DNA from: Dehalococcoidia bacterium
Lineage (GTDB): Bacteria; Chloroflexota; Dehalococcoidia; SZUA-161; SpSt-899
Reading direction: 5' to 3'
Assembly (NCBI GenBank): GCA_041300025.1
Contig: JBGLNL010000001.1
Span: forward strand, 683,888 to 747,887
Length of the DNA: 64,000 nt
The notes under the pieces were generated by a model. The model ran no database searches. It was given only the letters and a program-made list of their open reading frames with translations, and was not told the origin of the DNA. The first letter of the stretch is position 1. Each line of letters opens with the position of its first letter. Shown here one piece after another: positions 1-64,000 of this stretch. Both the position numbers and the translations under genes were made by a program.

Positions 1-1047
1 ACAATGTCCCATTTCCAAATCACCGTAGCGCTGCATGATGACTCCATCGGCCAGAAGGTTAGCCAGCTTGGCTATAGATCGGCCATATGTTATGGGATCT
101 TTGAATGGTTCTCCGAACATGGCGCTGCCCAGGAGAGCGAAATTGGTCCTACTGGTTTTGCTGTTGGCATAACTATGCCCGTTAACAGTTACTACCGGGT
201 CCTCCCCGCCTGTTGATTCCATGGTTACCTCACCCGAAGGGCACACACAAAAGGTTCTGATCTTGTCGTTGAATATGGTTGATCGGTACTCCAGTTTGGG
301 TTCGTAAAGGATATCGGTCAGGTCTTGTAAAACCTCCTGGGCAATTTCCACCCGGAGTCCCAGGTCAACCGGATTATTGTGCGTGGTAAGCTTCAGTGCT
401 TTGGCTTCCCTCATCAGCCAGTCAGAGCCCTCTCTTCCCGGTGATACGACTACATATTGTGTTTGTATTGATTCGCCTTTATTAGTTATGACACCGGTGG
501 CCTTCCCGTTTTCAGTCTGAATTAAGTCAACAGTAACATTAGTTCGCATCTCAACATGGTCTACCAGGAAATCGTGCATTTCACGCAGAACTTTATAACA
601 GCGTTCCGTGCCCATATGACGGACTGGCATGGGGATAAGCTTTAATCCGGCAACCTCAGCCTTTTCCCTGATAGCTTCTACTTCAGGGCCAACCCCGTAA
701 ATCTCGTCGGAGGCACCAAAATCGAGATAGCGCCGATCAACATAATTGATCAAGTCTTTTAGCTTGCCGTCTCCGACATAGCTTTGCAGTCGTCCGCCGA
801 TTTCAGGGGATAATGTTAGTTTCCCGTCGCTGTAGGCTCCGGCTCCACCCCAGCCGCTTACCATGGCGCATGTGGGACAGGCCAGACACCCGCTGTATCC
901 ATAAGCACCCGGACAGACGCGTTTTTCCAGGTTCTTACCTTTCTCAAGCAGGAGTATGCTGAGATTTGAGGATTGGGATAGTTCAAGGGCAGTGAATATT
1001 CCCGCCGGGCCGCTCCCAACGATCACCACATCATATGTTTCGCCCAT
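1..1047 (-). CDS. FAD-dependent oxidoreductase (COG2509-like); 3' end lies outside the window
   Basis: Absent from the ORF track because no stop codon falls in the window. Translating the minus strand from ATG at 1047-1045 gives MGETYDVVIVGSGPAGIFTALEL... (GxGxxG Rossmann motif). The frame stays open for 349 codons to base 1. Confidence 0.7.
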   Translation of the reverse strand, partial: MGETYDVVIVGSGPAGIFTALELSQSSNLSILLLEKGKNLEKRVCPGAYGYSGCLACPTCAMVSGWGGAGAYSDGKLTLSPEIGGRLQSYVGDGKLKDLINYVDRRYLDFGASDEIYGVGPEVEAIREKAEVAGLKLIPMPVRHMGTERCYKVLREMHDFLVDHVEMRTNVTVDLIQTENGKATGVITNKGESIQTQYVVVSPGREGSDWLMREAKALKLTTHNNPVDLGLRVEIAQEVLQDLTDILYEPKLEYRSTIFNDKIRTFCVCPSGEVTMESTGGEDPVVTVNGHSYANSKTSRTNFALLGSAMFGEPFKDPITYGRSIAKLANLLADGVIMQRYGDLEMGHC

Positions 1048-1109
1048 ACTCTACCCCGCGATGCTATAATGAGAATCCGCTGAATGTGCAATTAGGAGGG
1101 AAAGGGGGT

Positions 1110-1316
1110 TCAATCCTTAATTTTGTACCGTTTTTTGAAGCGTTCTACCTGTCCTGCTGTATCGACAATCCGCTGTTCGCCGGAGAAGTATGGGTGGCAT
1201 TTGCTGCATACCTCTACCTTTAGTTTTGGCTGGGTTGCTCCGATAGTGAAGGTATGCCCGCATGAGCAAGTTACATGGCATTCCTGATAATACTTGGGAT
1301 GGATATCTTTTTTCAT
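1110..1316 (-). CDS. rpmE: 50S ribosomal protein L31 (Zn-binding type)
   Basis: MKKDIHPKYY...CSCGHTF...CSKCHPYFSG is the classic L31 sequence with two Cys pairs. Confidence 0.95.
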   Translation of the reverse strand: MKKDIHPKYYQECHVTCSCGHTFTIGATQPKLKVEVCSKCHPYFSGEQRIVDTAGQVERFKKRYKIKD

Positions 1317-1323
1317 TTATGCC

Positions 1324-1590
1324 TCAGTTTGTTTCAGGGCCAGGGATAATGCTTACTTTTTTGCGGTATTTATTGGCCCGGCCGAATTTGACTTTACCAT
1401 CTATAAGCGCAAAGATAGTGTGATCCTTGCCCAACCCGACATTTTCGCCAAGATGGACCTTGGTTCCTCGCTGTCTGATTAAAATATTCCCCGCCCGTAC
1501 GAATTGTCCGTCGAATCTCTTCACTCCCAGTCTTTGGGACTGGCTGTCTCGCCCTAATTTACTGCTGCCGCCCGATTTTTTATGTGCCAT
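1324..1590 (-). CDS. rpmA: 50S ribosomal protein L27
   Basis: [10 protein letters not shown]...[14 protein letters not shown] matches the L27 signature. It sits directly downstream of L21. Confidence 0.95.
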
Positions 1591-1608
1591 TGTTTTCCTT
1601 GTTCTAGT

Positions 1609-1923
1609 CTAATTCAATTTGATTTCTTCAATTGCCAGTTTGGTGAATTGCTGACGATGGCCAGTTTTGCGCCGATAGCGAACCTTGTTTTTGTATTTGA
1701 AAACAATCACTTTGCGTTGCTTGCCCTGATTCAGAATGGTGGCCTTGACTTTGGCACCCTCGACATTAGGCCGACCCACGGAATAGCTATCACCATCGGC
1801 TATGAAAATAACATTATCGAGTTCTACTGAACTGCCTTCATCGCCAGGAATTTTTTCCACCTCTATTATTTGTCCTGGCGAGACTTTGTGCTGTTTACCT
1901 CCGGTTTCAACTATAGCGTAAAT
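1609..1923 (-). CDS. rplU: 50S ribosomal protein L21, start extended to an ATT codon
   Basis: The track ORF starts at GTG 1860. The conserved N-terminus YAIVETGGKQHKVSPGQIIEV lies in frame upstream. Between the upstream TAA and that motif the only candidate start is ATT at 1923-1921, 6 nt after a GGAGG. Confidence 0.85.
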   Translation of the reverse strand: MYAIVETGGKQHKVSPGQIIEVEKIPGDEGSSVELDNVIFIADGDSYSVGRPNVEGAKVKATILNQGKQRKVIVFKYKNKVRYRRKTGHRQQFTKLAIEEIKLN

Positions 1924-2048
1924 AATCTTCCTCCGTTATTAAGTGACACCCAACAGACTATTCTATCAATTGCACTAGATTTGTCAAGCTGTGAACCTGT
2001 ATTTTGCTTGAAGCCACATGCGAAAAGTAGTATCATTAGATTGTTTGA

Positions 2049-2123
2049 GCCCCTGTAGCTCAGTGGATAGAGCACCGGCCTCCGGAGCCGGTAGCGAGGG
2101 TTCGAGTCCCTCCGGGGGTACCA
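2049..2123 (+). tRNA. tRNA-Arg(CCG), CCA encoded
   Basis: Hand-folded cloverleaf: U8/A14, D arm tagctcagtggatagagc, anticodon loop CU-CCG-GA, T arm gaggg-ttcgagt-ccctc. The acceptor stem has a terminal G-U pair, then A-CCA. Confidence 0.9.
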
Positions 2124-2303
2124 GAATATTAGGGAATCATTACATAGAGCGCAAAGGACGCAGAGATTGATTGATAGCTAGCGGTTTGATAAGTTCACCT
2201 TTTCCAATTCTTCGGAAATCGAACTCAATTACCAAATGTTAAACATCCGAATTTCAGCATGTCCATTGTGTTCTGGAAGTGAACGAATAAAAGGAGGTTA
2301 GTC

Positions 2304-2861
2304 TTGCCAATAACAGAAGTACGCTGGCATGGCCGTGGTGGTCAGGGTGCAGTCACCTCTACAGAGCTTATTGCACTGGCCGCTATCGCTAAAGGGAAGT
2401 ACGCACAATCTTTCCCCAGTTTTGGGCCTGAAAGAAGAGGTGCGCCGGTTCAAGCCTTTCTCAGGGTCGGGGATGAACCGGTCAGGGTCAGATCGGAAAT
2501 CACCAAACCTGACGTGGTGGTAGTGCTCAATCCGGATTTATTTGAGTCCGTTGATGTGACTGCCGGGCTCAAAAAGAACGGGTTGCTGGTGATTAATACA
2601 AGGAAATCCCTCAAAGAGATGAAAGCTGCGCATGGTAACGGATACAGGATTGCTATTGTTAATGCCACGAAGATTGCCCGCGAATCGATAGGCATGCCGA
2701 TAACCAACACCACGATGATCGGGGCCTTGTTGAAAGTGGTCCCCCTGGTGGAAATGGATGATATGCTCGGGCCGCTGGAGCATCGTTTTGGAAAGGTCGC
2801 TGAAAAGAATATCACCGCCATGAAGAGAGCTTACGAAGAAGTTATAGCGGAGGGACAATAG
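2304..2861 (+). CDS. porG: 2-oxoacid (pyruvate-type):ferredoxin oxidoreductase, gamma subunit
   Basis: RWHGRGGQGAVT motif. TTG start 6 nt after AAGGAGG. First gene of a gamma-delta-alpha-beta operon. Confidence 0.85.
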   Translation: MPITEVRWHGRGGQGAVTSTELIALAAIAKGKYAQSFPSFGPERRGAPVQAFLRVGDEPVRVRSEITKPDVVVVLNPDLFESVDVTAGLKKNGLLVINTRKSLKEMKAAHGNGYRIAIVNATKIARESIGMPITNTTMIGALLKVVPLVEMDDMLGPLEHRFGKVAEKNITAMKRAYEEVIAEGQ

Positions 2862-2862
2862 A

Positions 2863-3144
2863 ATGGCTGATTTAACATGGAAGGAACTGGAACTGGGAGG
2901 CATAATCTCCAGTCCGGGGAATGCCAGCGCATATCGCACCGGGGACTGGAGGTCCGACCGGCCAACCAAGGATTATGAGAAGTGCATCAAATGTGGAATG
3001 TGCTGGCTCTATTGTCCTGAGGCTGCTATTAAGATCAGAGAAGATGGCATGTATGATTTTGACCTCTTCTATTGCAAGGGATGCGGGATTTGCGCTGCGG
3101 AATGTCCCAAAAAGTGCATAACGATGGTTGAGGAGGAAGAGTGA
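2863..3144 (+). CDS. porD: 2-oxoacid:ferredoxin oxidoreductase, delta subunit (2x[4Fe-4S])
   Basis: Two CxxCxxCxxxCP clusters (CIKCGMCWLYCP and CKGCGICAAECP). Confidence 0.85.
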   Translation: MADLTWKELELGGIISSPGNASAYRTGDWRSDRPTKDYEKCIKCGMCWLYCPEAAIKIREDGMYDFDLFYCKGCGICAAECPKKCITMVEEEE

Positions 3145-4337
3145 TGGCAAAGAAAGTAAAGAATGCAAAGAAAGTCGGGCTGGAAGGTTCTTTTGCCATT
3201 GCTGAAGCTGCTAAACTGGCAAATGTAGATGTAGTTGCTGCTTATCCTATCACTCCCCAGACACACATCGTGGAGCGCCTGGCCGAAATGGTGGCCGATG
3301 GCGAACTCAATGCTGCATATATTCCGGTTGAATCCGAACACTCGGCGATGAGCGCTTGCCTGGGAGCATCCGCTACCGGGGCGAGGACCCTCACCGCCAC
3401 TGCGGGTCAGGGACTGGAACTCATGCATGAAGTGCTATATGTGGCCTCTTCGATGCGTTTGCCCATCGTCCTGACCGTAGCCGATAGAGCCCTTTCCGCA
3501 CCTCTCAGCGTGTGGGGCGATCACTCCGATGCCATGGCTGTTCGGGATACCGGATGGATTCAGGTATTTGCCGAAAACGGGCAGGAAGTTCATGACCTTG
3601 TCCTTTGGGCTTTCCGGGTGGGAGAGGATCCGGATGTTCTGTTTCCCGTGATGGTTCATCTTGATGGCTTTAACCTTTCTCATGTGACGGAGCCGGTACT
3701 GCTGGCCGAGCAGGCAGACGTTGATAAATTCCTTCCTCCTTTCAAGTATCCGCTGCCATTACATCCCGATAAACCGGTAACTATGGGGGCTTTTGGTCCG
3801 CCGGCCATTTATACCGAGGCCAAGAAGGCACAGGAAGTGGCTTTCGAAAATACCAAAGGAACGATACTGAAAGGCTGGAAAGAGTTTGAGAAAATCTTCG
3901 GCCGCAGTTATAATCCGGTCGAAACCTATAAAGCTGATGATGCCGAAATCCTGCTTTTGACTATGGGAAGCCTTGGCGAGACGGCAAGCATGGCAATTGA
4001 CAGCATGCGGGAAGCAGGCAAAAATGTGGGGTTGGTAAAGCTGAGGCTCTGGCGACCTTTCCCGTTTGAGGAATTCCGGAAAATTGCGGGGAAGGCTAAG
4101 GTTCTAATCGTTCTCGATCGCTGCATTTCCTTTGGCGGCCCGGTAGGCCCGGTTTTCTCCGAGGTTAAATCGGCGCTTTATGCTGAAAAGAAACGGCCTA
4201 AGGTCGTAAGCTTTATTGGTGGTCTCGGAGGCCGTGATGTCACTCCGGAAAACTTCGAATATATTATAACCAGGGGAATCGAAATAGCCGAAAAGGGAAG
4301 CGAAACAGAATACGAGATGATAGGGGTGCGAGAATGA
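3141..4337 (+). CDS. porA: 2-oxoacid:ferredoxin oxidoreductase, alpha subunit
   Basis: 398 aa; AAYPITPQT... is the typical N-terminus. 4-nt overlaps with both neighbours suggest translational coupling. Confidence 0.85.
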   Translation: MMAKKVKNAKKVGLEGSFAIAEAAKLANVDVVAAYPITPQTHIVERLAEMVADGELNAAYIPVESEHSAMSACLGASATGARTLTATAGQGLELMHEVLYVASSMRLPIVLTVADRALSAPLSVWGDHSDAMAVRDTGWIQVFAENGQEVHDLVLWAFRVGEDPDVLFPVMVHLDGFNLSHVTEPVLLAEQADVDKFLPPFKYPLPLHPDKPVTMGAFGPPAIYTEAKKAQEVAFENTKGTILKGWKEFEKIFGRSYNPVETYKADDAEILLLTMGSLGETASMAIDSMREAGKNVGLVKLRLWRPFPFEEFRKIAGKAKVLIVLDRCISFGGPVGPVFSEVKSALYAEKKRPKVVSFIGGLGGRDVTPENFEYIITRGIEIAEKGSETEYEMIGVRE

Positions 4338-5257
4338 CTCAGGATTTTGTGAACTTCGGAAAACGCGATGTAACCACCGATGAGCTTTTTGCCCCGGGAC
4401 ACAGGGGTTGTATCGGTTGCGGGGAAGCCCTGGCGGTTCGGCTGGTTATGAAAGCGCTGGGCAAAGATGTGATAATTTCCAATGCCACCGGATGCATCGA
4501 AATAATTTCATCACCGCTTCCTACCACATCATGGAGGGTTCCCTGGATTCATACTCTGTTTGAAAATACGGCTGCTGTTGCTTCCGGAGTTGAGGCCGGG
4601 CTTAAGGTTTTAATGAAAAAGGGGAAAATCCCGGAAAAGAAAATCTATTCTGTTGCTTTTGCCGGTGATGGAGCTACCAGCGATATCGGCATTCAGGCAT
4701 TATCAGGTGCCATGGAAAGAGGCCATAATTTTGTCTATGTGTGTTTCGATAATGAAGCATACATGAACACAGGCATCCAGAGATCGAGCGCTACCCCTTA
4801 TGGGGCCTCGACCACCACTGCCCCGGCAGGGAAAATGAGTATCGGGCAGATGACCTGGAAAAAGGATATGCCTGCCATTGCAGTAGCTCATAACATACCC
4901 TACGTGGCCACTGCCAGTCCCAGCTATCCTTTCGACCTGATGGAAAAGGTTAAGAAAGCCGCTGAGGTAAACGGGCCGGCTTATGTCCACGTACTTTCTG
5001 TTTGCCCAACAGGCTGGAGAACGCCCACCGGGCAGAGCGTGGCTATGGGTAAGCTGGCGGTGCAGACAGGAATTTTCCCATTATATGAAGTCGAGAACGG
5101 AAAATACAAATTGAATGTGGATAAGGAACTCAAGCCGGTTGCCGAATATCTCAAAAAGCAGGGGCGGTTCCGCCACCTTTCCGATGAGGAGATTGAAAAG
5201 ATTCAGGCAAGGGTCACTGAGGATTATGCAAGGCTGAAAGCAAAAGCTGCAAGCTAG
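4334..5257 (+). CDS. porB: 2-oxoacid:ferredoxin oxidoreductase, beta subunit (TPP-binding)
   Basis: GHRGCIGCGE and GDGATSDIG TPP-binding motifs. Confidence 0.85.
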   Translation: MTQDFVNFGKRDVTTDELFAPGHRGCIGCGEALAVRLVMKALGKDVIISNATGCIEIISSPLPTTSWRVPWIHTLFENTAAVASGVEAGLKVLMKKGKIPEKKIYSVAFAGDGATSDIGIQALSGAMERGHNFVYVCFDNEAYMNTGIQRSSATPYGASTTTAPAGKMSIGQMTWKKDMPAIAVAHNIPYVATASPSYPFDLMEKVKKAAEVNGPAYVHVLSVCPTGWRTPTGQSVAMGKLAVQTGIFPLYEVENGKYKLNVDKELKPVAEYLKKQGRFRHLSDEEIEKIQARVTEDYARLKAKAAS

Positions 5258-5281
5258 TGAAGTATCTGGGAGATACGGGAA

Positions 5282-5416
5282 ATGAAAACTAAACAAGAAG
5301 AAAAAGACCTGATCGATATCCAGAAAATAGCTGTTGAAGAAGGTATTTCTTATCAAACTCTGATGTCAAGCGTACTGCACAAGTTCGTCAGTGGCCGTTT
5401 GAAGAATGTATCTTAA
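5282..5416 (+). CDS. Small 44-aa ORF resembling the C-terminal part of a BrnA/CopG-type antitoxin
   Basis: Below the track cutoff. My translation is MKTKQEEKDLIDIQKIAVEEGISYQTLMSSVLHKFVSGRLKNVS. The (I/P)YQTL..S.LHK(F/Y)V.G.L tail is typical of BrnA-like antitoxins. No toxin gene is adjacent. Confidence 0.35.
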   Translation: MKTKQEEKDLIDIQKIAVEEGISYQTLMSSVLHKFVSGRLKNVS

Positions 5417-5608
5417 TTCAAAATGAGGTGATCTCCTCCCATTTCAACTTGTTGCCACGATGGCAACAACAGGTTCCAGCGGTAATCCGAAATCTCTGCT
5501 ATAATCTCAGGCAATAAACAGGTTGCCGCCAAGAGCACGGTAAGCATATTCCCTTTAAGCCGCTGACGCGCAGCGTTCGCCGTGTTAGGGTGGCCTGAGC
5601 GATAGACT

Positions 5609-6895
5609 ATGAACGAAGGAATGAGAAGTTGTTATGATATGAATGGAAAGGGGAAGAGGAGAGGCCCCTATTCTCTCCTTTTGTTCATTGCGCTTTTTAC
5701 TCTCCTCCTCGGTTGTGGTGGAGAATTATCCACCTCACCCACTCCACAAGTGCTCACACAGCTTGTTGAAGATAGTCTGGAAAGTGTTGACGGCACTCCA
5801 AGGTTGGCACTCTGGTTAGCCAAGAAGGATGAACTAACCACATATGACGAGGCCAGGTATGATGTTGTAATGACAAGTTGGTTTGAACCGGCGGAAGCCA
5901 ACATCATAAAGTCGCACAATCCATCAACGAAATTCCTGGCAGGCCTTTCCCATACTTGGATACTGGATGACCCCGTATGGCTGGAATTTCTTCTCACTGT
6001 GGCCAATGGGGGAGACCCAGACGGCCCGTTGCAGATCACCGAAGATATGTACCTGATGCTTGATGAAAATCGCGATGGAACACTTGAGCGCAAATGTTCT
6101 CCGCCCGGCTGGGAAAAAATCTGTGCGATGGACCCTCGCCATCCTGGCTGGCGTAAATTGATCCTTGCGTTTTATCATAACGTTGCTGAACAACCGCAAC
6201 ACGAAGGGATCATCGTGGATATGGTGGACGCGTATCCCTTTTGTGAGGGGGCCTGGTCAGGCGGGGTACCGACCCCGATTGATGCAGAAACCTGGGTATC
6301 TGCGCAAGATGAGTTGTTGGGAATCATTAGGGAGGAGATGCCCTCAGATAAGTTAGTCTTTGCGAATGCAGGGCGTGATTTCGCTGTCGGGTCACCTTTC
6401 CCACGCCATCTGAATGGCTATTTGCTTGAGAATTTTCTTGGCAGTTGGGGGGCGGGACTGGAGGAAGGATTGGCTTCAGCTCAACGCGCACTGGAGACAA
6501 CTCAACCTCCACACATGGTTATCTTTGCAGTTGATACAGATGACACAGGAAAGATTGATTGGGCACGTTTCCGAGTCGGATTCGCTGCGAGTTTGCTGCT
6601 GGATAACACATACTTTGCGTTTGATTATGGTTCCAGGGACCATGGTGGGGTAATTGGCTGGTGGTTTCCTGCGTACTATGCGATAGACCTGGGAAGGCCC
6701 CTCGGTCCTTACTCAATAACTGATGGGGTATATCGCCGTGACTTTGAAAAAGGAGTAGTCATTGTGGCAGCAGAGAAAGATACACACATGTCGCTCGACA
6801 CTCTTCATATCGATACTGTGAGTGGCGAAACAGGAATGGAATTTGCTGTTCCTAAAGGAGATGCAAGGATATTTTTACGCGTAGATGAACCGTGA
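5609..6895 (+). CDS. Lipoprotein, putative TIM-barrel glycoside-hydrolase-like protein (GHL15/GH114-like)
   Basis: Signal peptide plus lipobox LLLGC. The central region resembles the uncharacterised glycosyl-hydrolase-like families. The function call is weak. Confidence 0.5.
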   Translation: MNEGMRSCYDMNGKGKRRGPYSLLLFIALFTLLLGCGGELSTSPTPQVLTQLVEDSLESVDGTPRLALWLAKKDELTTYDEARYDVVMTSWFEPAEANIIKSHNPSTKFLAGLSHTWILDDPVWLEFLLTVANGGDPDGPLQITEDMYLMLDENRDGTLERKCSPPGWEKICAMDPRHPGWRKLILAFYHNVAEQPQHEGIIVDMVDAYPFCEGAWSGGVPTPIDAETWVSAQDELLGIIREEMPSDKLVFANAGRDFAVGSPFPRHLNGYLLENFLGSWGAGLEEGLASAQRALETTQPPHMVIFAVDTDDTGKIDWARFRVGFAASLLLDNTYFAFDYGSRDHGGVIGWWFPAYYAIDLGRPLGPYSITDGVYRRDFEKGVVIVAAEKDTHMSLDTLHIDTVSGETGMEFAVPKGDARIFLRVDEP

Positions 6896-7113
6896 ATCCA
6901 AGCTACCCAAAACTCATGAGAACTCCCTTTGTCAAAAGCCCCCTTTAAATTACATCCGCGTCCAGAACAACTTCAAGCGACAGCTTCCTCTGGATTGGTT
7001 CATCTTCCCAAAACTTTTCCCCTTTTCAACTTGGCGGCAAGGTGATAATATACCCTTGAAGCTAATGCCCGGCAGCATCGGGCAACAAAATCAGCAAACC
7101 AAAGGAGGAACGT

Positions 7114-7854
7114 ATGAAAAGGTATGGCGCTGAATTCTTTGGGACCTTTTGGCTGGTTCTCGGTGGATGTGGCAGTGCAGTGTTGGCCGCTGCGTTCCCC
7201 AATTTGGGCATTGGCCTCCTTGGCGTTGCACTGGCCTTTGGCTTAACCGTACTGACAATGGCCTTCGCTATCGGGCACATATCCGGCTGTCATCTCAATC
7301 CGGCAGTTTCGATTGGTCTGTGGGCCAGCGGGCGTTTCCCAGCAAGGGACCTGTTGCCCTACATCGTTGCACAGGTCGCAGGCGCAATCGTAGCCGGTGG
7401 TGTCTTGTATCTCATTGCGAGCGGTAAGGATGGTTTCGACGTCTCAGCAGGCTTCGCTTCCAATGGCTATGGTGACCATTCGCCCGGCGAGTACTCCTTG
7501 CTGGCAGCATTAATCACGGAAATCGTCATGACCATGATGTTCCTCGTTGTCATTCTTGGTGCCACTGACAAACGGGCGCCACAGGGTCTTGCGCCGATTG
7601 CGATTGGATTGTGCCTTACTCTCATCCACCTGATTAGCATCCCCGTTACCAACACCTCAGTGAATCCCGCTCGCAGTACTGGCGTTGCAGTGTTTGTGGG
7701 TGATTGGGCAGTTACACAGCTCTGGCTTTTCTGGGTAGCTCCTATCATTGGCGGTATGCTGGGAGCTGCGATCTATCGCCTCATCGGTAGTGAAGGTACC
7801 AAAGCGAAAGTCAGGGGGCACGTGACCGCACACGGAACAAGTGATCAGAAGTAG
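7114..7854 (+). CDS. aqpZ: Aquaporin Z
   Basis: Two NPA boxes (HLNPAVS and VNPARS). The N-terminus [26 protein letters not shown] is AqpZ-like. Confidence 0.95.
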
Positions 7855-8146
7855 GGTAGTCAGAAACAGGCTGTGATAGCGCTTCTACCCCCACCCAATT
7901 GACATTTAATGAAGCGGCAAAACGGGATAGCTGTCGCTTCTGAAAAGACAGCAGATATTCCGATACGGGTAATCCGGCGAGAAATGAGCCATTAACAGGG
8001 GTAAATTACGGTGCGGATGGGCGAACGGGGCGCGAATTTTTGCTTGGCCAAAATTCAAAAGAATGAGGCGTATTTGACCCAGTGTATTTGCTTGAGGATT
8101 TAGGGATTTACCCTTATTGACTAATATAACCCATGAGGTTATAATA

Positions 8147-8503
8147 ATGCCTTGGAAGATTGAGAACTACGTCACAAGAGATGGTACTGAGCCAGTGCAA
8201 GAATGGCTCAATGAACTCAGCGATAAGAAACTGAAAGCAAAAATGTACACAGGGATATCTAAGCTAGGAACCCATGGGGTTGATATTCTGATTAAAACTG
8301 ACCTGTTGAAACGTATTAGCGGCGATGATGATGACCTTTATGAGCTAAGAGGTGGACAGGGCAGAATTACAGTTTATTTTGACAGGGAACTGATTGGGTT
8401 TGTCTTGTTGAATGCCTTTCTTAAGAAGCGCCAGAAGGAAAATAGGAGAATTGAGGAAGCTCGTCGCTTCTTACATGATTACTTGGATAGAAAAAGAAGG
8501 TAA
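8147..8503 (+). CDS. RelE/ParE-superfamily toxin, Gp49/HigB-like
   Basis: MPWKIENYVTRDGTEPVQEWLNEL... is a typical DUF891/Gp49 N-terminus. It is followed 4 nt later by an XRE antitoxin. Confidence 0.7.
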   Translation: MPWKIENYVTRDGTEPVQEWLNELSDKKLKAKMYTGISKLGTHGVDILIKTDLLKRISGDDDDLYELRGGQGRITVYFDRELIGFVLLNAFLKKRQKENRRIEEARRFLHDYLDRKRR

Positions 8504-8507
8504 GCTT

Positions 8508-8852
8508 ATGATGGAACGATGGCAAACAGAACTCGCTCGTGAATTGCAGGAACCAGAATTTGCTAAATTGTATGGCATCGAACAAGCAAAAAGCGAGATT
8601 GCTATCACATTAGCCAAAGCCCGTCTTAGGCAAGGCTTGACACAAAATGACATGGCAATCAAAGTGGGCACTAGTCAACCCTACATCGCGAAGTTGGAGC
8701 GGGGAGACGCCAATCCAACTATCGGCAACATAGGCAGTATGCTAGCAATACTTGGGTTACGTTTGGCAGTAGATACAGTGCCGTTGATTCCACAACCTGT
8801 TGAACCTGCCAATCTCGCTGGTCGTGAGCAGCCTCACTCAACTGTTCTTTAA
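8508..8852 (+). CDS. XRE-family HTH antitoxin (HigA-like)
   Basis: LRQGLTQNDMAIKVGTSQPYIAKLERGDANPTI is an HTH_XRE motif. Start taken at ATGATG 8508, just after the toxin stop. Confidence 0.7.
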   Translation: MMERWQTELARELQEPEFAKLYGIEQAKSEIAITLAKARLRQGLTQNDMAIKVGTSQPYIAKLERGDANPTIGNIGSMLAILGLRLAVDTVPLIPQPVEPANLAGREQPHSTVL

Positions 8853-9015
8853 ACTGCAGATGTGATAGCACAAAAAGCTTGGGGACGTCATGGGACTATC
8901 AGATTTAATGCTGTAGACTCTGAGTCCGAAATAAGCGCTGCAAGTGAGCGGATAATTCCACCCGTGGCATCTGGTTTTCATGCTGCATAATTTGCATGCT
9001 GGGAGGTATCGAATA

Positions 9016-9435
9016 ATGAAACTGTCAAAAAACATGAAAAAACTCTTTGTAGATGAGTTGCGCTTTGTTATTGAAAATATGAACAAATCGGAAAATGCGG
9101 TGTGGAAGATGTATTTCTTCAGTGCCTCATATGGCGTGGCCAATAGAATTATGAATATCGAGTGTGACAGTGAGTTAATTTTTGTTCATAATGTCTTGAG
9201 TGCAGCGCATTCCACTATAAATTCAAGAATAGGAGCCCTTACTTCTGGGGCTGAATTAGCCGTAGGTATACCTGAGAACATCTTCGGGAAGTTGGTAGAG
9301 GCATTGGAAGAAATCATTACGAGCGTACAGAACGATCAAAGTACCTATCCTGCGTTGGAAAAAATCTCTAACGTCGCTTATAGTACAACTGGTAACGGAT
9401 ACTATCTGTATGTGAGGGGTAAATTAATCCTGTGA
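9016..9435 (+). CDS. Hypothetical protein (139 aa, helical, no recognisable motif)
   Basis: ATG at 9016 preceded by GGGAGG. Its 3' end overlaps the convergent IS110 remnant. Confidence 0.4.
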   Translation: MKLSKNMKKLFVDELRFVIENMNKSENAVWKMYFFSASYGVANRIMNIECDSELIFVHNVLSAAHSTINSRIGALTSGAELAVGIPENIFGKLVEALEEIITSVQNDQSTYPALEKISNVAYSTTGNGYYLYVRGKLIL

Positions 9436-9597
9436 TCTTTCTGCCAGAAACCGGCTGAGGTACTGGTACAACCGGCTGTGCCCCTCAAACGTATCGTCCA
9501 ATTGAAAGCTTTCCTCCACCGGCTGTTTGAGCGAATCCAGCATGATGAAATCCGCGTACCCCTTGCTGACATCAATTCCCAGATAGTATGATGGCAT
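9424..9597 (-). pseudogene. IS110-family transposase, N-terminal 57-aa remnant
   Basis: Below the track cutoff. The minus-strand translation is MPSYYLGIDVSKGYADFIMLDSLKQPVEESFQLDDTFEGHSRLYQYLSRFLAERSQD*. GIDVSK carries the first D of the DEDD motif. Full proteins are over 300 aa. Confidence 0.6.
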
Positions 9598-9875
9598 ATA
9601 GGCCCCCTTCGATAATTAGATTTTCGGTTGCCAGGAATCATCAGCCTTGTCAATATGCGGTGTCTTAAGCACCAGGTTATTGTACCCGACTTTTACCTGG
9701 CGGAAGGAAGTCACTTTAAATCGGGCTCGAAGCCCATGGGCGGTTCCTTCTCTTCCGCCAGTTTCCCAGCTATCAGCTAAAAAGGCAAGATCTATCACTA
9801 ACTTTAAACATACATGGGGGGGGTTGTAAACGGACAGGAGCACATAGGCGGCTTCGGTGAGCACCAAACTAAGAG

Positions 9876-9919
9876 ACCGATGAACAGGGCATGCTTAGTC
9901 GCATGCCCTGTTCATCGGT
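9876..9919. other. Perfect 19-bp-stem hairpin
   Basis: accgatgaacagggcatgc-ttagtc-gcatgccctgttcatcggt. It lies 15 nt downstream of the minus-strand ice-binding-like gene and about 280 nt upstream of the IS110 remnant ATG. There is no clean U-tract. Confidence 0.6.
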
Positions 9920-9933
9920 GATATAGCAACGTA

Positions 9934-10749
9934 TTATCTTAGCTGTGAGCGATCTCTTTTCTTCCAAACCAACATGAACCCGCCAAGCGCAACCAGTCCC
10001 AATTCCATCAGAACAAAAGTGGAGACTTCCGGAACGGGAGGAATGGGCTCGCCGTCGTCGCACACGGAGACGGTGTTGGTATCCATCGTCACTGCACCAT
10101 TTCGCGCCAAGGCTCTACCGTACAGGCTTGCGCCAGTATTCAGGGTGATGCTCTCGCTCGCGAGAATATTTCCTACGAACGCTGTACCTGTACCGATAGT
10201 GGCGGAGCTGCCAACTTGCCAGAACACGTTGCAGTCTGCGTCGCCATTGATGATGACAACAGACGAGTTGCTGGCAGTCGTGAGAGTGCTCCCTATCTGA
10301 AAAATAAACACCGAATCGGGGTTGCTTTCAGCATTGAGCGTAAGTGTACCTGTCAATTGAGCCGAAGACGAAAAGAAATAGACGCCTGACACGAGTTTCA
10401 TGCCACCCAGATCCTGGCCAGTCAAGTCAACATCGTACGATTGACCAGCTAGAGAATTGTATGCGGTGGTGACATCACTCTGAGCCTGAAGCGCGACCGC
10501 ATCAGCTGCGTGTTTTGTTCCGGTGCAGGTCCCCGGGGGAAAACCAGTGATCGCAGTACCTGGCGAGACACCCAGATCTCCGTTGACAACGGTCGAGCCG
10601 GTATTGGTCACCGTCGAGCCACCCAGGACCCCGAAGCTCTGCGCCGTACCCAGTGATGGCGCTTGGCCCGCAACAGCGGGAAGAGCAAGGGTGAGGGATA
10701 GGATTGTCACCATTGCCAGGACCGCTGCTAGTGTTTTCATTTTCATCAT
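9934..10749 (-). CDS. DUF3494 ice-binding-like secreted protein with a PEP-CTERM-like C-terminal anchor
   Basis: Signal peptide MMKMKTLAAVLAMV..AVAG. SFGVLGGSTVTNTGSTVVNGDLGVSPGTAITGFPPG is the DUF3494 signature. The tail is PVPEVSTFVLMELGLVALGGFMLVWKKRDR. Start set at ATG 10749 after GGAGGAAC. Confidence 0.8.
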   Translation of the reverse strand: MMKMKTLAAVLAMVTILSLTLALPAVAGQAPSLGTAQSFGVLGGSTVTNTGSTVVNGDLGVSPGTAITGFPPGTCTGTKHAADAVALQAQSDVTTAYNSLAGQSYDVDLTGQDLGGMKLVSGVYFFSSSAQLTGTLTLNAESNPDSVFIFQIGSTLTTASNSSVVIINGDADCNVFWQVGSSATIGTGTAFVGNILASESITLNTGASLYGRALARNGAVTMDTNTVSVCDDGEPIPPVPEVSTFVLMELGLVALGGFMLVWKKRDRSQLR

Positions 10750-11112
10750 TCTCGTTCCTCCTTTTTGTTTATCCTGATTGCACCCGAAACCCAAAAGCCG
10801 TGTTTCCACTGCGGTCGTGGATACTAATTCCATTTAATCCTAGTATAATCCTTGCTAAATATAAGCATGCTCCTTTGTATCCGGTACCACAAACCTCGCA
10901 GGCGGGGATGGGACAGGCATAATAGTGTCGGTCGGCTAATCTAATGGGTGGTAACCAATAGTACTTGAAAAATTGATGGGGGGAATAGAATGGTAGTCAA
11001 AAGTCGCACCAAAGTGCAACTAATGGCACATGAAAGCGTACTAGTACTTACTTGCATTATTAACCGTAATATGATAGACCGTGGGTATGAGATATAAACC
11101 ACTGAAGTAAAT

Positions 11113-11358
11113 TTGGAAACCGATGATAAAAACATTTTGGAATCTTGGATTCGCTCGTCTACTACCGAGCAACGGATGAGTTTTCGCGCCAGGATTATTC
11201 TGATGGCCAGCGAAGGAATGGGAACAAACGATATTGCCAAAAATCTTGAAACACGTCCGGCCACAGTAACGAAGTGGCGGGTACGTTTTGCCAACGGGGG
11301 ATCGAGGGGGTTGATCATAGCCTCCCCTAAGCAACAAGCAGCACAGCAAGTGTTATGA
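11113..11358 (+). pseudogene. IS630-family transposase, N-terminal HTH remnant
   Basis: RARIILMASEGMGTNDIAKNLETRPATVTKWRVRFANGG matches the IS630/Tc1 HTH region. The ORF ends after about 80 aa, right against mntP. Confidence 0.6.
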
Positions 11359-11368
11359 TATAGCTTGA

Positions 11369-11911
11369 ATGAATGCTCTGGAAATAATATTCATAGCTAT
11401 CGGCTTGGCAATGGATGCATCAGCTGTATCACTTGTGGCAGCAGCATCGGGTTTTGTTAAGGATAAAAGGGCTGCCTTTCGGCTATCATTTCACTTCGGA
11501 TTGTTCCAGGGCTTAATGCCTGTTGTTGGATGGCTACTCGGGAAAAGCATCGTTGAGCACATCTCCTCTGTGGATCATTGGGTCGCTTTTGGGCTATTGA
11601 CGATAGTAGTCATCAGGATGATCCGATCCGGCATAAAGCCCTCAGCGCAAAACGTAAGGAAAGACCCTTCTCGTGGTCTGACTTTAGTTATTTTGAGTAT
11701 TGCCACAAGCATTGATGCCCTTGCAGTCGGAATAACTCTTGCTATGCTGGATGTAAATATCTGGTACCCCAGCACCATTATTGGTATTGTAACTGCCGCG
11801 CTTTGCTTATTGGCAATAAGGCTGGGAAACCAGTTAGGCATATTGTTCGGGCAGCGATTGCGGGCACTTTTCCCTTTTAAACCTTTCGGCAAAATGATAA
11901 CATACTTCTAA
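11369..11911 (+). CDS. mntP: Manganese efflux pump MntP
   Basis: IAIGLAMDASAVSL...FHFGLFQGLMPVVGWLLG (DUF204 repeats). The last ~20 aa look atypical, so the 3' end may be damaged. Confidence 0.8.
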   Translation: MNALEIIFIAIGLAMDASAVSLVAAASGFVKDKRAAFRLSFHFGLFQGLMPVVGWLLGKSIVEHISSVDHWVAFGLLTIVVIRMIRSGIKPSAQNVRKDPSRGLTLVILSIATSIDALAVGITLAMLDVNIWYPSTIIGIVTAALCLLAIRLGNQLGILFGQRLRALFPFKPFGKMITYF

Positions 11912-12047
11912 AGCCAATCATCAGCGGCACCGGGGATAATCCATCAAAATAGGTTTATGTCAAGTACGGAGTGCCGCTCCGGTGACTTCACCTCCCGCCA
12001 TTTCAATGTTAAAGTTATACCAGCAATTACTCGAAAGGGGGACAAAA

Positions 12048-12698
12048 ATGGAAGATTCTCTAAAAGGCTTTATTCAGCGCGATAAGGAAACATTTGCCAT
12101 CGTACCCAGAACACCTCTAGGTGTGGTGACACCGGATATTCTGGAAAATATAGCCAGAGTGGCTCGCAAGTATAAAATCCCGGTCATCAAAATCACCTCG
12201 GCTCAGCGCATGGCGCTGGTGGGCGTAAAACCGGAAATTCTCGATCAGGTGTGGGAAGACCTTGGGATGGATAAGGCACCGGCGGTCGGGCTGTGCGTCC
12301 ATTACGTCCAGGCCTGTCCGGGTAATGCCCTTTGCAAATATGGCATTCAGGATTCGCTGGGATTGGGAAAGAAACTGGAGGAACTCCTCGTCGGGCTGGA
12401 ACTTCCCGCTAAAGCTAAAATCGGTATCTCAGGCTGCCCGATCAGTTGTGGCGAAAGCCATGTTCGCGACTTCGGTGCCTTCGGGAAGAAGGGGGGATGG
12501 ACGGTAGTTTTCGGGGGCAACTCCGGGAGCAGACCGCGCATAGGCGATGTGATCGCCACCGACTTGACTGACTCCGAGGTAATTGAACTGGCTAAAAAAT
12601 GCTTTGCCTACTACAAAAGCAACGCTAAGGGAAAAGAGAGAACGGCCCGCTTCATTGAACGTATCGGTATCGATGAATTCAAGAAAGCCGTTTTATAA
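12048..12698 (+). CDS. Small nitrite/sulfite-reductase-like siroheme [4Fe-4S] protein
   Basis: Cluster-binding motifs CPGNALC (Cx5C) and CPISCGES (Cx3C). About 216 aa, single module. ATG 12048 follows GAAAGGGGG. Confidence 0.7.
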   Translation: MEDSLKGFIQRDKETFAIVPRTPLGVVTPDILENIARVARKYKIPVIKITSAQRMALVGVKPEILDQVWEDLGMDKAPAVGLCVHYVQACPGNALCKYGIQDSLGLGKKLEELLVGLELPAKAKIGISGCPISCGESHVRDFGAFGKKGGWTVVFGGNSGSRPRIGDVIATDLTDSEVIELAKKCFAYYKSNAKGKERTARFIERIGIDEFKKAVL

Positions 12699-12722
12699 AA
12701 GCGGTCTGAAAAAAGTTTGTTG

Positions 12723-12863
12723 GGGAACCTTAGGATCAACCCCCTGTAGAGGTTGTCCGAAAATATCAAAAAAAGTGTGATTCTGAGGAATTTATGACGA
12801 AGAATCTCCGAGGATCAGCTTCAAAAAAGATTCTTCACTGTGTTCATAAATGACATACCTGGG
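12723..12863. repeat. Chimeric MITE-like repeat, copy A
   Basis: ggaaccttagGATCAACCCCCTGTAgagg end box followed by a ~105-bp imperfect palindrome (gtgattctgagg...tgttcataaatgac). See copy B at 20289-20430. Confidence 0.7.
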
Positions 12864-12944
12864 AGTTCGGCGCTGTTTCTGGCCTCGGACGCTTCCGCTT
12901 ACATTACCGGGATGGTCATCCCTTCCGACGGGGGACCACAGTAA
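12864..12944 (+). pseudogene. Short-chain dehydrogenase/reductase, C-terminal ~26-aa remnant
   Basis: The frame reads SSALFLASDASAYITGMVIPSDGGPQ*, the canonical SDR C-terminus. It starts exactly at the end of repeat copy A. Confidence 0.5.
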
Positions 12945-13098
12945 GGGCAGGTTTCAAACTTGCCCACAGATAGACTCAACGTATCCTTGCCAGCTTGGCC
13001 CGCTTATCTGCGCGTCATCCAAAGCCACCGACGTTTACATTTTCTAAAACGCCTCTGGCGTGCGGGCAATCCCGGATTTACGATTTTGCGAAGTTCGT

Positions 13099-14322
13099 CT
13101 AATCTAAAAGCTTTCTCAGTTCATTGAGGGCATTCATCGCCGCATAACGTTTGATCAGTCGGCGATGCTGGGGGAAACCGGTGCGAATTGACTTCGTGGT
13201 CTGCCCATCGCTAACCCCAACGTAAACAGTGCCGACCGGCTTTCCTTCAAGTTCATCCGGGCCTGCCACGCCGGTAGTTCCCAACCCCACATCAGCGCCC
13301 AAACGGATTCTCGCGGCAGCAGCCATAGCTTCAGAAACCTCAGCGCTCACTGCTCCGTATTCAGCGATAAGAGCCGCATCCACTCCGAATTCGATCTTCA
13401 TCTCGTTGGAATAGGCTACCAGCCCGCCCTTAAAGTAATCGGAACTGCCCGGCACATCGGTGATGAGATCGGCCACCAGCCCGCCGGTGCACGATTCCAT
13501 CACAGCCAGCGTCATTCCTTTCTTGCGAAGCAAATCGCCGACCACCTTTTCCAGCACCTGCTCATCGATTCCCCATATTTTATCTCCGATGATGGAACGT
13601 ACCTGTGTTTCGAGAGGAGCGATCATCCCTTCCGCTTCCTGTTGAGTCGGGGCCTTGGCCGTCAGGCGAAGTTCGATACCGGTTTGTTTAGCATAAATCC
13701 CGATGGAAGGATTCCGGGAAGAAAGCAAATGGCTGAGGAGTTGATCCACATTAGCCTCTCCCATTCCCAGAATTTTAAGTGTTCGGGAGACAATTATCGC
13801 CGTGTCCAGCGTGCAGCGCAGTTCACCCCTGATCTCACCCTCCCACATCTGCATCATCTCCCACGGCGGGCCGGGCATGGCCAGCAGAGTTTTCCCTGCC
13901 TTTGAAACCCACCATCCGGGCGCGGTTCCCCTTGAGTTGTGGATCGCTTTGGCTGAAGGAACCAGCATGCATTGCTTGAGGTTGTTTTCCGGCATGTGAT
14001 ATCCGATGGTAGCGAATTTCCCCATCAGCCACTTTTCCAGATTTGGATCGATGGTCATCTCCTCGCCGAGCATTTCGGCAATGGATTCGCGGGTTATGTC
14101 ATCCTCTGTGGGGCCAAGACCCCCGGTGATGATTATCAGGTCAGAGCGGTTCCACGCTTGACGGAGAATTTCGGTTATTCTGCCCTGGTTATCACCCACC
14201 TGAGTGACCCAGTAAAGGTCAACTCCAAGCGATGGTAATTGCCCGGCAAGATAAGCGGCATTGGTATCGGTGATTTCCCCGAGAATGATCTCGGTGCCGA
14301 TGGAGATGATTTCAGCTTTCAC
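13099..14322 (-). CDS. cinA: CinA family protein (COG1058 domain plus PncC NMN-deamidase domain)
   Basis: MKAEIISIGTEIILGEITDTNAAYLA... N-terminus and a C-terminal ESCTGGL motif. Confidence 0.9.
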   Translation of the reverse strand: MKAEIISIGTEIILGEITDTNAAYLAGQLPSLGVDLYWVTQVGDNQGRITEILRQAWNRSDLIIITGGLGPTEDDITRESIAEMLGEEMTIDPNLEKWLMGKFATIGYHMPENNLKQCMLVPSAKAIHNSRGTAPGWWVSKAGKTLLAMPGPPWEMMQMWEGEIRGELRCTLDTAIIVSRTLKILGMGEANVDQLLSHLLSSRNPSIGIYAKQTGIELRLTAKAPTQQEAEGMIAPLETQVRSIIGDKIWGIDEQVLEKVVGDLLRKKGMTLAVMESCTGGLVADLITDVPGSSDYFKGGLVAYSNEMKIEFGVDAALIAEYGAVSAEVSEAMAAAARIRLGADVGLGTTGVAGPDELEGKPVGTVYVGVSDGQTTKSIRTGFPQHRRLIKRYAAMNALNELRKLLD

Positions 14323-14326
14323 TTCA

Positions 14327-15352
14327 CTATTCTTCGGATTCCTTTTCGATCAGATTGCCCCCATAGATATCCCAATTACCGTTGCGTTTATCCATCCAGA
14401 TGATAGTTTCCCCACTAATGGCCGGGGACATCTGCTCTGCAGGGTTACTGCAAATGCAAAACTCGTATTTGCAACCGATTTCATAAGCATAAATGTTCAG
14501 GCTGCTATCCCGACCGTCTCTCCAGACAACCAGATTCCCATCAACATCAGGGGTAATTTGCTCGGATTTGTGTGTACAAATGGGGAATTCTTCGCCGATT
14601 TCCAGATCGTATCCGTAAATATCGGCATTCTCTTCACGTTCATCAACCCATACCAGAGTGCTTCCGCACAGCGCCGGATCATACTGATCTTTCAAATCTT
14701 CGGTAACGCGGAACTCGCTATTAGAGAGTAAATTGTATCCATATATATCGAGATTACTCTTTCGCCCATCCACCCACACTATGTTGCTGCGGCTGACATC
14801 AGGTGAAGTCTGACCGGCCCGGTCGGTGCATACCGCGAACTCGATACGGGAATCAAGGTCAAAACCATAGATATCCGCATTCCCATTGCGCTCATCAACC
14901 CATACGACCGTATTAGCATCTATGGCAGGGGAAGTCTGGGTCCCGGGATCGGTGCAGATGGCAAATTCTTCCTGGCTTGCAAAGTTATAACCATAAATAT
15001 CCCAGTTGCCGTTGCGATTATCGGACCAAACAACTACATTGCCGCTGATAACCGGGTCATTCGCTCTCGCCAGTGCGAAACCGATATTAAAGGGGGCGCT
15101 GCTTTCAATATCATATCCATATACCACCCAATCCGCATTTCGATCATCCACCCAGACTGCAATGCCATTATCGAGCACCGGATGCCGCTGCCAGGCATTA
15201 TTGGTAATAACGCTGAATTCCTCTATTTCGTAATTCTCATCCGAATCACTGCCACAATAACGCACCGCAAAACAAATAGCCACAATAATTGCGGCCAGAA
15301 AAAGGAGAACGGCCACTCTCTTAGCTTTCATACCTCGCCCCTTTGAAGTCAT
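14327..15352 (-). CDS. Membrane-anchored beta-propeller repeat protein (7 x ~45-aa blades)
   Basis: N-terminal TM helix, then seven repeats of the form (V/I)VW.D.R.GN.DIYGY.L....F.(I/V)(C/T). This resembles the archaeal-surface-protein beta-propeller repeat class. Confidence 0.7.
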   Translation of the reverse strand: MTSKGRGMKAKRVAVLLFLAAIIVAICFAVRYCGSDSDENYEIEEFSVITNNAWQRHPVLDNGIAVWVDDRNADWVVYGYDIESSAPFNIGFALARANDPVISGNVVVWSDNRNGNWDIYGYNFASQEEFAICTDPGTQTSPAIDANTVVWVDERNGNADIYGFDLDSRIEFAVCTDRAGQTSPDVSRSNIVWVDGRKSNLDIYGYNLLSNSEFRVTEDLKDQYDPALCGSTLVWVDEREENADIYGYDLEIGEEFPICTHKSEQITPDVDGNLVVWRDGRDSSLNIYAYEIGCKYEFCICSNPAEQMSPAISGETIIWMDKRNGNWDIYGGNLIEKESEE

Positions 15353-16131
15353 TTCCCGAGCATCGAGAGGGCTATTTCCGCTGCCCGCTTACCGGAGAGG
15401 AACATGCCGCCAAAGGTCGGCCCCATGCGAGGCACCCCGTATACAGTGCCAACCGCCATGCCCATGACGATAAGCCCGGGATAGACTTCCTTTGTTTGCT
15501 CTACTATAGCATCTTCAGACTTTTCAATCCATAGTGCTCCCTCGCCGACCGTTTTAATCAATCCCCGCTGTTCCAGTTTTTTGGCTACCGAGGCATCATG
15601 TCCGGTGGCATCGATAACGATTTTACACTCCAGGGGAACCGGATCGAGAACAGCAATTTCTCTAGGAAGATGCACGATAGGACTCCAGTTTATCACGATC
15701 CCGGCAACGCGGTTTTCCTCACGCAGTACCACGTCCTCCAGAAGGGTCAGGTTCATAATTTTAACTCCGGCCTTGCAGGCGGCAGCAATCATAGCCGCGC
15801 AGGCATGAGGGGCATCAGCTACAAAAAGGCCTTCCTGAACTTCTTCGTAAGGGACCCCGATCTCATCCATGACTTCCTGGGCCGGGGCCCGGAAGGTGAA
15901 TTTATTCATGAAATATCCCCCTATCCAGAAACCACCTCCGAGGTAATTGTTACGTTCTACGATCACCACCTTCAGCCCGTTTTCGGCCAGCTTTTTGGCG
16001 GCCACCAGACCGCTGGGACCGCCCCCGACAATAATCACGTCGCTCTCCACATATTCATCGAACTCTCTGGTAAAGCTCCGGATTATGGCACGAGTAATAT
16101 CTTTTTCGCGTACCGGATGAAATATCGGCAT
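15349..16131 (-). CDS. thi4: Thi4-type thiazole synthase (ADP-thiazole synthase)
   Basis: VIIVGGGPSGLVAAKKLAENGLKVVIVERNNYLGGGFWIGG is the Thi4 family signature. ATGA overlap with the downstream gene. Confidence 0.9.
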   Translation of the reverse strand: MPIFHPVREKDITRAIIRSFTREFDEYVESDVIIVGGGPSGLVAAKKLAENGLKVVIVERNNYLGGGFWIGGYFMNKFTFRAPAQEVMDEIGVPYEEVQEGLFVADAPHACAAMIAAACKAGVKIMNLTLLEDVVLREENRVAGIVINWSPIVHLPREIAVLDPVPLECKIVIDATGHDASVAKKLEQRGLIKTVGEGALWIEKSEDAIVEQTKEVYPGLIVMGMAVGTVYGVPRMGPTFGGMFLSGKRAAEIALSMLGK

Positions 16132-16147
16132 GGCTAAATTCTCCTTA

Positions 16148-17443
16148 TCAGCATTCTTTCCGGCGAATGCCGAGGTATTCGCTCACGATTTCCATAGCAC
16201 AGAAATTGCCGCACATGGTACAACCAGTTCCCCTTGTCGGCTGGCGATTTCGAATTTCAGAAGCTTTCCTTGGGTCCAGCGCAAGTCTGAGCTGGCTATC
16301 CCAGTCCAGATTTTTTCTGGCCACAGACATTTGCAAATCCCACTTCCACGCGCTTTCAACTCCCTTAACAATATCACCTGCATGGGCAGCAATACGGGAG
16401 GCAATCACCCCCTCCCGTACCTCGTCGGGATTAGGAAGCCCAAGGTGTTCCGAGGGAGTAACATAACAAAGAAAATCAACCCCGGCTGCTGCCGCTACTG
16501 CGCCTCCGATGGCAGAGGTGATGTGATCATATCCGGCAGCTACATCCGTCACCAGCGGGCCCAATACATAGAAAGGGGCTCCCTTGCAGGTACGTTTCTG
16601 GATTTGCACGTTGGCGGCTATCTGATCCAGAGGCACATGTCCCGGCCCTTCCACCATCACCTGCACTCCGGCATTGCGGGCCCGATCCACCAGTTCGCCG
16701 AGGGTTAATAATTCCTCGAACTGAGCCCGATCCGAGGCATCGGCCAGACTGCCGGGACGAAGTCCGTCACCGAGACTCAGAGTTACATCGTATTTCAGAG
16801 CAATCTCCAGCAGACGGTCGTATTGCTCATACAACGGATTTTCACGTTCGTTATGAAGTATCCATCCGATGAGGAACGACCCGCCGCGTGATACCACGTC
16901 AGTCACCCGGGGACTGGCCTTCAATCTTTCGATAGCTCTCCGGGTCACTCCGCAATGAACGGTGAGGAAATCCACTCCATCGCGCGCATGATTTTCGATA
17001 GCGGCAAAAATGTCATCGGCAGTCATCTTTACGATGGCTCCGTACGATTCGATGGCGGCGATCCCTGCTTCATAGATGGGAACCGTTCCCAGTGGAACCG
17101 GGCATTTTTGCAGGATGGCCCGACGGATAGCCGGAATATCACCCCCGGTGCTAAGGTCCATAACCGTGTCGGCCCTGGCATCGAGAGCAGCCTGAAGCTT
17201 GGCCAGCTCCACTTCAACATTGCTCGCATCAGATGACGTGCCCATGTTGGCATTCACTTTGGTAAGAAGCCCTTTGCCGATGCCGCACGGCTTGAGTCCA
17301 TGGTGATTGATATTGGCCGGAATAACCACAAACCCATCTGCCACTCTTTGACGAACAATTTCGGGGTCGAGATTTTCTTTTTGGGCCACCGTTTTCATCT
17401 GTGGGGATATGGTTCCGCTTCTGGCCGTTTCAAGTTGAGTCAT
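16148..17443 (-). CDS. thiC: Phosphomethylpyrimidine synthase
   Basis: 431 aa; ...[11 protein letters not shown]... and the C-terminal CTMCGNFCA cluster motif. Confidence 0.95.
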
Positions 17444-17462
17444 TATTTATCTCCCAAACAAT

Positions 17463-17593
17463 AAAAAAGACCAGGCGCATAGGTTATGGCTTCCTGATCT
17501 TTTGTTCACCGCTTCCCTACGCTCGCGTTATCGAGGTCAGGTTCAAAGAGTTCTCCGATAAAACCGGAGTCTCAGCTTTGAGCACCTCCAGCG
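17463..17593 (-). promoter_or_regulatory. TPP (THI-box) riboswitch with an intrinsic-terminator expression platform
   Basis: The minus strand reads cgcuGGAGGUGCucaaagCUGAGAcuccgg...ACUCUUUGAACCUGACCUCGAUAACGCGAGCGUAGGGAagcg. It is followed by GAUCAGG-17nt-CCUGGUC UUUUUU, 20 nt before the thiC ATG. Confidence 0.85.
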
Positions 17594-17620
17594 GGTTTGG
17601 TCTAATTAAGTTGTGCTTCA

Positions 17621-17649
17621 ATTATAGAACAATGGGATGGGGGTTGCAA
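17621..17649 (-). promoter_or_regulatory. Sigma70-type promoter for the riboswitch-thiC operon
   Basis: Minus strand TTGCAA-17 nt-TATAAT, about 25 nt upstream of the riboswitch P1. Confidence 0.6.
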
Positions 17650-17651
17650 AC

Positions 17652-17690
17652 TAAAAAGCCTCGGCTGGTTGCACTGGCCGAGGCTTTCTT
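17652..17690 (-). terminator. Intrinsic (bidirectional) terminator after the acidic lipoprotein gene
   Basis: aaagcctcggc-11nt-gccgaggcttt, with a U-run on the minus strand and a weaker one on the plus strand. Confidence 0.6.
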
Positions 17691-17735
17691 CTGTGAAGGC
17701 ATTTCCCCTTTTACAAACTGTTTCTAAGGAAAATC

Positions 17736-18662
17736 CTAATCTCCCCAATCCATGTTTTCCAAATCTTCAAGGCCCTCTAGATCGCCAAACATGTCTTCAA
17801 GCTCGTCCATATCGAAATCACCTTCACCCCAATCACCCCAATCGCCCTCATCCATAACCTCATCTTCAGGCGGTGGTGAGATGGTGATTGATTGATTGAT
17901 TTTGGTAATATCTGTTGACATATCCGATACTACTTCAATCCCCCCGGTCTTCATGGTAGATGTTCCCACCATTTTAATTGCCACTTCCGGTAGCTTACCT
18001 TCATCGGCTACCCAGATATCCCCTTTGAAACTCGATTCAATTTCGTCCATCATCGCACCGGGATCATCACTATCCACCGTAACAGTGGAATCGACTTTGT
18101 AATGCTTGCAGTTGACCCCATTCACTTTCTCTTTGCCTACATAATCAAGATCATTTTCCATATCAAATTGATCGGTTAAATCATCGGGATCATCAATTTC
18201 CTCGAATTCCCCTTCATCATATTCTTCGTAAGTCGAATATGTCCACTTATCCTGCATAAACATCTTGGTCCACGTTTCGTTACCTATGGTGATTGTTTCC
18301 ATGGTGCCCATGCCCATATCCATGACCGTATGGGATGCCTCTGCTTTGTTGTTGACATCTTCATCCATTATCATTTCCGTTTCACCTACCCCCGGCGTCT
18401 CCGAGGTCATCACCATGTGCATATGATAGCTATCCAATTCGTCATATGAACTAAAACCCATCATCTGCTCCAAATCATCAGAGCCGGATGTCTCCTCAGA
18501 ATCTTCGGGAGTACCCTCATCATCATCTTCCCCTTTGGTTTCCTGCTCACCATTGGCAGCTTCTTCAGTCTCATCGTCATCCCCACCACCGCCGCAGGCA
18601 ATGATACTCACGCAGCTTACCGCCAGAATAAATATCAGCACGAGCGCTATCAGCTTTTTCAT
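17736..18662 (-). CDS. Highly acidic lipoprotein, function unknown
   Basis: MKKLIALVLIFILAVSCVSIIAC lipobox after AAGGAGG. Long D/E-rich linkers and a DWGDWGEGDFDMDELEDMF tail. The central part could be a LolA/LppX-like fold (guess). Confidence 0.6.
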   Translation of the reverse strand: MKKLIALVLIFILAVSCVSIIACGGGGDDDETEEAANGEQETKGEDDDEGTPEDSEETSGSDDLEQMMGFSSYDELDSYHMHMVMTSETPGVGETEMIMDEDVNNKAEASHTVMDMGMGTMETITIGNETWTKMFMQDKWTYSTYEEYDEGEFEEIDDPDDLTDQFDMENDLDYVGKEKVNGVNCKHYKVDSTVTVDSDDPGAMMDEIESSFKGDIWVADEGKLPEVAIKMVGTSTMKTGGIEVVSDMSTDITKINQSITISPPPEDEVMDEGDWGDWGEGDFDMDELEDMFGDLEGLEDLENMDWGD

Positions 18663-18868
18663 TTTCCCCGCCTCCTTATTTTCCAATATCATTTAACTTT
18701 CAGGCTGGTGATCAGATCCAGTTAAGACTGCCGCTTTAGCATGCAATCACTAAGCTTTTGTGTCCTGCACTTACGGCAAAACACACCCCACCCTTCCCAT
18801 ATCATATCCAATGGTACCTCTTTCGGGACGATAGGGAAGTTGAATTGCTGCTATCGCAAAATTATTGT

Positions 18869-19318
18869 TTATTTGCGAGATATAATTACAGACAATCCAA
18901 CCAGGACACCGGCAACCAAGATTCCCATTACCAGGCGATCGCAGAAATGACCAAACGCATATGAACCGTTATCAAAAATATCATCGGATCCTATCGCCAT
19001 CAGTAATCCTGACAATAAAGCGAAGAGAAGAGCAACAGCTGCGGCGATCAATAGGATAAGAGCTACTGGTAGTTTATCAAGCATTTCAGAAAATCCTCCT
19101 ACATTTATTGTTTTTTTTGATTCTTTCTTAGCATCTCCCTTAGTATCTACCTTAGTATTTACCTTAGTATCTACAGCAGGGGTTTTAGGTTTGGCCCTTG
19201 ATTTTGGCTTTGCTTCACTCTTGGACTTTGGTGCCGAACTTTTTGCTAGAGGAGCCCCGCATTTCTGGCAAAAAGCGCTGCCATCGGGATTTTCGGCACC
19301 ACATTTCTCACATAACAT
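18869..19318 (-). CDS. Zinc-ribbon membrane protein with a Lys-rich linker
   Basis: MLCEKCGAENPDGSAFCQKCGAPL zinc ribbon. The K/P-rich linker contains a 3 x 12-bp tandem repeat. Two C-terminal TM helices. Confidence 0.6.
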   Translation of the reverse strand: MLCEKCGAENPDGSAFCQKCGAPLAKSSAPKSKSEAKPKSRAKPKTPAVDTKVNTKVDTKGDAKKESKKTINVGGFSEMLDKLPVALILLIAAAVALLFALLSGLLMAIGSDDIFDNGSYAFGHFCDRLVMGILVAGVLVGLSVIISRK

Positions 19319-19456
19319 ATTCCCTCCTTAAAAAATCGATACACAACATAACAAATCTACATCACATTCCACAATATGCTATGGTAGAATATAAATCTGT
19401 GTATGTCAAGGTATGTTCAAGGTCAAATACTCGGAAAATATAATTTTAAAATAGAT

Positions 19457-19482
19457 GCAAATTAAAGAACCTCTGAACAAGT
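19457..19482. repeat. Solo end of the MITE family
   Basis: gcaaattaaagaacctctgaacaagt versus gcaaattaaggaacctctgaataagt at 51463-51488. Confidence 0.5.
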
Positions 19483-19563
19483 CCAAAATTTGTGATTTTT
19501 GTGAATTCCCGGCGAAAAGAACGGCTGGAATATTCTTTCTCCTGATTACCAGCTACGGATATC

Positions 19564-20301
19564 ATGTTTACAGTATCACCACTTGAAGCTATCGCAGTAT
19601 GCGCCATAGTTGCGCTCGGAGCCTGCATCCAGGGTTCGATCGGATTCGGCTGGGCAATGTTGTCCGCGCCCTTTATTGTGCTGATAGAACCCGACTTCGT
19701 TCCCGCCCCCATGATTCTAAGCGGACTTATACTCACTTTGCTGATGACCTGCCGGGAAAGAAAATTTATTGATATACGAGGGGTCAAATGGATGTCTCTC
19801 GGGTCGGTTCCCGGCATCGCCGGTGCCGCTTCGGTTATGAGCGTTATCTCTGCAATGGGATTCACCATTACGTTTTCGATACTGGTACTGCTGGCCGTCG
19901 CATTGAGCGCAATCGGGTTATCTGTGATGCTTTCAAACCGGAATCTCTTTCTGGCCGGTTTGCTCTGCGGATTCATGGGCACCATGTCCTCCATCGGCGG
20001 GCCACCGGTGGCGCTTATTTATCAGCATGCTAAAGGCAATCAATTAAGAGGTACGCTCTCGGCGTTTTTCGTTATTTGCGGAGTTCTGGCATTAATAGGA
20101 TTAACTATGGCAGGATGGATGGGAACCAATGAGTTGAAGCTGGCCCTGATTCTGATTCCCGGACTGGTGATAGGATATGTTGTCTCCCGTTTTACTGCCC
20201 GGATACTGGATAAATACTCCCTGCGCCCGGCAGTGCTGATTCTTTCCGCGCTGGCGGCAGTTACGGTATTGGCAAGGGCACTTCTTCAAGGAATCTTTTG
20301 A
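19564..20301 (+). CDS. TauE/SafE family sulfite/anion exporter
   Basis: 245 aa, about 8 TM helices, with the ...GACIQGSIGFGWAML... family pattern. Confidence 0.8.
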   Translation: MFTVSPLEAIAVCAIVALGACIQGSIGFGWAMLSAPFIVLIEPDFVPAPMILSGLILTLLMTCRERKFIDIRGVKWMSLGSVPGIAGAASVMSVISAMGFTITFSILVLLAVALSAIGLSVMLSNRNLFLAGLLCGFMGTMSSIGGPPVALIYQHAKGNQLRGTLSAFFVICGVLALIGLTMAGWMGTNELKLALILIPGLVIGYVVSRFTARILDKYSLRPAVLILSALAAVTVLARALLQGIF

Positions 20302-20430
20302 TCAACCCCCTGTACAGGCTGTCTGAAAAGTCCCATGTATGTCATTCTGAACACAGTGAAGAATCTTTTTTGAAGCTGATCCCCGGAGATTCTTCGTCAT
20401 AAATTCCTCAGAATGACACGTTTTTTGATC
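20289..20430. repeat. Chimeric MITE-like repeat, copy B
   Basis: Same GATCAACCCCCTGTAcagg end box as copy A, in the same orientation. The ~105-bp palindromic core is the reverse complement of copy A's core, with only a few mismatches by eye. It overlaps the TauE stop codon. Confidence 0.7.
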
Positions 20431-20794
20431 GGATATTGGGGTTATTTTCGATTTCTTCAGGAGTCAGGCCAAGTAAAAACGGTTGTATTTCGACTCCCCC
20501 GAATCCGGATTCTTTAAGAAGCGCCAGATCTGATTTCAATTGTTCTTCCTGCACATCCCCACCGGGCCACCACCAGCGAACATAAGGGCGATTCTCCATC
20601 GGCGGATGATTCCAGAGGGCCTCATCGAAAGCATCTTTCGAGTCTATTGAACCCGGCATTGGGGAAGGAGAATTTGTTTTGATAATATGATCTGGTTTGG
20701 TGGTTTCAGAAACTTCCCTGCTGCAACCGGGAACAAAAAGTATTGCCAGGCTTATCATCAGGAGTAACGATTTACAGAAATGTTTTCGGATCAT
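20408..20794 (-). pseudogene. N-terminal ~125-aa fragment of a large secreted glycosyl-hydrolase-like protein
   Basis: Lipoprotein signal ...LFVPGC, then RPYVRWWWPGGDV..LKESGFGGVEIQPF, typical of ~900-1100-aa glycosidases. The ORF ends ...NPNIRSKNVSF*, and its last codons are read from repeat copy B. Confidence 0.5.
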
Positions 20795-20946
20795 TGCAGT
20801 TCTTTTCCCTAATAATGTGCCATTCAATTGTGATAAATATACCAGATTCTCGATTTTTCGCAAAATGTATTCTGAAATCAAAGTGTTGACATTAGAGTGC
20901 AAAATGATTTATCCTTCATTCGAACACATTCGAAGGAGGTATCCTG

Positions 20947-21087
20947 ATGGAAGCCTATTGCATGAAGTGCCGGGCCAGGAGAGAAATAAAAGACCCTAAA
21001 AAGATCACCATGAAGAATGGCCGAGAGGCAACTCAGGGTGTGTGCCCGAAGTGCGGCACCAGGATTTTCCGAATCGGGAAGAGTTAA
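20947..21087 (+). CDS. DUF5679-type small zinc-ribbon protein (46 aa)
   Basis: Below the track cutoff. MEAYCMKCRARREIKDPKKITMKNGREATQGVCPKCGTRIFRIGKS after GAAGGAGG. It is followed by a terminator. Confidence 0.7.
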   Translation: MEAYCMKCRARREIKDPKKITMKNGREATQGVCPKCGTRIFRIGKS

Positions 21088-21123
21088 AGTAACATTATAA
21101 TTTCCAATCGTGCTGAAAGAGAC

Positions 21124-21162
21124 GGGTTGAGCTTTTGTCTGGCAGGGCTCAACCTTCTTTTT
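21124..21162 (+). terminator. Intrinsic terminator
   Basis: gggttgagc-14nt-gctcaacc followed by ttcttttt. Confidence 0.65.
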
Positions 21163-21419
21163 GAGGATTGAACGGGTTCTCGGCCAATCGATGGCTGCTG
21201 CGAGCTACGATCCCCGGTATGCCCGCATAGTTTCCCTGAAGTATGGATTTCAATTTTGACTAAGTTCCCAATGCCTGCTAAACTAGTTGATACTGTGACA
21301 CCAAATATGACAGGGAATATGAAACGTATCCATTGGTTAAGATCAGGCATCACGCCTGATCTATGCGTTTGCAATGTGAGAAATCTGGTTTCACTATTAA
21401 TTTCCCCCCAAATCAAAAT

Positions 21420-22754
21420 ATGACAGATGATCCAGTCCCACACCAAGGTGCTTCTGGCAAACTTACTGTGGCTCTTCAGACAGTAGGCTGCAAGCTCAAT
21501 CAGGCGGAGAGCGAAGCACTGGCCCGCAGATTTGTTGAAGCAGGATTTGATCTGGTTGCCCCTCAAGACAGCCCGGATGCCTATATCCTCAACACCTGCA
21601 CTGTAACGCACATCGCCGATCGCAAATGCCGGCAGTATCTGCGGGCGGCTCATCGTGAAAATCCACAGGCGCTAATCGTGGCGGCGGGTTGTTACGTTGA
21701 TAGAGACATCAACGATGTTAAAGTGGAAGGAGTTGAGCTCCCCGTGGGTAATTCGGAAAAGGTGCGGTTGGTTGAACTTGTCAAAAAACGGCTGGAGGCA
21801 AAAAAAGCTGCTAAAGGGAGCAACGGGCATCAAACTATTGAAAGCCAGTTTCGGACAAGGTCCATGATCAGTGTCCAGGAGGGATGCGCCCATTTCTGTT
21901 CCTATTGTATCGTTCCCCATGTCCGGGGTCGGGAAAAAAGTGTACCTGCCCGAACAATTCTTTCTGAAATAAAGGCGCGTGAAGAAGAGGGATATCGGGA
22001 AATAGTCCTTACCGGAACCAGAATCGGGATGTACTCAGGAGAAGTAAACCTCGAAGGACTCCTGAAGCACATTCTTGGAGAAACCGGGATTCCCCGGATT
22101 CGGCTCTCCTCGCTTCAACCTCGGGAACTATCTCCCTCGCTTGTGAATCTGTGGCAGGGAAACGATAGGGTATGCCGTCACATTCATCTGGCCCTTCAGA
22201 GCGGTTGCACAGCAACTCTGGAAAGGATGAGGCGGGACTATTCCATCGATGAGTACGAATCAGCGGTGAATATGATCCGTAATGCCATGCCCGATATGGC
22301 TGTCACCACCGATATCATCGTTGGCTTCCCCGGGGAAACTGAAGAGGAATTTGAGGAAAGCTTTAGCCTTTGTGAGAGGCTCGGTTTTGCCAATATGCAT
22401 ATATTCCCCTATTCTGTGCGTGCCGGGACCCCGGCGGCAAATATGTCCTGTAAAGTTCCCGATAAAATCAAAAAGGCCAGGAGCCAGCACATGCTTGATC
22501 TGGCAAAACGAAGTGCCTTTGCCTTCCGGCACAGTTTTCAAGGCAGGATTATGCCGGTGCTCTGGGAGGAACATAAAGGCAATAACATTTGGATAGGGCA
22601 TACGGGCAATTACATCAAGGTATTTGCGGCAAGCAGCGATTCCCTTAACAATCGCTTGCTGAATACGAAACTGGGCGGTGAATATCAGTCCGGTGTATAT
22701 GGTGATATTTGTGGCTCGTCGGAAATGGCCGGACTGGTAGCTAAAGGAGTGTAA
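21420..22754 (+). CDS. mtaB: MiaB-like radical SAM methylthiotransferase (MtaB type)
   Basis: N-terminal VALQTVGCKLNQAESEAL and a radical SAM CAHFCSYC motif. Start moved to ATG 21420. Confidence 0.8.
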   Translation: MTDDPVPHQGASGKLTVALQTVGCKLNQAESEALARRFVEAGFDLVAPQDSPDAYILNTCTVTHIADRKCRQYLRAAHRENPQALIVAAGCYVDRDINDVKVEGVELPVGNSEKVRLVELVKKRLEAKKAAKGSNGHQTIESQFRTRSMISVQEGCAHFCSYCIVPHVRGREKSVPARTILSEIKAREEEGYREIVLTGTRIGMYSGEVNLEGLLKHILGETGIPRIRLSSLQPRELSPSLVNLWQGNDRVCRHIHLALQSGCTATLERMRRDYSIDEYESAVNMIRNAMPDMAVTTDIIVGFPGETEEEFEESFSLCERLGFANMHIFPYSVRAGTPAANMSCKVPDKIKKARSQHMLDLAKRSAFAFRHSFQGRIMPVLWEEHKGNNIWIGHTGNYIKVFAASSDSLNNRLLNTKLGGEYQSGVYGDICGSSEMAGLVAKGV

Positions 22755-22759
22755 GCAAG

Positions 22760-24019
22760 ATGGATACAATTACAATAACATACATCATTCTCTTTATTCT
22801 GTGCCTGATTCTCTCGGCTTTCTTTTCCAGCTCGGAGACCGCTTTTCTCTCACTTCAACGGGTGCGGATAAGGCACATGGTCGATAAAGGTGTCTCAGGT
22901 GCGGAAGCCGTGGCCAAACTGACAGAGCACCCGGAAAAATTGCTGACTACGGTTCTTATAGGGAATAACTTCGTCAACACCGCCGCTGCCGCACTGGGAA
23001 CTTTGATTGTGTTAGAGCTTGTAACTAACGAAAACTGGGGCGCGCTTATAGCTACTATCGGTGTAACAATCCTGCTGTTAATCTTTGGCGAAATTGGGCC
23101 CAAGACACTGGCTACCCAGCTGGGCGAACGTATAGCTTTATCCTATATACGCCCTATCAGAATCATATCATGGGTATTTTTCCCTTTGACCTTCATCCTG
23201 TCCGGTATCGGTACAGGCGCAGCAAGGCTTCTTGGCGGAGTTCCACTTTCCCACACAGTGATAACAGAGGATGAAATCCGAACGATGATATCAATGGGGC
23301 TGGAACACGGAGCAGTGGAGGAAGGCGAGGCAGGCATGGCTAACAGGGTATTAGTTTTCGGGGATAGCCATGTTAGCGAGATCATGACCCCACGCACGGA
23401 TGTTGTCTGGCTGGAAAATAATATCACTTTAAGCGGTTTCTGGCCTATTTATATTGAGAACCCGCATGCCAGATTCCCCGTTTACGAAGAGAACGTGGAT
23501 CATGTGGTTGGAATCTTATGGATAAAAGATGTGTTGATGGCCCAGGCTAAAGGGGAGATCAAAGAGGACGATGTAGTGACTTCTCTCGCGCGCTCGACCG
23601 GATTTGTGCCGGAGACAAAAGTTGTTGGAGAGCTTTTCCGTGAGATGCAGGAACAAAGAGCTCAGTTTATGGTTGTAGTTGATGAATATGGAGGGACGGC
23701 AGGTATTATAACTATGGAACAACTGGTGGAAGAGATAGTGGGCCAGCTTGGCGACGAACTGGCTACCGGAGATAAACCGGTTGAGGTTATCGGACACAAC
23801 ACGTATCAGGTTGATGGAGGAAAAAGGCTGGATCATGCTAATGAGGAAATGGGCCTGGATTTCCCCGAGGGCGATTACGAAACCATAGCCGGTTTCATAC
23901 TTGCTGCCCTGGGCCGTATTCCTGAAGAGGGGGAGCAATTAAAGTATCATGACATAACCATCACGGTCACCGAGATGAAGGGAGTCAAAATTGAAAAAGT
24001 CCTTATTATCAAAGAGTGA
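22760..24019 (+). CDS. CNNM/HlyC-CorC family transporter (DUF21-CBS-CorC)
   Basis: N-terminal TM DUF21 domain, a CBS pair, and a C-terminal CorC_HlyC-like tail. Confidence 0.85.
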   Translation: MDTITITYIILFILCLILSAFFSSSETAFLSLQRVRIRHMVDKGVSGAEAVAKLTEHPEKLLTTVLIGNNFVNTAAAALGTLIVLELVTNENWGALIATIGVTILLLIFGEIGPKTLATQLGERIALSYIRPIRIISWVFFPLTFILSGIGTGAARLLGGVPLSHTVITEDEIRTMISMGLEHGAVEEGEAGMANRVLVFGDSHVSEIMTPRTDVVWLENNITLSGFWPIYIENPHARFPVYEENVDHVVGILWIKDVLMAQAKGEIKEDDVVTSLARSTGFVPETKVVGELFREMQEQRAQFMVVVDEYGGTAGIITMEQLVEEIVGQLGDELATGDKPVEVIGHNTYQVDGGKRLDHANEEMGLDFPEGDYETIAGFILAALGRIPEEGEQLKYHDITITVTEMKGVKIEKVLIIKE

Positions 24020-24671
24020 ACCTCAGCAGCGGATCGTTGTCACCTTTACCCGTGGTGAGGAACTGAAATACATTTCTCATCTTGATATGATGCGCCTCTG
24101 GCACCGGGCACTGCGCCGCGCAGGAATGCCGCTGGCGTACTCACAGGGATTCAATCCCCAGCCCAGAATATCACTTGCCTCCCCGCTTGCGGTTGGTGTC
24201 ACCAGCGAGGGGGAATTGATGGATGTGTTTCTACAACAGAAGGTTTCGCTGGATTTCTTTGCAAAGGCGCTCGGGGAACAACTGCCCCGCGGTTTGGGAT
24301 TAATTGATACCAGGGATATCTGGCTCAGGCTGCCTTCACTCCAGTCACAATTACGCTTTGCTGAATACATGGTTGAAGTCGGCCCGGAGATTGGTTCGAA
24401 AGAGGTAACTCTGGCTATTCGATCACTCATGGAAAAAGAAGAGCTTCTCTGGGAACACCTCAGAGACAAGAGGATTCATAAATATGATCTCCGGGGATTG
24501 ATTGATGATCTCTGGATTGTCCGGGAGGAAGAATCCGGCTGCACCATCGGTATGAGATTGTGCAATAGCCCCAGCGGATCCGGCAGGCCGGATCAGGTTC
24601 TGCTGGCGATCGGGTTCGTAAAACCGGCGAAATCAATTCACCGTACCAGGTTAATTGCAGGCACGAACTGA
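23991..24671 (+). CDS. DUF2344 (TIGR03936) radical-SAM-associated protein
   Basis: RIVVTFTRGEELKYISHLDMMRLWHRALRRAGMPLAYSQGFNPQPRISLASPL. The TTG start is uncertain. Confidence 0.7.
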   Translation: MKKSLLSKSEPQQRIVVTFTRGEELKYISHLDMMRLWHRALRRAGMPLAYSQGFNPQPRISLASPLAVGVTSEGELMDVFLQQKVSLDFFAKALGEQLPRGLGLIDTRDIWLRLPSLQSQLRFAEYMVEVGPEIGSKEVTLAIRSLMEKEELLWEHLRDKRIHKYDLRGLIDDLWIVREEESGCTIGMRLCNSPSGSGRPDQVLLAIGFVKPAKSIHRTRLIAGTN

Positions 24672-25273
24672 TGCGACTTATTTTGGTAAGGCACGGTCAG
24701 ACTGACTGGAACATGGAATATCGGGCTCAGGGACAAAGCGATGTTCCCCTCAATCCGGCTGGCGAAGCGCAGGCTGAAGCAATTGCGCGGGCGCTGAAGG
24801 AAGAGCCGGTTGAAGCCATCTATTCCAGTCCTCTGAGCAGGGCTTACCAGACAGCTCAGGCAATAGGACGGTTCCATCAAGCTAAGATAATAACCGATGA
24901 CAGGTTGAAAGAACTTGATGTGGGAAAGATGGATGGCATGTATTATCCGAACCTTAAAACCAATGCCCCCGACTTTTTCAATATCTGGACCACTGACCCT
25001 GCTTCCGCAAGATGGCCCGGTGGCGAGACTTTGCCGGAACTCCAGCAGCGCATGTGGGATGCTGCCCGAAGCGTCATTTCCGGGGATTACAGCAAATCTG
25101 TGGTTATTGCCAGCCATTTCTTTTCCCTGCTTACTCTGCTTTGCCAGATTCTCGAACTAAGCCTTTCCGAGTTTCGGCGACTCAACCTCAGCGTTGCCAG
25201 CATCAGTGCGGTCGAGTTTGCCGGAGAAAAGGGCAAGCTGGTTTATCTTAACGATACATGCCATCTGGGTTAG
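24671..25273 (+). CDS. Histidine phosphatase family protein (phosphoglycerate-mutase-like)
   Basis: MRLILVRHGQTDWN RHG motif. TGATG overlap with the upstream gene. Confidence 0.8.
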   Translation: MRLILVRHGQTDWNMEYRAQGQSDVPLNPAGEAQAEAIARALKEEPVEAIYSSPLSRAYQTAQAIGRFHQAKIITDDRLKELDVGKMDGMYYPNLKTNAPDFFNIWTTDPASARWPGGETLPELQQRMWDAARSVISGDYSKSVVIASHFFSLLTLLCQILELSLSEFRRLNLSVASISAVEFAGEKGKLVYLNDTCHLG

Positions 25274-25377
25274 CCGGGTTCTGGAACTTGCAAAATCCAG
25301 CTGTTTAAGTTACGCTGTATCCACAAAGAGTAAGTAAAGGATAATGCGAGCTTATCTGTAGCTTTTTGGAAGAACGA

Positions 25378-26544
25378 ATGGCAAAGAGATTAACGCTTTT
25401 CATAATCTGTCTTCTAGTGATGACTGCTTCTCTCTGGGTTGCGGGTTGCGAATTGTTAGGAGGAGAAGATACTGAAGAATCTAATCCTAATAATCAGGAT
25501 TATCAGAGTTTCGATACCTCCACCCCGGAAGGGACGGTAAAAGGGTTTTTGCATGTACTTCCCTCTGGAGATTTGTATGAATGGGATAAATATCTGGTTC
25601 CGAAAGGAAGCTCCAGCGGAGCTTCCGGAGTAGCTAAGGAATTCGCTAAGGAATTTGTGGGAGTTCAAACGGCAGATATCTCAATAGAAATATCAAACAT
25701 AATGTTAGAGGAACTCTGGTCAACCGGTTCAGAAGTGGCAATACGAACTACCTATATTTTGAATAAGAAGGTGAACGGGGAGAAAACCTCTCTACCGCAT
25801 GATTACACTTTCCTGCTGGAAAAATTTGGCGAAGACTGGCTTATAACTGATTGCAGCGATGTTCCTCTGGCACCTCCTGATACTCCTGCTCCCACACCAT
25901 CACCGACTCCGGAATTCGTCGTTCCCGGAACACCTGTTTCTACTGGAACTATCACGCCGGTGGAAGCGGGAGAAATCCTTTTGTACGATGATTTCAGCAG
26001 CCGATCCAATGTATGGCCTATCTATTCAGGTAAATACGGGATTGCCTACTATAATAATGGAACTCTTCGTGTAAAGCATAGGGGAATTTTGCAAAGTCCG
26101 GAAATCTGTGTTGCCCGTCAGTCGTTCGATAATTTTGTGCTCCGGTTGGATACCGCACTGGTTGAAGGCAACGAGGATAGCTGGATAATCGTGGCATTCC
26201 GGACCGACTACTGGGGGAACGGCTACCGCTTTATGATAAGCGCCGATGGTCGCTATGCCATAGATGCATACAATAAAAAAAGTGGGAGTAATTTTTTGCA
26301 GGAGCCCGTCTTTTCCGAACATATCAATGCTGGTTATGATGCGCTGAACCAGCTTCGTATCGAATGTGTAGACGACGCCATCCGTTTCTCCGTCAACGAA
26401 CATCTTTTGAATGCAATGCGCGATAGCACCTTCGTCAGCGGGGCCATCGCGCTGGGGGTCTCAACTACCCCCGAAACTGGCGGCGCGGAAGCCATGTTCG
26501 ATAATTTGATGGTTAATGCACCACTTGGAGAAGTGACCCCGTAA
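25378..26544 (+). CDS. Lipoprotein with a C-terminal concanavalin/DUF1080-like domain, function unknown
   Basis: MAKRLTLFIICLLVMTASLWVAGC lipobox, a P/T linker, and a beta-rich C-terminal half. Confidence 0.5.
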   Translation: MAKRLTLFIICLLVMTASLWVAGCELLGGEDTEESNPNNQDYQSFDTSTPEGTVKGFLHVLPSGDLYEWDKYLVPKGSSSGASGVAKEFAKEFVGVQTADISIEISNIMLEELWSTGSEVAIRTTYILNKKVNGEKTSLPHDYTFLLEKFGEDWLITDCSDVPLAPPDTPAPTPSPTPEFVVPGTPVSTGTITPVEAGEILLYDDFSSRSNVWPIYSGKYGIAYYNNGTLRVKHRGILQSPEICVARQSFDNFVLRLDTALVEGNEDSWIIVAFRTDYWGNGYRFMISADGRYAIDAYNKKSGSNFLQEPVFSEHINAGYDALNQLRIECVDDAIRFSVNEHLLNAMRDSTFVSGAIALGVSTTPETGGAEAMFDNLMVNAPLGEVTP

Positions 26545-26583
26545 AAATAGCCTGATGTTGCTGGTTTGGGGTGTAAAGTAATT

Positions 26584-28107
26584 ATGAAAATCGGACCTGA
26601 CCTCCCCCGGCGAGTTGAGCGCTTCATTACAGAAAACAACCTTTTTAATTCTTCCGGAACTGTGCTGGCGGGTGTTTCCGGTGGCCCCGATTCCGTTTGC
26701 CTGCTGCATATTCTTAATTCCCTGCGCAGTTCACTTGGATTGGATTTGCATGTTGCGCATTTGAATCACCAGTTGCGCGGCGCGGAATCGGATGCCGACG
26801 CGGCCTATGTGGCGGATCTGGCTGAAAAAATGAGCCTTCCCTTTACAATAGAGTCCCGCGATGTAACAGGATATCAGTCAGAACGGGGCTGCTCGCTGGA
26901 AGAAGCCGCCCGCGAGGTTCGTTATGGCTTCTTTGCCGAGATGGCGGAAACGCTTGGCGCCAGCATGGTAGCAGTCGGGCATACCGCCGATGATCAGGCC
27001 GAAACCATCATCATGCATCTGATTCGCGGCACAGGGCTTTCCGGCCTGCAGGGGATGCGCCCGCTTTTCGAGTGGGGATTACCCGGTGGAGGATCACTAA
27101 CCGTGGTTCGGCCTTTGCTGGAGGTAACACGGCAGGAAACCGAACTTTATTGCCATGAACTGGAACTTCACCCGCGTATCGACTTATCTAATCATTCCCC
27201 TGAATACCTGCGCAACCGCATTCGCGCCGAAATCATGCCGCAGCTTGCTGAATATAATCCCAATATCGTCGAGAGCCTTAACCGCATGGCCCGTCTGATC
27301 GGAGAGGACATCGAATATCTGAATAAACAGGTAAGCCGGGTTTTCGATTCCGTGGTCGAAGAAATCCCCGAAGGTGTGTCGCTGGATAGAAAGGCTTTTG
27401 CGGAGCTTCCACCTGCTTTGAAACGGCATCTTTTGCGTACCATGCTTGGGCAGATCATCGGGAGTTTGCGGGATATCGAGATGGTTCACATCGAGACTAT
27501 TATGGAGGCAATGGCGCAACCAGCCGGAAAAGAAATATCCCTGCCCTACGGATTTAACCTGTATGGAGATTACGAAAGGAGCTTTATCACCCGCGGGGAA
27601 AACCCGCTTTTGATCCTGCCTGCTTTTGAAGGCGAAGCGTTTGTTCGGATTCCCGGCGAAACATCGGTTTCCGGATGGAAGGTCAGCGCCGAAGTTTTCC
27701 CCGGCAGGCCAAAAGCGATCAAACAAGGGGATTTCGTGGCCTTCTTCGATATGGACCTTACCGGCGGCGAACTGATCGTTCGATCGCGAAAAGATGGTGA
27801 CCGTTTCCAGCCGCTCGGGATGGACGACTCCAAAAAACTGCAGGATTTCATGGTTGATGCCAAAATCCCTCGCATGTGGAGGGACAACGTGCCTCTGGTT
27901 TGTTCCGGTGATCGCATCATCTGGGTGGTGGGCTGGCGGATCGACCATCTCACCAGAGTGACCCAGGCCTCTCTCGATCCTGCCGATCGTCAAAAGGGAT
28001 ACCCCTGCTTTCCTAGCCAACTCGGATTTGCTGATGAGAAGGCTTTCTCGGACCTGTTTCAACTGGTTGGTTTTCAAAGCCGTTCCTCACGCACTCTAGT
28101 GGAATGA
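26584..28107 (+). CDS. tilS: tRNA(Ile)-lysidine synthase, with a non-native 3' tail
   Basis: PP-loop VSGGPDSVCLL and a TilS_C region ...GDRFQPLGMDDSKKLQDFMVDAKIP...IIWVVGWRI. The last ~45 codons are antisense to an XRE fragment. Confidence 0.85.
   Translation: MKIGPDLPRRVERFITENNLFNSSGTVLAGVSGGPDSVCLLHILNSLRSSLGLDLHVAHLNHQLRGAESDADAAYVADLAEKMSLPFTIESRDVTGYQSERGCSLEEAAREVRYGFFAEMAETLGASMVAVGHTADDQAETIIMHLIRGTGLSGLQGMRPLFEWGLPGGGSLTVVRPLLEVTRQETELYCHELELHPRIDLSNHSPEYLRNRIRAEIMPQLAEYNPNIVESLNRMARLIGEDIEYLNKQVSRVFDSVVEEIPEGVSLDRKAFAELPPALKRHLLRTMLGQIIGSLRDIEMVHIETIMEAMAQPAGKEISLPYGFNLYGDYERSFITRGENPLLILPAFEGEAFVRIPGETSVSGWKVSAEVFPGRPKAIKQGDFVAFFDMDLTGGELIVRSRKDGDRFQPLGMDDSKKLQDFMVDAKIPRMWRDNVPLVCSGDRIIWVVGWRIDHLTRVTQASLDPADRQKGYPCFPSQLGFADEKAFSDLFQLVGFQSRSSRTLVE
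27964..28077 (-). pseudogene. XRE-family HTH repressor, N-terminal ~38-aa fragment
   Basis: MKTNQLKQVRESLLISKSELARKAGVSLLTIGRIERG heads the 297-aa antisense ORF. HTH-like sequence stops where conserved tilS sequence begins. A very AT-rich putative promoter region lies at 28110-28200. Confidence 0.45.
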
Positions 28108-28286
28108 CTGCTTAAAAATAGCATATAATTTTACATATTTTACTATATATGTCAATAAATAAACTTAACTATCGTATTTTATTATAACTACACTATGTTG
28201 AGGTTACGGAAGGCACGTATCCATAAATGTTGTGTGGTGTGGGTGGTGGACTGAAGTGGCAATCAGATGGTCGAAGCTATGAAATG

Positions 28287-28320
28287 AAAAAGGGCTCGCC
28301 GTTTTGGAAGCCCTTTTTTT
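28287..28320. terminator. Bidirectional hairpin terminator abutting the tRNA-Ala 3' fragment
   Basis: aaaaAAGGGCT-12nt-AGCCCTTttttt, with A-runs and T-runs on both sides. Confidence 0.5.
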
Positions 28321-28366
28321 GGTGGAGCTGGACGGGATCGAACCGACGGCCTCATGAATGCCATTC
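28316..28366. repeat. att-type direct repeat, left copy (orphan 3' half of tRNA-Ala)
   Basis: tttttggtggagctggacgggatcgaaccgacggcctcatgaatgccattc is identical to 36395-36445. It covers tRNA positions ~30-76 only. Confidence 0.9.
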
Positions 28367-28484
28367 GGAACTGGCGGTTCTTCTATCTTGTTGGTGTCCC
28401 ATAACTATTTGAAATCAAACGAGGCAGGTGTAGAAAGAAAGTAAACAATAGTACGGGTACCGATACTACCCATTAATATATGTG

Positions 28485-28596
28485 GTAGGAGGGCGATATA
28501 CTTCGATGAGCAACGCTTGATGAAGTAGTAGGGCCAGTAGGAAGGAGTAGTAGGACGGGTATACTATGATACTCGGAGGTAGGAGATCGAAGTAGG
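28485..28596 (+). repeat. Cluster of six same-strand GTAGG(A/G) motifs in a C-poor tract
   Basis: gtaggag, gtagggc, gtaggaa, gtaggac, gtaggag and gtagggt within ~110 bp, flanked by acgggtaccgatact / acgggtatactatgatact. About 120-230 bp inside the left att repeat. Confidence 0.45.
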
Positions 28597-29170
28597 GTAC
28601 TAACACGCAAACTCAGAAAATCGACATTCAAATAGCTGCTAATCACTGAAACGCTGATCCAGACACGACCCCAATCCCAGGGGGCACTAAAACGGGCTTT
28701 TTCCCTATGCATTCAGAGAGTGCACAGAAGTTTCCTGACCTTTATACCTTTAGTCGGAGTTCTTCACTTGTACCGAAAAAAACTCATTCGCGCCGTTCCG
28801 CTGGCCTGGACTCTTGATATAATCGGATCAGGTCATCAAAATTCGGCTTGATCGATTGGAATAAGTTGTTCGGTGGATATAACCCTGAATGGACATTTGT
28901 TATAAATTTGAATGCGTTAGCATATCTGTATCCGACTATTTGTTGACATACAAGAGGCTTTTTCCTATTCTTGACCTGCCAAAAATCGAGCTATTATCAA
29001 ATTCCCCTCTACCTGGCTTGTCAAAAAGCAAGTTCTTGGTGCTCCAATCGAGGCTAGCGAGATCCAGTTGGTTGAAAAGTCAAGCTGGAAAGTTATCCGA
29101 CCGTCAGCAACGGGTTTTGCATCTATGCGGGTAATTGTATGGGTGAAGCGTAAACAGTGAGGCAGCTAGT

Positions 29171-31477
29171 ATGACGTCTATTATTAAGTATTATGAGGGG
29201 ATCGACTCGGTTGCCGTAATCGGCAACTACTTACCCCGCCAGTGCGGTATTGCAACATTCACTACCGATCTTGTTGAGGCCTTATCGGAAGAAGCGCCCG
29301 ACATAAACTGCTGGGCGGTTGCCATCAATGACAAACCCGAGGGATATGCATATCCTGAAAAAGTGCGGTTTGAGATCAACCAGAACAACCTCGCAGATTA
29401 CAGTGTCGCATCGGAGTTTCTCAATATCAGCCAAGTTGATATTGTCTGCGTGCAGCATGAATTCGGTCTTTTCGGCGGCCCTGCCGGCAGCCATCTGCTG
29501 AAACTTCTTGGAGAGATTCGCATGCCGGTCGTGACAACGCTGCATACGGTTCTGAGAGATCCCGCCCCGGAATATCGTGAAGTCATGTGCAAGCTGTCTG
29601 ATCTGTCCGACAAACTGATCGTGATGAGCCGGAAGGCCTTTGATTTCCTCAAAGATATCTATTCCGTTCCGGAGGAGAAAATTGCCTTTATCCATCACGG
29701 CATTCCGGATACGCCTTTTATTGATTCCAGCTTCAACAAAGATAAGTTCGGTGTTGAAGGCAAAAAGGTGCTGCTCACATTCGGACTGCTTTCCCCCAAT
29801 AAGGGCATTGAAAATGTGCTGCGGGCGCTTCCGTCCGTCACCAGAAAACACCCTGATGTTACCTATATTATCCTGGGAGCAACACATCCGCATATTTTGA
29901 AAGCGCATGGCGAGCAATACCGTATCAGCCTACAGCAGCTCGTGCGCAAACTCAATATCAGCGGTCATGTCATTTTTCAAAACCGATTTGTCGAACTGAA
30001 AGAATTATGTGAGTTTCTCGGCATCGCTGATATTTATGTAACCCCCTATCTTGAAGAAGCCCAGATTACTTCCGGGACGCTCGCCTATGCCATGGGAACT
30101 GGCAAAGCCGTCATTTCAACCCCATACTGGTATGCGACCGAGATGCTTGCCGAAGGGCGGGGAAGAATTGTTCCATTCAACAACCCTGATGCCATGGCGG
30201 AACAAATCATCGACCTTTTGGACAACGATGTCACCCGGCATGCGATACGCAAAAAAGCCTATACATTTTGTCGGGAGGCGATCTGGAAGGAGGTATCCCG
30301 AAGATATCTCGAGGTTTTCAGCGAGGTTCAGCATCATCGTTCCCTGCACCCCCGACCCCGACATTTATATGTTGAAAACATCAAATCCATCACAAATTTC
30401 GATCTCCCGGAAATGAAGCTTGATCACATGAAGACCCTTACCGATGATACGGGCATTTTGCAGCATGCCGCCCATATCGTCCCCGATCGCATCCATGGCT
30501 ACTGCACCGATGATAATGCGAGAGCTCTGCTGGTTGCTGCCATGGGCCGGAAATACCTGTCTACGGGCGACAGGTCCCTTGATTCCCTTAGCAGTCATTA
30601 TCTCAGCTTTCTACTGTATGCCTTCAATGTCGAAACCGGGCGATTTCGTAATTTTATGACCTATGCCCGGCAATGGACTGAGGAGGTGGGATCGGAGGAT
30701 GCTCATGGTAGAGCGCTCTGGGGCCTTGGCAAGTCTGTGATGTTTTTTGACAATCCCGGAGAGGTGGCAACGAGCGCGACGCTCTTCAACAAGGCGCTGA
30801 AGGCTGTCGAGCACTTTCATTCGCCCCGAGCCATCGCTTTTGCCCTGGTGGGCATTCATGCCTACCTGGATAAATTTTCAGGCGACAGTGAAGTGCGAAG
30901 GATTCGAGAAATCCTCGCAGATAGGCTTTTCAATCAGTTCAAGAACAATGCATCAAACAGCTGGCCCTGGCTTGAAAGCACTTTAAACTATGCCAACGGC
31001 AAGCTTCCCCATGCCCTGCTCCTATCCGGCCAATCGATGCAGCGCAGCGATATGATCGATATGGGACTCAGATCGCTTGAGTGGCTGCTCACCATCCAGA
31101 CCGAAAAAGGCCACTTTGTGCCGATCGGTAATAAGGGATGGTATGAAAAAGGCGGCCCCAAAGCCCGTTTCGACCAGCAGCCCGTCGATGCTAATGCTAT
31201 GATCGAAGCCTGTATCGAAGCCTTTAACATCATCCGAGACAAAACATGGATAGACAACGCGGTCATGTGCTTTAACTGGTTTCTCGGAGACAACGACCTG
31301 AATATGCCGCTCTATGATCCCAAGACCGGCGGCTGCCGCGACGGGCTGATGGCTGATGGCATCAACCAGAATGAAGGCGCCGAGTCGTGCCTTGCATGGC
31401 TACTTTCGCTTATGACATTGCAAAAGCTTTATGCTGATGAGATTTTGAAACAGCCATCGTCCCAATCAGCCGATTAA
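29171..31477 (+). CDS. Two-domain protein: N-terminal GT4 glycosyltransferase plus a C-terminal ~370-aa six-hairpin-glycosidase-like domain
   Basis: 768 aa with no signal peptide. GT4 pattern in residues ~1-390 (..VTPYLEEAQITSGTLAYAMGTGKAVISTP..). The C-terminal half (HGYCTDDNARALL..HGRALWGLG) looks like an alpha/alpha toroid (weak call). Confidence 0.75.
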   Translation: MTSIIKYYEGIDSVAVIGNYLPRQCGIATFTTDLVEALSEEAPDINCWAVAINDKPEGYAYPEKVRFEINQNNLADYSVASEFLNISQVDIVCVQHEFGLFGGPAGSHLLKLLGEIRMPVVTTLHTVLRDPAPEYREVMCKLSDLSDKLIVMSRKAFDFLKDIYSVPEEKIAFIHHGIPDTPFIDSSFNKDKFGVEGKKVLLTFGLLSPNKGIENVLRALPSVTRKHPDVTYIILGATHPHILKAHGEQYRISLQQLVRKLNISGHVIFQNRFVELKELCEFLGIADIYVTPYLEEAQITSGTLAYAMGTGKAVISTPYWYATEMLAEGRGRIVPFNNPDAMAEQIIDLLDNDVTRHAIRKKAYTFCREAIWKEVSRRYLEVFSEVQHHRSLHPRPRHLYVENIKSITNFDLPEMKLDHMKTLTDDTGILQHAAHIVPDRIHGYCTDDNARALLVAAMGRKYLSTGDRSLDSLSSHYLSFLLYAFNVETGRFRNFMTYARQWTEEVGSEDAHGRALWGLGKSVMFFDNPGEVATSATLFNKALKAVEHFHSPRAIAFALVGIHAYLDKFSGDSEVRRIREILADRLFNQFKNNASNSWPWLESTLNYANGKLPHALLLSGQSMQRSDMIDMGLRSLEWLLTIQTEKGHFVPIGNKGWYEKGGPKARFDQQPVDANAMIEACIEAFNIIRDKTWIDNAVMCFNWFLGDNDLNMPLYDPKTGGCRDGLMADGINQNEGAESCLAWLLSLMTLQKLYADEILKQPSSQSAD

Positions 31478-31491
31478 GTAAAGGATTAGCT

Positions 31492-32541
31492 ATGCGCATT
31501 GCGATGCTCTCGCCGATTGCCTGGCGCACGCCGCCGCGACACTATGGCCCGTGGGAAAGCGTGGTCTCCCTTTTGACCGAGGGGTTGGTATCGCGAGGCT
31601 ATAATGTTACCCTTTTTGCAACCGGTGATTCGGAAACAAGCGGCAAGCTGCATACCATTTGTGCGCGGGGCTATGAAGAAGACCGCTCCATTATTCCAAA
31701 AGTATGGGAGTGCCTGCACATTTCGGAACTCTTTGAGCATGCTCAAGATTTTGATATTATACATAACAATTTTGATTATTTGCCCTTGACCTATACCGGC
31801 CTTATCACCACCCCGGTCGTTACAACCATTCACGGCTTTTCATCGCCGGGCATTTTGCCGGTTTACAAAAAATATAACCGCAAAGTGTTCTATGTTTCCA
31901 TTAGCGATGCCGACCGGTCCCCGGATCTTGACTATATCAAAACCATCCATCACGGCATAGATATAAAGCAGTTTGATTTTCAGCCTGAACCGGAGGATTA
32001 TCTGCTTTTTTTCGGGCGCATCCACCATGACAAGGGTGCCAGAGAGGCCCTTGAAATTGCCAGGGCCTGCAATAAGAAGCTGATATTGGCGGGAATCATC
32101 CAGGATGAAGTCTACTATCACCAGTACGTCGAACCGCACCTGGACAACCATAATGCGGTCTATGTCGGCAGCGTCGGGCCGGTTCAGCGCAACCAGTTGC
32201 TAGGCAAGGCATACGCGCTTTTGCATCCCATAAATTTTAATGAGCCTTTCGGACTGTCTATTATAGAGTCCATGGCTTGCGGTACCCCGGCGATCGCGTT
32301 TAACAAGGGGAGTATGCCAGAGTTGATCGAGCATGGCAAAAACGGCTTCCTGGTTTCGGGTTGCGAAGAGGCTGTTGAACATGTGGCAAGGATAAAAAAT
32401 ATAAATAGATTAGACTGTCGTCAGACGGTCGAAGCCCGCTTCACCGTAGACAGTATGGTCGAAAAATATGTAGACGTTTACACAGAGGTGCATGAAAAAG
32501 GACATAAGGATTTTGCTGACAGCCAAGCCAACAAAAATTGA
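31492..32541 (+). CDS. GT4 family glycosyltransferase
   Basis: MRIAMLSPIAWRTPP...PFGLSIIESMACGTPAIAFNKGSMPELIEHGKNGFLV is the canonical GT4 E-x7-E region. Confidence 0.85.
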   Translation: MRIAMLSPIAWRTPPRHYGPWESVVSLLTEGLVSRGYNVTLFATGDSETSGKLHTICARGYEEDRSIIPKVWECLHISELFEHAQDFDIIHNNFDYLPLTYTGLITTPVVTTIHGFSSPGILPVYKKYNRKVFYVSISDADRSPDLDYIKTIHHGIDIKQFDFQPEPEDYLLFFGRIHHDKGAREALEIARACNKKLILAGIIQDEVYYHQYVEPHLDNHNAVYVGSVGPVQRNQLLGKAYALLHPINFNEPFGLSIIESMACGTPAIAFNKGSMPELIEHGKNGFLVSGCEEAVEHVARIKNINRLDCRQTVEARFTVDSMVEKYVDVYTEVHEKGHKDFADSQANKN

Positions 32542-32550
32542 ACATCGATA

Positions 32551-33510
32551 ATGACAGGGTTGCATGGTATGAATAGAAAAACCCCTTTTATAAAGCGATA
32601 TGACGGGAACCCCATCCTTACCCGGGATGACGTGCCCTATCCGGTAGCCACTGTCCACAATGCCGGGGTTATTAAACACAATGACCGGTATATAATGCTT
32701 TTCAGGTCGCACAGACACAACGGTCGCTGTGTAATCGGCCGGGCTGAAAGCGCAGACGGTTTTTCCTTCACGGTCCATCCCGAACCCTTCCTTGAACCGG
32801 CGACAGACAACGTTTTTGGGGAATATGAGGAGTTCGGAGTCGAGGACCTCCGCATAAACCCCGTGGAGGGCGAATATCTTCTTACCTACAGCGCATACTC
32901 GCGGCATGGAGTGCGCATCGCACTTGCCCGGACAAAGGACCTCAAAAGCATTGAGCGCGTCGCGCTGATCACCCAGTCCGACCTTCGCAATGTGGTTATT
33001 TTCCCTGTGAAATTCCAGGGCAGATACGCGCGCCTGGACCGGCCGCATTCCGAAATGTCACCCTGGTCTATCTGGATTTCCTATTCCCCCGACCTTGTTC
33101 ACTGGGGCGATTCACGGGTGATTATGAAGCCGGTTCCCTATCACTGGGATGAAATGAAAATCGGGCCCGGCGCACCGCCCTTCAAAACCGACAAGGGCTG
33201 GCTTCATATTTACCATGGAGTCTTTAAAACGATGGCTGGGGCGGTGTATCGCCTTGGCGCGGCCCTGCACAACCTTAATGATCCGGCAAAAATCATCGGC
33301 GTTTCTGATCAGTGGATACTGCAGCCCGAGGATGCCTGGGAAGTGAGCGGCTACGTGCCCAATGTTGTTTTTACATGCGGCGCTGTTCCTGAAGACGACG
33401 GTACGGTAAAAATATACTGGGGCGGCGCTGATACCGTCATGTGCGCCGGCACGGCGGTAATTGATGATCTGGTACAGCTTTGTCTGTCGGCTTCCCGGCC
33501 GCCACTGTAG
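32551..33510 (+). CDS. GH130 family protein (beta-mannoside phosphorylase/hydrolase-like, DUF377)
   Basis: ...NPILTRDDVPYPVATVHNAGVIKHNDRYIMLFR...PNVVFTCGAV..DGTVKIYWGGADTVMC matches the GH130 five-bladed propeller pattern. No signal peptide. Confidence 0.85.
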   Translation: MTGLHGMNRKTPFIKRYDGNPILTRDDVPYPVATVHNAGVIKHNDRYIMLFRSHRHNGRCVIGRAESADGFSFTVHPEPFLEPATDNVFGEYEEFGVEDLRINPVEGEYLLTYSAYSRHGVRIALARTKDLKSIERVALITQSDLRNVVIFPVKFQGRYARLDRPHSEMSPWSIWISYSPDLVHWGDSRVIMKPVPYHWDEMKIGPGAPPFKTDKGWLHIYHGVFKTMAGAVYRLGAALHNLNDPAKIIGVSDQWILQPEDAWEVSGYVPNVVFTCGAVPEDDGTVKIYWGGADTVMCAGTAVIDDLVQLCLSASRPPL

Positions 33511-33677
33511 CTTATTATCAAATATCACAACGGGCTTATTGCAAATCAGGAAATCAATAATTTCATAAACTGATCGAAATGACTTTTAGAGGATATGCTG
33601 GGATTGAAAGTCCCCCTGCTAAACAGACTTTCGATGCAGAGCACACAATATCAAACTACCTTTAAGGATACAGTGAT

Positions 33678-35156
33678 ATGGACGCAAAAAAGTATCTAAA
33701 CCCGAAAGTTAAAAGGATAAAGACAACCATTCTGGGGGACACCTCACGCGTTATAACACGCCTTCATATTCCCAACGGGGCGCATCGCATACTTAAAATC
33801 ATTCAACGCATAATAGATTTGCCTGAGGAGACAGCCGAAAAGCTTCTTTCACAAATAATGTTTGATTTTTCAAAGCGGCACAAAGACATCAGACGCATTT
33901 TTGAGCGTCACCTAAATGAGGTAAAAGATTATGTTCCTCGGGACGCCGTGCTAAGTGAGACCAAAATGGCTCTCATCGGGGCCTATTTTACCATGGAGTA
34001 CTCCGTTGAATCGGCTGCCCTTTTTAACCCTTCAATTGTCCTCCACCCTGATCAAAGCCATCTGGACAAAGGCAGCTTGCGTTTTATCATGAGCCTGCGG
34101 GCAATCGGCGAAGGCCATGTTTCCTCCCTTGTATTTCGAAGTGGCGTCCTTGACGAGCACAATACGTTTATCTTCGACCCGGTCAGCGATTATATCGAAA
34201 GGCCGGACGTCCGCCCAAATCCGATTTACGACCGGCATTTGTTCCAGCTGAAGCTCAACGAAATGGGGGCCTGCAATGAGGTAACAGCTCATCTTCTTGG
34301 CCAGTTACCAGATGATTTCAGCTATAATGAATTAAAAGAAAAAATTGGAGCGCTTCGTGCAAAAACCGTTTTCTCTGAGGAGCGCCAAAACGGAACTTTC
34401 GAGATCATTTACTGGCTTGCCAACTCCAATTATGAGATGAATTTCCGACCCGATCACCGAATATCCGAACGGGTTATCTTTCCCGTTTCGAAAAACGAAA
34501 GCAGAGGCATTGAAGACGCCCGGTTCGTGCAATTTTTTGATGACACCGGCGAAGTGACCTATTATGCGACCTATACGGCTTATAACGGCCTTAGAATCCT
34601 GCCGCAGCTGATAGAAACAAAAGATTTTACCAGATTTAAAATTATAACCCTCAACGGCAAAGCAGTAAAAAACAAGGGCATGGCTCTTTTTCCCCGCAAA
34701 ATTGACGGCAGCTACGTTATGCTTTCCCGACAGGACGGTGAAAATAATCATATCATGTTCTCAGACAATATCCATTTCTGGCAGGAGTCCAAAATCATCC
34801 AGGAGCCCACACGTCCCTGGGAATTTATTCAGATCGGCAACTGCGGCTCACCCCTGGAAACCGATCAAGGCTGGATCGTACTCACCCACGGTGTCGGGCC
34901 GATGCGTCAGTATTGCATCGGCGCCATGCTACTTGATCTTGAAAATCCGGGAAAAATCATTGCCCGCCTGGAAGAGCCGTTACTTACCCCGCATGAGGAA
35001 GAGCGCGACGGGTATGTTCCCAATGTCGTTTATACCTGCGGCGCAATTTTTCATAATACCGACCTCGTCATTCCCTATGGCATATCTGATATTAAATCCG
35101 GCATTGCAACCGTTGGAGTGAGGGAATTAATTAACTGCATGCACGCGGTAGGTTAA
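33678..35156 (+). CDS. Long GH130-like protein with a ~250-aa N-terminal extension of unknown function
   Basis: The C-terminal half (EDARFVQF...YATYTAYNG...GYVPNVVYTCGAI..LVIPYGISD) is GH130-like. I do not recognise the N-terminal half. Confidence 0.75.
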   Translation: MDAKKYLNPKVKRIKTTILGDTSRVITRLHIPNGAHRILKIIQRIIDLPEETAEKLLSQIMFDFSKRHKDIRRIFERHLNEVKDYVPRDAVLSETKMALIGAYFTMEYSVESAALFNPSIVLHPDQSHLDKGSLRFIMSLRAIGEGHVSSLVFRSGVLDEHNTFIFDPVSDYIERPDVRPNPIYDRHLFQLKLNEMGACNEVTAHLLGQLPDDFSYNELKEKIGALRAKTVFSEERQNGTFEIIYWLANSNYEMNFRPDHRISERVIFPVSKNESRGIEDARFVQFFDDTGEVTYYATYTAYNGLRILPQLIETKDFTRFKIITLNGKAVKNKGMALFPRKIDGSYVMLSRQDGENNHIMFSDNIHFWQESKIIQEPTRPWEFIQIGNCGSPLETDQGWIVLTHGVGPMRQYCIGAMLLDLENPGKIIARLEEPLLTPHEEERDGYVPNVVYTCGAIFHNTDLVIPYGISDIKSGIATVGVRELINCMHAVG

Positions 35157-35339
35157 TGGTTCCAGGATCGGCGTTTATGAAGCCCATCTGATAGCTTTTT
35201 TTATATTACTTTATAGAAACCATTTTTCACCGAGAGATGTGAATTTGGAATTTTCCATCTCATTCAATACTGTGATACCTGCTATTGATGTGAGCTCTAG
35301 TGGGAGTTCAGATATAGACAGGGTCTGTGAAGAGGAAGC

Positions 35340-35500
35340 TGGTCTTCAGAGCGATAAACCCTGAAATCTGCGCCCACAACATCCGGCACACGGGTTTTTC
35401 ATGGACTTTCGACCGAGGGCTTCCCAGTACTTCAATCTATGGAGGTCCCAAACTTTCAAGCTTGCAGTTGCTAATCGATCGTTTGCAACACCACAGAACA
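35340..35500 (+). pseudogene. Tyrosine recombinase C-terminal fragment (box II region)
   Basis: ICAHNIRHTGFSWTFDRGLP....GGPKLSSLQLLIDRLQHH resembles H-x-L-R-H-T...LGHSSLQTTxRYxH. There is no upstream catalytic core. Confidence 0.4.
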
Positions 35501-35529
35501 AGGGCTGAGGGGAGAAGTCGTGCCCAAGA

Positions 35530-36364
35530 ATGCCCAAATGCGCCAAAAGGGGTATCCGTAAGGACGCCCAAGGCCCAGCTAGTCTTCATCGCGGTCGCTC
35601 CTAAAATCATCCCCCTCAGGATATGTCCCCACGGACTCCTCGTACTTTCTTGCCTTCCTCGTCTCGTCTATGGAATGAGGCGTGTCTATTTGCGTCGGGA
35701 TAGATGCCCCTTGCGCTATTGTGACAGGCTACGCCTGCTGGAAAGGGAGTTCGGAGACAGGCACCTCTGTGAGATCTCTCAAAAGGAGATCCTTGAACAC
35801 CGAAACAGGGTCGCCTCGGAGACTTCAAATCTCACCTCCAACAGAATTTTCATTCTCAAGCAAATTTTCAAGCAGGGAATGGAAATGAACGCGATCAAGA
35901 ACGATCCGGTTGCTGCCATGTCATACCTCAGTGAGAAGAAGCATGTCAGGAACGAGTTCCTCATGCCTCCGGAATCGGATCACCTACTTGAGGCGTGCCA
36001 GAAACTGCGATCAAGAGATTTGTTACCGGCGGCGATCTGTCTGGGAGCTGAACATGGAGCTTCGAAGCAGGAAATCCTGGATCTGAAATGGACCGACATC
36101 GATTTCGAGTTCGAGGGGAGCGCCCGCATCAAAGCCTCGGATATCTTACCCCGGCTGAGGTCCACTATGCTCACTGAGAATCCATATTCAAGGCAATGGG
36201 CATCCACCTTATTTTTCCAATTTTGTGGTCTTGACAATGGGGTCAACCTCAAGGATCTCGCCAGGTTCTATGCGAACTCGAAAGAAACGAAAGAATCTAG
36301 TAAGCTATACAGAAGCCACACAGAGGTCAAAAAGGGGTCTCTGAACAGAAAAAGAGCCGATTAG
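35530..36364 (+). pseudogene. Tyrosine integrase, frameshifted and internally degraded
   Basis: ATG 35530 gives MPKCAKRGIRKDAQG (typical integrase N-terminus), then a stop at 35602. A second frame continues with SAM-like-domain sequence and LDLKWTDIDFE (box I region, Arg lost). The C-terminus is degenerate. It ends 35 nt from the tRNA-Ala 3' end. Confidence 0.6.
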
Positions 36365-36394
36365 GGGTTGCCTAACCCGCTCTTTTTCTTGATC

Positions 36395-36445
36395 TTTTTG
36401 GTGGAGCTGGACGGGATCGAACCGACGGCCTCATGAATGCCATTC
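36395..36445. repeat. att-type direct repeat, right copy (inside intact tRNA-Ala)
   Basis: Identical to 28316-28366. Confidence 0.9.
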
Positions 36446-36474
36446 ATGCGCTCTCCCAACTGAGCTACAGCCCC
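36399..36474 (-). tRNA. tRNA-Ala(GGC), CCA encoded
   Basis: The reverse complement is GGGGCTGTAGCTCAGTTGGGAGAGCGCATGAATGGCATTCATGAGGCCGTCGGTTCGATCCCGTCCAGCTCCACCA. It has the G3:U70 identity pair and anticodon loop AU-GGC-AU. Confidence 0.95.
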
Positions 36475-36475
36475 C

Positions 36476-36581
36476 CGCAGAGCGCCATCTGCTGTATGTA
36501 GCTTGCACTCGTGCGCGGGATCATCTTCTCGTAACCGGCGTTGAGCCAGCATCAGAGTTCCTGGACGATCTGGATAGATAG
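36476..36581 (+). pseudogene. UvrD/PcrA-like superfamily-1 helicase, C-terminal ~33-aa remnant
   Basis: The frame reads ..ERHLLYVACTRARDHLLVTGVEPASEFLDDLDR*, the helicase motif VI/terminal region. The 5' side is cut off at the tRNA. Confidence 0.5.
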
Positions 36582-36596
36582 GTGCTAAGGGGAAAT

Positions 36597-37370
36597 ATGT
36601 ACAAACTCGCAATTGATAAACTGACGTTTGTGAATAATTTACTGGAATGGTATAATAAGTCTCTTTCTAATCCCAATTCGAAAGTGCTGCCGCATCCCGA
36701 GTATGGTCGCTGGAAGAAGTGGAGCGATGACCGTATTTGGTGTTCTGTATTTTTCAGCATCGGAGTCAAAGGAGGGTCAAGAGCGGCACGGGATTATTTG
36801 GAGTCAATCGAAAAAGGATTGGAAGAATTTGAATTACCGATTGCCAGTCTTACCCCGCTTGAGTTTGGTGATAGAATGCGGAAAATATGGCGATTTGGAC
36901 GTGGATACAATCGTTCAGGAAAGGCGCTGGGGAGATTCTTTAGCAAAGATGAGAATTTCGGAAGAAAAAATAGCTTTGAAAAAAGCATAGCTGAATCTTT
37001 TGGAGTATTAGAAAAACACGGTTTTGCGAAATGGTTTCGGGAAATTTCCGAGTATAATGACGATCGTAAAAAAGCTCATTTCATGGAAGAATTGCCGGGT
37101 GTAGGTCTTAAAGTTTCCCGTGATTTCTTGAATGATATTGGGATGACGAATTCACTAATTGCCCTGGATATTCATGTTCTCGCCGAAATGAGAGACACTT
37201 GGAAATGGGCCGTACCGCCGACTACGCCCAATGATAGAACGATCTATGAAGCGATTGAAGATGGCGTCAGGGCAGTTGCAGAGTCAATTGGAGTGACAGT
37301 TCTTGAAATTGATAAGGCAATATACTTTTCGCGCATGACTGCTGAATTCAGACTAAATAGAAATGACTAA
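36597..37370 (+). CDS. HhH DNA-glycosylase-like protein (archaeal OGG / OGG-fold family)
   Basis: ELPGVGLKVSRDFLNDIGMTNSLIALDIHV resembles the Ogg2-type helix-hairpin-helix block (GIGxKxASxFLRxxG...AIxDxHI). The rest is unrecognised. Confidence 0.55.
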   Translation: MYKLAIDKLTFVNNLLEWYNKSLSNPNSKVLPHPEYGRWKKWSDDRIWCSVFFSIGVKGGSRAARDYLESIEKGLEEFELPIASLTPLEFGDRMRKIWRFGRGYNRSGKALGRFFSKDENFGRKNSFEKSIAESFGVLEKHGFAKWFREISEYNDDRKKAHFMEELPGVGLKVSRDFLNDIGMTNSLIALDIHVLAEMRDTWKWAVPPTTPNDRTIYEAIEDGVRAVAESIGVTVLEIDKAIYFSRMTAEFRLNRND

Positions 37371-37694
37371 ATCAGTATGGGTGTTTCATATTTGTGACCA
37401 TCCTGTGTCCACACCCCGCCAAAAGAGGCGGAAACAGATACAACCAGACAAAAGAATACAAAAACAAAATTTTATCCTTAATTCTTGAGTGTCAACGTAA
37501 TACGCTGGTATGCAATGGCTTGAGGGTAATGTGGTCGGAGAATCCCAGCGCCTCCGCTTTATTGCGCACCGAACTTTATTATCATTTCATTATCGACAAT
37601 TATTCATTTTCTTCTCAAAGTCTAATTTCAAACTGACTCGCAGCCATTCAATATAAGTCATTGCAAAAAACTGAAATTCAACATATTTTTTAAT

Positions 37695-39125
37695 ATGGGC
37701 AGAACGATATTAGACGTTGACCCGCTGATACTTAGAGACCGCCTGCATGCGCTCTTCTTGTGCAGCCAATCGGTTATGAATGTAGCGGTCGAAATGCTTC
37801 TGAAAAGTCACCGGTTCAAAATCAAATTGGAAATAGCTGGCGCAACCAATCCGGGCTATTCACTCTTTATAAAAATAGCCAATAAGTTGAAAGTTGATTA
37901 CATTACTCCGGAAATTCCAGAAGAATTAAGGCCTTTTCCATTGAAATGGATATCAGATAAAAGTACCGCAAATTTAAGAACCTGGATACCGGAGATGAAA
38001 GATAGAGAGGGAGATTATCATATTCTCCTCCCTTTCTATTTACGATATCATCTCGATAAACTGCGGGAACGAGAACCCAATTTCCCCATGCCACAAATCG
38101 ATAACTTGTATTTATTATCCCGCTGGGAAGAATGTTTTGTATACCAGGTTCCATTATCAATAACGGCATTAAAGGATCTTCTTTCCTATGAAAGATTCCC
38201 ATATCTTTCAATCCCATCACCCCTTTTCAGTTTTATCGGGACAGGTTTTGTGGAGCAGCGACTTTTTCGATTGGACGATCTTTCGCAATTATATCTTGGT
38301 TTTTGCAGCGGGCCAGAAAAATGGAACCTTGTCAACGGGGTTGAAATAGAGAAGCACCCCTACAACATGGCATTGAGAAATAAACTCAGTGCGATGACCT
38401 TGCGATCAGGAAATCGCAGGACACCCTCATATCCGGTATTGGTGCGGCATTTTACTTGGGATTTGGAGCAGCTGGGCTTGATTATTGAAAATGCTTCCGT
38501 TCTAAACATGATAAATAAGCATTTGCCGAAGGAAAGAGCGGACAGAATCAGAAACTGCCTTTTATTTAGATTACGTGGCTTATCAGAAGATGAAATCAAA
38601 GGTGAATTGGGTTTTGGGAATCAGGAAGAATACTATGAATGGCAAGTCGCTAACAGGATCAATATCATCTCTAAAGATTACCGTGATCCGTATGATGCCT
38701 GGCAGAATGCCTGTGAGTTTTTTGAAATTGAACCAAATATCGAAATACTGGACAATGTTCAAATCTCGGCAGCTACAAAAGATGAACCGAACGCAAGTGA
38801 TTCCGGGCCGACCGGGATTCAACTCCCTCCGATTACAATCGCCAGGCACTCAGACGGTTTTGCTTCAATCGTAACATCTAATGGCAAATCTATATCATTA
38901 ACCGGGAAACAAGCTCATTTAATATCCAAACTTCACGAAGCATATGTTAACGGCACACCCGAGCTATTACAGGCTCGTTTTATAAACGAAATTTATGGTG
39001 AGGTAAAAGAAAACCGGCTCCAGAAGCTTTTCGGGAACAACGACGCTTGGAACGAGCTTATTGAAAAAGGAAGAAGAAAGGGTCTTATACGTTTGAAAGC
39101 CATAAAACCCGATAATTCGGATTAA
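37695..39125 (+). CDS. Hypothetical 476-aa protein with a possible sigma-70 region-4/LuxR-like HTH
   Basis: The long ORF looks coding by eye. ADRIRNCLLFRLRGLSEDEIKGELGF is HTH-like. No catalytic motif recognised. Confidence 0.5.
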   Translation: MGRTILDVDPLILRDRLHALFLCSQSVMNVAVEMLLKSHRFKIKLEIAGATNPGYSLFIKIANKLKVDYITPEIPEELRPFPLKWISDKSTANLRTWIPEMKDREGDYHILLPFYLRYHLDKLREREPNFPMPQIDNLYLLSRWEECFVYQVPLSITALKDLLSYERFPYLSIPSPLFSFIGTGFVEQRLFRLDDLSQLYLGFCSGPEKWNLVNGVEIEKHPYNMALRNKLSAMTLRSGNRRTPSYPVLVRHFTWDLEQLGLIIENASVLNMINKHLPKERADRIRNCLLFRLRGLSEDEIKGELGFGNQEEYYEWQVANRINIISKDYRDPYDAWQNACEFFEIEPNIEILDNVQISAATKDEPNASDSGPTGIQLPPITIARHSDGFASIVTSNGKSISLTGKQAHLISKLHEAYVNGTPELLQARFINEIYGEVKENRLQKLFGNNDAWNELIEKGRRKGLIRLKAIKPDNSD

Positions 39126-39248
39126 TCTTAAAATTTCTGTGGGTGACAGCAATTCACCCAGAAAACTCCCCCAAAAAAACGTCGATTTCGCCTAACCACC
39201 CAGGTATACACCCACGTAGCTCCCCACTTGGTGTATTAGTCTCCTTGC

Positions 39249-39506
39249 ATGAAAAAGGGACGATTATTAGATGATCGTTTAAGGCGCAGTAATAATGGCG
39301 AGCAAGCTATTTCATCCCCTAATTGCGCCGGATTGGAACATCAAGCTGTGAAGGAGCCCTCATCGCCGGGGGATAATTTCACATTTAAAACCATTGAACT
39401 CGCCCCGCTGGACGACCAAACACTCGATCTTGAGAACTGGTTAGCCGGTCTTTTTGTCGAATATTGGCTGTCAAAAGGGCGAGCAAGTCAAAAGGAGATA
39501 GAATAA
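39249..39506 (+). CDS. Hypothetical 85-aa protein
   Basis: The ORF abuts the next gene (stop TAA 39504-39506, ATG 39507). No motif recognised. Confidence 0.35.
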   Translation: MKKGRLLDDRLRRSNNGEQAISSPNCAGLEHQAVKEPSSPGDNFTFKTIELAPLDDQTLDLENWLAGLFVEYWLSKGRASQKEIE

Positions 39507-39740
39507 ATGAACGCAGAAGTCTATAAAACATCTGACATCGCGTTGGCGGCTTATTTGTCGATGCAGGGATTTTCTATACGGGGGGTGGCATTTAATGGCG
39601 ACCGAAGATCTGTCTTTCAGTTCGAAGATGAACCGGGTTGCCAGGAACATGTCCTGAGATTTTTCAACCGCAATACAATGGTTGAACCAATCGCTTTTCT
39701 TGACCATGTCAAGAGCCTGAAGGCGATGATTAAGCAGTAA
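39507..39740 (+). CDS. DUF5659 domain protein
   Basis: YKTSDIALAAYLSMQGFSI...DRRSVFQFED......F....MVEP..F...VKSLKAMI matches the DUF5659 pattern common in phages and mobile elements. Confidence 0.6.
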   Translation: MNAEVYKTSDIALAAYLSMQGFSIRGVAFNGDRRSVFQFEDEPGCQEHVLRFFNRNTMVEPIAFLDHVKSLKAMIKQ

Positions 39741-39779
39741 ATAATAATCTGATGAGATGTGATGATATGAAAATTCGGT

Positions 39780-40526
39780 ATGAAAACAAGTGATAAAATT
39801 GTCGGGGGACTGGGAGCATCTTCGGAGCTGTCCAAAAAGCTACATCACCCGGGACCGGATATCAGGCCATGTGTGGCACAGATGCTTGAATCCTCATATA
39901 CAAAGGGGGATTATCCCAATCGGAATGCCGCGGCTCATATAATCGCTTGTGAACTTAGGCGAATCGGGTGTTCTCATGATGAGGTCCTGCAGCGAATAAT
40001 AGCATGGAATGATGGAAATACCGCGCCATTAAGTATATCTGAATATTCCAAGGCGGTTCGCAGTGCATTTGCCAAAGACTATAATTATTCCTGTTATCAT
40101 CATTTCTTAGAACCGACTTGCATTGGACCCGACGCATGTCCGTTTTCATCAAGAGTTAAATCGAATCAGAAATATTATAACAATAGAAAATTCATTCGAT
40201 ACCGCTGGCCAGAATTACTTCCTAATGTAGCCATATTGATATACTACATAGCATTAATTGAGCTCGAAAGAATACGGCAGGTCGGGGCAGGGGGAATGAT
40301 ATACGCCAGTTATCGGGAGATCGCCAAATTATGCGGGGTAAATCCCGGATCAATTATGAGAAATCTGGCTATACTGCAAAGCCATGGCCTGATTGAATTG
40401 AAAATTGGAACCCCGCGAAAGTGGGAGAGAAGCGCAACCGAGATAAGGCGCGTTATTCCCATTCCGAGACCATCACAGAATTTATTGAGGAAACTATATG
40501 ATGAAAAACCATACACAGAAAAGTAA
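39780..40526 (+). CDS. PriCT-like domain plus winged-HTH protein (putative replication/regulatory protein)
   Basis: NRNAAAHIIACELRRIGCSHDEVLQRIIAWNDGNTAPLSISEYSKAVRSAFAKDYNYSC resembles primase C-terminal (PriCT) domains. C-terminal YREIAKLCGVNPGSIMRNLAILQSHGLIE is wHTH-like. Confidence 0.45.
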   Translation: MKTSDKIVGGLGASSELSKKLHHPGPDIRPCVAQMLESSYTKGDYPNRNAAAHIIACELRRIGCSHDEVLQRIIAWNDGNTAPLSISEYSKAVRSAFAKDYNYSCYHHFLEPTCIGPDACPFSSRVKSNQKYYNNRKFIRYRWPELLPNVAILIYYIALIELERIRQVGAGGMIYASYREIAKLCGVNPGSIMRNLAILQSHGLIELKIGTPRKWERSATEIRRVIPIPRPSQNLLRKLYDEKPYTEK

Positions 40527-40582
40527 GTTTTCCACACACATTAAGACAGTATCCAATATTTATATAAAGGGGATTATTTCTT

Positions 40583-41098
40583 ATGTCTGTTAATCATTCA
40601 AAAGTAATGCCTTTGAATTTAAAAGAGCTGTTCGGAAGAGAATATAAAATTGAAATAGACGAATCTGCGAATTGCCCTGGTGAGAGTAAAAGCGATCCGT
40701 GGTATTATCGGGTCGCCTGTAAATACGGCCATATATATCCCTATTCCGACAAAAGGCTCGGATTTTATTGCGAAAGCGGAAATATCCGAAACCGTCTTCG
40801 TCAGGAGCATCCTGAGATTGATGTCTTTAATTGGAGTGATGACGGCGGGGCAGTCTTCCTGTTTCCCGTTGGACTTTTTAAACTAATATCCGGCTACGCC
40901 AAACCGAGGCAAAAACGGAGACTATCCCAGGAGCATCGCCGAAGACTGGAATTAGCGGGACAGCGATACAAATTTAAACCTTTAAAACATGGGTCTGAGA
41001 GCGTGAAATCGACTCAAATTTCAACGAAAGGAGTCGGGGTAGTAATAGGGGGGAGATGGTCAGGCCAGAGAAACGCGCTTGGAGATTCAAAAAGCTAA
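40583..41098 (+). CDS. Hypothetical 171-aa protein (mobile-element associated)
   Basis: DPWYYRVACKYGHIYPYSD...PRQKRRLSQEHRRRLE pattern. No function known to me. Confidence 0.4.
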   Translation: MSVNHSKVMPLNLKELFGREYKIEIDESANCPGESKSDPWYYRVACKYGHIYPYSDKRLGFYCESGNIRNRLRQEHPEIDVFNWSDDGGAVFLFPVGLFKLISGYAKPRQKRRLSQEHRRRLELAGQRYKFKPLKHGSESVKSTQISTKGVGVVIGGRWSGQRNALGDSKS

Positions 41099-41288
41099 TT
41101 TGAGGGATTAAAATGATGTTGAAATTCATTAGGCATATTCACCTGGTAAATTATCCGCCAGCGAGTGACAACAATTGCCATTTAGGATTCGCTCGTAAGG
41201 CACCATCCGATAGAATGTTATCGAATAAACGTATCACCAGGGAATTGGTGATAACCCTATTGATTTCGAATTGTATAGCAGGGGGTAT

Positions 41289-41870
41289 ATGGGCATGCCA
41301 GTAGGCAAAGGGGTCTGGTATCCCAAGACAAGAACGAGCGAGTGCCTCCAGATTGATATGGCATATCTGAACAAGCATTTTGACCTCGAAAAAGAACATT
41401 CGGCTACTATGTCGTGGACAGGCAGTTTTGGCAAAAGGGACCGCGTTTGTATTCGTATTGAACCGCCCGGGTTTATCAGGCTTATCTACACTATCACCAA
41501 GAAGTCAGGCGAAAAAATTGATATGAATTACCGAGTTTATATGGATATGACTGAGTGTAATTTAGGTGGAATACGATACTGGTTTGTCTGCCCAATATGT
41601 CAAAGAAGATGTCGCGTAATATATCTCCCTCCCGGCGGCCATCGCTTTACGTGTCGTATCTGTAACAACCTGACTTATGCCAGCACTCAGGAAGGCTATC
41701 CGAGATGGAAGGCGATACAAGAAGCGACCTTCATGTTGCCAAAATGGGAAAGACAGTATTTCAGGGCCAGGTCAGATAAGAAACGCCAGCGATTGCTAAA
41801 AAAGATGAGACGGGTTGAATCAGGTTTGAAAGCTTTTATTGCCTGGAGCAAACGAGTTCTTAGAGAATGA
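41289..41870 (+). CDS. Hypothetical zinc-ribbon protein
   Basis: GGIRYWFVCPICQRRCRVIYLPPGGHRFTCRICNNLTYAS (CPxC...CRxC). Family members are often found beside recombinases. Start choice (41289 versus TTG 41271) is uncertain. Confidence 0.45.
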   Translation: MGMPVGKGVWYPKTRTSECLQIDMAYLNKHFDLEKEHSATMSWTGSFGKRDRVCIRIEPPGFIRLIYTITKKSGEKIDMNYRVYMDMTECNLGGIRYWFVCPICQRRCRVIYLPPGGHRFTCRICNNLTYASTQEGYPRWKAIQEATFMLPKWERQYFRARSDKKRQRLLKKMRRVESGLKAFIAWSKRVLRE

Positions 41871-42139
41871 TAGAACATATGTTCCTATCGATACATTGAC
41901 AGAAATTAGGCATAATGAATTATGAATATTTTATATGTATGTATGCAGGTATTTAATGTTTTTGGTTGACAAAAGAGATAAAAATGGCGATATTAATAAT
42001 GCTAAAGTAATCAAATGTCTGGCTATTTTTGTGTACGAAAGTTTAGCCCGAGCCGGTTTTCTTGTAGCTGGACTGATTACTTTAGCAATAATCTCCGGTG
42101 AAACTGGCTTGGGCTTTATATTTAAGAGGCGGTGATGAG

Positions 42140-43837
42140 ATGAAAGAAAATGTAGCCGTTTATTTCCGATGTAGCACTGATAAACAGGACAATTCGATTG
42201 CTGATCAGCGGAGAATAATCGCTGAGCATGCCATCAAAAATGCTATGCAAATCACGACGTGGTTTGACAAAGACGAAGGGAAATCAGGAACCAGCTTCGA
42301 AAAACGTCCTGATTTTATGAAAATGGTGAAAATTGTGGAATCTGGCAAAAATGATTTCACACGTATCCTCGTTTATGATGTCGATCGATGGGGGAGACCG
42401 ATTGACCCTGACGAATCGACATATTGGGAATACCATTTCAAACGGTACGGAGTTCAGGTAACATATATTTCCGATGAGTCAATTAATGATAATTCTCTGG
42501 CCGGAAGATTAACGAAAAAGATCAAACAGGAACTTGCCACCGAGGAAAGCCGAAAACAATCTCTAAGAGTCCGTGAACGGTCAAAGCTGAGGGCTGCTGA
42601 GGGATTCCGTGTCGGGGGATATGCACCATATGGATATAAACGACTTTTGGTTGAGGCGAATGGAACGCCGATCAAGGTATTGGAACATGGCGAGCGGAAA
42701 TACGAAAAGCATCAACGAGTGATATTGACCCCGGGGAATCCGGAAGAAATAAAAGTGATTAAGAGAATATTCATGCTCAGAACAAAGGGGTATGGTTATA
42801 AATCTATCGCAAATATGCTTAATGAGCGGAATACCCCGTCCCCAGGTAAATTAAGAGGCAATATAAAAAGGGAGACGAAATGGTCAGCCGGTTCAATTCG
42901 GAGCATAATCAGAAATCCAGTATATAAAGGCGACTGGACCTATAACCGGCAAGTTCGTGGCAATTGGGTTAAAGATGAGACGCCAGATATATATTTCCAT
43001 CCCGTAAGCGAGCATATTAATCACAAGAACTCTCATAGCGGCCTTATTTCGACTGAGCAATTCGACCAAGCCAATTCGATTAGGAACTACCAGCCCGGAC
43101 GCCAGACTGTATATAGAAATGGAAGATCGGCATATCTTTTGTCCGGTTTGATTAAATGCAAATCCTGTGGTTATTGTTTCCAGGGCCATATACATAGGAA
43201 TAAATATGGCGAATGGAGATACTATGAAGACGGGGGTTTCTATAGTCGCGGATCATCGGTTTGTTCGTCCTTTCATATTCCCAAAGAATTGATTGAAAGC
43301 TTTGTAATAAAGGAAATAAAAAGGAAGGTTTTTTCGGCAGTGAATATTTCGAGATTGGAATCTCTGATTGAGCAACGACTGATAGCCTATAAATCACTGA
43401 CTCCAGATAATTCCAGGATTGCCAAACTTGAGGGCGAGCTTGCAGATGTAATTGGTCGGCTTGAGAATATCAAAGATGGCATTGAGAAGGGACTGCCGAT
43501 GGACTTTATAGGCGACCGGATTACCATGCTTGAACGTCGGAAACAAGAATTGGAGGCGGAGAAAACCTCGCTACAGAAGAAGGTTGGTAATGGTATAGAT
43601 GCAAATGAGTTTCGACGATCAACATACAATTATCTTGATGAATTTGACAGCGCATTCCAAAATGCGTCGAATATTAAGAAAAAAGAGCTCTTACATGCGT
43701 TTGTTAATCGAATTGAAATAGACAAAAGTCAAGGTGTAGCAACCTGTTACATTCACAAAATACCATCAGAAGTTAAAGTCTATCAATGCCGGAGGTCGGA
43801 CTTGAACCGACATGATGTTGCCATCGGGGGATTTTGA
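42140..43837 (+). CDS. Large serine recombinase
   Basis: VAVYFRCSTDKQ (catalytic Ser), DVDRWGR, a recombinase domain, a zinc ribbon CKSCGYCFQG, and a C-terminal coiled coil (LEGELADVIGRLENIKDG..). The last 17 codons are antisense to tRNA-Leu. Confidence 0.85.
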   Translation: MKENVAVYFRCSTDKQDNSIADQRRIIAEHAIKNAMQITTWFDKDEGKSGTSFEKRPDFMKMVKIVESGKNDFTRILVYDVDRWGRPIDPDESTYWEYHFKRYGVQVTYISDESINDNSLAGRLTKKIKQELATEESRKQSLRVRERSKLRAAEGFRVGGYAPYGYKRLLVEANGTPIKVLEHGERKYEKHQRVILTPGNPEEIKVIKRIFMLRTKGYGYKSIANMLNERNTPSPGKLRGNIKRETKWSAGSIRSIIRNPVYKGDWTYNRQVRGNWVKDETPDIYFHPVSEHINHKNSHSGLISTEQFDQANSIRNYQPGRQTVYRNGRSAYLLSGLIKCKSCGYCFQGHIHRNKYGEWRYYEDGGFYSRGSSVCSSFHIPKELIESFVIKEIKRKVFSAVNISRLESLIEQRLIAYKSLTPDNSRIAKLEGELADVIGRLENIKDGIEKGLPMDFIGDRITMLERRKQELEAEKTSLQKKVGNGIDANEFRRSTYNYLDEFDSAFQNASNIKKKELLHAFVNRIEIDKSQGVATCYIHKIPSEVKVYQCRRSDLNRHDVAIGGF

Positions 43838-43870
43838 GTCCCCTGCGTCTACCAGTTTCACCACTCCGGC
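43787..43870 (-). tRNA. tRNA-Leu(CAA), class II long variable arm, CCA not encoded
   Basis: The reverse complement is GCCGGAGTGGTGAAACTGGTAGACGCAGGGGACTCAAAATCCCCCGATGGCAACATCATGTCGGTTCAAGTCCGACCTCCGGCA. Perfect 7-bp acceptor stem and anticodon loop CU-CAA-AA. Confidence 0.9.
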
Positions 43871-43875
43871 ATTAA

Positions 43876-44532
43876 GGCCTAAACCATTTTACATTCCGCA
43901 TATTAAACATACCGAAGGCAAAATCCAAAGAACTGATTCCAAATATCCGTCGGGCCGCTCAAGGCGAAATGCCTCTCCCGTTGGAAGAACTGTACCTCAC
44001 ATGGCAACCTTTGGGGATTAAGGGGAACAGGCAGGATGTCTTTGTGGTGGGCATTCCCAAAGAGCCCATCGACCTTCTCATTGCAGCTTTAGAGAAAGCC
44101 AGAATCAAGCCATATATTCTGGATCTTAAAGCGCTGGCATTGGCCAGGGCAATTAATTGTCGCAATGGCTTGATACTGGATCTCGAACCTGATAATTTTG
44201 GGATTACTGTCGTGGCCGAGGGCCTTCCTTCCATTATGCGAACCTTCATCCCTAAGAAGGGCGAGATGATTCTGGAAGATAATGTGCGACGCTTGGGTGG
44301 AGAGATCGTCCGAACTATGGAATTCTACAACCGCGAGCATGCCGAGAATCCAATAAGCGCGGATACGCCAATCTATCTGACCGGGGAAACAGCTGAGTTA
44401 CCTGATGCAACGGTGATCATCCAGGAGGAAATTGAATATCCCCTCAAAAAACTGGTATTCCCATTTGCACACGATCCGGCTTTCCCGATCGCTTCGTATG
44501 CAGTTAATTTAGGGCTTTCCCTGCGCGGTTAA
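43876..44532 (+). pseudogene. pilM: Type IV pilus assembly ATPase-like protein PilM, missing its N-terminal ~90-130 aa
   Basis: The frame opens 5 nt after the tRNA-Leu 5' end. ..FRILNIPKAKSKELIPNIRRAAQGEMPLPLEELYLTW... is the middle of PilM. No start codon or RBS precedes the conserved sequence. The track ORF starts at an internal ATG (43969). Confidence 0.65.
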
Positions 44533-44571
44533 CATGGAAGTTGTCATATCTTTGAATAGGAGAGCAGAATT

Positions 44572-46518
44572 ATGAAACTTCGAGGTGGCGACAAACCGAT
44601 AGTTACTTCTACCGGATTTCGGGACATCCGAATCAATCTATGGGGAGAAAAATATGGCCCTAATCCCAAGCCAGTGGGACTGGTATTGCTAATAATTATA
44701 GCGATAATAGCCGTAGGTGGTTTATACCCAGCATATCTATGGGAAACCGATGTCGCTGATAAAACCTCCAGTATGCAAAATGATCTGGACGAACTTGAGA
44801 AAAATATTGAGAGATTAATGCGACCTCCTGAGGAAGAAAGTGAGTTAGCAAAGCTCGAAGCCGAGATTGATGTTCTGCGATCTGCTCGTGAAGCTATAGA
44901 AGGTGACTATGGGCATTTCGTGGGGACGATAAAGGCGGTAAACGATACGATGCCCCCGACAGCTTGCTGGACGTCTATCACATTGGACTCTGACACTATT
45001 AGTTTGAAGGGCGATGCCGATACTCCCTCAGGATTGTTTGCCATTGCCAGGGCTTTTGAAGAACGCAGTGAATTTGAGGCAGCTAATATCAGAAATATAG
45101 GGACAACTGAGCAAACAGGGAGAGCAATGAGCGTTGAGGTAAAAGACGCCGGGAGCGTGGAGGTTACTCAAATGCTGCTGGCGACTGGAGAAAATATACT
45201 CTCCCCAGTGGGGCCGGGATCATTTTCATCCGAACTCATTAGCGATCCAATCGAAAGTGAGAGCGGTCATGAAGCTTCCACAAGTGGAGGGGCAACAATT
45301 GAACCCTATCATCAAATATCTACCATAAGTGCTCAAATAGTCAGCGGGAACCTCTGGGAACCGCCGGTTACTATTAAATTCAGCGGGACGGCCAGCTTTT
45401 ATTATCCTATAGACAAATACAAATGGGAATTCTCGGATGGGGCAGTAAAAGAGGTGGATTTGGGGGACCCGGGCCCCAAACAATTACCCATTTCAACAAT
45501 GCATACCTTTACTGCGGAAGGTGATGCTTCAGCGAATCTAACGGTAATCGATGATCATGGATGGAAGGTATCAGCTACCAAAGGAGGAATATTTGCCACA
45601 GCCGATACCGATTTCATCGCCGAACTGGTCTCCTGCGATAATCCGCTGAAGTTAAGATTCAAACCACAAATCATTTCGGCAGAGAAAATTACTTCCTATA
45701 AGTGGTACTTTGGAGAAGATGAGGAGGAGGAGGAGGAGGAAGGGGAAGCAGTTAGTAATGAACCGGATAGCACCGATATGATGCCAATTCATACTTTCGA
45801 TAAGGTGGGTGAATATACTGTGACTCTGACTGTATCAGGCCAACTGGATAAGCCCATATCCATAAGCCATATCGTGACAGCCAGCGGGACACCAACAGCC
45901 GATTTTTACCCCGAACGGTTAACGGGGGAAGAAAAGTTTACGGTCCGTTTCGCAGATGCCTCTGTTCCCGATGGAGATACGGATTCTAAAGGGAACGCAC
46001 ATCAAATAGTTCAGTGGGAATGGGATTTTGGGGATGGAACTACACTTAGCGGGTCACCAAATCCTGTTCATGCCTATGTTGATAATGGGCCTTATGCCGT
46101 GACACTCAAAGTCTGGGAATCGGATGCTAACTGTGCCCTTATTACTAAAACCATTCAGGCATGCGATTCGAAATATAGCCAGTTCTTTGTTGAACCCGGA
46201 AACGGTGAGATGAAAATTGATTTCTCGGCCCCTCTGTCGCAATCAACAGGTATAGATTTCCTCTGGGATTTTGGAGTGATTGATAAAGATGGCAATCCTG
46301 TCACTTCCACACAAGCCAATCCTTCATATAAATACGATTACAGCGGAACCTATCATGTAAGCTTAAGAATCACCGAAGAAAAGAAATCTACCGATCTAGA
46401 GGTGAAGAGGCTGGTAAGCTTTATAAGTGCGGATATTAATATTATAAGTTCAACTTCAACATCTTTCAGCTTAGATGTAATACCCGCAGTCCCCGCAGAA
46501 GAAAACGGGAAAAGCTGA
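44572..46518 (+). CDS. PilN/PilO-like membrane protein fused to several PKD-like domains
   Basis: N-terminal single TM plus coiled coil (as in PilN). At least 3 PKD-like modules (e.g. WEWDFGDGTTLSGSPNPVHAYVDNGPYAVTLKV). Poly-Glu tract from (GAG)6 at 45721-45738. Confidence 0.6.
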   Translation: MKLRGGDKPIVTSTGFRDIRINLWGEKYGPNPKPVGLVLLIIIAIIAVGGLYPAYLWETDVADKTSSMQNDLDELEKNIERLMRPPEEESELAKLEAEIDVLRSAREAIEGDYGHFVGTIKAVNDTMPPTACWTSITLDSDTISLKGDADTPSGLFAIARAFEERSEFEAANIRNIGTTEQTGRAMSVEVKDAGSVEVTQMLLATGENILSPVGPGSFSSELISDPIESESGHEASTSGGATIEPYHQISTISAQIVSGNLWEPPVTIKFSGTASFYYPIDKYKWEFSDGAVKEVDLGDPGPKQLPISTMHTFTAEGDASANLTVIDDHGWKVSATKGGIFATADTDFIAELVSCDNPLKLRFKPQIISAEKITSYKWYFGEDEEEEEEEGEAVSNEPDSTDMMPIHTFDKVGEYTVTLTVSGQLDKPISISHIVTASGTPTADFYPERLTGEEKFTVRFADASVPDGDTDSKGNAHQIVQWEWDFGDGTTLSGSPNPVHAYVDNGPYAVTLKVWESDANCALITKTIQACDSKYSQFFVEPGNGEMKIDFSAPLSQSTGIDFLWDFGVIDKDGNPVTSTQANPSYKYDYSGTYHVSLRITEEKKSTDLEVKRLVSFISADINIISSTSTSFSLDVIPAVPAEENGKS

Positions 46519-46528
46519 GGGATCTTTA

Positions 46529-46652
46529 AAAAATAAGTGGTGACTTCAAGAGGCTGGGGGAGTCGTTCCTCCAGCCTCAAAAAAACCCAGGATAGAATAT
46601 CCGCCTTTGGGAGGATTGGGGGGTATAAAGGAATTAATAAGAGGTTCCCTGA
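46529..46652. repeat. Degenerate MITE-family copy
   Basis: aataagtggtgacttc..ctggggg..tccagcctc....attggggggtata...aagaggttccctga is colinear with the 51468-51575 copy. It ends 3 nt before the pilT ATG. Confidence 0.55.
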
Positions 46653-46655
46653 ATA

Positions 46656-47732
46656 ATGAGAATAGATGATATGCTGCGCCTGACGGTGGAGAGTAATGCT
46701 TCTGACCTCCATCTGAGAGTAGGAATACCGCCGGTTTTGCGTATCGACGGCAAGCTTGTTTCCCAATATCAGATACCGGAGATGACGCCGGAGGGAATGA
46801 AGGAAATACTGGAGAGCATAACCAGCAAGGAGGAAGCAGCAAATTTTTACCGGGATTGGGAACTGGACTTTGCTTATGCCCTTGAAGGCGTCAGCCGGTT
46901 CCGGGTAAATGCACATTACCAGATGGGAACAATTGCCATGGTGTTCCGCACAATCCGAAACGAAGTACCTTCCATAGAGGATTTGGACCTGCCTGAAATT
47001 TGCAAGGACATGGTTCTCGAGAGCAACGGAATGGTTATCGTGACCGGGCCTACCGGTTCCGGTAAATCTACTACCCTTGCTGCTATGCTGAGATATCTGA
47101 ACGAAAGAGTGAGTGCTAAGGTAGTTACCATTGAAGACCCCATAGAGTATGTTCATACAGATAATCAATGTCTTTTCATCCAGCGAGAGGTTGGAAACGA
47201 TACGCATGACTTCGCGGCTGCCCTCAAGCACTCGCTGCGCCAGGACCCTGACGTTATCATGGTCGGAGAGATGCGTGATCTGGAAACAATTTCTACAGCG
47301 CTAACTGCGGCGGAAACAGGACATCTGGTCCTGACTACGTTGCATACCCCCGGTGTGGCTCAAGCGATGGATCGAATGATCGATGTCTTTCCGCCACACC
47401 AACAGCAACAAATTAGACTCCAAATTGCTCAGACAATTAAAGGAGCCCTTTATCAGTGTCTGGTACCATCTATTCAGGGGGAGGGCCGCGTAGCTGCCGT
47501 AGAAGTGTTAATAGCCAACACCGCCGTTAGAAGCATTATCCGGGAAGGAAAAACCCACCAGTTACTAAATTGTATTGAGACGGGAATGGAATATGGCATG
47601 CAGACAATCGACCAGGCCCTTGTAGACCGCTACAAAAGAGGGAAAATCAGCAGAGATATGGTACTAGAATGGTGTAGAGACCCAATGGAAACCAAGCGAT
47701 CACTCGATGCCATTTTGTTAAAACAGAAATAG
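46656..47732 (+). CDS. pilT: Twitching-motility ATPase PilT
   Basis: ASDLHLRVGIPPVLRIDG and Walker A GPTGSGKSTT. 358 aa. Confidence 0.9.
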   Translation: MRIDDMLRLTVESNASDLHLRVGIPPVLRIDGKLVSQYQIPEMTPEGMKEILESITSKEEAANFYRDWELDFAYALEGVSRFRVNAHYQMGTIAMVFRTIRNEVPSIEDLDLPEICKDMVLESNGMVIVTGPTGSGKSTTLAAMLRYLNERVSAKVVTIEDPIEYVHTDNQCLFIQREVGNDTHDFAAALKHSLRQDPDVIMVGEMRDLETISTALTAAETGHLVLTTLHTPGVAQAMDRMIDVFPPHQQQQIRLQIAQTIKGALYQCLVPSIQGEGRVAAVEVLIANTAVRSIIREGKTHQLLNCIETGMEYGMQTIDQALVDRYKRGKISRDMVLEWCRDPMETKRSLDAILLKQK

Positions 47733-47765
47733 CAAATTTATCCCAGCTTGACTCAAGGAATATTC

Positions 47766-47805
47766 AACTTGCCATGTGGAAAAATCTGCATGGCAAGTTT
47801 CTTTA
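47766..47805 (+). terminator. Intrinsic terminator after pilT
   Basis: aacttgccatg-12nt-catggcaagtt followed by tcttt. Confidence 0.65.
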
Positions 47806-47942
47806 AGTCCCCTCTTTGTATTAACAAAGTTAACTTCTTTGCTTTGCATGTACAGGGCTTGCCAAAGACTTGCCGTTTCATGGATAATCTGGAAGGATAG
47901 CAAAGCGAATGAACCGAATAACGGATTCAAGGATAACTGAGC

Positions 47943-49013
47943 TTGACAGATTTATCAATAATTATTCCTACATACAACGAAGTTGAGAGTTTGCCTTTCC
48001 TTGTCGACCGGATACATAACTGTCTGGCTGGTTTCGATTACGAACTGGTAGTGGTTGATGATAACAGCCCTGATGGCACCGGTGCTCTGGCAGAAGAACT
48101 CGCCCGGCAGAAACCGATAAAGGTAATTCATCGCAAGGGGAAACTGGGGCTTGCCTCCGCGGTTATTGAAGGTTTTCAGCAGGCTTCAGGCGATATCATT
48201 GGCGTAATAGATGCAGACCTTCAGCATCCCCCTGAACATATCCCGGAAATGTTCAAGGCAATGGGAAAAGCTGATATCGTTATCGCCAGCAGATACGTGA
48301 AAGGGGGCGGCACCGAAGGATGGACCTTTATGCGGGAATTCATCTCCCGGGGCGCCAGGCTTATCCCGCATTTCCTTTTTGCCAAGATCAGATATATCAA
48401 AGACCCTCTTTCCGGTTTTTTCCTCTTCCGTAAAAAAGTGATCGCAGGCGCTACTCTGAATCCGGTTGGATACAAAATCCTGCTGGAAATCCTGATCAAA
48501 GGCAACCATGCCGACGTAGTCGAGGTGCCTTATGTCTTTAAGGGCAGGGAGATGGGAGTAAGCAACTTCAACACCACTGAACAGATCAATTATCTCAAGC
48601 ATATTTATCGCCTGATACGAAGTGAAAGAGAGACCGAGAGGTTCATCAAGTTCTGCATGGTAGGCCTTAGCGGTGTCGTGGTCAATTTAGGAATTCTGGC
48701 ACTTCTGACAGAGGTGGCCGGGTTGTTCTATGCCTTCTCGAACGCTATTGCTGTTGAATTGTCCATCATCAATAATTTCGCGTGGAACGAGGTGTGGACA
48801 TTCCGTGACAGGCGAACTTCAGCGCATCGATCAGTTGCAGGCCGCATGATGAAGTTCAACCTGGTATGCCTGATGGGGTTTGGCATAAATGAAGGCATCC
48901 TGATTCTCTTCACTGAGATCGCTGGTTTGTACTATATATTGTCTGCAATACTGGGCATAATTGCAGCTACACTTTTCAACTTCATATTGAACAAGTGGTG
49001 GACGTGGAAATAG
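47943..49013 (+). CDS. GT2 polyprenol-phosphate mannosyltransferase-like enzyme fused to a GtrA-like membrane domain
   Basis: IIIPTYNEVESL, VDDNSPDGT and DADLQHPPE. C-terminal 4-TM GtrA-like RFIKFCMVGLSGVVVN. TTG start. Confidence 0.85.
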   Translation: MTDLSIIIPTYNEVESLPFLVDRIHNCLAGFDYELVVVDDNSPDGTGALAEELARQKPIKVIHRKGKLGLASAVIEGFQQASGDIIGVIDADLQHPPEHIPEMFKAMGKADIVIASRYVKGGGTEGWTFMREFISRGARLIPHFLFAKIRYIKDPLSGFFLFRKKVIAGATLNPVGYKILLEILIKGNHADVVEVPYVFKGREMGVSNFNTTEQINYLKHIYRLIRSERETERFIKFCMVGLSGVVVNLGILALLTEVAGLFYAFSNAIAVELSIINNFAWNEVWTFRDRRTSAHRSVAGRMMKFNLVCLMGFGINEGILILFTEIAGLYYILSAILGIIAATLFNFILNKWWTWK

Positions 49014-49023
49014 GAGACATAAC

Positions 49024-49608
49024 ATGAGCGATGATTTCATGAAAAGTGCACTTGACAGAGCCATGGAGCGGGCTGACCGGATACAGGTGCCGGAAGAAAA
49101 GCTCCGGTTAATGGAATCCCGTTCAGAGGGGGAGCGGCTGGCAGCCAGTTTTCTCAGGAATCCGGAGTATGATCTTGGTGCTGCGTTAAATAGCTGCGAT
49201 CCCGGAACAAAACAATATATATCAAAGGCACTGGAATCCGTTCTATTACAGAACCTGGTACTTCCGAAAAGGGAATCGGATATAGCCGGTAATGCAAAAG
49301 CATTCGAAGGACTCTCCGCTATCAAAAAAAATAAAAATGCAATTCAGCAAGCCGTGGAACAACTGGAAAACCTTTCGAACTATTATTCTCAGGCAAGGAA
49401 GCAGCACTATGAGCAGTTAAAAGCTCATTTAGAGCGGGCGCTGGCCCAGCAAATACGGCAACAAACGGGGTTGGCTTCCACCGGCAATATTAACGTGGAG
49501 CAACGCCCCGAGTTCCAGGAAAACTGGCGAAAGATTTCAGCGCAACTTGATGGGGAATATGATAAAGCGCTCGCTCAATTGAAGGAACAAATAGCTTCAG
49601 TGGATTGA
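49024..49608 (+). CDS. Hypothetical coiled-coil protein
   Basis: 194 aa, helical, with no motif recognised. Confidence 0.4.
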   Translation: MSDDFMKSALDRAMERADRIQVPEEKLRLMESRSEGERLAASFLRNPEYDLGAALNSCDPGTKQYISKALESVLLQNLVLPKRESDIAGNAKAFEGLSAIKKNKNAIQQAVEQLENLSNYYSQARKQHYEQLKAHLERALAQQIRQQTGLASTGNINVEQRPEFQENWRKISAQLDGEYDKALAQLKEQIASVD

Positions 49609-49639
49609 GAGGAAAGCGGTAAGCCGGTATCGCTTACTG

Positions 49640-51142
49640 CTATTTATGAAAGCGAACCTTGGCAGCAGCTTCCGTCACTTTCCGGAAATGAAGCCCATAG
49701 ATGGCCAGAGTCACAGCTTCGGGGAATGCCTTGCGGTGCTTAAAGAAGGCTTTGCTCATGAGTTTCCAGTAATATCGTTTGGAATTCGATTTGCCCACTA
49801 TCCCAAGGTGCCATATTGACCTCAGAAAACTCATTAATTCCCAGAATCCAACCCGCTGCCTTCTTGTCCGGATAGGCTTGTACTCATCCAGAAATGTCCC
49901 TATCCTCTCGTAATATTTCTTTGGTGAATAAATCGTCTGAATTATCCGCTGATATCCGTTGATAACCTTCTCAGGGTCCATTTTAGGGATAAAATTAAGC
50001 GTGCCATCGGTATTGTTGCCGGAACTGCTTTGCAATAGCCGGTTTTCCGACTTAAGACGATTGTAGAGTCTGGTCTTGGGGAGGGCGGTAAGAATGCCCA
50101 CCATGGCGGTGACTACACCGATTTTCTGGATGAAATTGATCTGGGCATCGAATATCGATTCCGGGTCACTATCGAATCCTACAATGAAACCACCGAGAAC
50201 CTGCATCCCGTGGTTCTGGATGTTCTTTACCGATGCAGACATATCGCGATTCTCATTCTGGAACTTGTTGCATTCGGCAAGGCTGCCTTCGTCCGGTGTT
50301 TCCAGCCCTATAAAGACCTTATCAAACCCGGCTTCGACCATCATTTCCATCAGTTTGTCATCATCGGCAAGGTTAAGGGAGGCTTCCGTAAACAGAAGGA
50401 AGGGATGTTTCCTTTTTTTCTGCCATTTGATTACCTCCGGGAGCATTTCCCTTACTTTGACCTTGTTGCCAATGAAATTATCGTCAACGATGAAGGTGGA
50501 ACCGCGCCAGCCGCGCTCGTAAAGGGCATCGAATTCCCGCAGGAGCTGATCAGGGGTTTTGGTCCTTGGGACATGACCATACATTATGATGATATCGCAG
50601 AATTCACAGTCATAGGGACAGCCGCGCGAGTACTGGACAGGCATGGAAAAGTAATGCTTGGAATTTATAAGGTTCCAGTCTGGAACTGGCGTTTGGGAAA
50701 TATCGGGGTGTTCTTCTGATGAGTATAATGGCTTAGCACAACCGTCCTGCAAATCCTGAAGGAATTGAGGGAAGGTGGCCTCAGCTTCACCCAGCACGAA
50801 ATGATCCACTCCTTTGAACTCATCGTATCCGGTGGTGAAAACCGGCCCTCCGGCAACCACTTTGGTGCCAAGCCGGTTGCATCGCTCGATAACCTCAATG
50901 GCCGATTCTTTCTGCGTTATCATGGAACTGATGAATGCGTAATCGGCCCACTCGATATCCTTATCCTTCAGGGTGGAAACGTTCATATCCACCAGTTTTT
51001 TTTCCCACTCACGGGGCAGCATGGCGGCGACCGTTAACAATCCAAGGGGCGGAAAGGCAGCCTTCTTAGAGGCGAACTTCAAAATATGTTTGAAGCTCCA
51101 AAAAGTATCCGGGTATTGCGGATATATTAGCAGTATATTAAT
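49640..51142 (-). CDS. B12-binding-domain radical SAM protein (DUF4070 C-terminus), start extended to ATT
   Basis: YSRGCPYDCEFCDI radical SAM motif. The conserved N-terminus (I)NILLIYPQYPDTFWSFKHIL lies in frame upstream of the track's TTG start. ATT at 51142-51140 sits 8 nt after AGAGAGG. Confidence 0.8.
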   Translation of the reverse strand: MNILLIYPQYPDTFWSFKHILKFASKKAAFPPLGLLTVAAMLPREWEKKLVDMNVSTLKDKDIEWADYAFISSMITQKESAIEVIERCNRLGTKVVAGGPVFTTGYDEFKGVDHFVLGEAEATFPQFLQDLQDGCAKPLYSSEEHPDISQTPVPDWNLINSKHYFSMPVQYSRGCPYDCEFCDIIIMYGHVPRTKTPDQLLREFDALYERGWRGSTFIVDDNFIGNKVKVREMLPEVIKWQKKRKHPFLLFTEASLNLADDDKLMEMMVEAGFDKVFIGLETPDEGSLAECNKFQNENRDMSASVKNIQNHGMQVLGGFIVGFDSDPESIFDAQINFIQKIGVVTAMVGILTALPKTRLYNRLKSENRLLQSSSGNNTDGTLNFIPKMDPEKVINGYQRIIQTIYSPKKYYERIGTFLDEYKPIRTRRQRVGFWELMSFLRSIWHLGIVGKSNSKRYYWKLMSKAFFKHRKAFPEAVTLAIYGLHFRKVTEAAAKVRFHK

Positions 51143-51209
51143 TTTATATGCCTCTCTGCTGGAACTGATAACGCCCCAGTTTGCTTCTTATTGTAACGGC
51201 ATTGGGCCT

Positions 51210-51467
<258 letters not shown>

Positions 51468-51575
51468 TTAAGGAACCTCTGAATAAGTGGTGACTTCGGG
51501 GGTCTGGGGGTGTCCCCCCAGCTTCGATCTTCCCCCAAGATTGGGGGATAGAGGGGGTTGATCAGAGGTTCTTAA
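51468..51575. mobile_element. MITE-like element, best-preserved copy (108 bp)
   Basis: Terminal inverted repeats TTAAGGAACCTCTGA / TCAGAGGTTCTTAA. Internal G/C hairpins (ctgggggtgtccccccag; tcccccaagattggggga). TA dinucleotides at both tips. Confidence 0.7.
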
Positions 51576-51599
51576 CAAAGTACGGACTTACATACTCAA

Positions 51600-52499
51600 T
51601 CATCCGAACACCCTTTTCGGATGCCAGAGGCCGCTTTCCCGTTTGAAGCAAACCAGTGCCAGAAACCTCCCATCAACGGAATAGGCTCGCCGCAGTTCGC
51701 CGTCATTTGCCTCCAACCCCTCCCGTAAAGCCACGGGCCTGCCATGCACTATGTTCTCTTCCTCCGAACTGTCAACCATGATGGCAATGAGGTTTGATAG
51801 CGCCACATCCGGGGAATGAACGAGGTTTCGCCAGGAACCATCATCAAAGGCATTTGCCAGTTCGTCAGGTGTGGTCGACTGATCTATGTTAAATGGCCCG
51901 GCCTGAACTCTGATCAACCCATGCAGGTGAGCGCCGCAGCCAAGCACCTGTCCGAGGTCGTGAGCTAATGAGCGAATATAGGTTCCTTTACTGCATTCCA
52001 CTTCCACACTTAAAATCGGGTTCTGCCAATCCTGTATTTCAAATCGGAATATGTGAACTTTCCGAGGTTTGCGCGCAACTTCCAATCCGGCGCGGGCCAG
52101 TTTGTAAAGGGGTTTCCCCTGATGCTTGATGGCGCTATACATCGGAGGCACCTGCTCGATAGCGCCGCGAAACCGGTCCAGAGACGCTTCGATTATGTCA
52201 AGTGTCAGTGAAGAAACGTCCCCTTCAGCAATGGTATCACCGCTCGAATCGTAAGTGGTGGTGGAGCGTCCGAATTCAATCTTGGCCCGGTACACTTTTG
52301 GGGAATCGGTCAGAAATGAAGCCAGCCTTGTAGCTCGACCGATAAGAATTGGCAAGACCCCGGTAGCATCGGGGTCAAGCGTGCCGGAGTGACCAACTTT
52401 ACGTACCCCGGTCAATTTTCTCACCAGAGCCACCATTTGAAAGGAGGTTTTATTCCGGGGCTTGTTGAGGTTTACGATACCGTCAATCGAATGTTCCAC
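51600..52499 (-). CDS. truB: tRNA pseudouridine(55) synthase
   Basis: GIVNLNKPRNKTSFQMV..KVGHSGTLDPDATGVLPI TruB motif. Confidence 0.9.
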   Translation of the reverse strand: MEHSIDGIVNLNKPRNKTSFQMVALVRKLTGVRKVGHSGTLDPDATGVLPILIGRATRLASFLTDSPKVYRAKIEFGRSTTTYDSSGDTIAEGDVSSLTLDIIEASLDRFRGAIEQVPPMYSAIKHQGKPLYKLARAGLEVARKPRKVHIFRFEIQDWQNPILSVEVECSKGTYIRSLAHDLGQVLGCGAHLHGLIRVQAGPFNIDQSTTPDELANAFDDGSWRNLVHSPDVALSNLIAIMVDSSEEENIVHGRPVALREGLEANDGELRRAYSVDGRFLALVCFKRESGLWHPKRVFG

Positions 52500-52508
52500 T
52501 TGAATCCC

Positions 52509-52868
52509 CTAATTATCAGGGGTATCCGAGGCAGCCTGATCTATCAAATGGAGTATATGCTCGGCTTTTTCAAGGGAATCATCTTTTTTGAATATAAGAG
52601 CGGGGACATAGCGCATCCTGATACGATGTCCCAATTCACGGCGGAGATAATCGGAAGCTGAGGCAATCCCATCAAAGACACCTTCCTTTTCATCCTCACT
52701 GCCCATAACGCTGATATAAACTTTGGCTTGTTTCAGGTCTGGTGAGATATCAACTTCTGTAATGGAAATGATTCCACTAATACGGGGATCACTCACCTGC
52801 CGAGCCAGCAAATCGCTGAGTTCACGGCGAATTGCCTGATTGATCTGTTTCTGCCGCCTGCTGCTCAT
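52509..52868 (-). CDS. rbfA: Ribosome-binding factor A
   Basis: RQKQINQAIRRELSDLL...DPRI..ISITEVDISPDLKQAKVYIS. Confidence 0.9.
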   Translation of the reverse strand: MSSRRQKQINQAIRRELSDLLARQVSDPRISGIISITEVDISPDLKQAKVYISVMGSEDEKEGVFDGIASASDYLRRELGHRIRMRYVPALIFKKDDSLEKAEHILHLIDQAASDTPDN

Positions 52869-54676
52869 TGTTTCTCTCTGTGATAGAGTTCAACAATATC
52901 GCCCACCGCAAAGTCGGAGAAGCCCTCTACACCTATACCACACTCATTGCCCGCAGCCAGTTCGGAAACATCATCCTTGAAGTGTTTCAAACTGGAGACC
53001 TTTGATTCATGTATTATTTCATTGTTGCGCACAACTCTTGCCGAGCAGTTTCTGGCAGCTTTCCCATCGATAACATAGCAACCGGCGATCTTGCCTCCGC
53101 GAACTTTGAAGAGAGCACGAACCTCCACATGTCCATCAATAACATCAGCGTAAGTTGGCTCCAGCATCCCTTTCATGGTTTTTTCTACATCTTCAATGAG
53201 TTTATAGATTACATCGTAGGTGCGTATTTCCACGCCCTCTGATTCGGCAAGCCGCGTGATCCTGGCATCCGGGCGTATATTAAATACAATAATGACCGCT
53301 CCCGAAGCAACGCCCAGCATGATATCGCTTTCCGTGATACCCCCGCTACCGGAATGAATAACCCTGACTTTCAGCTTCTCATTCTCAAGTTGCTCAAGAG
53401 ATCTGGTAATTGGCCCGATGCTTCCCTGAACATCAGTTTTGATGATTAGATTCAACCCCTTCGCTTCTCCGCTACGAATTTGAGATGAAACATCATCAAG
53501 AGTGGGGGATTTGGCTTTTTGCGTATGCTGCTGGGCCTTTTGTTCCTCGACTATGCTCCGGGCTTTGCGCTCATCTGCTACTACCTTGAAATGTTCTCCA
53601 GCCTGAGCCACCTCATTCAATCCCATGACCTCAACCGGCGTTGAAGGCCCGGCAGACATGATTCGATTGCCATCATAGTCAAACATGGCTTTAATCTTTC
53701 CCCAACGGGAATCTGCCATTACCAGAATACTCCCAATATTAAGAGTTCCTTTCTGAACTAACAGGGTAGCCAGGGTACCTTTGTTACTATCCAGCTTGCT
53801 CTCGATCACCACGCCATGAGCAGGCACTCTGGGATTTGCCTTGAGTTCCGCCACCTCGGCCACAACAAGTATATTCTCAAGTAATTCCTGAATACCCTGT
53901 CCAATCTTTGCCGAAACGGGCACGGCAATCACATTCCCACCCCACTCCTCGATGATCAGATCATATTCGGCGAGCTGCTGTTTAACACGCTCAACATTCG
54001 CCTCTGGTTTATCTATTTTGTTGATAGCCACGATAACCGGAACATTGGCTGCTTTGATATGGTTGATAGCTTCGACGGTTTGAGGCATTATTCCATCATC
54101 AGCAGCAATAACCAGAACAGCTATATCGGTAATACTGGCCCCTCTTGCGCGCATGGCAGTGAAAGCCTCGTGCCCCGGAGTATCAACGAAGGTAATTATC
54201 TGATTATTGAACGTAACCTGATACGCCCCGATATGCTGCGTAATATCGCCTGCTTCATTGGCGATAATATTGCTCAGCCTGATAGCATCAAGGAGACTGG
54301 TCTTACCGTGATCAACATGTCCCAGAATTGTCACAACAGGCGGCCGCGGCTTTAGCCCCTTGGCCTCCTTTTTGGTGACTTTAGCGTCTCTGGCAGTAAA
54401 CACAGTTCCAATTTCCTGCTCCAGCTTGCACTCAAAACCCATTTCGGTAGCGACAGAAGCCGCAGTATCGTAATCGACGGTCTGATTGACAGCGGCCATT
54501 ACCCCCCTTTTCATGAGGCGTTTGATGGCTTCTATTGAACTAATCCCCACCAGATTGGCCAGTTGCTTCACCGTAATCGACTTCGGAAGAGTCAGGATGC
54601 GATTTTCCTCGACACTCCCAAAATTCGCCTTCTTTGGGGTTGGGGCAGTTTTATTGGTCGCCGGTTGTTGTTTCAT
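52865..54676 (-). CDS. infB: Translation initiation factor IF-2
   Basis: GTPase block [22 protein letters not shown] and NKID. 603 aa. Confidence 0.95.
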
Positions 54677-54697
54677 CCAGTTCCTTTCGCCATATCA

Positions 54698-54994
54698 TCA
54701 AACAGCGGGGAAGTTCTTCCCATATTCAAAAAGAGCCTCTCGATTTTCAGGAGCAATGTTTGTTCGCAGGGCGCGCGCCAGCCGATCTTTGCGATCCCCC
54801 TTGAGCGCCAATTCCCAACATGCTCTATTTCTGCATAGATATGCGCCACGTCCCGGCTCTTTACCTTCATAATCAGGCCTGATTTTCCCATCAGTGAAAG
54901 CGGCGAGCCTGATCAATTCCATCTTCGGTTTGACTTGAAAACAGGCAACGCACGTTCTTTGCGGAACACGACATTTAATGGGACTCATCATCAT
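54698..54994 (-). CDS. ylxR: YlxR/DUF448 RNA-binding protein
   Basis: PQRTCVACFQVKPKMELIRL...GRGAYLC motif. Start set at ATGATGATG 54994, overlapping the nusA 3' end by 20 nt. Confidence 0.8.
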   Translation of the reverse strand: MMMSPIKCRVPQRTCVACFQVKPKMELIRLAAFTDGKIRPDYEGKEPGRGAYLCRNRACWELALKGDRKDRLARALRTNIAPENREALFEYGKNFPAV

Positions 54995-56384
54995 CTTGTC
55001 CAAGATCAAAATCATCCTCTTCATCCTCTTCATCCTCATCCTCATCCCCTTCAAACATCTTCATGGCTCTTGCCTTTCTCTTGGCTTTACCTTTTTCTGC
55101 CGCTTGCTTCTTCTTTTTCTTCCCTTTATCCGGTTCTTCGTCAACAGATTGAGAGGGCAACAAATCCTCAGCAAAACGGATACCGGCTTCCGCGGTTGCG
55201 GGCGCTTCTTCCGCGATTACCGGTGCACCACGGACAAATTCCTCTTCTTCCGGTTCCTCTTCCGGTTCGTCAATTATTTCCTCAACTTCTTCAATCGGTT
55301 CGAGGAATTCCTTGACTTCCTCAACCTCTGCTATTGCCGGCTCTTCTTTAATAAAGAGCCCTGCCTCTGCAGCGGCACTTGCACTCTTGATGTCTATTCT
55401 CCAATCCGTCAATTTTGCCGTGAGCCGGGCATTCTGGCCTTCTTTACCGATGGCCAGTGACAACTCATTATCAGGCACTATTACTATGGCCGTGTTCTCC
55501 GCCGGGTCCATCCTTACTTCCAATGCCCGGGCCGGGCCTATTGCATTGGCAATGAATTGCCTTTGGTCAGGAGCCCATTCAACGATATCAATTTTTTCAC
55601 CCTGTATCTCGTTGCTAACGTTTTTAATCCTGATACCCCGCAATCCGATGCATGATCCCACAGGATCAATCCCTGCCTGATGTGAAATAACGGCTAACTT
55701 GGTACGAAATCCAGCCTCACGAGCTACACCTTTTATCTCTACAATGCCGTTCTTGATCTCCGGTACCTCAAGCTCAAACAACCTCTGAACCAGCTTGGGA
55801 TGGGACCTTGAGAGTAACAGCCGTGGCCCTCTATTGGTTTGAGTCACTTCTACCAGATACACCTGAAGGTGCTGACCCGCCCGATACTGTTCCGCTCGTA
55901 CCTGTTCAGAGAAAGGCATTATCCCTTCCGCCTGGCCCAATTCTACCAGAATTTGACGGGGGTCTATCCGCTTTACAACCCCACTCAACACCTCGCCTGC
56001 CTTGTGGGCAAACGTGCCAAAAATAAATTGGTGTTCAGCCTCACGCAGGCGCTGCATAACTACCTGCTTGGCTGTCTGGACACCAATCCGCCCCGCATCC
56101 AGTGGATCAATTTCGATATCAACTGTTTCCCCTAACTTGATACCTTTTTGCAGCTTCCGGGCATCGGCAAGGGAAATTTCAAGACCGGGATCTTCCGGCG
56201 ATTTTACAACGGTTTTATGAGCATGTGCTTTGATATCTCCGGTAGCAGCAACTATCTCCACCGAGAGATCATAATTCTTATACATGGAGAGTAAAGCTGC
56301 CTTTACTGCGTCGAGCACCATATCCTTCGGCAAATTACGCTCCGCTGCCAGCTGGGTTATAGCCAATAAAAACTCGTTTTTCAT
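54975..56384 (-). CDS. nusA: Transcription termination/antitermination factor NusA with an acidic C-terminal tail
   Basis: MKNEFLLAITQLAAERNLPKDMVL N-terminus and S1/KH regions. The D/E-rich tail is encoded by catcctc-type repeats at 55000-55050. Confidence 0.9.
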   Translation of the reverse strand: MKNEFLLAITQLAAERNLPKDMVLDAVKAALLSMYKNYDLSVEIVAATGDIKAHAHKTVVKSPEDPGLEISLADARKLQKGIKLGETVDIEIDPLDAGRIGVQTAKQVVMQRLREAEHQFIFGTFAHKAGEVLSGVVKRIDPRQILVELGQAEGIMPFSEQVRAEQYRAGQHLQVYLVEVTQTNRGPRLLLSRSHPKLVQRLFELEVPEIKNGIVEIKGVAREAGFRTKLAVISHQAGIDPVGSCIGLRGIRIKNVSNEIQGEKIDIVEWAPDQRQFIANAIGPARALEVRMDPAENTAIVIVPDNELSLAIGKEGQNARLTAKLTDWRIDIKSASAAAEAGLFIKEEPAIAEVEEVKEFLEPIEEVEEIIDEPEEEPEEEEFVRGAPVIAEEAPATAEAGIRFAEDLLPSQSVDEEPDKGKKKKKQAAEKGKAKRKARAMKMFEGDEDEDEEDEEDDFDLGQDDDESH

Positions 56385-56524
56385 TTCGCTGAAGACCCTC
56401 ACTTTTCTCAGCAGAAACTAAAGAAGTGGGTACGATACCCACTTCCATGTCACGGGCAACATATTAGCACGTTTCACCCTCTTTTGCAAACGTCATCATC
56501 AATTATTTTATTTTGTGTTGGCAT

Positions 56525-57358
56525 TTACTTCTTTAGTTGGCTGATCACCTCTTCGATGACCCATTCCGGCGTCGAAGCACCGGCGGTAATACCAACACGA
56601 GATTGATTATCCCACTCCAGAGAATCGAGTTCACGGGCGGTTTCAATATGCAAAGTCTTTACCCCCGTTGAAAGACAAATCTCGGCAAGATGTCTGGTGT
56701 TGGCACTATCGTGCCCGCCGATTACCAGCATCCAGTCAACCTCTGAAGCCAGTTTCAGGGCCGCTGCCTGACGTTTACCGGTAGCATCGCATATGGTATT
56801 GAATATTCGCATTTCAGAAAGTGAGGCCAGTTCGGAATCGATGAGTTTTGCCAGAAAGGCAGCAAACTCCTTCCTGCTTTGGGTGGTCTGGGAAAGAATC
56901 CCAATCCTGCGAGGTGGGTTTTTAAAACGGGGAACAGCGGTGGTAGCGATGGCATCATCTCCAGCCCTGGAAAGCAACCCCTCAACTTCCGTATGATAAG
57001 CATCGCCAAAAACCAGAACCTTAAAACCTTCCTCATACAGGTTATGAGCCACCTGCTGGGCATTGCGCACAATAGGACAGGTGGCATCGATTACGTTCAG
57101 TCCTCGCTCTTCAGCCTGCATCAGTATCTCGGCTCTTATACCATGCGAGGGAATCAGCAGGGTATCCCCTTCCATTTCGTCCAGATTCCTGATTATGCGC
57201 ATTCCCCTCGCGCTCAGGGCGTCAACCACCTGACGATTATGCACTATGGCACCAAGGCTTTCCAGCGATCCTCGCTCCGCAACCGCCCGCTCAGCCAGTT
57301 CGACCGCACGCCGCACACCAAAGCAAAACCCCATCTCATCTGCCAGCCTGATTTCCAT
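56525..57358 (-). CDS. ispH: 4-hydroxy-3-methylbut-2-enyl diphosphate reductase
   Basis: MEIRLADEMGFCFGVRRAV...ATCPIV...HDSANT. Confidence 0.9.
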   Translation of the reverse strand: MEIRLADEMGFCFGVRRAVELAERAVAERGSLESLGAIVHNRQVVDALSARGMRIIRNLDEMEGDTLLIPSHGIRAEILMQAEERGLNVIDATCPIVRNAQQVAHNLYEEGFKVLVFGDAYHTEVEGLLSRAGDDAIATTAVPRFKNPPRRIGILSQTTQSRKEFAAFLAKLIDSELASLSEMRIFNTICDATGKRQAAALKLASEVDWMLVIGGHDSANTRHLAEICLSTGVKTLHIETARELDSLEWDNQSRVGITAGASTPEWVIEEVISQLKK

Positions 57359-57375
57359 TTACAGCTCCTTTTGCA

Positions 57376-58155
57376 CTATCCATCATATATGCCTCGATAG
57401 TCCTGAGGCAACACCCGGGCAATCCGTTGCATGATAACATCGGCCGTTTCCCTCAATTGTTCTCTGTTCAATTTGCCCGTACTTTTTGCAAATGAAAAAG
57501 ACTGCCCGATAGTAACTTTTGCCACAGGGCGTCTGAAGATCAGCTTTTTGCTTTGCAGATACTCACTCCCGCTTATACCCACAGGAACTATCGGAACGCC
57601 CGAACGAAGCGCGATGAACGCAACTCCGATTTCGCCTTTAGCCATGTGATGATCAAGGCTTCTTTTACCTTCGGGAAATACTCCCAGCACTGTCCCTCTC
57701 TCAAGCATTCTCAGCGCCTGACGAAGCGCCATACCGCTTTTCCCGAACTTCCTTGCTGAGAAAGCCCCCAGAGCTCTAATGAGAATGATTGACGGAAAAG
57801 TAAAAAGCTCATCCTTGGCCATGAACGTAATCTCCCGCGGGAAAACAGCCCCAAGCAACGGAGGGTCGGCCGTACTAAGGTGGTTCGCCACAACAATCAA
57901 AGGCCCGCTTCGAGGAACATTTTCCGTTCCTTCAACCTGCAAACGGGTAATCAAGTGAAAAAACATATCTCCGGCAGGTAGCAAAGCCCTGTACAGTAAC
58001 GACAAATTACATTCCCCCGCAGTTTTCGACTTGATTATACCCCACCCTGTTAATCGAGACAAAATGGAAAGCTGAAATCGTCCCACATAACCCATTACGT
58101 ATGATAAAATAAACACTAGTCTATAGGTAATTAAGATACTTACCAGTTTGATCAC
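57376..58155 (-). CDS. plsC: 1-acyl-sn-glycerol-3-phosphate acyltransferase family protein
   Basis: VANHLSTADPPLL (HX4D variant) and FPEGKRS blocks. The start is uncertain. Confidence 0.75.
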   Translation of the reverse strand: MIKLVSILITYRLVFILSYVMGYVGRFQLSILSRLTGWGIIKSKTAGECNLSLLYRALLPAGDMFFHLITRLQVEGTENVPRSGPLIVVANHLSTADPPLLGAVFPREITFMAKDELFTFPSIILIRALGAFSARKFGKSGMALRQALRMLERGTVLGVFPEGKRSLDHHMAKGEIGVAFIALRSGVPIVPVGISGSEYLQSKKLIFRRPVAKVTIGQSFSFAKSTGKLNREQLRETADVIMQRIARVLPQDYRGIYDG

Positions 58156-58245
58156 GAACTGAACTAAAGGAGCGCTCGGGCGGGTGATGACCGGTTATCA
58201 CGGATACTTCAGGAAAACCTTGAAGCTAACCACGGGGAGGCAATT

Positions 58246-58734
58246 TTGATTTTGAGAATGCTGACGGTGGGACCCTACATGTCAAATTGTTATATCGTGG
58301 GTTCCGAGCTCACGAAAGAGGGCCTCGTCATTGATCCCGGCGCAGAACCTGATGCTATCCTCAAAGTAATAAACAATCTGGGGATTAAGATCAAACTCAT
58401 AGTTGCCACTCACGGGCATATCGACCACGTCAGCGCCGTCAATCGGATTAAAGAAGCAACCGGCGCCCCTTTTGCCATGCACGAAGCTGAGACCGTCAAG
58501 GGGGGAGTATTCGAGAAATCGCCTCCGGTGGACAAACCGCTTAAACATGGCGACAGGATCGAAGTTGGAGACCTGCAATTTGAAGTCCGCCACACGCCGG
58601 GCCATTCACCGGGCGGGATCGTACTGGCAGGTGAAGGGATAGTCTTCAGTGGAGATACTCTGTTTCAGTTCAGCATCGGGCGGACCGACTTCCCCGGCGG
58701 GAGTTATGAGCAGGAGGAGTTAAATCTTCAGTAA
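58246..58734 (+). CDS. MBL-fold metallo-hydrolase (glyoxalase II-like), apparently lacking its native C-terminal ~45 aa
   Basis: ATHGHIDH, HTPGHSPG and GRTDFPGGSYEQ. The sequence then switches to ..EELNLQ*, which is antisense to the convergent gene. Confidence 0.7.
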   Translation: MILRMLTVGPYMSNCYIVGSELTKEGLVIDPGAEPDAILKVINNLGIKIKLIVATHGHIDHVSAVNRIKEATGAPFAMHEAETVKGGVFEKSPPVDKPLKHGDRIEVGDLQFEVRHTPGHSPGGIVLAGEGIVFSGDTLFQFSIGRTDFPGGSYEQEELNLQ

Positions 58735-59194
58735 ACTCTTTTCCCTTCAGTTCCCTGCCTGCAGGTTCCACCTTCTTCTTTGCTGCGCCCATATCTTCCG
58801 TAAGCTCATCGGGGACTTTCCTGTCGGAAATATCAGGTTCGGGGGTTTTCTTCGGATGACGGACTTCCGGCATTTCATCTGAAAGTTCCTCGCTAGCCAC
58901 TATTCCCCGGAATGAACCGGCATCGAAGCCTTCTTTCTGCTTAGGGGGTTGCTTTTGTATCGGGGGAGTCTTTACAGGGGGGCGTTCGTTCAGATCGAAT
59001 GCATCTTTGCTGCCAGAGGCTTTTGCCCCGGGTTTGGGAATTTCAAGATCATCCGATAATTCCGCCAGGTTTCGTTCCGGTTTTGCGGGGCTATCCAGCT
59101 CAGATTCGGAATCACGTTGATGGGACGGCTTCTTTTTACCTAAGTCATCTGATAGTTCCGAAAAATCGAAATCCCTTCTTTCTTTCTTAGCCAT
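58670..59194 (-). CDS. Disordered K/E/P-rich protein with five (E/D)(L/F)(S/T)(D/E)D(L/M) motifs
   Basis: FSELSDDL, LAELSDDL, EELSDEM, DELTEDM and KEFTEDL, spaced ~25-40 aa apart. The last ~17 codons are antisense to the MBL gene. Confidence 0.5.
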   Translation of the reverse strand: MAKKERRDFDFSELSDDLGKKKPSHQRDSESELDSPAKPERNLAELSDDLEIPKPGAKASGSKDAFDLNERPPVKTPPIQKQPPKQKEGFDAGSFRGIVASEELSDEMPEVRHPKKTPEPDISDRKVPDELTEDMGAAKKKVEPAGRELKGKEFTEDLTPPAHNSRRGSRSARC

Positions 59195-59521
59195 AACACT
59201 CTCATCTATGCGCCGGACCCCGCTGGCCCAGCAGCATTTGCCTTGCTATTCTCAATATCTTATTGTATCATTTGTTCACTTTGCCTTGAACGCTGACAAA
59301 AGTAAGCAAATCTAATCTGCATAAACGTTTGCTAAATCCACTCCTTCTCACTGTAATTTCAGAGTTCTACAGAATAGCACTAGTTGAGGAAAATGTCAAC
59401 CCCTCTCTTTATTTTATTTTAATCTATTACCTGCCCGGCTGGAGCAACCGAATACTTGTGACGATAGACTTTCCGGGTCGATTGATGTAATATGGCAAGT
59501 TGGGCAGGGCTACTGGAGGGA

Positions 59522-60664
59522 ATGATGGATTTTGAATTAAATGATGAACAGTTAATGTTTCAGCAAACTGTTCGTGATTTTGTAGCCAACGAAGTCGAAC
59601 CGTACGCAGCGAAGTGGGATGAGACAGAAGAGTTCCCTCATGAAACCATCAGGAAAATGGCAGAGATAGAGCTTTTTGGAGTGCCATTTCCGGAAGAATA
59701 TGGTGGAAATGGAGATGAACTATCGTTTATTTTGGCTACTGAGGAGATTTCCAGAGGTTCAGCGGGGCTGGGAATAATATACCTGGTCAGTTCCGGTCTG
59801 TCGATGACCCCGATCTTACTTTGCGGGAATGAAGCCCAGAAGCGCCGGTATACGTCAAAGGTAATTCAGGGCAAGATTTGCGCTTTCGGGCTTACGGAAG
59901 AAGCAGCCGGAAGTGATGTGGCTGCGCTGGAAACCGGTTACGTTCAGGAAGGCGATCATTATATCCTCAACGGAACTAAGATTTTTATCACCAACGGTGG
60001 CGAAGCGGATTTTATCACCACATTCGCCACAAAGGACAGAGCACTCGGCCATCGTGGTATCAGTGCGTTTATCGTGGAAAGCGGGACCCCGGGATTTTCA
60101 GTGGGTAAACGTGAAAACAAGATGGGATTGCATCCGGCTTCCGCGACCGAACTGATTTTCGATAATTGCCGGATACCGGCGGGTAACCTGATAGGCGAGG
60201 AAGGCAAGGGTTTCAAGATAGCTCTGGAAGCTATTAATGCCAGCCGGGTGAGTATTGCGGCTCAAGCGCTGGGAATAGCTCAGGCAGCTTACGAAGTTGC
60301 GATTGACTATGCAAAAAAGCGCAGGCAATTTGGCACTGAATTGGCTAGACTTCAGGCTATTCAATGGATGATTGCAGATATGGCCACCGATATTGACGCT
60401 GCCCGTCTCCTTACTTACCGCGCTGCCTGGTTAGCTCAAGCAAAGAAAGATTTTCTCAAAGAAGCTGCCATGGCGAAACTCTTCGCTTCCGAGGCGGCGA
60501 ACAGGGTTTGCCACAAGTCACTACAGATTTTTGGAGGGTATGGCTATATTAAGGATTTCTCCATAGAGCGCTATACCCGTGATCAGCGGATCACTGAAAT
60601 CTATGAGGGCACCTCGGAGATGCAACGCTGGACAATCGCCCGGAAAGTGCTGGGCATGAAATAG
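59522..60664 (+). CDS. Acyl-CoA dehydrogenase (short/medium-chain type)
   Basis: MMDFELNDEQLMFQQTVRDFV...FGGYGYIKDFSIERYTRDQRITEIYEGTSEMQ. Confidence 0.9.
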   Translation: MMDFELNDEQLMFQQTVRDFVANEVEPYAAKWDETEEFPHETIRKMAEIELFGVPFPEEYGGNGDELSFILATEEISRGSAGLGIIYLVSSGLSMTPILLCGNEAQKRRYTSKVIQGKICAFGLTEEAAGSDVAALETGYVQEGDHYILNGTKIFITNGGEADFITTFATKDRALGHRGISAFIVESGTPGFSVGKRENKMGLHPASATELIFDNCRIPAGNLIGEEGKGFKIALEAINASRVSIAAQALGIAQAAYEVAIDYAKKRRQFGTELARLQAIQWMIADMATDIDAARLLTYRAAWLAQAKKDFLKEAAMAKLFASEAANRVCHKSLQIFGGYGYIKDFSIERYTRDQRITEIYEGTSEMQRWTIARKVLGMK

Positions 60665-60706
60665 AATCTGATTAACCCCATAACCCCAAAAGTCACAACT
60701 TATTCC
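60664..60706. repeat. Miniature MITE-family copy
   Basis: gaatctgattaaccccataaccccaaaagtcacaacttattc combines both family end boxes (..ctgatcaacccc.. and ..gaagtcaccacttatt..). It starts at the last base of the stop codon. Confidence 0.45.
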
Positions 60707-60757
60707 TCATGTTTCTATAAAAATTGTAACCCTCGCAATTTTCCTCCCAAACACCAA

Positions 60758-62542
60758 TTAACTGCCACTTCCAATCGCGTAGAGGGGACCAAAACCAGAA
60801 CCAAAGTAGATAGTGCCGTCCGCCCCGATCACTGGTGAAGACTCAGCATCCCCTCCGACTTCGTATTTCCAATTGAGGGAACCACCCGCGCTCAAAGCGT
60901 AGATGTAACCGTCATCCGAGCCGAAGTAGACGATCCCGTTCGCTCCGATTGTCGGCGATGATTTAATAGAGTTCCCCGTCTCGTAATACCACTTCGGCGT
61001 CCCATTCGGGTTCAAAGCGTAGAAATAGCCATCATTCGAGCCAAAGTATATTGTGCCATCCGCTCCAATCGCTGGTGAGGTGGTAACCCAGTCCCCTGTC
61101 CTTTTGGGCCATCTCAGGGAACCATCCGGGTTCAGGGCATAGAGGCAGCCATCATTCGAGCCAAAATAAATAGTGCCGTCTGTCCCTATTGCCGGGGAAG
61201 ATTTAATTGAGTTACCTGTTTCATATTTCCATTTCAGCGATCCGTCTGAATTAATGGCATAGAAGTGCTTATCATCAGAGCCGAAATAAATGGTGCCATC
61301 CAGACCTATTGCCGGAGAGGATTTGATTAAATTACCTGTTTCATATTTCCATTTCAGCGTTCCATCTGGATCAAGAGCGTAGAGGCAATTATCGTATGAA
61401 CCGAAATAGATAATGCCGCCCTCACCTATAACAGGAGAAGAAGCAACCGAGTTCCCCGTTGCATACCGCCATTTCCGGGAGCCATCCGTATCCAAGGCAT
61501 ATAAATAGTTGTCACGCGAGCCAAAATAGATGGTGCCGTCTGCCCTGATTGCTGGTGAGGAGTCAACACCACCTCCCGTCTCATAATTCCATTTTAAAGA
61601 GCCATCCGGGTTGACGGCATAGAGGTATTTATCGTATGAGCCAAAGTAGATAGTTCCGTCCGAGCCGATTGCAGGAGAAGAAGCGATGGGAGCGCCCGTT
61701 CCATAAGACCACTTCAGTGTGGACTCGGCAGAGCCGCTATACGGGCTCTTTCCGGTGTGTTGAGATCCATAGCGGAACATTGGCCACGGGGTATTTGCCA
61801 AAGAAAATCTGGAGAAGTTGGCAACTATGGATATGTCATTATCAATAGTCAAGGTGATCGATTTAGACGTGCCTTCAATATCCCCGCTCCAGTTATTGAA
61901 GGCATATTTTTCAGACGGATTGGCAGTTATGGTTATCTCAGTTCCCTTCTCATAAGCACCACTTGCCGGGCTAACTTTGCCCCCTTCTTTGGGAATTATA
62001 TCTATATTAAGAGCGCATTTCCTCTGGAAATATGCCACTACTCTTTTTGCCCCATCCATAGTAATGGTAGTTTCCTTTGAATTACCGGTAACATCTCCAG
62101 TCCAATGGTCGAAGACGTACCCTTCTGCAGGAATGGCTGTTAACTTTACTTCGGTTCCATTTGCAAATTCACCACCATTCGGGCTGACCGAGCCGCTTCT
62201 ATCAGGGGTTACATGTATGTTAAGTGTGAGAGTATTTTTCTTGATAAAGTGGGCGATAACTGACTTATCCTGAGACATCGTTACGGTTACTTTATCTGAG
62301 GTACCAGTGGAATCTCCGCTCCAGTGGCCGAATATGTATCCCTCCGCTGGGGTAGCAGTCAGGATTACCTCGGCGCCCTTATCGTAATTACCGCTGGCAG
62401 GAACAACAGAGCCACCATCTGTCGGGGAAACTGAGACTGCAAGCGAATATTCGGTTCCGCCGCCACCACAACTTCCCGGCACTAAAGATGCTAACATCAC
62501 TATGGCTATAACCAAAGCATGTAAACAAATCTCTCTATTCAT
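60758..62542 (-). CDS. Secreted protein: 3 InlB-B-repeat-like Ig modules plus a PQQ-like beta-propeller
   Basis: Three ~75-aa modules (..GGSVSP..G.Y..GTEV.LTA.PAEGY.F.HW(S/T)GD..G.S...T.TM...). These are followed by 8 repeats of the form GTIYFGS.D..LYAL.PDGSLKW.YETG. ATG 62542 follows GGAGGAGGG. Confidence 0.8.
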   Translation of the reverse strand: MNREICLHALVIAIVMLASLVPGSCGGGGTEYSLAVSVSPTDGGSVVPASGNYDKGAEVILTATPAEGYIFGHWSGDSTGTSDKVTVTMSQDKSVIAHFIKKNTLTLNIHVTPDRSGSVSPNGGEFANGTEVKLTAIPAEGYVFDHWTGDVTGNSKETTITMDGAKRVVAYFQRKCALNIDIIPKEGGKVSPASGAYEKGTEITITANPSEKYAFNNWSGDIEGTSKSITLTIDNDISIVANFSRFSLANTPWPMFRYGSQHTGKSPYSGSAESTLKWSYGTGAPIASSPAIGSDGTIYFGSYDKYLYAVNPDGSLKWNYETGGGVDSSPAIRADGTIYFGSRDNYLYALDTDGSRKWRYATGNSVASSPVIGEGGIIYFGSYDNCLYALDPDGTLKWKYETGNLIKSSPAIGLDGTIYFGSDDKHFYAINSDGSLKWKYETGNSIKSSPAIGTDGTIYFGSNDGCLYALNPDGSLRWPKRTGDWVTTSPAIGADGTIYFGSNDGYFYALNPNGTPKWYYETGNSIKSSPTIGANGIVYFGSDDGYIYALSAGGSLNWKYEVGGDAESSPVIGADGTIYFGSGFGPLYAIGSGS

Positions 62543-62794
62543 CCTGCCCTCCTCCCCAACTATTTTTTGTATTCCGTGCAAATCAAGAGCAGCAATCCAC
62601 TTGTTCCGGGAATAATGGATTCCACAGTGTTTTGTCTACCCTTGTTTTTCTATTGCAATCCGATATATGGTGACTTTACATCGAAATCCATGGCCTTGTC
62701 AATCTCTATACATTATATTACCAATATGTATTTCCCTGTAAAAAGCTTCAATCAATATTTTCTTATCCCCATCAGCGATTTCAAAATTAAATCG

Positions 62795-63169
62795 TTATCT
62801 CTTCAACCTCAGAATCCGTTCCGCTGTTGCGACTATGGTTTCCATACTGCATGGTTTCTTCAGATAATCCACTGCTCCCCGCTGTTTAAACTCAGCTTCA
62901 GAGCCACGGTCTGCTACCGCTGTCAGCATAACCACCGGCAGTTCGGGCCTCTCGACTTTTAATCTATCCATCACCTGCTGGCCGTTCATTCCCGGCATCA
63001 TGATATCCAGAAACATCATGTCGAAGCTTGCCCCTGTAAGGATTTCAAGTGCTTCCCATCCGCTTGAGGCAACATCCACAAAATAACCCGCATCCTCCAG
63101 AGCCTCGGAAACAACTTCACGTACTGATTCCTCATCATCAACTACTAATATGAAGCCTTTTCCACTCAT
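62795..63169 (-). CDS. Single-domain response regulator (CheY-like receiver)
   Basis: ILVVDDEESVREVV...MFLDIMMPGMNG...LTAV...K. Confidence 0.85.
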   Translation of the reverse strand: MSGKGFILVVDDEESVREVVSEALEDAGYFVDVASSGWEALEILTGASFDMMFLDIMMPGMNGQQVMDRLKVERPELPVVMLTAVADRGSEAEFKQRGAVDYLKKPCSMETIVATAERILRLKR

Positions 63170-63240
63170 CTGATTTCTCCCTTTAACTCTATTGTGATGC
63201 TAACCTGTTCGTAAGTCCTGCATATTATTAATCAGGCAAC

Positions 63241-63337
63241 CAAATATGCTATGTCATTCCGGCCACCGAGCCGGAATCCACTTCCCCATTCCCCTATGGA
63301 TTCCCGCTCCCCGATCAGGTCGAGGACAAGCTTCGCG
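63241..63337. repeat. GTCATTCC-type palindromic repeat element (~97 bp)
   Basis: Terminal inverted repeat atgtcattcc / ggaatgacat. Internal hairpins ttccggc-caccgag-ccggaa and ggattcccgc...gcgggaat. Confidence 0.6.
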
Positions 63338-63395
63338 GGAATGACATAAACGGTCATTGTGTCCTCTTTTAATTGCCGGTTTAATAATTCCCAAA

Positions 63396-64000
63396 TCAAG
63401 ATAATTTCGCCACCGTCTGGGGGGCTACAGGCAGCTCAATAAGGAAGGTTGTACCTTCACCTTCATGGCTGCTGACTGTTATCTTTCCCTTGTGGTCTTT
63501 AATTATTCCGTAGCAGATACTCAATCCCAGGCCCGTTCCTTCCCCAACCCCTTTGGTAGTAAAGAACGGCTCAAAAATTCTATCCTGTATTTCTTCAGGT
63601 ATCCCCGGGCCATCATCCCCAAATATTATCCGAATTTTCTCTCCGGCCTGCTCTGTGCTAATAGATACTTTTCCGCTGTCACCAGCTTCCTTTATAGCCT
63701 GTTCAGCGTTGATCAGCATATTCAAAATTACCTGCTGCAACTGCTGGAAATCAGCCTTAATATAAGGAAGCCCGGGAGCAAGATTTGTCTCAATCTCAAT
63801 ATTATCCAGAGACATTTCATAGGCACGCAGTCTGATGGTGCTTTCGATAATTTCATTGACCGATACAGGCAACTTATTTGAGTCCTGTTTACGGGCAAAA
63901 GAAAGAAGATTACGCACAATGGCAATAGCCCGATTGGTTTCGTCATACACTCTCTGCAAGCGTTTCTTTAAAGACTCGTCATCTGTTTTTTTCAGCATAA
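63396..64000 (-). CDS. Sensor histidine kinase, HATPase_c end; 5' part outside the window
   Basis: N-box [11 protein letters not shown]1 DDGPGI and G2 GTGLGLSI. No H-box is present, so the gene must start beyond base 64000. Confidence 0.8.

Follow-up and report, generated by a model that had tools for sequence, protein, structure and literature searches.

The stretch of 64,000 nucleotides analysed here (the window) holds the gene of a large serine recombinase whose reading frame runs for 51 nt into the neighbouring tRNA-Leu(CAA) gene, on the opposite strand (Table 1). This raises the question of whether the overlap is an accident of where a reading frame happens to stop, or whether it reflects the way in which the recombinase inserts its element into the chromosome. 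We consider it likely that the latter is the case, and that the window contains the right-hand junction (attR) of a serine-recombinase element located in the 3' part of tRNA-Leu(CAA), whose attP lies inside the recombinase gene. The overlap had been noticed in a first-pass annotation, and comparison of the frame with the limits of the tRNA (43786-43871 according to ARAGORN) confirms it. The annotation was also right that the acceptor strand and the T arm are covered, but it understated the rest: starting at the discriminator and the 3' strand of the acceptor stem, the overlap takes in the entire variable arm, not a part of it, and continues along the 3' strand of the anticodon stem to include five of the seven bases of its loop. 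The same recombinase/tRNA junction recurs at 99.8-99.95% identity in L252 and L253, which are independent assemblies.

Table 1. Positions in the window of the features of the junction and of the element fragment
Feature	Position	Strand	Remarks
Large serine recombinase gene	42140-43837	+	565 aa, called gene (P0001)
tRNA-Leu(CAA), class II, intact	43787-43870	-	Rfam RF00005, 51.2 bits; cloverleaf fold, position mapping
Overlap of recombinase ORF and antisense tRNA-Leu	43787-43837		51 nt, discriminator to anticodon loop
Recombinase stop codon TGA	43835-43837	+	Complementary to tRNA U33-C34-A35
Approximate attR (P arm, core, B' arm)	43769-43822		Outer limits estimated; geometry from attP forms
P-arm distal motif GAAGTTAAAGTC	43769-43780		Within codons for ..EVKV..; same position as GGAGTTAAAGTC in L243
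TGCCGGAG, discriminator and acceptor 3' strand	43787-43794		Probably supplied by the element; block retained in L241, L242, L243, L461, L463
Predicted crossover dinucleotide GT	43795-43796		tRNA nt 65-64, where acceptor and T stems meet; axis 9/10 in four Leu-type attP sites
Last 13 codons, SDLNRHDVAIGGF	43796-43834	+	Probably host-encoded; follow the host tRNA in every integrated relative
Integrative-element fragment, left side missing	36478-43794	+	Low G+C, Pfam, identity to other assemblies
UvrD-type helicase gene remnant, last 104 nt	36478-36581	+	Left breakpoint 36477/36478
Element gene, 257 aa	36597-37370
Element gene, 476 aa	37695-39125
Element gene, 85 aa
Element gene, DUF5659	39507-39740
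Element gene, PriCT_1/HTH	39780-40526
Element gene, 171 aa
Element gene, 199 aa			Zinc-finger-like; followed by the recombinase gene
Native tRNA-Leu leader, 13 nt	43871-43883		Breakpoint 43883/43884 removes native promoter

Judged by its domains, the enzyme is a complete large serine recombinase: it has three Pfam domains and a coiled coil, and its modelled fold extends to about residue 541. The longest version of its frame (42098-43837, + strand) has a GTG start and encodes 579 aa, of which residues 19-169 match the Resolvase domain (PF00239, 1.9e-21); the Recombinase (PF07508, 3e-21) and Zn_ribbon_recom (PF13408, 8.9e-09) domains were also detected. The motif YFRCSTDKQ points to a resolvase-type catalytic domain with an active-site serine, and the PDB matches are resolvase-domain structures. 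In the AF2 model, long helices at residues 382-521, which form the coiled coil, are followed by two strands, and the pLDDT falls below 50 over the tRNA-encoded tail at the C-terminus; the frame ends in ..VKVYQCRRSDLNRHDVAIGGF, then the stop. The protein is predicted to be the enzyme that performs integration and excision at att sites.

An open frame of this extent says little in itself, the chance of 17 stop-free codons being about 0.44 ((61/64)^17), and we attach significance to the overlap not because of its length but because antisense tails recur in relatives. Within a set of 114 homologous recombinases (30-77% identity), a relaxed peptide pattern of an antisense T loop was found in 61 tails, versus 1-7 of 114 in internal control windows, and a strict pattern in 44 tails versus none in the controls. 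At the DNA level, the stop codon lies inside an antisense tRNA in L001 (tRNA-Leu-UAA), L081 (Glu) and five loci with tRNA-Met (L003, L163, L164, L165 and L166); the frame of L004 runs through an antisense tRNA, and L460 and the remnant L305 show the overlap as well. The pairing of the stop codon with the anticodon loop is also seen in L001 (TAA, tRNA-Leu-UAA) and in L003, L163 and L164 (TGA, tRNA-Met-CAU). Tails of integrated copies track variants of the host tRNA, for example CRRPDSNRH.. with a GGCCGG/CCGGC T stem, and tails belonging to different tRNA targets are unrelated in sequence. The short peptides VKV and SV, located in an otherwise variable linker, coincide with DNA motifs. DUF5659 is the only cargo common to family members. 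The first-pass annotation had named two findings that would speak against a meaningful overlap, a conserved earlier stop in the homologues and the same tRNA-Leu neighbour in element-free relatives; no homologue has such a stop, and the neighbour in element-free relatives is a different one. Taken together, these comparisons indicate that the overlap is not a chance read-through.

Additional evidence comes from relatives in which the recombinase gene is not followed by a tRNA; in L241-L243, for instance, ARAGORN detected none. These tRNA-free relatives retain the first 10-13 nt of the tRNA 3' end within the ORF and then have a different tail: L241, L242, L243, L461 and L463 retain TGCCGGAGGTC(G/C), and L082, L083 and L169 retain TAGCGGGG.., before they diverge. 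In six of them, an inverted repeat of 7-12 bp, located 14-27 bp from its axis, surrounds a common centre, which falls between positions 9 and 10 in four Leu-type sites and between 8 and 9 in two. The repeat is perfect over 12 bp in L243 (GGAGTTAAAGTC and GACTTTAACTCC across the core), 10 bp in L242 and 9 bp in L082, in each case 15-27 bp to either side of one of these two axes. To test the predicted axis, L461 and L463 were retrieved once the model had been stated; in both the best axis is 9/10, with runs of 7 and 9. Among random sites, runs of at least 9 occurred in 13 of 2000. The best axis of L241 is 6/7, off the common centre, and L083 has no clear symmetry. The repeat motifs vary by subgroup, yet they change together on both arms. 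Integrated copies (the window, L460, L001 and L305) have only the left arm, which in the window is the P arm; this matching left arm leads us to predict that the crossover occurred at the GT dinucleotide given in Table 1. The tRNA-like block, the left arm and, in free forms, the right arm are all located within the recombinase frame.

The spacing of a further motif can be compared between the two kinds of sites. In serine-integrase sites, structural work has shown that the distal motif is shifted inward in attB. In L242, L461 and L463, the motif C(C/A)GACA occupies positions 27-32 of the P' arm. Its counterpart in the tRNA, at 21-26, is closer to the core by 6 bp; for L243, the sole available attP form of the window's subgroup, the shift is 2 bp, not 6. 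The six tRNA-free sites with a common centre have the layout expected of serine-integrase attP sites, and we regard them as putative attP forms. There are also hints that the free-form tails may matter as protein: L241 and L243 share a conserved tail although their codons differ by synonymous changes, and the last 8 residues of P0013 are modelled by AF2 as a strand (pLDDT ~79, versus <50 for the tRNA-encoded tail). A scan of viral contigs for the exact P arm of the window gave no matches.

Based on these data, we propose the following course of events. The attP would be about 50-55 bp long and be embedded in the terminal codons of the recombinase gene, in the order distal arm GAAGTTAAAGTC, copy of the tRNA end TGCCGGAG, central GT and second arm, the latter consisting, in the free element, of the enzyme's own C-terminal codons and stop. 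Exchange at GT with the chromosomal tRNA would restore an intact tRNA, with the element contributing the last 8 nt and the trailer, and would at the same time join the recombinase frame to antisense tRNA sequence. With attP in the last codons, it would therefore be the complement of the tRNA that encodes, after insertion, the final 13 amino acids and the stop: the integrated recombinase would end in ..VYQCRR followed by SDLNRHDVAIGGF, with residues 553-565 and the stop being host DNA, and excision would bring back the element's own tail. The left end of a complete element is predicted to consist of the displaced TGCCGGAGGT followed by the P' arm (GACTTTAAC-like). For the window's element itself, we infer the exact crossover, and for this organism the tail swap, from the comparison of sequences. 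The first-pass annotation had offered two explanations as alternatives, an attachment site within the 3' end of the recombinase gene with exchange of C-terminal residues, and targeting of the tRNA end through a short identity. The repeats of the tRNA-free relatives and the left arm in the window support the former, and the latter holds as well and is compatible with it, the identity being 10-13 bp around a 2-bp core without long direct repeats.

On this model, one enzyme would exist as two C-terminal isoforms depending on the state of integration, and the effect of the tail on directionality is directly testable. We think it rather improbable, though worth considering, that the tail swap is a built-in switch. 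The free enzyme, with its conserved C-terminal strand, would then be suited to integration, and the integrated isoform, with its disordered tRNA-encoded tail, would have a different activity, stability or directionality. If true, such a switch would allow the state of integration to be sensed without a separate directionality factor, comparable to the integration-dependent immunity of mycobacteriophages.

The window contains only part of the element. The fragment stands out by its G+C content (0.39-0.45 versus ~0.49) and is 99.8-100% identical to L252, L253 and L374-L379. An element extending over 36.4-43.8 kb, as first annotated, has to be revised, because its left edge is a breakpoint within a UvrD-type helicase gene that is whole in other assemblies: in L374-L379, the DNA further to the left encodes a UvrD helicase of 690 aa and a type III-like methyltransferase. 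Extending the element further leftwards through relatives of the helicase was tried; these are widespread and not syntenic. On the other side, the DNA of L252 and L253 continues past 43883 with TATATT..TTGACA and then genes for a penicillin-binding protein and TyrRS, and the window continues with a truncated pilM, not the native tRNA flank. This native flank (promoter, penicillin-binding protein, TyrRS, TPR, Big_5) is common to L252, L305 and L460 despite their different elements, and the tRNA is therefore chromosomal. The breakpoints 36477/36478 and 43883/43884, like a further one at 51246-51582, may be genuine or may stem from the assembly. Lacking both a left end and the native right flank, the window copy cannot excise as it stands. 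A type I restriction system is present in the element of L460.

The truncation also explains why the window contains no attL with the displaced tRNA 3' end, since the two edges cut the helicase gene and the tRNA promoter. In agreement with the first-pass annotation, a search of 36.4-43.8 kb for the tRNA 3' segment (exact matches of at least 12 nt) gave no second copy, and TGCCGGAGGTCGG has no copy near the low-G+C left edge (36.4-36.6 kb, allowing up to 3 mismatches). This lack had been ascribed to the short core of serine recombinases; the missing second att site is owed mainly to the left breakpoint, more than to the type of enzyme. Likewise, up to ~10 kb of left flank of L001, L003, L166 and L460 did not contain the 10-nt repeat that would be expected from the tRNA end, and the elements of integrated relatives may be longer than the flank searched. 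Direct and inverted repeats were absent from integrated relatives except for an 11-nt repeat in L004, which we rejected: it is located inside a 563-aa ORF, and the attP rebuilt from it lacks symmetry. A search for an empty site in the same species found none, the species representative itself carrying the element; tRNA-Leu genes that are not accompanied by a recombinase occur in more distant Zixibacteria.

The absence of an encoded CCA from tRNA-Leu, correctly noted in the first-pass annotation (UUG follows the discriminator), is probably not a scar of integration. We rejected that idea on the grounds that CCA-less tRNA-Leu genes also occur in several Zixibacteria/FCB relatives, some of which have no recombinase. 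At the recombinase-free Zixibacteria locus L286, the 3' half of the tRNA is identical to that in the window and is directly followed by what appears to be its own terminator. A tRNA-Leu terminator inside the window's recombinase gene is unsupported (z = 0.64), and a tRNA terminator in that position is clear in the Met-targeting subgroup. In the integrated state, the 3' end of the recombinase gene is antisense to a transcribed tRNA.

Other explanations of the junction have to be weighed against an attP inside the recombinase gene with exchange at GT. The crossover might have taken place at, or just past, the tRNA 3' end, so that the whole tRNA would be host DNA, the frame would be swapped from residue 550 rather than 553, and the TGCCGGAGGTCGG block in tRNA-free relatives would merely be a similar protein-binding half-site. 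The lack of a tRNA-end repeat at the far side of integrated relatives fits this idea, as does a weak palindrome, TATCAATTGATA, that arises when 43786 is joined to 36609. However, the axis of the attP forms is located at 9/10 in four cases and 8/9 in two, not at 0, and the partner at 36609 is not significant: the best inverted match of the attR region within 36.44-36.90 kb is 15/22, a score reached in about one third of shuffles. We rejected this match, which in any case lost its relevance when the left edge turned out to be a breakpoint, the DNA around 36609 running in other assemblies into the helicase gene and not into an element end. We therefore consider a crossover at the tRNA 3' end improbable.

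Still less probable is a trivial read-through, in which the frame simply met no stop before the edge of the element and the overlap is unconnected to the attachment site. The frequency with which 17 codons stay open by chance, the low pLDDT of the tail and the dissimilarity of tails between tRNA targets are all what it would predict; it does not account for a tRNA-like block and a repeat arm that lie in frame in free and integrated forms alike, for VKV and SV at the positions of DNA motifs in a variable linker, for an overlap in about half of the family, or for the lack of a conserved earlier stop in any homologue. Finally, the tRNA-Leu could be carried by the element, whose true end would be 43883, where two right flanks start: the DNA is identical up to that point and then continues with pilM in the window and with the penicillin-binding protein gene in L252 and L253, and contigs with an intact pilM resemble an empty site. 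Against this, L305 and L460, which come from other Zixibacteria and have a remnant or a different element, share the promoter and the penicillin-binding protein/TyrRS/TPR flank, their similarity extending past the 13 nt of leader. Moreover, the window lacks the 5' part of pilM altogether, which means that an insert of this kind would be longer than 43 kb and contain ordinary genes. The conserved promoter and flank synteny led us to reject an element-borne tRNA, which we consider very unlikely.

An attP inside the recombinase gene has several implications. The family would represent a broad, uncultured clade of serine integrases acting at tRNA 3' ends (30-77% identity; Leu, Met and Glu). Serine integrases are widely used tools for genome engineering, and the antisense-tRNA tail offers a simple signature by which the target of an enzyme can be told from its protein sequence, with paired attP/attB candidates readable from public contigs. 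Since the elements contain restriction and defence genes, they probably act as vehicles for defence islands in the lineages concerned.

The window's enzyme has the same Resolvase, Recombinase, zinc ribbon and coiled-coil regions as the phiC31, Bxb1 and A118/LI-type integrases. Its family also shares with phage serine integrases an inverted-repeat attP around a central dinucleotide, the lack of long direct repeats, and a distal motif that in attB lies closer to the core. To our knowledge, the large serine integrases of phages have an attP that does not overlap the integrase frame, and an attB that is either intergenic or within a protein-coding gene. Unlike these, the window's family has its attP in the last codons of the gene and targets a tRNA 3' end that needs rebuilding. 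The tyrosine-integrase island next door, at tRNA-Ala, also occupies a tRNA 3' end and restores the tRNA, but is flanked by a perfect 51-bp direct repeat (28316-28366 and 36395-36445), as opposed to ~10-13 bp at the serine-recombinase junction.

Integrases of SSV1-type archaeal viruses resemble the window's system in having the att site in their own recombinase frame, a tRNA as target, and a gene that is altered by integration. They are tyrosine recombinases whose gene is split into two large parts with a long shared core. The window's family, on the other hand, has a serine enzyme of which only the last 13 to ~30 codons would be exchanged, leaving the catalytic protein whole.

In the mycobacteriophages BPs and Brujita, among others, attP lies in a coding frame and attB overlaps a tRNA, so that integration replaces a C-terminus and host sequence supplies the new stop (PMC9262239). 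There the repressor is affected, the integrase is a tyrosine enzyme and the demonstrated effect is that a degradation tag is lost; here it would be the recombinase itself. Integration of serine recombinases into tRNA genes is described as rare in the available text of PMC3218068, which names phiRSM1 (tRNA-Ser) and eight Mycobacterium AICEs (tRNA-Leu), and in which no overlap of a recombinase frame with a tRNA is reported for either. phiRSM1 resembles the window's element in that a serine recombinase targets a tRNA 3' end, and differs in that its enzyme is small and resolvase-like, unlike the large recombinase of the window. The window's clade also differs from phiRSM1 and the AICEs in belonging to uncultured Zixibacteria, FCB-group and other lineages and in using Leu, Met and Glu tRNAs.

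The first-pass annotation had claimed that the recombinase reading frame runs 51 nt into the strand antisense to tRNA-Leu(CAA), and the gene call, read against the ARAGORN and Rfam predictions, gives the same overlap. Cloverleaf mapping places its start at the tRNA discriminator and upholds coverage of the acceptor 3' strand and the T arm; what had been described as part of the variable arm is the whole of that arm, after which the frame follows the 3' strand of the anticodon stem into the anticodon loop. The recombinase carries all three Pfam domains of large serine recombinases and, judged by these domains and by the anatomy of its site, it belongs to this class. The chance of 17 open codons is about 0.44, so the length of the overlap is unremarkable by itself; the argument is built instead on what related recombinases show. 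The recombinase-tRNA junction recurs in independent assemblies.

Features of the window and of the database loci (L numbers) fetched for comparison
Feature	Position or locus	Strand	Remark
Last 104 nt of UvrD-type helicase gene	36478-36581		3 nt from tRNA-Ala
Recombinase, longest frame	42098-43837	plus	C-terminus ..VKVYQCRRSDLNRHDVAIGGF, then stop
Recombinase, called gene, 565 aa	42140-43837	plus	identical to P0001, the window's protein in the homologue set
Left arm GAAGTTAAAGTC	43769-43780		window; whole arm 29/31 identical to L243
tRNA-Leu(CAA)	43787-43870	minus	ARAGORN and Rfam agree
Recombinase stop TGA	43835-43837	plus	complement of tRNA U33-C34-A35 (cloverleaf mapping)
Truncated pilM	43884-44532		lacks about the first 75 codons
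Stop within antisense tRNA-Leu-UAA	L001		fetched DNA
Stop within antisense tRNA-Met	L003, L163, L164, L165, L166		fetched DNA
Stop within antisense tRNA-Glu	L081		fetched DNA
Frame reads through antisense tRNA-Glu	L004		fetched DNA
Left arm GTGCCGGTTA	L001		integrated copy
Left arm TTTTGTCAG	L305		integrated remnant
Type III-like methyltransferase and UvrD/GajB-like helicase	L374:1-3610		PADLOC MTase_III, 5e-272
Full type I restriction system	L460:1-6903		
Hairpin and U-run	L165:2990-3062	minus	z = -4.2
Hairpin and U-run	L082:6290-6365	minus	z = -4.0
Hairpin and U-run	L460:11590-11670	minus	z = -2.9

A protein search found 390 homologues, mostly of 550-600 aa, many of which end in antisense-tRNA peptides (CRRSDLNRHDVAIGGF, CRRPDSNRHDVAIGGF, ..AGAGLEPATFGL, ..AEEGLEPPTRGL, ..MPEVGIEPT and ..SSGGRT). 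The strict peptide pattern of an antisense T loop occurs in 44 of 114 tails and in 0 of 114 internal windows, and the relaxed pattern in 61 of 114 tails versus 1-7 of 114 internal windows. In the fetched DNA the recombinase frame enters antisense tRNA-Leu, tRNA-Met or tRNA-Glu genes, and the arrangement is likewise present in L460 and in the remnant L305. On this sequence comparison, the overlap with an antisense tRNA is a family trait. The conserved part of the protein stops at ..ATCYxxKIP among the homologues, and AF2 places the last strands of the window recombinase at residues 522-528 and 533-538, with pLDDT <50 for residues 545-565; therefore, the tail sequence is set by the target tRNA and not by the protein fold.

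In the window, L001, L003, L163 and L164 alike, the stop complements U33 and the first two anticodon bases, reading TGA for CAA and CAU and TAA for UAA; an anticodon beginning with CA or UA guarantees a stop in the recombinase frame. The organism belongs to Candidatus Zixiibacteriota. At L305:5004-5477, from a different Zixibacteria MAG, only the last ~157 codons of a related recombinase are kept beside tRNA-Leu; this element has decayed, yet its attR, the right junction, survives.

Five homologues (P0009, P0010, P0013, P0019 and P0025) have CRRS in common and then divergent tails, and on their contigs (L461, L463, L241, L242 and L243) the tRNA is absent at that position. These contigs retain TGCCGGAGGTC(G/C) in frame, which corresponds to the discriminator, the acceptor 3' strand and the first T-stem bases. 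The Met-targeting subgroup behaves alike, L082, L083 and L169 retaining TAGCGGGG.. before parting from the tRNA of L165 and L166. In L242 and L243, the recombinase is flanked by element-type genes on both sides. When each site was scanned for inverted repeats, with positions numbered from the discriminator complement (T1), L243 showed a perfect 12-bp repeat (GGAGTTAAAGTC ... GACTTTAACTCC) and L242 a perfect 10-bp repeat (GTGTCGGTAA ... TTACCGACAC), both lying 15-27 bp off an axis between positions 9 and 10. The axis falls between 8 and 9 in L082, which has a 9-bp repeat, and in L169. L461 and L463, fetched afterwards as a test, both gave a best axis between 9 and 10, with runs of 7 and 9 and arms TTTTGTCAG / CTAACAGACAAAA and TTTTGTCTG / CAGACAAAA; at random control sites a run of at least 9 occurred in 13 of 2000, the axis being one among 32 tried. 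L241 and L083 fitted the symmetry model poorly in the same scan, and the window's own subgroup contributes one attP example (n = 1). The repeat motifs vary by subgroup, yet both arms change together, and integrated copies retain the left arm only. We conclude from these comparisons that the tRNA-free sites are probably attP and locate the predicted crossover. With a common inverted-repeat axis in frame, they support the first of two explanations offered earlier, namely that attP lies within the 3' end of the recombinase gene.

Carried over from the attP axis, the central dinucleotide in the window would be GT at 43795-43796 (tRNA nt 65-64). The element would thus contribute TGCCGGAG and the trailer, and DNA from 43797 onward would be host; the protein boundary would fall between ..VYQCRR and SDLNRHDVAIGGF, so that 13 residues and the stop would be host-encoded. 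The motif C(C/A)GACA occupies positions 27-32 in L242, L461 and L463 versus 21-26 in the tRNA. In the geometry described for serine integrases, reportedly from structural work on a Listeria enzyme, the distal motif of attB is set a few bp closer to the core than that of attP, and the tRNA-side copy here is likewise closer to the core than the attP-side copy. The predicted 10-nt repeat was not found in integrated relatives (left flank up to ~10 kb), no excision product was seen, and no empty site was found in the same species.

At L243:6317-8834, an IS insertion has removed the catalytic N-terminal part of the recombinase, with HTH_Tnp_1 and rve genes lying directly upstream, and attP is intact. 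At L241:11109-11306, a second tRNA-Leu-like block (TACCGGAGGTCGGG) lies beyond the recombinase stop, followed after 8 nt by a 13-nt fragment (TTGGTGGAGCTGG) that matches the tRNA-Ala 3' end exactly, CCA included; these blocks look like an array of tRNA-end fragments.

As the first-pass annotation stated, tRNA-Leu(CAA) has no encoded CCA. This is probably not an integration scar, since several recombinase-free Zixibacteria/FCB tRNA-Leu genes are also CCA-less; one of them, L286, has a 3' half identical to that of the window tRNA, and an apparent terminator of its own comes immediately after it. In L460 and among the Met-targeting elements, the tRNA strand carries a strong hairpin with a U-run immediately past the tRNA 3' end, inside the recombinase coding sequence; there the tRNA seems to receive its terminator from the element. 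Such a hairpin is absent from the window's own copy (z = 0.64).

The window holds no second junction, and a repeat search within it, in agreement with the earlier inspection by eye, returned no other copy of the tRNA 3' segment. On the left, six contigs with an identical 257-aa gene match the window from 36478 onward only, and extend left into genes for a 690-aa UvrD-type helicase and a type III-like methyltransferase. On the right, L252 and L253 are 99.8% identical to the window as far as 43883; beyond it they have the tRNA promoter and the PBP, TyrRS, TPR and Big_5 genes, a flank common to L305 and L460. The pilus operon is intact in eight other contigs, whose match to the window is limited to 43884-51452; there, full pilM encodes 290 aa and follows T2SSE, T2SSF and a 214-aa gene, all three of which are missing from the window. 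At least three breakpoints (36477/36478, 43883/43884 and 51246-51582) set the window apart from all other same-population assemblies, which are 99.5-100% identical to it on one side of each only. They cut the UvrD-type helicase gene, the tRNA-Leu promoter and pilM, and, in the third case, leave a 206-nt rpoC fragment beside a small inverted segment. Two of the breakpoints are close to minus-strand tRNA genes, 3 and 13 nt upstream of them. Judged by these edges, the window copy is only part of an element, and the region around it has been either rearranged or misassembled. Because its edges are breakpoints inside a fragmentary copy, attL, the left junction, is not expected in the window, and the first reading therefore found none. 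The native TTGACA/TATATT promoter of tRNA-Leu is gone beyond the breakpoint (43871-43905, minus strand), and TGTAAAAT in the pilM-derived upstream sequence could be a putative extended -10 element.

Cargo varies by element: the window's element has a methyltransferase and helicase, and L460 carries a type I restriction system; the UvrD/GajB-like helicase is found at 68-86% identity across many phyla. This variety fits a possible role of the elements as defence-gene carriers. A neighbouring island of ~8 kb is bounded by a perfect 51-bp direct repeat (28316-28366 and 36395-36445), which takes in 47 nt from the 3' end of tRNA-Ala(GGC), with its CCA, and 4 nt of trailer. It holds two GT4 glycosyltransferases, two GH130 genes and an ORF (35327-36364) with an LKWTDID-like motif by eye and no Pfam match. 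This is the classical long-repeat tRNA-island signature, with which the serine-recombinase junction contrasts. Integration of serine recombinases into tRNA genes is described as rare in published work, with phiRSM1 and eight Mycobacterium elements as examples (PMC3218068). In a literature search of incomplete coverage we found no description of a serine integrase with attP in its own last codons; one may exist elsewhere.

L243 (..DFNSELYIVSTLKL..) and L241 (..DFNKELIVTTQLRL) resemble each other in their free-form tails, although five of the residues in common are specified by different synonymous codons. AF2 predicts the last eight residues of P0013 as a strand (pLDDT ~79) and the tRNA-encoded tail of P0001 as disordered. 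These two sequences and a model hint that the free-form tail may belong to the protein and be lost on integration. The nearest demonstrated parallel to such a tail swap is the integration-dependent immunity of mycobacteriophages. In these phages attB overlaps a tRNA and attP is within the gene for the repressor, which loses a C-terminal tag on integration (PMC9262239).
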